From NCBI GenBank assembly GCA_032718475.1, contig JAUCBJ010008960.1, forward strand, positions 1 through 42,594: a stretch of DNA of 42,594 nt. The letters run 5' to 3'. Numbering within the stretch: position 1 is the first letter of the stretch; each line of letters opens with the position of its first letter. This document shows, piece after piece, positions 1 to 42,594 of this stretch. The notes under the pieces were generated by a model. It had not been told where the DNA came from. It saw nothing but the letters and a program-made list of their open reading frames with translations, and made no database searches. A program made the position numbers and the translations under genes. Source of the stretch: Nemertoderma westbladi. Taxonomy: Eukaryota > Animalia > Xenacoelomorpha.

Positions 1-1825
1 GCTAACAATCGAAACTAAAGGAAAATATACTTCCTACTGTAAGGGTCCAGTAGTATACCGCTTACCAGATCCTAGTAACGATGTATCTTACTATGAGACT
101 CTAGTAATGTATACGGGCTCGTACAGTATCTGACAACAAATCCCAGTCCAGGATATCTAAACAAACAGATACAGTACACAAACGACTACTGGCGAGGAAT
201 AGAGCCTTGTATCTATTCTATGTACGTGAGCGGGTCTAATGCCTACGTACTAGACAGAAGGATACCTGTCCTCTAACCGGTGAGGCAGATGTACAGTTAC
301 CGTAACAGACCAAACTCACGGGAAAACAATCCCCGCGCAGCGAATCCTAACTATCACTGACAGTCCTAAATACAGTAACTTGCCGCGGTGTGATTTATAT
401 GGTTTATATACGAGCTAGTGGGTTAACAGACCTAGCGTAACAACACTGACAGTCCTAAATCAGTCGAAAAGGGGTCGTACCTAAATGTAACAATAACTGA
501 TCCCCCTGTATGAAATCAGTCTAAAAGGTCAGGCCTAAATGTAACAATACCGTTGTCCAGACAAACAACAGTTTAATAACGAAAGTGAAATACTCCTTAT
601 TTTGCCGCAACTAAATCAGATCCTAATTTTACAAATACAGATAATTTCCACCTAAAGTAATGTATAGTACGCTATAGCTAGTAGAACTTTAAGGGCGATA
701 TGTTTTAGGGCGTGTGTGTGTGGGTGTGTTACAAATAAAACAATTTCGTGTAATTCCTTTTACTAGGTTTTAGTGATTTTCTGACTAAATGATACCGTGC
801 GCTAGCTACTAAAATAAACTAGTCGCGTTTGTAGAACTTTATACTCACAAATGACGTCAAAGCTCTCTCCTTCCTATCCACAACCCAATGGGCAACCACA
901 ATGTTAGTAACTACACCCGTGATCGGCACTAATACCAGATTCTGGTTGTAAGATAAGAATAGGGGTTAATCGCTACCGTACGTTAGCTGATCTGGTATAC
1001 TAATTTAATTCTAGAACTTTGTTGCTGCGGTAGTTAGCAGCAATACCTATCAGTACGTGGCAAGGCGCGGTAGGATATTAATAAACCTCCCTAGGCCAAG
1101 CAGTGTGCCGGTAGCAGAAATACTCCTTGCCTGATCAAATAGCTAACTCCAGACAGGGGGGGGGGGGGGGGTACTAATGTACGTTCTACAAAGCGAACCG
1201 GTACCAAACAGTCAGTGCTACGAATCACTAAATTATGGAACATATGCTGTCCATACCTAATATGTACTCGCGTACTGACGAATGGCAATAGTTCGCACCT
1301 GTAGGAAGTACAGGTTAACCCAGGGGTTCGTAGGACTTGACAAAGGGGGGGGGGGGTTGTCTGGATATAATTATTTGATCCTAAATTTGCGGCGTCCAGT
1401 GCGGTGTCACGCTTACCCTGATCTATAGGTCTTACGGCGGGCAAGGGCGTCGAACAAAGTCTTACCTTCTCACAAAGCGGGCGCTGCATAGCAAGTGGAG
1501 TATTTCGAAGGGGCAAAGGGGGTGCGCGGTCGATCCAATGTGGGCGCTAGCGTGTTGTGGACATCCCTTCCCTGCGTTGCTTACGGCCTAACGATCTAGG
1601 CTGCCATCTCCCTGGTGTTCGGCTGTCCCGAAGTCGGACCAAAAGAAAACATGTCAGGAAATTGCAGTATATTTACAGTTTTACAAAGAATTATCAAACG
1701 AAGTTTCAACAAGAAACCGAATAAACTAATTTTAAAATAATATCAGGGTGGTTTACAAAGGAAGTGAAGGGTGATAATAACGACAGTAAGAGTGTGTTAT
1801 AAGGTGATAACCGAAGGCAAACCGG

Positions 1826-2082
1826 CCTTTTTATACTAGAAATTGCACATGGAAACTAAACAGAATTTTCCACAGCTTCACCATTGAGCAATGAAGTGCT
1901 TCGTGCTCTATGATTGGCCCAGCTCATCGTTCAACGCAGTCCGGCCCTTACACTAAATCTGGGACATGGAATCCTAACAGAATTTTCCACTGCCTCACAT
2001 TTGAGCAATAAGATAATTTATGCCCTATGATTGGCCTGGCTCATTATTCGCTACGCTGTACGCTTCTCATTGGCCTACCAAT
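1826..2082 (-). promoter_or_regulatory. Putative Pol II promoter (TATA + several CCAAT boxes) built on a ~117-bp direct duplication
   Basis: Minus-strand GTATAAAAAGG at 1826-1836. ATTGG at 1913, 2030 and 2069; CCAAT at 2078. Segments 1851-1932 and 1968-2049 are diverged direct repeats (cagaattttccac...ttgagcaat...ctatgattggcc). No intact downstream ORF found. Confidence 0.4.
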
Positions 2083-2121
2083 TAGCACCACACGAAAATA
2101 AATGGCCCCAAAATACAAATT

Positions 2122-2192
2122 TCCCGACTGTGATTCGAACTCGTAACCTACGTAATGTAACCAACGCCTTAACCATCTGACCACTACGCCAC
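2122..2192 (-). mobile_element. tRNA-derived (SINE-head-like) degenerate sequence
   Basis: Minus strand reads tggcgtagTGGTCAGATGGttaaggcg...gaGTTCGAATCacagtcggga, i.e. Pol III A and B boxes at tRNA-like spacing. No clean cloverleaf. Confidence 0.5.
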
Positions 2193-3808
2193 GAGAGTAC
2201 CTAAGGGTTTTATGTGTACAAATATGAATAGGCATATTACATTACTGTAACTTAATCAAAATACGTCGGATTTTCAAAAGTTTTTACGTTAAAGTTAAAC
2301 TACAAATGCTACCTTAGTGAAATAATTCATCAGTAGTAGTATTCATTTAACATATACATATACATAACATATATATTTATTATTTATTTATTTATTTATT
2401 TATTTATATAATATTTATTTAATATTTATTCATTTATATAACATATACTGTATTCATCGTATCCATGTTAATAATAATAAGTTAAATGTAATAATAATAA
2501 TAATAATAATAAGTTAAATATAACTAAATTTTCTATTGTGGGTTCTTGTTTATAATTACAGTTCTAAACAATCCAGATGGGTTTTATGTTTACTTAAATG
2601 TGTATTATAATGTACCTGTATAAATAGCTACAAGTAGTTATGGGTGGCGTGAGAGGTCTAAAGGACAGGTCCTTGGTTGGATTAGAGCATGATTGTCAGT
2701 AGCTGTGGTGCGGGCGACGGGTCTTTGTGTCTGGGAGGGAGGCGGCCATGGCGGTCTCTATAGGACTGTAAGATGGGGCGGGAATGTGTAGCCAGTGGTA
2801 TTAATCCTAAGAAACCGGTGTAGAAATTGTTTCTTTCAGTTGGGTTTTATTGCCGTGATTTATATTTGTAAAATTTATATTTTGTTAGAAATTAGTCATT
2901 CTTTGTATGGCTAACTATTTAAATTAGATTTATCAAATATAATTATTGTGTTTTACTTTGTGTATCAATGTTTGTTGTATCGGTTTCTACTAGGCCCTAC
3001 TTGTTTGTAATGAAATATTTATCACTACTAAAATTGGAAAAAAAAACGTATCCATAGCAACCACATCCAATACTGTTTACATTGAAATAACTTTATTCTC
3101 TCTATTTTATATCATAACAATATAAAAAAAACAAATACTCTTGAGCTTTGTGTCACAATTTTCAGCCTATTCATACGTTGTATGCTCATACAACCCTTAT
3201 CCACAGTTCTAGGAGTCTACTTCGATATGCACGATTATATTACAGCTCTCACATCATCTAAATTGTTTTGGTATGAAAACTCGCTGGCAACATTAGTGGC
3301 GGCCTCAACCATAATAATTAAAACTGTCATGTAACCCTAAGTCATAATCTAAAAAAATTTATTAACGTTTTTTATTAAAATTTATTACATTAACAGACAG
3401 ACAGACACACGTTGCGATGGAATTTTTATATATCTGTATTATAGCTGTATATACTGTAATTCTAAATTCGCTTAATTTATTGTTTTCGTTCACGGTCATA
3501 TTGACATTGTATCAATTATTTCGGTATTGTGTTGGGGTGTATGTGTAGATTTTGCTCAAATTCCGCAAACTTTTCTACTTCGTTGAACTTTCGACCCGCA
3601 CTCTAAACATATTTAATAAAATTTGTATAAATTCAACAAAAATATTTTCACGTTGTCTTATTTTTATTATTTGTTTACTTTTTGCCGGGAAAAGAGTAAA
3701 AGAAATGCAATCCTGGGTTACTATTCCCTATGGAAAAATGATGTTCTCTTTTTTCCCCGCTTTTACGGCATTCGAGCAAAAATAACAATTTAATTTATTT
3801 TATAACAG

Positions 3809-3964
3809 GACGCAATAGCTATCCTCCGTGAATTCAAAAACCTGATGCATCCCTTCATCACTATAACATTCAATCCAAAATGGCCTGAGATAACCGAGTC
3901 ATTACTCCCGGGTCAACGCGCAGAGGACCGGCCAGATATCGTGTCCCGTGTATTCCGGCTTCGC
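3809..3964 (+). pseudogene. Helitron RepHel Rep-domain fragment
   Basis: Hand translation DAIAILREFKNLMHPFITITFNPKWPEITESLLPGQRAEDRPDIVSRVFRLR matches the Helitron Rep motif-1 block (DAMAIVR.FGKPDLFITFTCNPKWPEI...LLPGQ...DRPDLV.RVF). Preceded by a T-rich tract and AG; a stop follows shortly after. Not in the ORF track. Confidence 0.85.
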
Positions 3965-4429
3965 TGTACATGTAGGCCTAAGTAGTACAGTATTTAGTAG
4001 TTTAGTTTAGTTATTTTATACACAATAATGTAGTCCTAAGTTACTTAATATATAATAAAAACTGGAAAAATCCCCTTATAAATAGATTATTTGTAGTGAT
4101 ATGTTTTAGTACTTAGCAGGTGAACTAACTGTTCAAGAGTATAGAAATTAATAGAATAAAAATTACATGAACTCTCAAACTAAAAACTAACTGATATAGT
4201 TATTATGATAAAGAAAAAGGTAAATAGTGGTACATATTATTGCTTTAAATAAATATTACTATTATTGAACCCTGAATGATCGCAATTATGTTTGAATTTT
4301 ACTTTTATAAAGTCGAATTTTTATAGTTACGAAAATTATGATTATATTAAAATTATTTTATGGTTACTACTTTGAACTCATCCCAGGTTATTAACATTCT
4401 TCAACTAGATCAATCACATAGTAATAATC

Positions 4430-5492
4430 ACCCTACAACGAATGGAAATCAATCACTTCGATCTTGTCCTTTCACTGAGCATTCAGCACACCTAACGCAG
4501 CTCCATTATCCCTAACCTTGAAACCGATGTGGCACTTCTTTAGTTCCGGAGTAATTTGGTGATGGTATGTAAGTAACTACAGAACAAGTAACATTTAAGT
4601 ATAATATTATACGAACGGGCGTTAAAAGAGCTCCAATTGTTTTCTAACTCATATCCTGTTTTTATAATCTCAACATTGACAGAGGAGGACGCCTTTTTAT
4701 AAATCGAATAACCGATTGGAAGTCTAATGTGCCTATGAAATCGAAATCTATGTGAACTGAGAGCTCGGGTTTGGCCATTCTCCATGGGATGCTGTTGCTA
4801 TCATAGGCGAGAGGTTCAATATCAGCTGATTTTCGCGCATAAATGCGCAGCACCAATCTTATGAGAATGAGAGTGAGTGAGAATTCTCTGTAACAAACCG
4901 CGATTCAGGTAATTATAGTTTATACTCAAGTTTGTCAACTTCCCTAGAGTGCTGAGCGGTACCATAGCAGATGAGAAAGGATTTTCTGTGGAAGCGACAG
5001 AAGGGTCAATTAATCCAAATATACCTATCGAGGTGTCTAAGAGACCTGCGGTTGTTTGTAACCAGACACCTTATGAGTCGGTCGGCTTCACTTAGAGGTT
5101 TTATATGGATATAATTTAAAGTTAGTTTTTCTAGAACTTTCTGTGAATCTGAATAAATTCATTGAGATGGTGATACAGTCCAACATGGTGCTGTTAGGGT
5201 TATATTCACATGATCTCCCGTATAAAGTGAATTGCGTTTAGTTGCAATTCCTTGAGATGGGTCATTGATTGAATGACGTCATTTATAAACTGTTGCATTA
5301 CATCGACGACAGACATTATCGACGACAGGTTTCGCCAGCGGACAAACGGTCGCGTTCTAGTAGGAAACTGAACAAATGGATAAGTATTTCTTGCGGGAGG
5401 AGCCATTGCCAATCAGACCCTTCGATTTCATCGCCGGGGTGATATCGTTGTCGCTCTAATTGTTCGTCGTCGCTCTGACTGGAATAGTACAT
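4430..5492 (-). pseudogene. F-box/LRR-like pseudogene
   Basis: ATG at 5492 leads to the F-box motif DWQWLLPQEILIHLFSFLLERDRLSAGETCRR, then a stop. Broken LRR-like pieces continue in other frames (MTHLKELQLNAI; RLIRCLVTNNRRSLRHLD; WRMAKPELSVHIDF...PPLSMLRL). Many stops and frameshifts; 3' boundary approximate. Confidence 0.65.
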
Positions 5493-6228
5493 TATCAACA
5501 AGCTTTTGGATAATGAAAGTAATTACTTAAAAAGTAATCGTCATTAGGTTTGTAGATTACGAAACTGTTATGCAACTGTAGACCACAAACTGTAGGTACT
5601 GTATAATAGTATAATACAGTAGTTACATAGTTGTGATAGTATAATAGTTTACAAATTGGTGTTGATAATAATTGTGAACATTTTTTAAGAAAACGTGATG
5701 GTTTTGGGGAACCAAAACAATAAGCGAAAGTTAACACATGGTACATTATTATGCAGGTTATTTCCCTTAAGGTAAAGGAACCTTTACGCGAGTTTACCAT
5801 TGCACAGCCTAGCACCTCCTTTATGCGACTCTACCATTGCACAGCCCAGCACCTCATCCTTCCTTCGAATGTGTTCGGGAAATATTTGCGGGATTATGAA
5901 TCACTGATACTATACAGTGAATGAACATACAGTAGCAATAAAAAATATGTTCAGTTCAGTATGTATTGTAAAGTAGAGTTTCATACCAAGTACTGTGTAG
6001 CTTTAAAGTACACATGCCCACATGCGTTTATCTGAATCGCACCAATATTTCTTGCTTATCACTTTAAATTTTCCTGTGACTCACTTCACTCCATGATACA
6101 AAGGCACAGTTTATGCCTTAGTAGACACACCGACCTTTGATCAATTTCGCGCTTGTTATCCTAAAGTTAGACAAAACCTTTCTCTTGGGATTATTTGGTT
6201 GTGTGGAGTTGGGGTTTCTGTGGGTGTA

Positions 6229-6265
6229 GTTGCTAGGCTACCGATGTAAACACAAGGCAGTAAGT
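6229..6265 (+). promoter_or_regulatory. RFX X-box + forkhead motif + splice donor (candidate TTC12 promoter / non-coding first exon)
   Basis: GTTGCTAGGCTAC (6229-6241; one mismatch to the X-box variant GTTGCTAGGCAAC), GTAAACA (6246-6252), GTAAGT donor (6260-6265). Confidence 0.4.
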
Positions 6266-7213
6266 TGTACAGTAATTACTACTGTAAAAAACTGTGCTTT
6301 GTTTAGGTCTGGTACCGGTACATGGGGATGAAATCAGCAATCAAATATGCTTACTATATAAATAAGGACATCCTAAAAAAATACTTTATTAGAAGGTAAT
6401 AGTTATTGTCCGTCCATCATAACAATCAATCAGTTGTTCTCGATTTATTTTTAGTATTTTTTTTATGAAATTTATGCTAATTTGTACTGTACCTTACATT
6501 TTTATTGTTTGCCGTGACTAACTATTTTTATGTTATTTGTACTGTTTGTGATATTATTATAGTTCGTGGCGATTGTAATACCGGTATTTTTTAATTGTTA
6601 TGCTATTTTTACTGCTCATTGTTACAGTTGTTAAGCCTATATTGTCAGTCGGGCACTTTGTCAATATTGACATGTGTCAATATTGACAGGTAGAGCTAGT
6701 TTCTCCAGGATGGGGCATGTCAAAATTGACATGGACATGTCAATATTGACATTTTTTTAACTGACGTGTTCAAATATTTCCAGACGTGTTTTTTAAATAT
6801 AAAAATCGAAATTATAAGTAAATTAGAAACTTCTGACCGTGTGGAAATTTTTTTCACCGTGTGTGCCGTTTAGTTAATATAAATACTTAAAGTTTTTCTC
6901 ATGTTAAAATTGACATACATGTCAAAATTGACATGTAATGATGAGAACATAAGTGTGGGGTTAGGCTGTAGGCCACGCCACCCTATAGAGTATACTATAA
7001 CTAGGGCTCAACAGAAGCTTCGGCTTCGGTTCGGGCCGAAGTTTGGAAATTTTGGTTCGGTTCGGCTTCTGCAATTGATACTGCAGAAGCCCGGAGCAAA
7101 CTTTGCTAAATATTCCAAGTATTACATTGACTGATTGAGCTAAGACCAGAAGACAGTAAGACTAATCAATCTGTCCATCGTTGTACAAATTAATTTTGGG
7201 GTGTAAACGTTAA

Positions 7214-8264
7214 GCAGACACTGGTGCAGAGCAGACAGTCTGACAGTGGTGCAGAGCAGACAGTGATGCAGACACCTGGTGCAGACAGTGGTGCAGACAG
7301 TGATGCAGACAGTGATGCAGACACCTGGTGCAGACACTGGTGAAGACAGTGGTGCAGACAGTGGTGCAGACAGTGGTGCGGACACTGGTGCAGACAGTGG
7401 TGCAGACACCTGGTGCAGACAGTGGTGCAGACACTGGTGCAGACAGTGGTGCAGACAGTGGTGCAGACAGTGGTGCGGACACTGGTGCAGACAATGGTGC
7501 AGACACCTGGTGCATACAGTGGTGCAGACAGTGGTGCAGACAGTGGTGCAGACACTGGTGCAGACTTTGGTGCAGACAGTGGTGCGGACACTGGTGCAGA
7601 CAGTGGTGCAGACACCTGGTGCAGAAAGTGGTGCAGACACCTGGTGCAGACAGTGGTGCAGACAGTGGTGCAGACACTGGTGCAGACAGTGGTGCAGACA
7701 CTGGTGCAGACAGTGGTGCAGACACTGGTGCGGACACTGGTGCAGACAATGGTGCAGACAGTGGTGCAGACACCTGGTGCAGACAGTGGTGCAGATAGTG
7801 GTGCAGACACTGGTGCAGACTTTGGTGCAGACAGTGGTGCAGACAGTGGTGCAGACACTGGTGCAGACACTGGTGCAGACATTGGTGCAGACAGTGGTGC
7901 GGACACTGGTGCAAACAGTGGTGCAGACAGTGGTGCAGACACTGGTGCAGACACTGGTGCAGACATTGGTGCAGACACTGGTGCAGACAGTGGTGCGGAC
8001 ACTGGCTGACTGGTGCAGACAGTGGTGCAGACAGGGGTGCAGACACCTGGTGCAGACAGTGGTGCAGACAGTGGTGCAGACAGTGATGCAGACAGTGATG
8101 CAGACACTGGTACAGACATTGGTGCAGACAGTGGTGGAGACAGTGGTGCGGACACTGGTGCAGACAGTGGTGCAGACACCTGGTGCAGACAGTGGTGCAG
8201 ACACTGGTGCAGACAGTGGTGCAGACACTGGTGCAGACACTGGTGCAGACAGTGGTGCAGACAC
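7214..8264. repeat. 12-bp minisatellite (GCAGACAGTGGT) with 13-bp variants (GCAGACACCTGGT)
   Basis: Directly visible array of ~1.05 kb. The unit has no stop codon in any frame, which explains the six-frame ORFs. Confidence 0.97.
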
Positions 8265-8269
8265 ATGCA

Positions 8270-9170
8270 TCATGCTGCATGAAGGCCTTTTAGCAGTTTC
8301 AACAGCCCTTTTCAGCATTTTTCATGCTGCACGAAGGCATCTGAACAGTTTCAACAGCTATTTTCAGCATTCTCATATTGCACAAAGCCCTCTGAACAAC
8401 TTCAAATGTTATTTTTTAGCATTTATGCTGCATGAAGGACTTTGAACAGTTTTATAACTTTCAACAGCAATTTTCAGCTTTTCTCATGTTGCACGAAGCC
8501 ATCTGAACAATTTCAACTGTTATTTTCAGCATTTATCATGCTGCATGAAGAACTCTGTGAACAGTTTTATCAACTCTTTTCAGTATTTCACATTCTGTGC
8601 GAAGGCCTGAAAGCTTCAAAACTTATTTTCAGTCTTTCTCAAGCTGCTCGAAGACCTCTGAACAGTTTCAACAGCTCTTTTCAGCATTTTTCATGCTGCA
8701 CGAAGGCATCTGAACAGTTTCAACAGCTATTTTCAGCATTCTCATATTGCACAAAGCCCTCTGAACAACTTCAAATGTTATTTTTTAGCATTTATGCTGC
8801 ATGAAGGACTTTGAACAGTTTTATAACTTTCAACAGCAATTTTCAGCTTTTCTCATGTTGCACGAAGCCATCTGAACAATTTCAACTGTTATTTTCAGCA
8901 TTTATCATGCTGCATGAAGAACTCTGTGAACAGTTTTATCAACTCTTTTCAGTATTTCACATTCTGTGCGAAGGCCTGAAAGCTTCAAAACTTATTTTCA
9001 GTCTTTCTCAAGCTGCTCGAAGACCTCTGAACAATTTCAACTGCACTTTTCAGCATTTATCATGCTGCACAAAGGACTCTGCGAATAGTTTCAAAAGCTC
9101 TTTTTTCAATATTTAAAATGCAGCAAGAATGTCTCTAACTAAAGCGTTTTGACAGCTTGTTTCAGTATTT
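8270..9170. repeat. ~51-bp monomer array organised as a 369-bp 7-mer higher-order repeat
   Basis: (c)tgaacag-type monomer starts at ~8341, 8392, 8442, 8503, 8558, 8607, 8658 and 8710. Near-identical duplication at offset 369 (ORFs at 8442 and 8811 begin identically). Confidence 0.92.
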
Positions 9171-9747
9171 GTGATGCTACTTGACTGCTTGAAGGCCTCT
9201 AAATAGATTTTGGTGGGGTTGAAATGAACATAAGAACCCAGCGTTCATGTCAATATTGACATTAGATGTCAATATTGACATGCAATAAAACATATCATTA
9301 AAATTATTACAAACAACAATATACATTGGTTGGATTCAACAATATTTTAATTAAAATAGATATTCTCTTTACAAAAAAACATTTTCTACTTTTCAAATCA
9401 CAATATTTAAAAAATTTATGATCAAAACATGTCAATATTGACATCATGTCAATTTTGACATGGAACATGTCAATATTGACAACATGTCAATATTGACAAA
9501 GTGCCCGACTGATTGTTTGTGATGACTATGATGTTATCTCTTATTATTCTATTTATACTATTTGCAGATTTGTACTATTTCTTATGCTATACCACGGTAC
9601 AGCGTTAACGTAGACGTAGAAGTAGGCTATTTGAAATTATTGAATTTATTACTTATATTAGTAATTACTAACGTTTGTTAAATAAACTGAAGTTGGCCTA
9701 AATTATTTACTTTTTTTCTGAAACCCACCGTCGTTTAATATATCGCT

Positions 9748-11928
9748 ATGTCGGCCACGGACAAAGAAAGTTCTGATTATTACCTCGGGAAAGTCGACGA
9801 AATATATGATATAGTAAAAGGATTTAACTCTACCGATAAGGAAGAAGTTGAGAAGGCCAGTAAACGATCGGACGATTTAATGAGAGAACTCAAAGTCAAG
9901 GAGGAATTAAAAGATGCCAAGATCCGAAGGGAAGACGAACGGGAGAAGGAGTTGTGTCCGATGAATCGATCGGTTTTAAATCGCAATGCGTTAGACGGGA
10001 GTCCCGCGGATAGCGATACGGCTACGATGGATCCCACAGCGTTTATGGACGTTTTTGGCCGTGATGCCGAACGGAGAGCCGAAAAGAGGCGAATCGCCCG
10101 CGGAAAAGCCGATAAATTCCGTGCAATCGGAAACGAATATTTTAAAAGCGGAAATTACGAATCTGCTGTGGAGAGTTATTCGCAGTCATTGGAGGAGTTG
10201 AAGGATAATCACCACGCGTGGTGCAACAGAGCTCAATGTTATATAAAACTCGCAAGATTCGAAGCCGCTATCAGTGACTGCGATTGGGCGATCAGAAGTA
10301 AGATTCACTTCGGCAAGGCGTACATACATAAAGGTCGAGCTTTGATTGGTTTGGAGCGGTTAGATGAGGCCGAGGAGGTTTATAATAATGGTATAGAAGA
10401 ATGCCCTGACGACGCCGCTGCCATCCGTAAATATTTGAAAGATCTTAAAGAAACAATTCGGAGAATAAATTCTGAGAAATTAGCGAAAGAATCCTTTGAA
10501 AACAAAGAAGGTGTTAACGAGACCGTTGTTGGTGTTATTGAGAGAATATTTAATGAGGAAAATCAACACCTTTCGTACTACACCGGTGGAATGTCTATAT
10601 TAACTCGGTTAATAGTTGGAGACACGGAGAGGGTTCTATTCCGGTTAAACAATGGGTTCTCCATCCAGGAATCCAACTCTATCGTCGCTAGTTGTTTATC
10701 GGCCCGCGGGAATTTGAACGCCGATGAAATTAATTTAGTGAGATCCTGGTATTTGTTGCTGAAACAAGCTTGTTTCAACCATATTGACAATATTAAGGCC
10801 ATGTTCCTGTCAATTACTAACTTTCGACAGATTATTTTGGGGCATTTGTGTGCCGAGATTAATGTAGACGTTAAGCTGGCGATTTTAGATTTATTTCGAA
10901 TGTTGTCCGAATTCTCGGAAAGTAAAGATTTACTAATAGACAAACTGTCGCCGCAACTCCTATTTAATTGTTTATTCGAATTGATTGTTCAGGGCGATCA
11001 CGTATCTCCTGTCTCCGCCTCTATTTTCTCGAACATTTGCGGTTGTAAATCGTTTCGAGCCGGATTCGAACTCGAACCGACGGCGAGTTTGTTACCGGGG
11101 TTCGAGAGAATTCTCGGTTCCATAAGGAACAACGTCGAGGTTGCCTTATCGGTTCTCTCCGCCGCCGTTAATCTTTGTTCTAATAAAAGAATCCTCAAAT
11201 CGATGACCAGTAGATCTCAGTTTTGGGATTGTTGCATAAAAGGTCTGGCGAGTCTGAAGAACATCGGACGTCGTTCTGAGGAAGTTGTCCTCCTATTAAT
11301 TATTCTCTCCAACTTATCCCTCGAGAAATCGGCTTTGTGTAAAGAAAAAAGCACGTTTATAGTAACCGAGTTGAATTATTTGCTACTGAATTCCACCGAC
11401 GACAACTTGTTAACCCGTTGCGTAACGCTATTGTCGCGCGTTGTAATCACTGATGACGCTATCTCCGTAGCAACCGATAAAGACGACGTTGTATGCAAAT
11501 TGATGTCATTAGCTAAGAGTTGTTGTGATGATAGTGACGTCACTTTGCTTCCGCCTTGTATTAAAGTTTTGGCGCTTTTAAGTCAATCGAAGGGGAATGT
11601 TCAGCTACTTATCGGAAGACTGGATGATAAACTGAGATTCATACGAAGTTTGTTATCAACAACTTACAATGATTTGGTTGTCGGGAACGCTTGTTTGATT
11701 GTCGGTAATTGCGCCGCCGTTAGTAGCATAGCCGGTTGTCTTGGCGACACGGACGTTATTCAGTCGTTACTCTCGGTCGCCAGTAACCATAGCAGCGAGA
11801 AGGTTAGAAGCAATGCCGCTATCGCTTGTGGGAAGTTGGCCAGTTCGAAGCAACGGAAACACTTGGAGAACATGAGGAAACTCGATGGAATGGGGATACT
11901 CCACGGTTGTGTGAAGTTTATTGATTAA
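9748..11928 (+). CDS. TTC12: Tetratricopeptide repeat protein 12 (TPR + ARM-repeat axonemal dynein assembly factor), single coding exon
   Basis: 726-aa ORF with three TPRs (FRAIGNEYFKSGNYESAVESY; WCNRAQCYIKLARFEAAISDCDWAI; KAYIHKGRALIGL) followed by an ARM-like helical region. The C-terminus (VVGNACL...RSNAAIACGKL...MRKLDGMGILHGCVKFI) resembles TTC12 as I recall it, and the length fits. Confidence 0.85.
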   Translation: MSATDKESSDYYLGKVDEIYDIVKGFNSTDKEEVEKASKRSDDLMRELKVKEELKDAKIRREDEREKELCPMNRSVLNRNALDGSPADSDTATMDPTAFMDVFGRDAERRAEKRRIARGKADKFRAIGNEYFKSGNYESAVESYSQSLEELKDNHHAWCNRAQCYIKLARFEAAISDCDWAIRSKIHFGKAYIHKGRALIGLERLDEAEEVYNNGIEECPDDAAAIRKYLKDLKETIRRINSEKLAKESFENKEGVNETVVGVIERIFNEENQHLSYYTGGMSILTRLIVGDTERVLFRLNNGFSIQESNSIVASCLSARGNLNADEINLVRSWYLLLKQACFNHIDNIKAMFLSITNFRQIILGHLCAEINVDVKLAILDLFRMLSEFSESKDLLIDKLSPQLLFNCLFELIVQGDHVSPVSASIFSNICGCKSFRAGFELEPTASLLPGFERILGSIRNNVEVALSVLSAAVNLCSNKRILKSMTSRSQFWDCCIKGLASLKNIGRRSEEVVLLLIILSNLSLEKSALCKEKSTFIVTELNYLLLNSTDDNLLTRCVTLLSRVVITDDAISVATDKDDVVCKLMSLAKSCCDDSDVTLLPPCIKVLALLSQSKGNVQLLIGRLDDKLRFIRSLLSTTYNDLVVGNACLIVGNCAAVSSIAGCLGDTDVIQSLLSVASNHSSEKVRSNAAIACGKLASSKQRKHLENMRKLDGMGILHGCVKFID

Positions 11929-12744
11929 TTCGCGTATGTTTTTCTTACTTTTTTTTCTAACGGTATTCTTTACTTTGGTTTACTACAAATATCCTCAACG
12001 ATTTTAATTATTATTTATTTATTTATTTTTTATTTTATTTTATTTATTTTTTATTTAATTTAATTTCTTATTTTGTTTATTTTGTAATTTTATTTATTTT
12101 GTCACATTCTATATTTAGAATTACCATTACTACATTAGCTAAAAATTAATTAAAATCTTCATGAAATACGTTATTCCCACCACCAAAAACGAAGAGTACC
12201 TGTTATTATTATTTTATTAGTATATATATATATTTATTCACAACATAAAAATATGTGTGAAACCGACGCAGACGCGACTGACAGCAATAAAATTAATAAC
12301 AAACAATAAGTAAAGTGAATGGAACTAAACTATTGGCTAAGACAAATTAATAATAAAAAACAGTACGTAGTACGTATAAAACAGCACCAATTTATGTTCT
12401 ACGGTATGCTTTAATGTTAGATTGACTTTGACTAACACATTTGTAGATGAGTGGGAAACTTTAAGGAAAAAACAATAAACTCAATAACATTGAATTTAAT
12501 CCCTAACATTAACAGGACACCCCTGTCTAGTCTGCCTTGTACATGTACAGTACTGTAGTTTAAAGCTGCTAAAGTACAGTATGTATAGGCTTTTAGTAAG
12601 AACTACTTCAGTAAAAATGGTTAACTCTACCAGAAAAGTGCTTTCTAACAGTTATTAAATAAAATAAAATTTGAAATAAACTGAAATATAATAATAATAT
12701 ATATAATAATAAATAATAAGACTGAAATAAAATATTTTTCGTCT

Positions 12745-12840
12745 GGTGGGGGGGGGGGGGGGGGGGGCGTTCGAGCTCGCGTGACACTTTGTGACAGACT
12801 TTGTGACACTTGCGTGACATACTTTATGAACGCCCCCTTA
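12745..12840 (-). mobile_element. Single end of a PIF/Harbinger-like MITE
   Basis: Minus strand TAA|GGGGGCGTTCATAAAGTATGTCACGC followed by gtcac repeats and a poly-C tract. Partner TIR not found. Confidence 0.35.
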
Positions 12841-13435
12841 TTAAATTTCAATATTGAAATACCGTACCGAGTCAGATACAATCTCGTAACTCATTCGTCA
12901 TCTCATCGATGTTACCGGGAGAGTTAAGAAAATATTATTGGATAATTAGCCCTGAGAGTCTATATATAAGAATAATCAACCCTGAGAGTAAGAGTAGCTG
13001 CGTAGCGCCTTCCCTGCCTTGCAGGTAACTGCCAAGAGAGTTCAACCTCCAGTCCTCCGTGTCACGTTTACCGATAATCTTCTTTTGACTTACATTTCTG
13101 GCATCTTTTCACATTTTATGGAACATGTTAAATTTCAGAAACTCACTGTAGGCCTATCCGAATATTTTTAATTTTGACAACAGCTGTGCTCGGAAGTTAA
13201 ATACGCCACTTATAGAATGCCACCCCGAATTAAATAAAAAAATTATTTAGCACCAGGGGAGTCAAATATATTTCTTTGTAGCACCAATTTACAACCCCCT
13301 CCCCAATAAAACAGACTAACTTACACCCCCCCCCCACCCCCCCCCCCCCCTTCATACCCCAAAAACAATTATTTAATCTCCCTAAAATAATTACTTGCAT
13401 GGCCTACTTAAATACGGCCTGCCAAATGACTGCAA

Positions 13436-14247
13436 GGCCAAAAAATTAGTGGGTCGATTTTTCAATGTTGTCGTGGCAGTATATATATTTGGATAAAGAC
13501 AATAAAGTTGTTGTATATTATCTGATATTCTATGGAGATTCCAAATATGCAATTGGTTTTGTCGTACCTTTTTTAGTTTTTGAAATATTTCACGAAAACC
13601 AATGGGTACCCAAAAAGTGGGTTCACCATGAAAGTTTCAATAATCCAGAACCTTTAAAACTCACCAGTCAGCCCTCATTTGTGACGTATAAAGGTTCTCA
13701 TGGATGGCGAATTTCCAGATGAATGGTTGATCTGGTATGCTACTTTTTACTGGGTGCCTAAATCTTAGTTCATAATGAAAGTTTCCGTTTTTTTGATAGC
13801 ATACTGTGTACATTCGAATCATCTAGCAAATACTTATCATTGAATTCCCTGTGGAAGAACACTTACATTGATTGTAAATCGCGGCAAATAAATAAGTATT
13901 AAATGTATCCGAAAGTTTCATGTTGAACCAAGATTTAGACACCCAGTGAAAAGTAGCATACCAGATCAACCATTCGTCTGGAAATTCGCCATCCTTGAGA
14001 ACCTTTATTCGTCATAAATGAGGGCTGACTGGTGAGTTTAAAGGTTCTGGATTATTTAAACTTTCATGGTGAACCCACTTTTTGGGTGTCCATTGGTTTT
14101 CGTACGACATTCGGTACGACAAAACCGATTGCATATTTGAAATCTCCATAAAATTTCAGATAATATACAACAACTTGATTGTCTTTATCCAAATATATAC
14201 TGCCCTGACAGCGTTGAAAAATCGACCCACAAATATTTTGGTTGGCC
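13436..14247. mobile_element. Fold-back MITE with ~350-bp inverted arms (Kolobok-like GG...CC ends)
   Basis: 13436-~13785 is the diverged reverse complement of ~13908-14247. TTAA flanks the right end (14248-14251); the left flank is GCAA. Confidence 0.85.
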
Positions 14248-14604
14248 TTAAGTAATAAGTACTGTATATATTTTGTATTTATTTTGGGGGAAAATGTGTA
14301 TATTTTGGGAAAATTTGTATTTATTTTGGGGTTTTGTATTTTATTTTGGTGTGTATAATTGGTTTTGGGGAGCATTTATTTATTTTGGTGTTGAATAATT
14401 GTTTTTGGTGTTGAAAAATTTATTTGGTGTTTGAATATTTTTATTTGAGGTGTGCTTCCTTGATGTCAGAAACTATTAACCAACCAGACCCCATACAGGT
14501 ACACTGAAAAAATTGTTCGGCGGTTCTTTTTTTAACCTCTGGTATAAAATTTTCAACCGATGGTTGCTCTTTTAAAACCGCTGGTTACAAATTGGCATAT
14601 GCTA

Positions 14605-14862
14605 AAACGGTGGTTTAAATTTTCCCAAAGTGCAGTGTTACATTGAAACGGTGGTTTAAATTTTCCCAAACTGCAGTGTTACATTGAAACGGTGGTTTAA
14701 ATTTTCCCAAACTGCAGTGTTACATTGAAACGGTGGTTTAAATTTTCCCAAACTGCAGTGTTACATTGAAACGGTGGTTTAAATTTTCCCAAACTGCAGT
14801 GTTACATTGAAACGGTGGTTTAAATTTTCCCAAACTGCAGTGTTACATTGAAACGGTGGTTT
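14605..14862. repeat. 41-bp sub-terminal tandem repeat (~6.3 copies)
   Basis: cggtggtt recurs at 14608, 14649, 14690, 14731, 14772, 14813 and 14854. Confidence 0.97.
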
Positions 14863-16112
14863 TCCGGATTGTAATTGCTATCATAAAACAGAAATAGTGT
14901 TTGACTTAGGAATAAACGGCGGTTCATATTATTTGATACAAAGTAACCGGTGGTTTAAAACTTACATTAATCGATTGGTTGAAAAATACATATAACCGTT
15001 GATTTAAAACACAGTAAACGGTGGTTGAAAACTTAGAATAACCGGTGGTTTACAAAAATTCAAATCACAGTTTGTTTACAACACAGTAAACGGTAGTGAT
15101 CAATAACATAATATCCAATCATGTAAACAATCTTAATACGTTTGTTAAGTACGTTTTTATGTAACATGTTTTATCAGGTAAATATTTAACAATTGTTTAA
15201 CATGATTTACATGTTTTACATTATTTATAACATAAATCAAGCATTCCCTTATATTTGTTGAATGCTACTATATCATGTTGAACAAAAATGTGTTATAAAT
15301 TTACAATGTATGTCTTAGTCTTAGGGATGTTTGAATAAACCGCCATAAGTTGACCGCTAATTCTGCAATTTGTTCATACTGTCATAGGCCTATCATAATT
15401 CAGTCATTTTTTGTGAAAGTGCCATTGCCATCCTGCGCTGTCCTGCAATCGCAGAATCGGTACCGGTACAATCCTGAAATTTGATTACAGTGATGTAGTG
15501 TATCACTGCCACTGGTACAGTAGTGGTACCGGTTGCCGGTAGTACAGAACAGTAGTACAGTACTGCTGTAGTAGGGCTGTGTAGGGTAGTGTACTCTTTT
15601 TGTTTTGTAGTTGTACCGGTACTATTTCTGTATTTCTTGGATTGTAGCTATATCTGTGTGTATATTACTGTATTATGAGTACGGTACCTGAGTACGGTAT
15701 ATTATATTTCTGTATTTGTTTATTATTTTGGTTTGGTTAGGCCTATGCAGGAATGCAGCTATGCGGTTGGTTAGTTCTGTAGTTCAGTAGTTGGCCAGGC
15801 CTTAACCCTAATTAAAACTGTCACATAGGCCAGTAGGCGTAACCGGGTGGTGAATTTTTAGGGGGGTCAGGGGTGGAAATTCTCTGCTACACCAGTACCT
15901 ACCGGTGTACCTACCAGTATCAGAGTATGCCGAGACCCGACACAACTTTAGGAGTAGGAAGGCCAATAAACGAAAGTTGTCCTCAACACCATCAACAGCT
16001 GCTAACGATAAAGCCGGTACTGAGGTACAGTTGCCTAGTAAAAGTTTAGATCAGGTTTCAGACATATCGCCATTGGATATACCGGTAGCTAAAGTTAATC
16101 TCAAGGAGCCAG

Positions 16113-16670
16113 ATGCAAGCAAAAGTGACCGAACGGAAAATAATAAATCGTCCTCCTTTGCTCTGCTTATCGGATGATGATAATATAGCTGAGGGATTGG
16201 AGATAGTCCCAAATCCACGAGGTGCAAAGAGGAAAGTAAGCATTTTTGATTCTTCTTCTGATGATGAATCCTCGGAATTATCTTATGGATCTAAATCGTC
16301 TAGTACCTGCAGTGGTCCATCTGATAGTCGAGATGAGGGTGACTATATTGGTGAGTTGGTTTGGGCGCGACAACGTATAACAAAACCATTCTGGCCTGCC
16401 CGAACTGAAAGAGCTCCAGAGGGTTCCGCAATGCCCAAGCCAAAGCATCCAGGGGACAACTTCAAGTGGATTTACTTCTTTGGTTCTAGCAATTTCTCAT
16501 GGATTAAAGACACTGGGGAATACATTGTTCCATATATTGAAAATCGCGAGCAGCATGGGAAAAGGAAGGCTTCGTCTACAGTCAAATTTCTAAAGGGACT
16601 TGATGACATTGATGAAGAATATACCGCAATGTCTGTTAGGAAAAATGATTGTCCATATCAGGAAGAGTGA
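16113..16670 (+). CDS. PWWP-domain protein (transposon cargo), 185 aa; N-terminus possibly frameshifted or spliced
   Basis: IGELVWARQRITKPFWPAR...WIYFFGSSNFSWI...IVPY...KFLKGLDDIDE matches the PWWP pattern (GDLVWAK..G.PWWPA...V.FFG..NF.W....L.PY + C-terminal helix). Preceded by an NLS-like AKRK and a Ser/Asp-rich tract. AATAAA at ~16788. Confidence 0.8.
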   Translation: MQAKVTERKIINRPPLLCLSDDDNIAEGLEIVPNPRGAKRKVSIFDSSSDDESSELSYGSKSSSTCSGPSDSRDEGDYIGELVWARQRITKPFWPARTERAPEGSAMPKPKHPGDNFKWIYFFGSSNFSWIKDTGEYIVPYIENREQHGKRKASSTVKFLKGLDDIDEEYTAMSVRKNDCPYQEE

Positions 16671-16829
16671 ATGGTTCAATACATTATCATTTAGGATTTA
16701 GGAAACTGTAAATTCATTTATTCAATAATTTGATTATCATTTATATTTGATAAACATATTTGATATTTGATATTATATTTGATATTCAATAAACCATTTA
16801 TTTGAAATCTAAAACACCGACTTGATCCT

Positions 16830-17440
16830 CATTTGAAACCTGAAACACCGGTTGATCTTAAATTAACCACAGGTTAAACCATATATTTGAAACCTGAAAC
16901 AACGGTTGATCCACATTAAACGCAGGTTTAACCATTTATTTTGAAAAAAACACCGGTTGATCTTAAATTAACCACAGGTTAAACCATATATTTGAAACCC
17001 GAAACACCGGTTGATCTTAAATTAACCACAGGTTAAACCATATATTTGAAACCTGAAACAACGGTTGATCCACATTAAACGCAGGTTTAACCATTTATTT
17101 TGAAAAAAAACACCGGTTGATCTTAAATTAACCACAGGTTAAACCATATATTTGAAACCCGAAACACCGGTTGATCTTAAATTAACCACAGGTTAAACCA
17201 TATATTTGAAACCTGAAACAACGGTTGATCCACATTAAACGCAGGTTTAACCATTTATTTTGAAAAAAAAACACCGGTTGATCTTAAATTAACCACAGGT
17301 TAAACCATATATTTGAAACCCGAAACACCGGTTGATCTTAAATTAACCACAGGTTAAACCATATATTTGAAACCTGAAACAACGGTTGATCCACATTAAA
17401 CGCAGGTTAATTCATTTATTTGAAACCTGAAACACCATTG
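16830..17440. repeat. ~54-bp sub-terminal repeat in a ~160-bp 3-mer higher-order unit
   Basis: ggttgat at 16850, 16904, 16955, 17009, 17063 and onward. The variant ccacattaaa occurs at 16911, 17070, 17230 and 17391 (periods 159/160/161). Confidence 0.95.
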
Positions 17441-19459
17441 AACTTAAGCACAACCACTGGTTGTTATACGAAAAACAACCTGAGGTTTAATTTATAAAAT
17501 TTAACCACAGGTTATCTTTGAATCGATAAACCTCTGGTTCCTCGAATTAACCGCAGGTCAAAAATTCACCAAATTAACCTGGGGTTATTTTCGAAAACCA
17601 GAGGTTTTTTAAAAAAGAACCACTGGTACGATTTTTCAGTGTAGTGTATGGGGGAAGGTTTGAACTTTTGAAAGCGATTATCTCAGAATGACATTTTTAC
17701 GCACGAAAAATTATATTCCTCCACCATTTCTTAACCGTTTTTTTTTGCAATTTTTGCTTTATGAAATGTAACTTCATAAGCTTCAATAAATGGAGGTCTT
17801 CTTGATTTCATAATTTTTCCACATTTTTTTAAATGAAAATTAGAAAAAAAACATTACTTTCTTATAGTGGCCTTGAGCGGCTAGTTTTGTAATCTTTTTT
17901 TTTGTTTTCCCGACCTTTGCATACTCGTAAGAACGACTTTATATTACTCAGGGAAACAAATCTTATTGGCTGGAGTGGTTTCCATAACAACAAACATCCA
18001 ATAAGTTTGTTTCTCCGAGGCAAAATTCCGGCAACAAATAAAAGATTAAATGGGGATGGTATATTAATTCGTTTATTATTCGACATTGACGCCCAGGTGG
18101 GATCGAAATGGTGACCGCCAGAATCCCGCGATTCAGATAAAAGATATACCTGGAAAAATTTTATTTCGTGGTAAATGATACAGTATCTTCTATGTCCACA
18201 ATTTACGTCCTCATGGCTTCCCATCTGTCAGTACAAGTCATATGTAGCCACTGTGCTCAATTCTTTCTACTTGGACGTCTTTATTATCCACTCGCTACAA
18301 TGAAATACGATAATCACGTTTAGCAGTATTTAATAAAACGAAACCACTAAATTTAACTTAATTACCAATTATATTTATTTGTTGAAACTAAAAAATGTCA
18401 AATTAAACGATTGAAAAAATCCCTCTGTTTATCCCACATATTTTGTTGAAGCGACACGATGTGCCACACGATGTGCCACACGATGTGCCACATACAACAA
18501 AACATGTGATTGACCAAAATCCGTCTTTCCTTATTGTACTGATATTAGGGTCATCGCAATTATCGATAAAGTGGGGTAGACAGACACCTTCAAAAGTAGA
18601 GTAAAACAAGAGTAGAGTTGGCTTTAAATAGGTCAGTCGACAACCGTCAATATCAATAAAAATGAAACAGTAATCTGTGTTTTTGATTCTCGTTTACTGT
18701 TTTGGTTGCCTCATTTCAAAGTAGAATTGGGATCTCATTATAGCTGGTCACTCAAGAACTCTGGAACCTTTTTCTTATATCATGCCATTTTTGTTTTAAT
18801 ATAGTAATACTGTGTATATCATGTTTAATTATGTAAATAAATTATGAATAAGGCCGTTAAATACTGATGAAATTGATTTTGTTGGTATTTTTTAACGCAT
18901 ATGGAGAATTCGATAATTCCGCTGTTTTACCCTTTTTTTATCTGCAGTACGGGAGGCCATAAAACAAACGTAGGGAACCTTTTCCATTGCGAATGACAGC
19001 CTATAATACCTATGGTTTATTGCAGATCCCATTCTAGGAAGCACCAACATGGGAGGTGAGAGTCCATCGACTTCCTCAGTGGTTCCAGAACTCTCTCACG
19101 GAAAAATCTGTACATAAACCGAAATAACATTTTAATTAAATGAAATTAAAATGAATTTTAATATTTACTACAGTATCATTTCTATATCAATTATTGATGA
19201 TTAAATTTTTCTAAATTTTGGTTGACATTGAATGGCGCTTTGGTGTTAGGAACTATATCTATTATAACTAACTACAAGATACTGTGATGAATGGTAGAAT
19301 TTTTTATGCTCTTTAAGCCAAGGAATGCCTGTTCCCCAAGATGAGTGATCTTCCGTATAAAACCCTTCCACTCTGTTTCCCAAGTTGCCTTGGTTCTCAT
19401 TTATCGACCATTCAAGAATGAAAGAGGGTTGGGTGTAGGTTACAGACAATTGAAGCAGC

Positions 19460-19720
19460 ACTGTACCCAAACAGTGCTGCCCCATCTAGGGATCGTACTG
19501 TACCCAAACAGTGCTGCCCCATCTAGGGATCGTACTGTACCCAAACAGTGCTGCCCCATCTAGGGATCGTACTGTACCCAAACAGTGCTGCCCCATCTAG
19601 GGATCGTACTGTACCCAAACAGTGCTGCCCCATCTAGGGATCGTACTGTACCCAAACAGTGCTGCCCCATCTAGGGATCGTACTGTACCCAAACAGTGCT
19701 GCCCCATCTAGGGATCGTAC
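19460..19720. repeat. Perfect 37-bp minisatellite x7
   Basis: actgtacccaaacagtgctgccccatctagggatcgt repeated without spacers. Confidence 0.98.
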
Positions 19721-19876
19721 CAGGCAGGGCCTCCTATCCAAACATTAATACTGACAACAAAAATGAAATCACCCAGAAAAGCCCCGTAATGAACATTCAC
19801 CTCGTTCCTCGTTGAACTATCCTTCTTGCCAGAAATATTTGACCAACCAGAACACAGGCAGCCCCAATTTTGGCGC

Positions 19877-20060
19877 GAAGGTTTAAACTTTGAAAGACAT
19901 TTTCTCGGAATGACATTTTTCATTTTCAAATTACTACTCCTCCGTCAATTTTGAACCAATTTTCTTCGTTTTGGCTCATTCGAAAGAGCTTTGTAAGTTC
20001 TTTAGAAGTTATCTTATGGAATTTTGATAAATAATAAAATTTGTTGTATTTAGCAAATTT
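19877..20060 (+). repeat. Dispersed repeat related to 17654-17830
   Basis: Both begin gaaggttt(g/a)aacttt(t)gaaag...tctc(a/g)gaatgacattttt...aaatta...tcctcc...aacc; diverged copies of an unclassified element. Confidence 0.55.
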
Positions 20061-20858
20061 TAATTAAAAATATGTTAATTAACATATTAACATATTAAAT
20101 TAATTAATTAAAATTAAAATGGCTCATTAAAAATTATATATGATAACTTTTTAGAGTCGATGAAGCTGAGTCCAAAAAAGTTGCTTTCAAGAAATTTGGA
20201 CAAGATTGAGGGACTTTTAGCAAATTTAGTCAAATCTTTAATTCCGCCGCCAGCCGCTAGCAGGGCGAGGCTATAAATTTTCAAATTTTCCTATAGAGAC
20301 TATTTGACCCTCCATATAGTGGTTGGCCATGACAAAATAACAATATTATCATTTAACACTAATTGACAGCCATTTTAAAAAACGGTTCATGGGGGGGGGG
20401 GGGGGGGGGTATACCCTTAATCAATTTGCTTATTTTCAAATGGTGCTAGCACCAAATTTTGCACCCTGTGCCGAAAAATAAAAGTTTGAGATGTCAAGTT
20501 TAGTAATTATTTATTCCATTGAATTCAGAACCGCCATAAACATCTAAAACGCGAGAAATAAGTTGTCACAAGCAATTTAACTATTGAAATGAATTTCAAA
20601 ATTTCGTGCTGGCACCAAATTTTGCACACAGCATCGAAAATTACAAGTATGCTAAGCGTGGTGCAACTCGCATATATTCCATCGAAACCAGAACCCCAAA
20701 AACCAATATTGTGTAAAAAACAGGTGCAAACAATCAATAATAAAATATATGATGTGTAGCTGTTACTACGCCTAGAAATATGGAACATGCTGCAAAAAGC
20801 GATTACTGTAATAAATATTTGTGTGGAGGTAGAATAGACCATGCATCCATTGTGAATC

Positions 20859-22364
20859 TCAGTAATTATTCTGATATTGGTATCGATAACTTTCGGCCAG
20901 AAGAATATAAAACACAAAATACGCCAAATTCATTAAAAAAAATGACGCTGGAAATAATATGCGGCTGAATTTATCTATCTTTATATGTAGGTTTTCCTCA
21001 TGTTTCTTTATTTTATCAACTTTTCTTTTGGTCATTATTTTAAGCTGCCTTTGGGCTTCTGATGTGGAAGAATTCACATCCCCGAAATAAGGACTGTTGC
21101 GTGTTATCAAAGGGTTGACAACATGACAACTACATGTGATTCCCAATTTCGTTCCGGTATGTAGATCTTTTATTTCCGTTTCATTACTGAATGTATCTCC
21201 ACCTCCATTTGAATTCACGCGACACCGTGTCATATTTTCTCTTTCTGTGCGTTGGGATGTTGTGCTGTTGTTTGGGATCATTTGCTCAGGTGGGTGAGGT
21301 GTCAACTTGAACTCTGCCACGTCTTTATCTTTAGCTGTGAAGTAATGGACAGCACTGAATATTAAAAGTGCTCCAAAAACATACACGAAGCATATTGCGA
21401 AGTAAACATCCATGGCTTTAATCTCACTTACTTTGGGCATTGAGTTATGTGTTGATCCAATTAGTGTTATTAGTGAAAGAACGGTTGTTACTGATATGGT
21501 TGCTCGTGCCGGTACTGCGTTGGAATTAACCCAGAAAGACGCCCAAGAGAGAGCGACAATGAAGCACGCAGGTAGATATATGCTGATAAGATAGTAGGTG
21601 AGTTCTCTGTGGAATACAAACACTACTTGAAGGCTAGAGAATTGTCCTGTAGAGAAAATTAGAGAATATTCTTTCGTGCTAAAACCTCTCAAGGAAAACT
21701 GAGAGAGTTTAAGATTTTCCACTGGCTCTACTGCGCTTTGAAATTCATCAGTACTGTCTTTCCACTTCAAGCGAACGTGGTCTGTTGTGTAGCCATAATT
21801 TTCCATTACCAAATTACAAGACTGATAATCCATAGGAAAATATGATAACGACATAGGGCATTTTGATATAACCGTAACTCTTGCGCTGTAGAGGATTTCA
21901 CCAGTTGGGTATATACGTAGCAACACATTAGGTGTCATGACGTCATGCTTGGCAGATAGTAACGATTCAGGGAAATAGGTGTCTGGCAACCACAGTTGAG
22001 GAAGAAATGATGAAGATATTGCCAATGGTTCCCCATCAGTTGTTGTGGCATTGAATGCAAGACGAGGGTCAGTCCAGTACTGTCGTAATGCAAAGTCGAT
22101 TCTAAAGTTCATATCCGTTTCACTGACAGGCCCAATAGAATCAACGCTTATAGTTACAAATATATCCAGAGGGTATTCGTACATACAAGGGCGAAGGCGA
22201 TTGTCATAGTTTTGAAGAAGAGAGTCCAATAGATTACTCAAATTGTGTCTGTGTTTGGTTGAGTTCACATTATTTATATTGGATGCAGCCAATGAGTTAG
22301 TTAGTTGAAACACGAATAGCAATAATAAATAATAAAAATTATTATACATTCCGATTAAAATCAT
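20859..22364 (-). CDS. Cys-loop ligand-gated anion channel subunit (GABA-A/glycine receptor-like), single coding exon
   Basis: 501 aa: signal peptide, YDNRLRP, LRQYWTDPRL, LWLPDTYF, Cys-loop CPMSLSYFPMDYQSC, loop B ENYGY, M2 VPARATISVTTVLSLITL (PAR anion motif), M4 IDKFSRILFP. Confidence 0.95.
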   Translation of the reverse strand: MILIGMYNNFYYLLLLFVFQLTNSLAASNINNVNSTKHRHNLSNLLDSLLQNYDNRLRPCMYEYPLDIFVTISVDSIGPVSETDMNFRIDFALRQYWTDPRLAFNATTTDGEPLAISSSFLPQLWLPDTYFPESLLSAKHDVMTPNVLLRIYPTGEILYSARVTVISKCPMSLSYFPMDYQSCNLVMENYGYTTDHVRLKWKDSTDEFQSAVEPVENLKLSQFSLRGFSTKEYSLIFSTGQFSSLQVVFVFHRELTYYLISIYLPACFIVALSWASFWVNSNAVPARATISVTTVLSLITLIGSTHNSMPKVSEIKAMDVYFAICFVYVFGALLIFSAVHYFTAKDKDVAEFKLTPHPPEQMIPNNSTTSQRTERENMTRCRVNSNGGGDTFSNETEIKDLHTGTKLGITCSCHVVNPLITRNSPYFGDVNSSTSEAQRQLKIMTKRKVDKIKKHEENLHIKIDKFSRILFPASFFLMNLAYFVFYILLAESYRYQYQNNY

Positions 22365-24330
22365 TTTTAAATATTGTTTATTATTTACTTAAGTAGTATT
22401 ATCTACAGTGCAATAAACGAATTATAGATCTATTAATTGTCTCAATGTGTCTTAATTTCGTGTCCTGGAAGCTGGAATGAATCCTTTTCTAAGATGAAAA
22501 AAAAATCGAGTTGATTCAGCTGTTCCATTATTCGCATTCACCGATATCTCTTAGTTTATCACAAAACCGAAATAAATATGGATCCCATCATTTTTGTCTT
22601 TTTATAATAAATAGATTGTTATAGTGCTTTTGTTACAATTGTACCCTTCTTTATGTTAAGTTTGCTGGTTAATCTAAACGGTGAGGGTAGTGACATATTG
22701 TTGTAACGAAGATTAAATTGTGCTGTGTTGTTAGGGGTAACACGAATGCCTGTACAGCTAGTTTTCTAACTTCATATCTCACAATACTACAAACCACCTA
22801 GGCTTTCTTTTGGTTCGTATCAGAATTGTGTATGATTGGCACAAGTGATCTTCGCGGTGGAAGCCAAGACGACTACTTACAGTATAATGCACAAACAATA
22901 CAATTAATACAGACAACAACGATAATGAAATTATTAACAAAAGTTTACATCTTTAAATGAAATACCCAACCAACATTTTAATAGATGATATTACAATATA
23001 TTGAACACTAGGCCTAATGTTATAATAAGCAACAGTGGCATATATAATATTAATAAAAAATAATAAAAAAAAAACCAATTAAAAAACTGGCGCAAGTTAT
23101 ATATATTAAGTGGATGGTGGATAGTTGAATAGCAAGGAAATAGCTAGGTTCTTGAGATGTGGCGATGATTTTCACAGCCAGCTAAGTACGGTTGAGTCGG
23201 GTCACAGTTGTTGTAACTATTCAACCTGAAATAAGTAATAGTTGGAGCAGCACTGGCTTTAGAAAGTTGTATGTCAATCAAATCAATGTATGATGATTAC
23301 CCAATGTTTTTCTCAACAACAGATAGAGATGCGCACTCAATTTGAAGCGTCATGGGGAGACCTTGGCGATAGCGTGCACTTTTCCTCGACCACCTTAATA
23401 TATAACTGGTATGTTATGAAATAGAAAAATTCTAAAAGTAATGAGTGATCATAATATTGCTGATGATTTAGGTAAATTGTCCAAAAACATAGGATGGTTC
23501 TCAAAGAAGTGTAGAAGCTGCAAAGACAAAAATTCTGCAACAACTTGAGTTCCCCCAGCAGCAGGTAATTGTATGTACGTCAGTGTGTTCTTTCTTTGGG
23601 TGGCCTGGTTGTTCACGTTGGGTTAGAAGGTGTTGATGATTAAATATAATATCAAGGCTTTAAAATTAATGAAATAAAATAATTAAAATTAAAATTCTAA
23701 AACGACTATTTGAAAACCAATTTGTATTTAATCACGTGTTGAATTATTATTTTTACGATTATTCACAATACAAAACGATACTAACATTTGTTGTACCACG
23801 GAATACAAATAGCATATATTTTTTCGAGGCCAATGTCCGAGAAAAAAGTTTTCAGGAAATGCGAATAACAAAGTGCCCAAAAAGTATTTACAAAATGAAT
23901 ATTAAAATGCTGATTGGTCAGAAATCTCTAGCTGCTATGAATAATGCACTTTCCAATTCCTTAGTTTAGTTTAGTCGCTATTTGTCCATGAAAGTGTGTT
24001 TATGAGATAAGAAGCGATCAATTTGAAGCTCCACGCATCATTGCACTAACGTCCATATCAGCAACAAATTGTAGATAACGAAGTGCGATTATTTAATATG
24101 GGATCTTGGACCCATCCTTAAGCACTAACGTATACTGTAGCGCCTCTAATGGGAAAACGGAGTGTTTTGGAGTAAAAATAAACCATGGGGATGAAACGCG
24201 CAATCTGGAGCGGCAAATTTATTCCTTTCAAATGTTGTTGGGTGAATTTATTCCAGGCGGCAGTAGTATAGCCATTGCTGTTATATGGGAGTCCCTGACG
24301 GGCTCTTACAGTATAAACACACAGGATCCC

Positions 24331-25132
24331 CTACTACTACTACGATCGGCATGCTGCATTGCAACTGCATTATATATATATATATATTACAAATATATTA
24401 AGAATGCTGTGCCGGCTTGTCGGCAATGTCCTGCAAAGCGGAGGCGGTTCCGTTCAAGTGTCACGCTATGGGAGACTAATGGAGCACCTCCAATGTTGTA
24501 TAGAGTCTGATTGGGGATATGTTCATTGTACTTGACACAATGAACCCGGACGAACCCAGCGCAGCATTCTTGTGAAAGTGCCATCCAGAGATTTGGTATC
24601 CTCTGCAGTTAGAGCCCAGCATGGACTCCCATATAAGAGTACTGGTACTACTACTGCCATAAATAATCGAACCTAAAGGTTCCGTTTTATTCTATGGGAC
24701 TTCCAAATCTTGGACAGACTATTTAACGCTGTCCAACCTTCCCCTTACGTATCCGAAGGTCTTGTCCTGATTTTCTGATACATGATCCCTAGTAGCAGAT
24801 TTCATCCACGTGCGCAAGCAAGCCGTCCCTAGAGCTTATGCCCTTACGATCCGACCTTTCTTGAGGGCTGTCTAGGTTCACTGTCATGATTTTAGTCTTC
24901 TTGGTATTTATAAAATAACCAACACTAGATGCAACCTGCTCAAATGAGCAGAGGAGACTTTGGGCTCCCTCTAGTGATTGTGACAGTACCCCTAACTCAT
25001 CAGCAAAGTCTAGATCAATAAGGTATTTTGCTGGATTTCCTCTATTTCTTGTGCAAGTGGGGGGTGTTACTATCACCCCATCTTTATTAAGATGGACTAA
25101 GGACATGCGTAGAACATAATCAACCACAATTA
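24331..25132 (-). mobile_element. 5'-truncated, decayed RTE-like LINE copy
   Basis: Encodes VVDYVLRMSL...YLIDLDFADEL. Homologous to 28335-29258 and ends in the same gcagcatgccgat...(TAG)n tail. Confidence 0.9.
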
Positions 25133-25289
25133 CATCAGTGTGTGAAATGTAGCACTTTTCAGTGTTGTAACCCGAGTGTATTTATGTACCGAGCGAGCTC
25201 AAAGAGATAGATTTACATAAACAACCTAACTGTTATGTAATATAATCTTATACTGTAACTTTTGTTGGGCACAGCTTAGCGTAGATGGC

Positions 25290-25363
25290 AATGACTTCCA
25301 GGCGGCATCGAACTGTCGACCTCCAGTCTGAATGTCTGGAGCTCTAACCATTCAGCTAGCTGC
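25290..25363 (-). mobile_element. tRNA-derived SINE head
   Basis: Minus strand TAGCTGAATGGttagagctccag...ctggaggtcgacaGTTCGATGCC: A box, stem-loop, B box. Confidence 0.55.
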
Positions 25364-26819
25364 TGAGTGAAATGGTAGATTTGGAAATACTACTTGACAC
25401 CTTGTGTGAAATTTACCTCGTCATGGACTTACATCTGTCAATACCCCCTGAAACCAGCTATTGAAACCACTCATTCTCGCAAAAATCCCAATATATAAAT
25501 ATGGTATACTTGTACTTTATTCACGTCACATTTCATGCTGACTTGAAACTAAAGTTATTGTACTGGCCTACAGTTAAGCAGCAAATTGAGAACATAATAT
25601 GTACATAACACATATTTATATATTGTAAAGTAAAGTAAATATTGGTAAAAAATATAAAATTCCTCATATTAATTCTGGGCGCGGTTATCTCCCGAAATGT
25701 ACAATGGTTCAGTAAATACAAAGAGATACACATGAATATTATCACACAATAGGGATTAAAATATTATACAGTTGTTGAATCGCAATTCAAGTTATAACCA
25801 AACGAAATGTTTGTACAGGCGAAAGAAAAAAATTATACGTGTGTTTTTCCATATGTATTCATAATGTTTTTATGTTCTGATATTGAGGTTTGATATTTAG
25901 ATTACTATCAGTCTTCAGCAGCACACGTCTTGGATAAATCCTTCCACCAGCCACAAGTAATCACGGATCTGGCTCTTTCCCTGAAGTTGGTAGGTTTCAT
26001 CTTACAGCGAAAAGAGTAATTAATTGCTTGTCATGCCACAGCTAATATCATACTTTTATTAACAGCATTGATGGGGGCAATCTTTTCATTTACAATTTCA
26101 GACTGATTGGTGCAGTACAGTACAGTTGATGCAGCATTGATTTCCTCAACCCATACTCATGTTAGGCTTACGCTATTGCCACATTTCGGATTTGAATGAT
26201 CATGATACCATGATTACCATTACTTATGGGATCTTTTTTCTTTTCCTTGGTTTAAATTTCAAAAAATGTGTATACATCTTGCCTTTAACCATTTAATCAC
26301 TGACAAGTGCCTCTCCATCACTTTAAGATTTGAATGATTTGTTTTCCCTACAGGAGGAGGTTTGTAAATACAGGGTCGGCGGTAATCATCCGCTGGTCAT
26401 TCTGCGCATTGACAGTCACAGACAGAGTTCCTATCATTTTTCTGAAATAGGATATTATCAATATGGGGAGACTCATGATAACTGTGAACTGTAAGTTTAC
26501 CTTGTTTTACCTTGACCAAATTTCGGTCAACATGGCTGCTGTACGTACACCCAAGGTAGTCCTCAAGAATATCAAAAAATAATCACACCCAGAAACATCG
26601 CGCAACACAAATTTCTGTGAGTGAGGAAGACAGAAACTTTTTGCATTTTCAATAAGTTCTATTCACAGCAACATTTTTAAATACTTTTATTAACAGCTAA
26701 TATTTGCAAAATAAAAAAAATCTAAGAGTTATTGTGGGAATTCATCAATGTTTAAGATGGTTTTTTTATGAGTTTATAATCATCACCACATTATGTATAA
26801 TCCTGCCTGCCTATATGGG

Positions 26820-29258
26820 AATGGGTATCCCCATCTATATCTCTGGAAATGGATTGTTTTCGGTTGGAACCCAGTTGAAGAAGCGAACTGGAAAGCTATG
26901 GACTCATAGTGGACCCAGTGGTCACAAGTCCCAGATAGACCATATTCTGTTTCGTAGGAAATACAGGAGCTCTATACAAGACTGTAATGCATTTACACTT
27001 CGACCCTTCTGCAGTGATCACCGCTTTATTGTGGCCAAGGTAAGACTTAGTATGCGTGCTAGCAGAACAACGAAATCTGCCTTGCCGCGGCATGACTGGT
27101 CCTCTCTGTTGCAACAGCCAAGTGTGAGATCCAGCTTCACAATACAGCTGAGCAACAGGTATGAGGCTCTTGCCTCTGAGGCGGCAGATCACTGTGAGGG
27201 CTATACTGCCTTCACAGAGGCAGTTAAGTTAGCAGCTGCAGAAACAGTTCCTGTATACCCTCGAAACAGGAAAAGGGCCCCCTGGACTGACAACAAAATT
27301 CAGAAATGCCGAAATGACCTCTATAAGGCGCAGAAAGAGTCCAGACTCAAACAGACTACAGCGACCAAGAATGCAGTTAAGGCTGCATCTAGGTCCCTGA
27401 ACGTGAACAGGCAGTACTCTGTTAATCTACAGGAGCTAATAAACCAACAAGTTGATGCCATCAATGATGCTGACGGCAGCAGGCAATCATCCCAGGCATA
27501 GAAATCGATCAACTTGCTTACTGTGCGGAAAAGCCAACCAACCACCAAGGTTAAGGCTGAATTACCCGCCGATCGCCTCAATGGTTGGAAGGCCCACTTT
27601 GAAAAGCTCCTCAATAATGACAGGGTATTGCCTGATAACTTTATAGAAGTAAAAGTGTCTGAGTCTGTACTCCCAGATATTCCCATTGGCAATATCTCCT
27701 TTCCAGAAGTGAAGGCTGCTGCAAAGAGCATTAAGACCAATCGTGCCAGTGGAGTAGATGGTGTTCCCCCTGAGGTCTTTAAAATACCTGAGTGTTTAAA
27801 GCTCATCTATCCCATCATAGTAGACATGTACCGAACAACAAGAGTCCCACAAGAAATGAAAACAAATAAGTTGGTGCCAGTTCCCAAGAAGGGCAACCTA
27901 ACACTCTATGGTTCTTTTCGGGGAATCTCATTGATCTCGATTGCTGCAAAGCTATAAAATAGAATTCTATTAAATCGCATCAGGGATCCCATCGAGAGAC
28001 TGCTCCGTGGAAATCAGAATGGGTTCCGTAAAGGTCGTGGGACCATGGAGCCCATTTTGGCACTTAGAAGGACAATTGAAGAGTTATCAAAATAGAAAGA
28101 CAGGCATCTGGTGTTATCTTTGTTGACTTCTTCAAGGCCTTTAATTCAGTCTCTCGCTCACGTATGTTCAGCATACTTTCATTATATCGGATTCCTGATG
28201 AAATTATTGCAGCAATCAGATCAGTATACGTTGGTTCGACAACATTTGTGTCTACTGTTGATGGTGACACAGAACCATTTGAAGTGTTATGGGGCGTCCT
28301 CCAGGGAGACACACTTGCACCCTTCTTGATCATAATTGTGGTTGACTCTGTTCTACGCATGTCCTTAGATCATCATAATGATGATGGGGTGATGATAACT
28401 CCACCTACTGGCTCCAGAAGTCCAGGAAATCCTGCCAAGTACCTAACTGATCTAGACTTTGCTGATGACTTAGGAGTACTCTCAGAATCACTGGAGGGAG
28501 CACAACGGCTCCTCAGCTCATTAGAACATGCTGTTTCTAGTGTTGGTCTTTTTATTAACTCCAGAAAGACCAACATTTTGACAGTTAACTTGGAAAGTCC
28601 TCAGCAAGTCTCTGATCGGCTGAGCATAAGCTCAAAGGATGGTATGCTTGAGCATGTGGACGACTTCTGTTACCTGGGATCATGGATCCGGAAGTAAGGG
28701 AATGGCATGGGCAGCCTTGAATAGGCTTTCCAGGATTTGGAAGTCACCGAGAATTAATCGGAAACTTAAGGTCCGATTATTTAGAGCAGCAGTAGTTCCA
28801 GTACTCCTCTATGGGAGTCCATGCTGGGCTCTAACTGCTGAGGACACCAAATCTCTGGATGGCACCATCACAAGAATGCTACGCCGGGTTCATTGTGTCA
28901 AGTACAATGCACACATCTCCAACTAGACACTATATAACATTGGAGGTGTCTCATTGGTTCCCCCAAGCTTGACACTAGAAAAAAATCGCCAACGCTTTGC
29001 AGGACATTGCTATCGCCGTGAGGACCATATGCATAATATGTGCATAATCTTGTACTTTGGCAGCCTCATGGAGTGAATAAGCATGGTGGACAGCCCATGA
29101 CTTTCTTGAGACGCATCTTAAAGGACACTGGCCTTGAAGATGCGGATGATCTAGCAAATGTCATGGGTGATAGGGAGTTGTGGCGGTGCAATTTTGTCGA
29201 CAAGCCGGCACAGCATTCTTAAAAATTCAGCTGCAATGCAGCATGCCGATCCTAGTAG
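26820..29258 (+). mobile_element. 5'-truncated RTE-like non-LTR retrotransposon (EN C-terminus + RT), inactivated
   Basis: KLWTH...KSQIDHIL...SDH (APE endonuclease end); FRGISLISIAAKL; GVLQGDTLAPF; LDFADDL; FCYLGS. Several stops and frameshifts. (TAG)n tail. 12-bp TSD tgcctatatggg at 26808-26819 and 29259-29270. Confidence 0.93.
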
Positions 29259-30660
29259 TGCCTATATGGGGAACGTAGTTAGTTACCCAATCCATGGGGA
29301 AGAGATTATCATGTCGGATAAAGGGTTTTAAGAGGGATCCGCGTTGTGGATGTAACTATTGATATGGCCTGGCCATCCTGCTAAAATCTACTGTGAATGT
29401 CTCGCACCTTGATAGTTATCTTCTAGCAGTGGGCATACAGTGGACGACTTTAGTTGAATTACTTTATTCTAAATTGTTTCATATCGTGGATAACACAGGG
29501 GATCTTCATGGTAGAATTACTGAGTTTTGGGCATTCTGCTCGGGTATTCAATACCCACCAATTGAGAAGTCAAGGCAGCCGCAATGAGTATTAAGAAGAC
29601 CAATGTACAAGCGGACTATGCGGACTACAGAATGCCAATTGTGGAATGCATGGTGGTGGCGCAAAATTTTTTCTTTGTTAGCATCTCATCTCAACGTTCA
29701 GCTATTGCCAATTAGAGAGTAGTAGAACTCATTGTGATTGGTGCTCCCATCTCAGTAACTTTAATTATATAACCAAACGTGGTGGTACCGGCATGTATTC
29801 CATTTATCATGAGTGTTCTGGCCTCACCTGAGCAACAAATTGGGGTTGAGCTTATGATTTAATTTAATATAATAATTTAAATATAAATATATTTTGTTCA
29901 GTAGAAACATAAAAAGATGTCGAGCTCAATATTTATTAATTAATACTTCCATTCTTGTAGGGATAAGATACCACCGAACTCGCCCCACTATGTGGCTCGC
30001 CCCAGAACACAGACATTATTACATTACAGTATACAGTGCAGTACTGTAGCACGTAGTCTACTTATGCACATACTGACGTACATCTCATTCTGTGTGTAGT
30101 CTGTGTTATCTAGGGTATCATGCAGCTGTCTGCATGATACCAGTACACAGCAGTATCTCTTTTGGTATTATATGTAGCACCTGTAGGTCAAATATAATTT
30201 GGTATTTCCGCTCATCTCGTCCGGTCCCCTCATGTTTCAGGCTTTAATACTGGAGGTCCGTTAGTGTAGGCTGACCTTCTTAGCTACGGCACTAGCGCTG
30301 TACTGTATTGGGGTTCAAACGCAATGATGTCCATCCAAATTTTGTTCACTCAAACTCTCAGCCTTCTTGACATTCGATCTACCTAATGAACTTAACGTGT
30401 GGGGGATGAAGCCTCTAATTATATCATGAGCCACGACAGTGGATTTTTGGAAACTGGCATCAGTAGTAGTCACATGTTCTCAACTGCAGGCGGGGATAAC
30501 GACCGCCTGGATGGGAAACATTGCGCTCATGGTATTGTCGCATTACGATACCCTTCTTTGTATGCTCTCCAATTCAGCCTTGAACTTAACCCAAATGTGA
30601 AATATTGCGAAATAGCTTAGATATGAGCTTGGGATAAATACAATGTTTTACAAGGCATAT

Positions 30661-31541
30661 TACTATGTTATGGGTACCCACTTTTTGTCCAATTGGTTTC
30701 ATCTCAAAATGCCTTTTATTATGAGTTGTTTTATTTGAGCTCCTGGTAGTAAGATGGTAGCTAGTACTTTTGATTCTGTGTTAGCTAATACTATATTAGC
30801 TACTAAAAAAAAATTTAACAAATATAATTTTATTTCTCTGGAATATTTCATGACTATGCGATTCATGAATAATTCATGAGCTAGTAATTTTTATTTGACA
30901 GTCAAAGTAGCTTTTTAACTAAAGATAGTTTTTTATACAAAATATAGGTGGCTGTCAAAATACAGTTTTTACCATATTTCGAAATGTAAATTCTATACAT
31001 TTTTTATTATACAAATAAACATTACCGTTGCTTAAATGACTAGTTTATTGTTTTATATAATATTATTTTCTTGACCATTTCCGAGAGCATCCAAAAAATT
31101 ATAGATTTATTTATCTTTTTATTTGTCATTTCTAGAAAATTTTAATGATATGGAAAATTTTCTAAATAAAAGGGGGCACTACAAATTTTCGTTTGTAATT
31201 TTAAGATCACTAGCTACATTTAAAAATACCAGCTCAGCTAACGTAATAAAAAATAGTGGCTAACTTCTCTCAGAAGTTGAAATTTACTTTCTAGAACAGA
31301 AAACATCATGGTAATATCCATTAACATGTTCAAAAAATTGATCAAAAATTAGGTACCTAAAATTTGGTTTAGCTATTTTAAAAACAGTAGCTACCTAAAA
31401 ATACACGAGCTAGCATAAAAACTAAATAGCTAACGTCTCACAGAAGATGACAGTTATGTTCTAAAAAAAACCCATGATAATAGCCATTAACATGGTCCAA
31501 AAATTGGTCAAAAAGTGAGTAGGCCTACCCATGGCATAGTA
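30661..31541. mobile_element. MITE with TACTATG...CATAGTA termini
   Basis: tactatgttatgggtacccactttttgtccaatt vs the reverse complement of aattggtcaaaaagtgagtaggcctacccatggcatagta. AT on both flanks. Internal direct duplication at ~31210-31350 / 31385-31515. Confidence 0.7.
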
Positions 31542-31762
31542 ATGTTGTTTTAAAACTGCGTAAATATGTCATAGGCCTATATACAACAATACTTTCTGAG
31601 TTTATGTTCTTGAATTATTCTAGTAGATTCTGTGTATTGTTTGATAAGTATTATTACGTAATTTGGAAATTTTTTTAAAATTGTAAAGGTTCAAAAATGC
31701 AATGTGTTTTCAGTTACCGGTAATTTAAAATGTTTGTATCGTTATACAAGTAGAATCTCCTC

Positions 31763-33205
31763 TCAGGGGTAAGGATGGTCAAAGTTGAAACAGCTGCTCT
31801 TAGCGTATTGAAGATACAATACAAAATACGCGATATTGAAAACAACAAAGGTAAGAGGAAATACTCTTCTGCTGCAGTAATCCATCTTCTGAAAGGATTT
31901 CACTTCGGGTTTCTTTATAAACTGTCCACTCTTTAAGCCAACTGGAGGTTTGATTTCAGACGTATTACAACTCACATCACGCAAATTGTGACAGCTGCCT
32001 GTATCGGAGTAGTAGGCTTGGTCACTGGAATGTTGTTCCACTTTTGCTAAAACGGCAGAAATCGAAATCGTCTTTATAGATTCACCTGTATGCGAACGCC
32101 GTCGTACCTTGTTTTGTGGTTGTTGAAGAGAACTAGTTGTATCTGCCGTAATTGGATCTGGGGGTTTACGTGCTGCATCAGAGACTGCTTGTTCTTCTTT
32201 GCGTTTAGATTGAATGGCTAAAAAATTCACGACACTGAATATGATAACTCCACCAAATACGTATAGGAAGCAGAAAGCAAAGTAAACAGAAAGCGCAGTA
32301 ACCTCACTTACTCTTGGTGTTATGTTAGATACTGACCCAATAAGTGTTATTAGTGAAAGTACCGTGGTCACTGCGATCTTCACTCGAGCATTTTCCGAAA
32401 ATGCATCAACCCAAAAAGCCGTCCATGATAATGTGACAATTACAATGGCAGGTAGATATAAGCGGCAGAAATAGTAGGTGAGTTGTCTGTGGAATACAAA
32501 CATTACATTAAGGTTAGAGTACACCCCAGTCGAGTATTCAGCAGACAATGGTTCTGTAGTGTAATCGAATCCTATAAAGGAAAATTGGGAGAGTTTGATA
32601 TTTGGAATTGGTACTACTGCACTTCCAAACTTCTTTGTATTTATATTCCACTTAAAGAGGAGGTCTTTCGTAGTGTATCCAAAGCTTTCCAGTAACAAAC
32701 TGCAGTTTTGATAATCCATAGGGAAATATTTCAGTGCCAAAGGACATCTGGCAGTAACCATAACTCTTGAGCTGTAGAGGACTTGACCACTGGGATATAA
32801 GCGTAGCAGGACAGTAGATGAATTTTGCTTGGTAGAACGCAACGAATCTGGAAAATAGGTGTCTGGTAGCCACAGCCGAGTAAGAAACGATGATATTGAG
32901 AAAGGTTTCCCTCCAGTCAAATTAGCATCGAATTTAAGGCGCGGGTCAGTCCAGTACTGTCGTAAAGAGAAGTCTATTCTGAAGTTCATATCCGTCTCAC
33001 TGATAGGTCCTATAGAATCCATACTTATGGAAACATAAATTATCAGTTGTTTGTTAAGATTAGGACGAAGACGATTGTCATAGTGTTTGAGATTGTGTTC
33101 CAATATACTACTCAGATCAGTATCGTTCACATCATTATTATTGGAAGTAGCCAACGAGTTAGTTAGATGAAATATTATTACAAATAATACATTAATTATA
33201 TACAT
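31763..33205 (-). CDS. Cys-loop ligand-gated channel subunit (GABA-A/glycine receptor-like), paralogue of 20859-22364, single coding exon
   Basis: 480 aa: signal peptide, YDNRLRP, LWLPDTYF, Cys-loop CPLALKYFPMDYQNC, ESFGY, M2 ENARVKIAVTTVLSLITL, M4 MDYCSRRVFP. Confidence 0.95.
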   Translation of the reverse strand: MYIINVLFVIIFHLTNSLATSNNNDVNDTDLSSILEHNLKHYDNRLRPNLNKQLIIYVSISMDSIGPISETDMNFRIDFSLRQYWTDPRLKFDANLTGGKPFSISSFLTRLWLPDTYFPDSLRSTKQNSSTVLLRLYPSGQVLYSSRVMVTARCPLALKYFPMDYQNCSLLLESFGYTTKDLLFKWNINTKKFGSAVVPIPNIKLSQFSFIGFDYTTEPLSAEYSTGVYSNLNVMFVFHRQLTYYFCRLYLPAIVIVTLSWTAFWVDAFSENARVKIAVTTVLSLITLIGSVSNITPRVSEVTALSVYFAFCFLYVFGGVIIFSVVNFLAIQSKRKEEQAVSDAARKPPDPITADTTSSLQQPQNKVRRRSHTGESIKTISISAVLAKVEQHSSDQAYYSDTGSCHNLRDVSCNTSEIKPPVGLKSGQFIKKPEVKSFQKMDYCSRRVFPLTFVVFNIAYFVLYLQYAKSSCFNFDHPYP

Positions 33206-34364
33206 ATCAATACTAATTATATCGTCATTATTTTTTCATTTATTTACATTATTATAATAGCGTACCGTACAGTTTATTAATATTTTATATCAATGTTCTG
33301 GAAAACAAAATCCTGGAAACACAATGATACAACTCTGCATTTTTCATACAGTTAATTTTTAGGAATCTCCCTTAAAATACAACATCCATTTTTTTAGCAA
33401 GTCGGACCCCCCCCCCCCCCTCCCCCCAATTTTTTTTACAAATTTCAATCAAATGCAACGAATTTTGGTTTGAAGTTAGTTCGAAACCTTTCTTACTGCT
33501 GGCCTGGCCCGATTTTTAAAGTAGCTAAATCAAGCCATTAAAAAATGAGAATTTTTTGCACTTTTTAACTTTATTTTCTTTTGCCGTTACTTTTCGACTT
33601 TGGAATGTAATAGATATCATTAGAACCGCTTTCACCTGCAGACTCCAAATCTGAAAATCCGTTATAATCGTTATAAATTTCACGAATTTAAAATATAACA
33701 TTATTTTAACCTTTTAACATATTTTAAACTTATGCATCTGTATTTAAATTTATTCCAAAATTGTAAGTGTAACATTAATTACTCAACGCCGTTAGTATTA
33801 ACAGCGAGTTGTTATTTAGCACTTTACAACTTTTGATGATATTACGTCATTGTATTGGCCTGTTCATTTAGTATTGTATTTGGTGTTATCAGTTAAGTAA
33901 TGTCCCATTAGTGGACATTACAACACGCCGTCCTTGGTTACCACGTATACAATAGTTTGTATTTTCCTGACAGCCAGATAGGCCTACTGTATTACCTACA
34001 GGTTGGCGGGGTATAGCTATTAATAACCAGTAGCTATAAACTATTAGCATGGCTCCAAAGATAACTTATTTATAACATAATTTATGTCATTTTTACATTT
34101 ATTTATACAGTAACTAATATAATTTGTACAGTCTTCTATCACTATCACTTATAATGTATATGTACAATCATTTCGTAATTTTAAAATTTTGGAATAAAAC
34201 TACATACATACTTGTTGCAAAGTACTTTACAGTGTTCTGATCCTCGTGGCTTTATCTTCACTCACCACTAACGTTCGTTCGTGTAACAAAGCACTAAGAT
34301 CATCCCACTCTAAAGTGCTTAAGTACTGTACTTTACACACAAGTATGTAAATAGTTATTACATT

Positions 34365-34577
34365 TGTGACGGGATCTGAGTTGGCACAGGATCCCGACTG
34401 GTGCGTGTTGTGTCGTGTAGTGTACGCATCGCCGCGTTTCAGTAACCACAAAAGGCTGAAAGGCCATATAGAGTGGTATAAATAAAGCAGTTTATAAGTT
34501 TATCGTTGTTAATAATAGCTGATATATATAAGTACCGGTAAAGTTACAGCACAATCAGTATATAGCACTGGCGACGA
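34365..34577 (+). mobile_element. Orphan 5' LTR (TG...CA, ~203 bp) with primer-binding site
   Basis: TGTGACGGG at 34365, AATAAA at ~34481, ...TATAGCA at 34567, then a 1-nt gap and TGGCGACGA (a common Ty3/gypsy PBS). No internal ORF or second LTR seen. Confidence 0.55.
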
Positions 34578-35965
34578 CGGTCAAAGCCGTCCGACTTATT
34601 CCACAGTAATTAATAGCCAACTGAACATAATTAATATTGCTTAAGAGTTTTATACACATTGATTAGAAAGCTTATTATACATTCCTACCTACATGTTGAC
34701 CTCCCAATAGATACGCGCTAATAGGACATGTGCTGTCCTACCATTGGTTGATTATCTCCCTCTGCCACTCCCTATTTCCTCTGGCCCTAAGCTAGCTTCT
34801 TCCCTGATATATGTTGGTATCTATCTCCAAGCTGGCATTGTATTGCCCTTCATTCTTCCTTGGTATGCAATGTTATATTGGATATAACATTGCATACTTA
34901 GCTGTGATTCATAAATCACTTTGTTCCCCACTCTCTCACTGGGTGGTGTGCAGCGGATAGATTCGCTAACAACATTCATAGCATCATAGGTATATATTAC
35001 ACAGTACTTCCGTACACCCACCAATTTTTATACTAGGCCTAAATTAGCTATTTTTTTTATAAATTTTTTCAAATTTATAAGTTGTTTTATAAATTTTTGT
35101 CAATTTTTATATCAATTCAGCTCACTCCATCTGAGCTTTTTTTACCTAATTATTAATAATGTTCTAGAATAAATCTTTTATTCTAGAAATTTTATAAAAT
35201 GTTAAAAATTCATATATATATATATACTAGCAACAGCTCAACTCGCCATATCATATACATTTTTATTTATTTTATGTGGAATTAATTTCGCACTACCAAA
35301 TCGCCAAGGGGACATATTTTCAACTATGTACCGGTATACTGATATATGTATAGTACTACACATATATAACAGATATATGATATACTGTATATCAGTGCGA
35401 CATTATTTCTGAGTATGTCGTCCCTACGCCAAACATTTTACTAGGTATACTGTATCTATTACTGTATATCCAGTATGTCACCGAGTCATTCTAAATATAA
35501 TTACATGCCGTCATTCGAATACATACTATAAAAACTATTTTACAATTCTAAAACTTACAAAAATTAAATAGGTCAAAATCAAACCAGCATCCTTCACAAT
35601 CATAACCCGACGCGTTATCCACTATGCTAAATTAGCATGATAAGAAAGTGTGTATAATTAACATACTCTCCTGTTTCAAGGTTGTTCTAGAATGTTTAAT
35701 TGCATAACATAACTACAAATAATTCCCCACAAATGAAAACACACAAATATAGCTTTTACTGACCTCGTTATGTTATTTCAAACAAAATCACTTGTGACGT
35801 AAAAAGCTATAAAGTGCTACGCCAGCCGGTTTAGGCCCTGCCCGTCTATCTGCCATCCCTGGTACTGACGGCACTGCCAACTACCAGATAGAAGTATAGG
35901 TCTGTCTGTGTAGTACCGGTACAGCAGAACGTGTTGCGTACCGATGACCGATCTGTTGTTGTTAC

Positions 35966-36082
35966 TTCTTCTGACTGTGTTTGCGTTATATATATATCTA
36001 TGCTTACTCGTGTAATTGATCAATATAGTTAACCCGCTTCACTCACCACATTGTTCCTTACGCTATTGCTTCACTTCTGGCG
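35966..36082 (+). repeat. 5' copy of the 117-bp direct repeat of the retroelement
   Basis: Matches 41226-41342 at offset 5260. The last 63 bp are identical and the first part is diverged. Followed by TGGTGTCA (PBS-like). Confidence 0.92.
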
Positions 36083-36192
36083 TGGTGTCACCGTGTGCTT
36101 CGTTTCCCACTCCTCGCCATCTACTACAACAACAGATCCATCCACTCAGCCCTCCTTACGTCACAGACTTACGCTACCTACTTACCGTTATC

Positions 36193-39100
36193 ATGGCGTT
36201 TAACGGCTCACTGAAGCCCCCCAAGCTGGCTCCCTCAATAAATCTGAGACGATCAACTCCTTTGAGGTTTGGCGCCACAACATAACTTATTCGCTTGCGC
36301 TCCAACCTCAATTTGCGCAGTTTACGGTCCCGGGCACAACCTGGTTGCGCCACACCCGCGCTATACCCTTCCGCGGTTTTGCCGACGACCCGGACACTGT
36401 GGTCCCAGCCGACCGCCGTACTGCCCTTCAAAAGACCACGGCTCTAGATCTTATGCTCGGTCAGATCGCCAATTACGCCCCCGTTATCGCACGTAACTCG
36501 ATCATTCGAGACTCCACGTCCTTGCCCTCCATATGGCAGGCCATACGCCTCCATTACGGCTTCCAAGCGACTGGAGCTCATTTCCTCTCCTTCTCCGATA
36601 TCTCCCTCCTTCACGAGGAGCGCCCCGAAGACCTCTTCCAGCGTTTATCAGCTTTCGTGGACGATAATTTACTCCGACGGGACGGTGGAATTTCCCACCA
36701 CGGAATTCTCCCCGATGACGACGAGGAGCTGTCCCCCTCTCTCGAGAACTTCGTTGTACTCATATGGCTCCGCCTTATCCACCCGGATCTCCCTCGATTG
36801 GTTCAACAACGGTATGGCACGGAGCTCCGGTCCCGTACGCTGGCCAGTATCAAACCCGAGATCTCCCAGGCTCTGTCGTCTCTTCTCGACGAGCTCCACA
36901 CTGCCGCGGAAGTGCGTACCTTCCGTGCCCAGACGCGTCGGACCCCACCTACATCCTCAGGTCTCGGTCCGAGTCCCACTGGCCGCGGACTTTCCCGTTC
37001 CGTTCGCCGGTGTCCCCTCTGCTCCCAGACTAAACGCACTCCCACCAACCACTTTCTCAGTGCATGCCCATTCCTTCCCCCTGCTGACAAGCGCTTTATC
37101 TCACGTGCCCATCTCGTCTACGTCGATGGCGACAACGACAACGACGCTTTCTATGAACAACCGGATAACGATAACGACTCCGTCGCCAGTCCACCTCCCG
37201 ATCCGACGGTTAATATCGTCGCTGTACGCCCGAGTCCCACCTTTACAGCGCGTTATAAAGGTAAACCCATCCAGGTTCTCCTCGATTGCGGCGCCGAATC
37301 CGACCTCATTTCACACGACGCTGCACTCCGACTCGGCGTTCCGATCTCGCGTGGGTCCCGCCAGATCCCGATCGGGGCCGACGGTTCCCCTGTTTCAGGT
37401 GTAGTTGGGGAGAGTTCCTTCTCCCTCACCCATAACGACCTTCAGTTTAGCTTCCGTGGACTCGTTGTCGACAGCCTCAACGTTCCCCTACTCGCTGGCG
37501 TTCCGTTCCTATCCACCAATGATATTGGTATCCGTCCGGCCCAGTCGCTGATTACCTTCGCGGATGGCAGTTCCATCCGGTACCCCCCGGCAGGTCATCC
37601 CCGACCCACTATCCGTCGGACGACGACCCAGATTCTGCGCGCCCCCATACGATCGTCCATTCTTCTCCCCGGCGACGCCCTCACATTACAGCTTCCAGCC
37701 CATCTCTCGGATTCCGACTCTCTCCTTGTGACACCCCATGTGATTAACCAACGGTCGCACGTAACTCCCCCCAAGCCTTGGTTCCCCCCCATGCAGCTCC
37801 AACCCGCAGCCGGTTCCATTACCATTCCAAACTCTGCTCCCTACCCCATCTTCATTCAACGGAACTCCCATGTCTGCTCCGCCCTACCCACTGCAGCTAC
37901 CCCCATGAAACAACTTGAACAGTCCTTACCCTGTCCCGAAATCCGCTCTGCTTCCGTTGTCTCCCATGACCCTCCACCTATAAAGGCAGTCCAGATCGAC
38001 CCACAGGGCATCCTCTCTTACCGTGAGCGTGCTGCCTTCCACGATCTACTCGAGGAGTTTTCTGACGTCTTCGATCCCACGTATCCCGGATACAATGGGT
38101 CTGCCGGCCCATTCGAAGCTGTCGTCAACGTGACCCCTACGTTGCCACCTCAACGTAAGGGTCGTGTACCGCAATACTCCCGTGACCGACTCGTTGAACT
38201 GCAGGAGAAGTTTGACTCTCTCGAGCGGCTTGGCGTCTTCATTCGCCCAGAACTAGCCGGTGTCACCATAGAGTACTTGAACCCAAGCTTCCTTGTCGCT
38301 AAACCCAATGGAGGAACTCGGCTCGTTACGGCGTTCACAGAGATTGCCCAGTATTGTAAGCCCCAACCCGCACTCCTCCCAGATGTTGAATCCACCATTC
38401 GAGCCCTGGGTCGGTTCAAGTTCCTCGTTAAGGCAGACCTCACGAGCGCCTTTTACCAAATCCCACTCCATCGCAACTCCATGCGTTTCTGCGGCGTATC
38501 CACACCATTTCGTGGTGTCCGTGTCTACCGCCGCTGTGCCATGGGCATGCCCGGCAGCGAAACGGCTCTCGAGGAGTTGATGTCTCGCGTCCTCGGCGAT
38601 CTCCTCGTCCAGGGATCCGTCGTCAAACTCGCCGATGATATCTACTGCGGTGGCGATACCATCCCCGAACTCCTCCTCAATTTCGCCGCCCTCCTCCGCG
38701 CCCTACACCTTGCCGGGTTGCGTTTGTCCCCAAAGAAAACCATCATTTGCCCCCAAACTACCACCATCCTTGGTTGGGTATGGTCTAGCGGTTCCTTATC
38801 TGCTTCCCCACATATCACAGCCGCCTTATCCCACTGTCCTACACCATCCACCGTCCGCGACCTACGGTCGTTCCTCGGTTCCTACAAGGTTCTCTCCCGC
38901 GTACTCCCCCGGTGTTCTGCCCTTATCTCTCCGCTCGAGGCCCTCCTTACCCCCAAGGCCGGCGACCCTGTCGCTTGGACCCCCGATCTCGAGTCTACCT
39001 TTCGACGATCCCAAGCCGCCCTACAATCCTGCAGGTCAGTAACGATCCCGCGTCCTACTGACGAACTCTTCCTTGTCACCGACGCCGCCTCGTCCGTCGA

Positions 39101-41102
39101 TGGTCTAGGTGCAGTCCTCTACGCGAAACGTTCCAAAGAATTACTCATCGCCGGGTTTTATTCCTGCAAGCTCAAGGCCCACCAACATACATGGCTTCCT
39201 TGCGAGTTGGAGGCACTCGCTATAGCGGCCTCCGTTCAACATTTCCTCCCATATCTTATCGCCTCTTCACGCCAACCACACGTTCTCACGGACAGTAAAC
39301 CCTGTGTCGAGGCATTCAAAAAGTTGTCCCGCGGCGCATATTCGAATAGCCCACGTCTATCGACGTTCCTCGCCAGCGCCAGCCAGGCCCGTGTCACAGT
39401 ATCCCACATCAAGGGTTCTACCAACCTCCCGGCAGACTTCCAAAGCCGCAACGTTCAGCCGTGCTCTCTACAGTCATGCCAGGTGTGCGCGTTCGTCGCC
39501 TCCGCTATAGAGTCGCCTATTGTCCGTCTCGTTGCAAAGTCAACCACACCCTCCTCCTTACCACACGACAACCATTCCCCAATGTCCCTCGTTAACACTG
39601 TCACTACCCCCCTCCCGAATTGCTTTATCGCTTCCGATAGCCCGAATCCCCGTCCCCTTTACGCCAGTCGTCCTGCGTGGCTCGCCACACAACGCGAGTG
39701 CCCCGACCTAATCCGTGTCGCCGAAAACCTCGCATCCGGCACCCGTCCCTCCAGACGCGATACACATAGCCATGATATCAAGCGTTACCTGGGCGTATGT
39801 TCTCTGTTATCCTCTGGCCTTGTCGTAGTCCATCGACAGCGTCCCTTCACGTCACCCTATGACGTCATCGTCGTTCCCCGCTCTGCTCTTATTGGCTTAC
39901 TAACCTCACTACACATCGAACTCCAACACCCTTCGCGTTCCCAGCTGCGTACCACCTTTTCCCGATATTTCTACGCCCTGGACCTCGACCGCGCTCTCAA
40001 TGAGATTACCGTGCAATGTCACCAGTGCGTCGCCCTCTCAACTGCCCCCAAGCGTACCGTACCCCAGTCATCCATTGATCCGCCCCCCATCGTCGGCCTA
40101 TCATTCGCTGCCGACGTCCTGCGCCGCCATTCCCAACGTATCCTCCTGTTACGGGAAACGGTATCGTCGTACTCAAATGCCGTTATACTTCCAGATGAAC
40201 AGAGCGATACCCTACGTGATGCCTTAATCACCCTTGCCTTTGGCATGTGCCCCCTTAGTGGCCCCCCGGCTATCATCCGCACCGACCCAGCCCCAGGGTT
40301 CCAAGCCCTCGCCAACGACCCAATCCTCCTATCCCACCACCTCCTCCTTGAGATCGGATCCCGCAAGAATGTAAACAAAAACCCAGTCGCCGAACACGCT
40401 ATCGGCGAACTACTCACCGAACTCCTCCGACTCCGTCCCACTGGCGGCCCATTCTCATCCACATCTCTCGCAATCGCTGTTGCAAACCTTAACTCTCGTC
40501 TACGCTCCCCTGGCCTATCCGCCCGCGAGATTTTATTCCAGCGGGACCAATACACGGGCGAACAGATTCCTCTCGTCGATACCGAGCTCATAGCCTCCCA
40601 ACATGAGCGACGCCTAGCCAACCACCCCTCCAGCGCCCGCTCTAAGACCCCCCACCCTACGGTACTCCCAGGATTTACCTCCCTCAAGGTGGGCGACCTC
40701 GTCCATTTATATGCCGATTCCCCCCGTGCCGGCGCTCGTCCACGATATATCGTCAGCGCTATCGATGACACGTGGTGTTCCGTTCGTAAATTCGCGGGCA
40801 GCCAGCTCCGCGCTCACGCATACCGCGTCCGCCAGGCCGATTGTTTCCTTGTACCTCGTCTCCAACCGCCATCCACGTCATACACTGAGGATTCTGATTC
40901 CGAGACTGATGAGTGTTCCACACTCCACGCTCATGCTACACCCGGCGTGGCACCCCCTGTCGCGTTCCAACCAGCCCTAGAGTCCACCCCACAGTTAGAC
41001 GACGTCCCTGAGCAGCCATTGCACAGTGCTTCTTCATCTGACCCACCCAACACCCGTCCTCGTAGAGAACGCCGCCCTCCGCAATACTACGGGTTTCCCT
41101 GA
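36193..41102 (+). CDS. Gag-protease-RT-RNaseH-integrase polyprotein (one -1 frameshift near 36205-36230; ORF track gives 36345-41102)
   Basis: Zn knuckle CPLC-x9-H-x4-C; protease LLDCGAE; RT KADLTSAFYQIPL / AMGMPGS / KLADDIY; RNase H LVTDAA...ELEALA...TDSKP...ADFQSR; integrase H..H..CHQC, FAADV, and RTD-x35-E. The long frame is open from 36204 but has no early ATG; the ATG at 36193 is in another frame. Confidence 0.92.
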
Positions 41103-41225
41103 CGCACCTCCCACGTTCCCGGACAGTTGCACCTTGTCACATGACTCGCCCCAACGCAGCCTGTCTCCAGTTCCATTCACAGTTCTGAATTTGTTCTACT
41201 TACATACGTCCTACCCGACTTATGA

Positions 41226-41342
41226 TTCTTCTGACTGTTATTGCTATATATATATTCCTATACTTATTCGTGTAATTGGTCAATATAGTTAACCCGCTTC
41301 ACTCACCACATTGTTCCTTACGCTATTGCTTCACTTCTGGCG
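41226..41342 (+). repeat. 3' copy of the 117-bp direct repeat, forming the element's right terminus
   Basis: Matches 35966-36082; ends cacttctggcg followed by cta. Confidence 0.92.
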
Positions 41343-41412
41343 CTATTTTATGAACAATGACTTATACTGTACTTAATATTTTATCAATAATATAATAGAT
41401 TCTAATAGCACT

Positions 41413-41975
41413 AAGAGTCCCACAAGAAATGAAAACAAATAAGTTGGTGCCAGTACCCAAGAAGGGCAACCTAACACTCTATGGTTCTTCTCGGGGAATC
41501 TCATTGATCTCGATTGCTGCAAAGCTATACAATAGAATTATATTAAATCGCATCAGGGATCCCATTGCATTGAGAGACTGCTCCGTGGAAATCAGAATGG
41601 GTTCCGTAAAGGTCGTGGGACCATGGAGCCCATTTTGGCACTTAGAAGGATAATTGAAGAGTTATCAAAAAAGAAAGACAGGCATCTCTGGCTGTTATCT
41701 TTGTTGATTTCTTCAAGGCCTTTGATTCAGTCTCTCGCTCACGTATGTTCAGCATACTTTCATTATATGGGATTCCAGATGAAATTATTGCAGCAATCAG
41801 ATCAGTATACGATGGTTCGACAACATTTGTGTCTACTGTTGATGGTGACACAGAACCATTTGAAGTGTTATGTTAAGTGTTAGGGAGTTGTGGCGGCGCA
41901 ATTTTGTCGACAAGCCGGAACAGCATTCTTAAAAATGCAGCTGCAATGCAGCATGCCTATCCTAGTAGTAGTAGT
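41413..41975 (+). mobile_element. Third RTE-like LINE copy, 5'-truncated and internally deleted
   Basis: Matches 27840-28291, then jumps through a short filler (ttaagtgt) to the equivalent of 29171-29258. (TAG)4 tail. Confidence 0.92.
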
Positions 41976-42229
41976 CCGCAATATAGCTATTGACAACCGA
42001 GCCCTGATCCACCCAAGAACGATTCCAGGTCCAGGGGGTTTATCGCTCCACCCTTCCTTGGAAGCTATGTGTGACGCTAGCTATATATATTAGCTAATTG
42101 TTGATATATTTTATTTTTGTATAAGTTGTAGAAAATTAATTATATAGAGAAAGTTCTAGAAAAATTGTTTATAAAAAGTTAAAATCAGTCGCAAATACAA
42201 CTAGTTTTGGCTATTTATGGGGCCTACTA

Positions 42230-42385
42230 AACTCCCAAAAGACAACCAAAAACCTAAAATAATCAAAAAGAACCCAAAAGAACCACCCAATAAATACAGT
42301 AACAAATAGAACCCAAAAGAAACCCTAAACACCCAAAAGAACCCAATAGAACCCCAAATAACTCCCAAAACACCCAAATAACTAA
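42230..42385. repeat. Degenerate ~10-bp A/C-rich tandem repeat (acccaaaaga / acccaaata)
   Basis: Directly visible low-complexity periodicity. Confidence 0.7.
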
Positions 42386-42594
42386 ATCTGAAAATAACCG
42401 ATGAGTGTATGAGTAATCGGAAGTATTATTAACTAGTCTGCTAATTTTTAATACTTTTGGCTGAAATGTTGACAGGCACTAAAAAAGTATAACTTTTTTC
42501 ACTATTCTCGAGTTATTTTATTTACCGAGCGCCAGCGAAGCTAATAACGGGTTGATAGAATATTGAATAATATGTACTACGTTTTTACCAATTA

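What the first reader, a model, noticed from the sequence alone, without database searches (positions are those of the whole stretch)
14500..17643. Transposase-less CACTA-like element whose only recognisable cargo is a stand-alone PWWP chromatin reader
Seen: TA|CACTG...CAGTG|TA with both sub-terminal arrays intact, enclosing a 185-aa ORF (NLS-like motif, acidic/Ser tract, PWWP with PFWP core) and a downstream AATAAA. Known: PWWP domains bind H3K36me2/3 nucleosomes (DNMT3, and LEDGF, which tethers HIV integrase); plant DNA transposons encode accessory and anti-silencing proteins (TnpA, VANC). Inference: either an element-encoded targeting/anti-silencing factor retained in a deletion derivative, or an animal 'Pack-CACTA' gene capture.
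Basis: partly seen in the sequence, partly recalled or inferred. Interest (0 to 1): 0.8.

Follow-up and report, generated by a model that had tools for sequence, protein, structure and literature searches.

The report
EnSpm-type transposon carrying a PWWP gene
A small jumping gene with no cutting enzyme of its own, likely present in tens of near-identical copies in this animal, carries a gene for a chromatin-binding PWWP domain that has lost half of its methyl-histone pocket, so the protein would likely grip nucleosomes without reading the mark; whether it is expressed or helps the element is untested.

Summary
The element is real: 14502-17641, CACTG...CAGTG ends, repeat arrays under both ends, no transposase. 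Empty-site copies of the host repeat carry one TA, so TA is a duplicated target site. The ends match zebrafish EnSpm ends at 10 of 11 bases. Contig depth suggests roughly 15-30 near-identical copies. The PWWP domain is confirmed by Pfam (5e-10), PDB hits and fold (HDGF/LEDGF type).

Two corrections. (1) The 185-aa ORF belongs to one variant: a 4-base duplication puts its ATG in frame. Another multi-copy form has an open frame of 244 or more codons and no in-frame ATG. (2) Two of four methyl-lysine cage residues (LEDGF M15, Y18) are Gln and Lys, also in the majority forms, so 'H3K36me reader' is doubtful.

Best reading (0.5): a long-resident accessory gene for a mark-blind nucleosome binder, spreading in a non-autonomous EnSpm. 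An old passenger capture (0.3) is not excluded. No genome, RNA, autonomous partner or host donor was available. Transposon co-option of Chromo and PHD readers is published; four searches found no PWWP case. The scan earlier noted a similar design with a BEN gene in a sea urchin.

The parts
14500..14501 (.). Left copy of TA target-site duplication
   Evidence: Empty-site copies of the host repeat run from 14501 through 23 letters starting GT to 17667; window 17644-17666 is also 23 letters, so the empty site has one TA (tables 5 and 5c)
14502..14535 (+). Left terminal inverted repeat; exact core CACTGAAAAA, imperfect beyond
14534..15100 (+). Left subterminal repeat region, with a 41-bp unit x6.3 at 14605-14862
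15101..15925 (+). Non-coding interior; possible promoter, first exon and intron (inferred, untested)
   Evidence: No Pfam match at cut-off in any frame of 40 aa or more; no RNA data
15926..16112 (+). Upstream open frame (basic NLS-like, low complexity). Cut off from the PWWP frame in this copy by a GCAA duplication at 16115; continuous with it in the other form
   Evidence: (table 4); no atlas hit
16113..16670 (+). 185-aa ORF: KRK motif, acidic/Ser tract, C-terminal PWWP
16350..16622 (+). PWWP domain, HDGF/LEDGF/GLYR1 type; W94 and F122 kept, Q87 and K91 replace the M15 and Y18 cage positions
16788..16793 (+). AATAAA, candidate polyadenylation signal, just ahead of the right array
   Evidence: use untested
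16800..17607 (+). Right subterminal repeat region, 54-bp units in a 160-bp higher-order repeat at 16831-17447
17608..17641 (-). Right terminal inverted repeat ending CAGTG
17642..17643 (.). Right copy of TA target-site duplication
   Evidence: collapsed contigs of X1 and X3 end at 17643 (table 8)
14448..14499 (+). Left half of the high-copy host repeat that the element interrupts
17644..17780 (+). Right half of the interrupted host repeat; an uninterrupted diverged relative lies at about 19810-20000

Best explanation
This is a transposase-less DNA transposon with EnSpm-type ends and a duplicated TA target, likely young and present in tens of copies, that carries a PWWP gene which is likely a long-resident accessory gene and is predicted to encode a nucleosome/DNA binder that does not select H3K36 methylation. 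Shown: ends, TA duplication, repeat arrays, several multi-copy forms, PWWP domain, loss of two cage residues, no transposase. Inferred: a related autonomous EnSpm supplies transposase in trans and acts on the TIRs and subterminal motifs. Also inferred: the gene occupies the 'second protein' slot that TnpA fills in plant Spm, its basic PWWP surface holds nucleosomal DNA, and its acidic tract could contact histones, which would help keep the element open or tether the transposition complex. This window's copy is a variant in which a 4-base duplication cuts off at least 63 N-terminal codons and puts an internal ATG in frame.
For: Element. TA duplication. Ends match zebrafish EnSpm-N49B (2-bp TSD; PMC13189230) at 10 of 11 bases, which meets the Repbase rule (PMC4455052). 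Interior contig depth is 17, 18 and 27 times that of one flank contig in X1, X2, X3 (rough). A second insertion with a different left flank also starts at TA (X4 record 25). Gene-like layout: complete domain, stop 16 codons after the Pfam match, AATAAA, then the terminal array. The domain is C-terminal, whereas 21 of the 28 PWWP-bearing best hits have it starting within the first 19 residues. Forms that differ 5' of the domain all join the same PWWP segment, whose depth is 1.3, 1.3 and 2.9 times the backbone in X2, X3, X4. The other form keeps 244 open codons across an in-frame 6-base indel. Cage: 22 of 22 aligned homologues have M/L/V/I at the M15 position and 21 of 22 have F/Y at the Y18 position; this protein has Q and K. 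In PSIP1, M15A and Y18A strongly reduce K36me3 specificity but affect nucleosome affinity much less (PMC3663649, passages). The basic GKRK stretch aligns with LEDGF's GKPNKRK.
Against: No autonomous partner was seen. Seven of 8 listed substitutions between this copy and the contig majority forms change the amino acid, which fits no selection (P=0.46 under neutrality, 8 sites). The 5' coding part is unstable: a frameshift and forms that skip 299 or 417 bases. The longer form has no in-frame ATG, so it needs an unproven splice. The host is fast-evolving and intron-poor (TTC12-like gene uninterrupted, best hits 30% identical), so neither the absence of introns nor the 45%-or-lower identity of the PWWP hits separates native gene from capture. 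The PWWP region is only slightly basic overall (15 K+R, 13 D+E). The tree did not place the domain.
Confidence: 0.5

Rival explanations
1. Pack-type passenger: the element captured the 3' end (last exon, stop, polyA signal) of a host PWWP gene some time ago. The cargo rides along without function and is eroding.
For: A last-exon capture would also give domain + stop + AATAAA. Substitutions 7 nonsynonymous to 1 synonymous. Frameshift and deletions 5' of the domain. No in-frame start in the longer form. Degenerate cage. The atlas's top feature hits are Peregrin-like PWWP clusters (0.87, lead only); peregrin's PWWP is C-terminal (recalled). Host fragments in plant CACTA elements are reported (PMC8978399, passages).
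Against: The domain still scores above the Pfam cut-off and folds confidently with an alignment. The PWWP segment is shared by all forms seen and is deeper than the backbone. Sequence and fold hits are HDGF/GLYR1-type, not BRPF, and those hosts mostly carry PWWP at the N-terminus.
Confidence: 0.3
2. One reading: an element-encoded H3K36me2/3 reader that steers insertion into transcribed gene bodies, as LEDGF does for HIV integrase.
For: Closest solved structures are LEDGF/HRP PWWP domains. W21 and F44 equivalents are kept. A one-residue loop insertion could let another residue rebuild the pocket.
Against: M15 and Y18 equivalents are Gln and Lys, and E49 is Asn. The same codons are unchanged in the majority contigs of X3 and X4, whose five differences each are all accounted for elsewhere (tables 3 and 8). 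The one mapped insertion sits in an intergenic high-copy repeat.
Confidence: 0.12
3. The PWWP gene is a host-benefiting gene family amplified inside transposon ends, or the ends belong to another CA..TG lineage such as an animal counterpart of fungal ESTA rather than EnSpm proper.
For: TA targets with CA..TG ends define fungal ESTA (PMC12730594, section 16). Contigs of X1 and X3 end at CAGTG+TA, which hints at a TA preference.
Against: The ends match zebrafish EnSpm at 10 of 11 bases. Copies are near-identical and variable in structure, as expected of active elements.
Confidence: 0.08

Closest known systems
Non-autonomous zebrafish EnSpm-N49/N49B_DR (CMC-EnSpm; PMC13189230, passages)
   Same: Ends CACT-x-AAAAAA (10 of 11 first bases), 2-bp target duplication, 2.5-3 kb size, no transposase
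   Different: No PWWP cargo is mentioned in the passages read; its reported duplication is CA, here TA
Maize En/Spm TnpA and animal TRC/SmTRC1 (PMC1636069, passages)
   Same: Subterminal repeats (plant CACTA, PMC8978399); a second, non-transposase protein; 2-bp duplication in animal TRCs
   Different: TnpA acts on the element's promoter and is not reported as a PWWP protein; animal TRC ends are CCC; plant CACTA makes 3-bp duplications
Chromo- and PHD-bearing transposons (Grau-Bove et al., bioRxiv 10.1101/2021.11.30.470311, section 10 and passages)
   Same: A transposon carries a chromatin-reader domain
   Different: Those are fusions to transposon domains, mostly Chromo or PHD; here PWWP is not fused to a transposase and PWWP is not named in that section. 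Supplementary Table 6 was not seen and could list PWWP fusions
LEDGF/PSIP1, HDGF/HRP and GLYR1/N-PAC PWWP domains
   Same: Same fold and FFG..N..W motif; basic patch after the barrel
   Different: PWWP is C-terminal here; no dehydrogenase domain; M15 and Y18 cage positions lost; 45% identity or less
Fungal ESTA and TET-carrying transposons (PMC12730594, passages and section 16)
   Same: CA..TG ends with TA duplication; transposons that carry a chromatin-acting accessory gene
   Different: Fungal, carry TET/JBP and a transposase; PWWP does not occur in that paper's main text

Membership tests
Non-autonomous EnSpm (CMC/CMCT), Repbase rule | 5'-CA..TG-3' termini | tested here: met
   CACTG...CAGTG; rule in PMC12730594
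Non-autonomous EnSpm (CMC/CMCT), Repbase rule | Same TSD length as a known member and at most 1 mismatch in terminal bases 1-11 | tested here: met
   2-bp TSD; 10 of 11 against EnSpm-N49B_DR, compared by eye with the TIR printed; rule
Non-autonomous EnSpm (CMC/CMCT), Repbase rule | Subterminal repeats under both ends | tested here: met
Non-autonomous EnSpm (CMC/CMCT), Repbase rule | An autonomous partner with an EnSpm-type DDE transposase shares the ends | not testable with these tools
   No genome held; read-laying gives no sequences of partners
Autonomous EnSpm/CACTA | Encodes a DDE transposase with C(2)C and H(3-4)H motifs | tested here: not met
   No Pfam match at cut-off in 22 other frames of 40 aa or more
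Plant CACTA in the strict sense | CACTA core and 3-bp TSD | tested here: not met
   CACTG and 2-bp TA
ESTA (EnSpm-like, TA TSD) | Family-wide TA target specificity and ESTA-type transposase | tested here: inconclusive
   TA at this site, at one other left junction, and at collapsed contig ends; no transposase to test
Pack-type gene-capturing element | Cargo traceable to a host donor gene | not testable with these tools
   No genome; tree unresolved
PWWP domain (PF00855) | HMM score above the gathering cut-off and PWWP fold | tested here: met
   40.1 against 25.6 bits; pLDDT 87.8 with a 23-row alignment; Foldseek E 4e-6 to HRP3
H3K36me-reading PWWP (LEDGF/HDGF type) | Complete cage M15/Y18/W21/F44 | tested here: not met
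   Q, K, W, F at these positions (residues from PMC3663649 and PMC3119473)
GLYR1/N-PAC | N-terminal PWWP plus dehydrogenase-like domain | tested here: not met
   PWWP is C-terminal, stop follows, no NAD-binding match

The most novel reading that the evidence does not exclude
A lineage of animal EnSpm transposons encodes its own LEDGF-like PWWP nucleosome tether as a separate second gene, and transposase-less copies that keep this gene amplify because they supply it in trans, as a helper for targeting or escape from silencing.
Probability: 0.25. Interest if true: 0.8.

Novelty: new variant of a known kind. Interest (0 to 1): 0.5.

Why it matters
HIV integrase borrows a host PWWP protein (LEDGF) to reach chromatin. 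A cut-and-paste transposon with its own PWWP gene would be a natural, self-contained version of that arrangement. It would also say what the poorly known second proteins of animal EnSpm elements can be. The half-lost cage makes a sharp, cheap prediction: mark-blind nucleosome binding. If the gene is only a passenger, this is an animal example of Pack-type capture, which is of modest interest.

Tried and rejected
No whole genome was held, so copy number, partner and donor could not be searched directly.

No RNA holder was listed among 8 runs; this says nothing about expression.

Word-based protein searches found no hit at E 0.001 or better among 29 near-length candidates and 373 longer ones; weak evidence. 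The HMMER search of 1.84 billion representatives gave 29 hits, 28 with PWWP and none above 45% identity.

Metagenome scans (protein; TIR motif) and a viral scan gave no loci.

The single-sequence fold failed (pLDDT 34.7); the alignment-based fold worked, but its rows are PWWP proteins, so it leans to that fold.

A 34-row domain tree left the query in no supported group.

No separate low-depth donor-like contig showed over the PWWP region at 80-85% likeness. The tables are cut and contigs show presence only, so this is not counted as evidence.

The in-window relative of the host repeat confirms the insertion point but is too diverged at the site to count TAs (scores 147.5-152); the contig joints decided that.

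A BRPF/peregrin origin was considered from atlas hits at 0.87 but is not backed by PDB sequence or fold hits.

The upstream 63-codon frame had no atlas hit.

Two papers were not held, and PMC3485254 gave nothing on termini. Right-array joints in contigs (skips of 164, 289, 448 bases) may be assembly collapse of tandem units and were not used.
Full report
Observation. The sequence shows TA|CACTGAAAAA at 14500 and its exact reverse complement ending at 17643. This is the only exact inverted 12-mer pair starting TACAC in the window; the imperfect TIR extends 36 nt at 75%. Under the left end lies a 41-bp unit x6.3 (14605-14862) and under the right a 54/160-bp array (16831-17447). An A(A/C)C-N1-3-GGT motif occurs 21 times in 599 bases on the left and 52 times in 861 bases on the right, against 71 times in 39,450 bases outside the element. 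ATG 16113 opens a 185-aa ORF, with AATAAA at 16788. Of the 23 stop-free frames of 40 aa or more inside the element, one matches Pfam PWWP (E 5.4e-10, 40.1 bits, cut-off 25.6) and the other 22 reach no cut-off. There is no transposase.

It is a mobile, multi-copy element. No genome was held, so I used public contigs. Four of 8 listed runs, from 3 studies of one coded organism, hold the stretch. The element interrupts a high-copy host repeat. Other copies of that repeat run from 14501 through 23 letters beginning GT to 17667 (1 contig in X4, 3 in X2 for this joint), and window 17644-17666 is also 23 letters, so the empty site has one TA and the TA is duplicated. A diverged, uninterrupted relative of the host repeat lies at about 19810-20000 (its left-flank score was reached by 0 of 1000 shuffles). 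The reconstructed empty site folds as a hairpin with the TA in its loop. Interior contigs are 17, 18 and 27 times deeper than one flank contig in X1, X2, X3. The tool warns that depth is not copy number, so 'about 15-30 copies' is rough. The interior collapses into single contigs with 0-8 differences each, which suggests a young family. One X4 contig enters the left end at TA from a different flank, and the X1 and X3 contigs stop at CAGTG+TA, a hint of TA preference.

Class. A zebrafish non-autonomous CMC-EnSpm has the TIR CACTCAAAAAAATGA and a 2-bp duplication (PMC13189230, passages). This element matches it at 10 of the first 11 bases, which meets the Repbase rule for non-autonomous elements (PMC4455052, passages). 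CA..TG ends with 2-5 bp duplications mark the wider CMCT group, and a fungal TA-specific branch, ESTA, exists (PMC12730594, passages and section 16). Animal CACTA relatives with 2-bp duplications are described in PMC1636069 and PMC4298943 (passages). It is not a plant-type CACTA (3-bp duplication, PMC8978399 passages).

The ORF is a variant. Contigs of X1, X2 and X3 lack 8 bases at 15916, 6 at 16080 and 4 at 16115; X4's main contig has the window's form. The 4 bases are a GCAA tandem duplication. Without them the basic, low-complexity frame from 15926 joins the PWWP frame: 244 open codons and no in-frame ATG, so an upstream exon would be needed (splice untested). With them, the internal ATG 16113 is in frame. 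Other multi-copy forms skip 15896-16196 or 15831-16249 with unknown letters between (the second joint has only 29 letters on its short side, next to a common genomic motif). All of them join the same PWWP segment, which is 1.3, 1.3 and 2.9 times deeper than the backbone in X2, X3, X4. Eight substitutions in the ORF were listed (the table omitted 17 rows overall): 7 change the residue, against 79% expected without selection (P=0.46). This gives no sign of selection on this copy, with little power.

The domain. PDB sequence hits are LEDGF, HRP and HDGF (E from 4.8e-7). The alignment-based model has pLDDT 87.8 and matches HRP3/PSIP1 PWWP structures. The best natural hits are 45% identical or less, several of them N-PAC/GLYR1-like. 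That distance is uninformative, because a neighbouring uninterrupted TTC12-like host gene is itself only 30% identical to its best hits. PSIP1's cage is M15, Y18, W21, F44; M15A and Y18A strongly reduce specificity for K36-methylated nucleosomes but affect affinity much less, while W21A and F44A abolish binding (PMC3663649, passages; cage also in PMC3119473, passages). Here the equivalents are Q87, K91, W94, F122. Among 22 aligned homologues (22 of the 28 PWWP-bearing hits), 22 have M/L/V/I at the first position and 21 have F/Y at the second. A one-residue loop insertion makes the register slightly uncertain, but neither placement supplies an aromatic residue. The majority contigs of X3 and X4 carry the same codons. 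The basic stretch after the barrel is kept. Prediction: nucleosome or DNA binding without K36me selectivity.

Accessory gene or passenger. For an accessory gene: a complete domain, a stop, a polyA signal and then the terminal array; C-terminal placement, unlike 21 of 28 PWWP hits in which the domain starts within 19 residues; retention across forms; a long open frame in the other form. For a passenger: a last-exon capture gives the same layout, the 5' part is eroding, substitutions look neutral and the cage is degenerate. The tree did not place the domain. I give 0.5 to a long-resident accessory gene, 0.3 to an old passenger, 0.12 to a true K36me targeting reader and 0.08 to the rest. The transposon identity itself is much more secure than the function.

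What is known. Co-option of chromatin readers by transposons is published: 823 candidate fusions, mostly PHD and Chromo (bioRxiv 10.1101/2021.11.30.470311, outline, passages and section 10). PWWP is not named in that section; its Supplementary Table 6 was not seen and may bear on novelty. Fungal transposons carry TET/JBP genes (PMC12730594). Four full-text searches for PWWP with transposon terms (listings only, except the preprint) showed no PWWP-encoding CACTA/EnSpm. Repbase, Dfam and subscription journals were not searchable. The other six searches served termini, cage and capture. Within this scan no look-alike of this DNA or protein was found. One unchecked note describes a transposase-less sea-urchin family with subterminal arrays and a BEN gene (e1-9810128), a similar design that I did not test; the 8 notes were not used.

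Verdict. A real and apparently young non-autonomous EnSpm-type family with a PWWP gene, which my searches did not find described. The 'K36 reader' label is doubtful and function is unshown. New variant of a known kind; interest 0.5.

Noticed in passing
window 14478-14501 joined to 17644-17664: The insertion site is the loop of a DNA hairpin (about -10.8 kcal/mol) in a very high-copy host repeat that also has 20-bp TTTTGG-rich tandem units at 14260-14440; the layout recalls Helentron/DINE-like elements (recalled, untested).
   Followed up: partly
window 13438-14241: Fold-back element with 259-bp arms at 85% identity, ending near GGCC/TTAA; possibly a Kolobok-like MITE (recalled, untested), directly left of the host repeat.
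   Followed up: no
window 9739-11928 (+), 20859-22388 (-), 31763-33235 (-): A TTC12-like TPR gene and two Cys-loop ligand-gated ion channel genes are each one uninterrupted frame; these genes are usually intron-rich in animals (recalled), so the host looks intron-poor and fast-evolving.
   Followed up: partly
window 35966-41342: LTR-type retroelement with one open 1632-codon frame (RT and RNase H matches) between 117-bp direct repeats at 92% identity.
   Followed up: no
window 24423-25132, 26701-29259, 41413-41974: Several broken pieces of a LINE-like element (RT match at 28080-28694), some in inverted orientation or 95% alike.
   Followed up: no
window 15727-15823: A TTAGG/TAACCCTAA-like motif shared with many other contigs (about 20 loose-ended contigs per deep run) lies just upstream of the coding frame; possibly a common promoter or intron motif of this genome.
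   Followed up: no
window 7256-9104 and 19460-19720: A 12-bp satellite x84 next to a 52-bp satellite with a 369-bp higher-order repeat, and a perfect 37-bp x7.1 array.
   Followed up: no
runs X1-X3 versus X4, over window 14968-16225: The dominant form of the element differs between samples (X4 has the window's indels and its own substitutions), which may mean separate recent expansions or only contig simplification.
   Followed up: partly

Follow-up and report, generated by a model that had tools for sequence, protein, structure and literature searches.

The retroelement at 35817..41345 of the window (the whole stretch of DNA analysed, 42,594 nt from Nemertoderma westbladi) is, judged from its sequence, a Troyka (Kuafuortervirus) LTR retrotransposon. 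It is very probably a young, broken copy that was probably damaged at its 3′ end once it had inserted, and the family to which it belongs likely possesses full LTRs on both sides as well as a polypurine tract (PPT).

Anatomy and affiliation

The features of this copy are as follows.

35817..35819, +, left target-site duplication (TSD) CTA, read in the sequence; flanks contiguous in host-repeat paralogues
35820..36082, +, complete 5′ LTR, 263 nt, CGCCA…TGGCG; covered without differences by an unbranched contig of run X2 (35844-36069)
35987..35996, +, TATA-like run, by position a possible promoter in U3
36022, +, AATATA, by position a candidate poly(A) signal
36083..36090, +, putative primer-binding site TGGTGTCA adjoining the LTR, a candidate match to tRNA-Leu
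36193..36240, +, only ATG ahead of the long frame, out of frame (offset 1) by frame analysis; the high-depth contigs of three runs differ here
36204..41102, +, single Gag-Pol frame, 1632 aa from stop to stop in translation
37011..37067, +, zinc knuckle motif CX2CX9HX4C
37245..37565, +, aspartic protease with LDCG motif (Pfam Asp_protease_2, E 2e-4, just below the curated cut-off)
38361..38777, +, reverse transcriptase core, LADD at 38628-38639 (residue 809) (Pfam RVT_1, E 7e-10)
39054..39458, +, RNase H, end approximate (Pfam RT_RNaseH, E 3e-11)
39912..40403, +, integrase, HHCC zinc motif with D1304, D1361 and E1397 (D,D(35)E) (Pfam Integrase_H2C2, E 0.012, below cut-off)
41103..41223, +, remaining 3′ untranslated region, identical to high-depth contigs of runs X1 and X3 through 41223
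41223..41226, no strand, breakpoint; no PPT here, and the 3′ LTR lacks its initial 146 nt; sister copies continue for at least 338 other letters
41226..41279, +, variant part of the incomplete 3′ LTR; of its 54 nt, 9 differ from the 5′ LTR, 7 of these being common to another LTR variant
41280..41342, +, rest of the incomplete 3′ LTR; all 63 nt agree with the last part of the 5′ LTR in the repeat alignment, ending TGGCG
41343..41345, +, right TSD CTA, read in the sequence

The Troyka superfamily was described in 2008, 2024 (PMC11673190) and 2025 (PMC12440569), and the Repbase Troyka elements are counted as Kuafuortervirus members in excerpts of Gong and Han (2024; PMC11673190). As given in PMC12440569 and in excerpts of PMC11673190, the hallmarks of the group are CGCCA…TGGCG termini, a 3-bp TSD, a CX2CX8-10HX4C knuckle, an IADD, VADD or LADD motif and one Gag-Pol frame. 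Direct reading places the ends of the element at CGCCAG from 35820 and CTGGCG up to 41342, each abutted by CTA, exactly as the preliminary description had reported, and these are Troyka termini; the CG…CG ends that it counted as part of a non-LTR architecture, differing from TG…CA, are the published Troyka signature. The 3-bp TSD also agrees, CTA standing on both sides of this single site, where a chance match has a probability of about 1/64 or more. The 5′ LTR of 263 nt falls inside the published Troyka range of 100-400 bp (PMC12440569). Both this complete LTR and the adjoining primer-binding-like site, which starts with TGG, had been overlooked. The suggestion that the element may belong to Troyka on account of its TSD was right, as the termini, TSD, knuckle, LADD motif and single Gag-Pol frame all agree with it.

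A 4-bp TSD, GCTA, had been put forward as another parse and is rejected, because the 5′ LTR ends with TGGCG ahead of the primer-binding site and because, in run X1, one contig passes from the LTR straight into a different flank after 36082; contig comparison thus assigns the terminal G to the LTR, outside the TSD. The element was inserted within a host repeat. In paralogous copies of this repeat the flanks are joined without the element (35699-41342 in three runs, 35802-41344 in two); the empty site is compatible with the 3-bp and the 4-bp parse alike and separates neither.

The frame runs in the order knuckle, protease, reverse transcriptase, RNase H and integrase with no envelope, as in Troyka. 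An integrase is encoded, as the preliminary description held: the HHCC motif and D1304, D1361 and E1397 were found, and these residues are shared by all 12 alignment rows displayed. The knuckle spacing CX2CX8-10HX4C occurs in 75/75 aligned proteins and CX2CX4HX4C in 0/75, and the reverse transcriptase motif is LADD in 45 of the 75, IADD in 29 and neither in 1. A GPF/Y motif is missing after residue 1440 of the integrase tail, GPF being found at 1415, just beyond the catalytic core, and 3/75 aligned proteins carry the motif within their last 220 residues. Of 7992 candidates scored, 843 are relatives of the Gag-Pol protein, and the top 120 are 51-55% identical over residues 600-1500. The closest protein found is 61% identical over the reverse transcriptase-RNase H region, and the element forms a long branch in a tree built without an outgroup or a Repbase-named member.

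The likeness to Troyka as defined by Kojima (2025; PMC12440569) thus extends over termini, 3-bp TSD, LTR size, single Gag-Pol order and knuckle spacing, as well as to the missing envelope frame and the absence of GPY/F from its usual place (PMC12440569), whereas this copy departs from it in its gag frameshift and in the loss of 146 nt from the 3′ LTR together with the PPT; where Troyka has two complete LTRs of 100-400 bp, the 3′ LTR here comprises 117 of 263 nt. Kuafuorterviruses, as excerpts of PMC11673190 describe them, likewise have LADD replacing YXDD, a length of 5-6 kb and the order Gag-PR-RT-RH-IN, and a comparison by eye of the reverse transcriptase motifs with the published Kuafuortervirus rows excerpted there shows agreement. 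With Ty3/gypsy (Metaviridae) the element shares domain order and reverse transcriptase-RNase H similarity (E 1e-22), and the nearest solved reverse transcriptase is that of Ty3 (PDB 4ol8 and 7q5b). However, that match reaches 83 bits over 416 aa, whereas Troyka-type proteins score above 1000 bits over 901 aa, and the element differs from Ty3/gypsy in termini, TSD length, knuckle spacing and reverse transcriptase motif, having none of TG…CA, a 4-6 bp TSD, CX2CX4HX4C and YXDD. DIRS/Ngaro elements encode a tyrosine recombinase and lack a protease and a DDE integrase (PMC12440569). In the present element, by contrast, a TSD is found and both protease and DDE integrase are encoded, while the DIRS/Ngaro hallmarks are missing; the likeness goes no further than the partly repeated appearance of the ends in one copy.

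The 3′ end and the sister copies

The sole long repeat is 35966-36082 / 41226-41342 (117 nt, 92% identity), so the earlier observation that only the inner part of the left end is duplicated was borne out. The same holds for the first 146 nt, for which the best local score at the 3′ end is 17 and lies below the mean of shuffled sequences (20.5), and for the missing PPT: between the stop at 41102 and the 3′ repeat no such tract was found, the best window having 8/16 purines. A full but diverged 3′ LTR starting from CGCAA at 41080, at a distance of exactly 263 nt from the right end, was considered and rejected; its similarity is at shuffle level, and it lies inside the open reading frame and in sequence that is internal in sister contigs.

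All 9 mismatches of the repeat lie, as had also been overlooked, within the first 54 of its 117 nt (P 6e-4, with the boundary set post hoc; P 0.0013 in a test of halves), the switch from variant to identical sequence corresponding to 36019/36020, about 25-30 nt downstream of the TATA-like run. Over 4869 letters this copy departs from six X1 contigs at only 5 positions and one gap, so ageing does not account for 9 differences within 54 nt. An X1 contig of depth 59 over 35886-36082 carries 7/9 of the variant letters and extends upstream of 35966; 17 listed of the 21 differences of this variant LTR also end at 36019. The 3′ end of this copy is thus probably patched or recombinant. At the 41223-41226 junction there is no clear microhomology, and none of the contigs listed from the runs bridges it.

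Contigs of sister copies were recovered in the sequencing runs, run X5 covering almost none of the element. Up to 41223 there are 0 differences in X1 record 8 (depth 229) and X3 record 24 (depth 181.5), which then continue with 338 and 236 letters, respectively, that are missing from the window; the two continuations come from two studies, start alike and are unlike the window. At the other side, an X3 contig has 237 letters ahead of 35820 with 20/22 purines before a final TTG, and an X1 loose end upstream of 35820, in which 3 contigs are mixed, has the same last 10 letters. The link between 41223 and the purine tract is drawn from these two loose ends, none of the contigs listed joining them. 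In X2, record 9 runs without a branch from 35844 to 36069 and has a depth of 801, compared with 416 in the next internal contig, and there is neither branch nor depth step at 35966; in X1 the depth is about 650 on the U3 side and 229-285 internally, although contig depth does not equal copy number and in X2 it drops from 416 to 78 along the element. The LTR of the sister copies, including the left 146 nt, therefore likely occurs in two copies. Since the sister contigs run past 41223, a purine tract precedes CGCCAG and 35966 is unbranched, the family is likely to possess full LTRs and a PPT, and it looks young and multi-copy.

Related loci point in the same direction. Locus searches with alignment queries gave 79, 2 and 1 loci, 80 of 187 confirmed metagenome stretches being kept; single-protein searches yielded 66 and 2 candidate stretches, none of which held a relative, and an exact 25-nt LTR pattern matched 0 stretches in metagenome contigs. 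A purine tract lies ahead of CGCCA in 46/82 loci (4/82 on the reverse strand), with TTG as the commonest triplet directly before CGCCA at such sites (7/33), and a TGGCG-TGG junction occurs in 48/82 (13/82 on the reverse strand). Both LTR ends are present in nine loci: six have a full 3′ LTR after a purine tract, two are uninformative contig overlaps, and one, L013, has a full 5′ LTR of 168 nt, a 3′ repeat of 88 nt, a CAG TSD and no purine tract (9/16). That the same one-sided lesion occurs here, with a matching TSD, hints that it arises repeatedly by some route and not through random damage. TSDs in the related loci are mostly uninformative: L009, L010, L023 and L048 have full LTRs with unmatched flanks and are probably assembly mosaics, and a TSD match flagged at L025 was spurious.

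Origin of the lesion

Replication of the family would be standard, with a tRNA-primed minus strand starting at the 36083 site, a jump of its product to the 3′ R, a PPT-primed plus strand and DDE integration with a 3-bp stagger. Within the reading of damage after insertion, there is about an even chance that a 3′ break was repaired with loss of the end of the untranslated region, the PPT and 146 nt of U3, the surviving piece of U3 being copied from a diverged LTR elsewhere; such repair would have spared the termini on both sides as well as the TSD. In other families, copies with partial LTR deletions are frequent, amounting to 145/354 for TARE1 (excerpts of PMC3701649). A frameshift at the start of gag also breaks this copy, and because of it and the missing PPT the copy is predicted to be dead.

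Less probably, the lesion arose during reverse transcription: in a particle containing RNAs of two LTR types, minus strong-stop DNA may have jumped to a variant RNA, with about 54 nt of U3 copied before a switch to the main RNA at 41223 skipped the PPT, while the full left LTR would have come from the plus strong-stop of a second molecule and integration proceeded with normal ends. The switch at 36019/36020 is where the U3/R border is expected, this copy is young, L013 has the same one-sided anatomy with its CAG TSD, and breakpoints near the U3-R junction of fission yeast elements have been explained by minus-strand transfer from one co-packaged RNA to another (excerpts of 10.1101/2022.12.06.519325). 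However, the second strand transfer is intramolecular in studies cited by a retrovirus review (excerpts of PMC12789967), the border is placed from motif spacing with an assumed transcription start, and the differences listed for the variant contig also end at 36019, so that the boundary may simply reflect a conserved R-U5. It is unlikely, though worth stating, that the element is both the first Xenacoelomorpha Troyka lineage and, with L013, a recurrent PPT-less by-product of mixed-LTR particles, marked by one-sided U3 loss with perfect ends and TSD.

That the junction is an assembly chimera of a main-type copy and a variant LTR is improbable; the element lies in a host repeat and no listed contig bridges 41223-41226, but the TSD matches on both sides, the flanks are contiguous in paralogous empty copies, and a mis-join would require homology, which the junction lacks. 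The preliminary description had instead inferred a non-LTR architecture, a split-repeat, PPT-less lineage rebuilding its termini through a DIRS/Ngaro-like circular or tandem intermediate with a DDE integrase. The anatomy of this copy and of L013 would fit, as would three plus-oriented entries in excerpts of the Kuafuortervirus supplement (PMC11673190) that begin without CGCCA (LTRharvest cuts, first 400 letters), yet this is very improbable given the departure of high-depth contigs at 41223, the purine tract before 35820, the unbranched X2 contig at 35966, the full 3′ LTRs at 6/9 loci and the lack of an end-to-end joint among those listed in the runs. That description had allowed that complete LTRs in other copies would make this one a recombinant, and in substance this was found: sister contigs extend past 41223, the LTR start is preceded by a purine tract, and the left 146 nt behave like part of a two-copy LTR.

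Host range and implications

The neighbouring genes in the window group with acoels, and the host range of Troyka probably extends to Xenacoelomorpha; the TPR gene, with 2 weak hits, was uninformative about the host. This phylum is missing from Table 1 of PMC12440569, on which the supplementary species table may bear; a term search of the Kuafuortervirus supplement (PMC11673190) found neither acoels nor Xenacoelomorpha named there, and a literature search, whose scope excluded Repbase Reports, gave no report of Troyka in acoels. The main text of PMC12440569 mentions no primer-binding site, PPT or tRNA (its supplementary consensus set may bear on this), and the related loci give the first tally in these data of Troyka priming signals, namely a site starting with TGG that adjoins the LTR, and a purine tract that lies a few bases upstream of CGCCA.

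The claimed new replication route is thereby removed, the odd end probably being damage to one copy of a known superfamily, and lone truncated copies are able to mimic split-repeat elements. If a by-product of mixed particles were the true explanation, it would show intermolecular plus-strand transfer in a superfamily for which the literature examined holds no bench studies of replication.

Termini and identity of the element

The element occupies positions 35820-41342, where CTA is followed by CGCCAG at the left end and CTGGCG by CTA at the right, as the preliminary description had stated, and GC content rises from ~0.32-0.37 outside to 0.56-0.58 across it. The partial repeat, the unpaired left end and the missing purine tract that had been claimed were likewise recovered: the sole long repeat pairs 35966-36082 with 41226-41342 (117 nt, 92%), the left 146 nt have no 3′ copy (score 17 against a shuffled mean of 20.5), and between the stop and the repeat the maximum is 8 purines in 16. 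The segment 35820-36082 is a complete LTR (CGCCA...TGGCG) with a TGG-starting site directly behind it. The alternative parse with a 4-bp TSD (GCTA) failed, because a contig from X1, one of three public sequencing runs (X1, X2 and X3) compared with the element, passes from the LTR into a different flank right after 36082; the terminal G therefore belongs to the LTR, which gives the 3-bp parse. An imperfect inverted repeat at 35880-35915, in the left part of the LTR, is a possible hairpin (score 34 against a shuffle maximum of 32).

The Troyka superfamily of LTR retrotransposons is defined by CG...CG termini, with CGCCA in 573/603 and TGGCG in 522/603 LTRs, and further by a 3-bp TSD, a CX2CX8-10HX4C knuckle, a single Gag-Pol and the absence of a GPF/Y motif (Kojima 2025, PMC12440569); the Kuafuorterviruses, with IADD, VADD or LADD, are the same lineage (Gong and Han 2024, PMC11673190). 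The element has a CX2CX9HX4C zinc knuckle, an LADD RT motif and a D,D(35)E integrase triad, and its RT motifs agree one by one, by eye, with published aligned Kuafuortervirus rows. Judged from termini, TSD, knuckle, RT motif and related features, the element would be a member of the Troyka clade, as the preliminary description had suggested from the 3-bp TSD. Of 7992 candidates scored in a protein search, 843 were relatives; the best 120 show 51-55% identity, and the animal-named relatives among the matches listed were corals, one anemone and one abalone. Among 75 aligned proteins the element forms a long branch, with identity of at most 61% over RT-RNase H, and the nearest solved RT is that of Ty3 (83 bits). 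The feature is real and its description accurate, but the superfamily is a known one and this copy of it is damaged.

Sister copies and related loci

Three runs, which stem from two studies and share a single species label, were informative; 54, 94 and 207 of their assembled contig records were placed on the element. High-depth contigs of X1 (229) and X3 (181.5) show no differences from the window up to 41223, behind which they extend by 338 and 236 letters that match nowhere in the window and start alike in both studies. An X3 contig carries 237 letters before 35820, with purines at 20 of the 22 letters ahead of the final TTG, and the last 10 letters of an X1 loose end there (a mix of 3 contigs) are the same. 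An X2 contig spans 35844-36069 unbranched at 35966, at a depth of 801 vs 416 in the next internal contig, and X1 depth, computed assuming the listed flank depth, is ~650 on the U3 side vs 229-285 inside; contig depth is not copy number, and X2 depth slopes along the element. None of the contigs listed joins 41223 to the purine tract. The extension behind 41223, the purine tract, the unbranched 35966 and the LTR exit agree in direction, and the split-end, DIRS-like architecture of the preliminary description is not sustained, since sister contigs pass 41223, a purine tract precedes 35820 and 35966 has no branch in X2.

The alignment of 75 proteins led to 82 loci (L001-L082). A purine tract (>=14/16) stands ahead of CGCCA in 46/82 vs 4/82 on the reverse strand; the loci, which are not independent of one another, comprise 33 distinct starts, and a few of these probably arose by chance. 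The triplet before CGCCA is most often TTG (7/33). TGGCG|TGG occurs in 48/82 loci vs 13/82 on the reverse strand, and the site adjoining TGGCG behind the 5′ LTR reads TGGTGGCAGCG in half of the distinct cases (20/40), which we take to resemble the complement of the tRNA-Leu 3′ end. Both LTR ends were located in 9 loci: a full 3′ LTR follows the purine tract in L009, L010, L018 (whose 5′ LTR is shortened), L023, L025 and L048, L035 and L071 are overlaps of contig ends, and L013 (167-5679), an unrelated Troyka copy, resembles the window's element, with a full 168-nt 5′ LTR, an 88-nt 3′ repeat, CAG on both sides, no purine tract and a broken frame. No second copy of the L013 family was found among the loci. 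Odd copies are over-represented in short-read assemblies, since they alone can be assembled across both flanks. In two reverse-oriented Kuafuortervirus supplement entries the purine-tract complement lies next to the LTR (PMC11673190), and the terms PBS, PPT and tRNA are absent from the main text of the 2025 Troyka paper (PMC12440569). Troyka-like loci L080, L081 and L082 and proteins P0065 and P0082 are filed under bacterial MAGs (cyanobacterium, Poribacteria, Ca. Thiodiazotropha) and in a viral contig set, and are probably animal DNA carried into those assemblies.

Origin of the shortened 3′ LTR

The copy differs from six X1 contigs by 5 letters and one gap in 4869, and is therefore young. 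It is predicted to be dead, given the missing PPT and the sole ATG ahead of the long frame (36193), which is out of frame in a stretch where sister contigs differ from the window. All 9 repeat mismatches lie within the first 54 nt, the final 63 nt being without difference, and in so young a copy they are not due to ageing. An X1 contig (depth 59, 35886-36082, 21 differences) agrees with the patch at 7 of its 9 differing sites and has a different letter at the other 2, and an X3 contig (depth 74) has 4 patch letters in common. Variant LTR contigs extend upstream of 35966, so that variant LTRs also have the beginning of U3. What survives of the 3′ LTR thus stems from a diverged type of LTR and is fused to internal sequence of the main type.

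Two explanations of the lesion are serious. At roughly even probability, a break was repaired after insertion, whereby at least 480 nt were lost and an ectopic LTR served as template for the patch; this single event accounts for the deletion, the patch and the intact TSD. Partly deleted LTRs are common elsewhere (145/354 TARE1 copies; PMC3701649). The element interrupts a host repeat whose paralogous copies join the flanks (35699-41342 in three runs, 35802-41344 in two), so no large flank was lost. An origin in reverse transcription, which would give the same product, is a possible but less probable alternative: the switch from variant to identical sequence lies near the expected U3/R border (10.1101/2022.12.06.519325) and L013 is a parallel case, whereas retroviral plus-strand transfer is reported to be intramolecular (PMC12789967) and in the variant LTR contig, too, none of the differences listed lies beyond 36019. 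That the junction is an assembly chimera is improbable, and regeneration of the ends by a DIRS-like route, which the sister contigs contradict, is more improbable still.

Two joints in the runs skip parts of the element. One in X1 (window 39739-40387, depth 100; main contigs ~255-285) skips 647 nt and is likely a multi-copy derivative without most of the integrase; one in X2 (36077-41093, depth 49) skips 5015 nt, carries 16 other letters in their place, has a shorter side of just 30 letters, and is possibly a very short non-autonomous derivative.

Host genes and replication of the family

Features of the window outside the element
7140-8445, long short-unit tandem array
9739-11928 (+), TPR and HEAT protein, 729 aa, single frame, no close relative found
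16089-16670 (+), PWWP-domain frame
20859-22388 (-), Cys-loop ligand-gated channel gene, one unbroken frame
26701-28697 and 41413-41883, non-LTR retrotransposon fragments
31763-33235 (-), Cys-loop ligand-gated channel gene, one unbroken frame
42238-42377, 10-nt-period array near the window end

Across 88 compared nt, the fragment at 41413 matches 27840-27927 at 98%, and the runs cover this fragment at very high depth. The two Cys-loop genes are 50% identical to each other; their best match is acoel, and acoel proteins make up 4 of the first 6 matches (35-41% identity). A quick tree with 34 rows (2 window and 32 of 120 listed matches, hand-picked for spread), in which branches are long and several phyla unsampled, places them in one group with four acoel proteins (SH-aLRT 100) and puts a fifth acoel paralogue elsewhere. 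A xenacoelomorph host is likely. Xenacoelomorpha is absent from Table 1 in the main text of the Troyka paper (PMC12440569), acoel and Xenacoelomorpha terms are absent from the Gong and Han supplement (PMC11673190), and a literature search found no paper on Troyka in acoels.

Anatomy and established LTR biology suggest that replication of the family would be primed by a tRNA at 36083, that the minus strand would then jump to the 3′ R, that the plus strand would be primed at the PPT, and that the product would be integrated by the DDE enzyme with a 3-bp stagger. The tRNA matching the site at 36083 is presumably tRNA-Leu.
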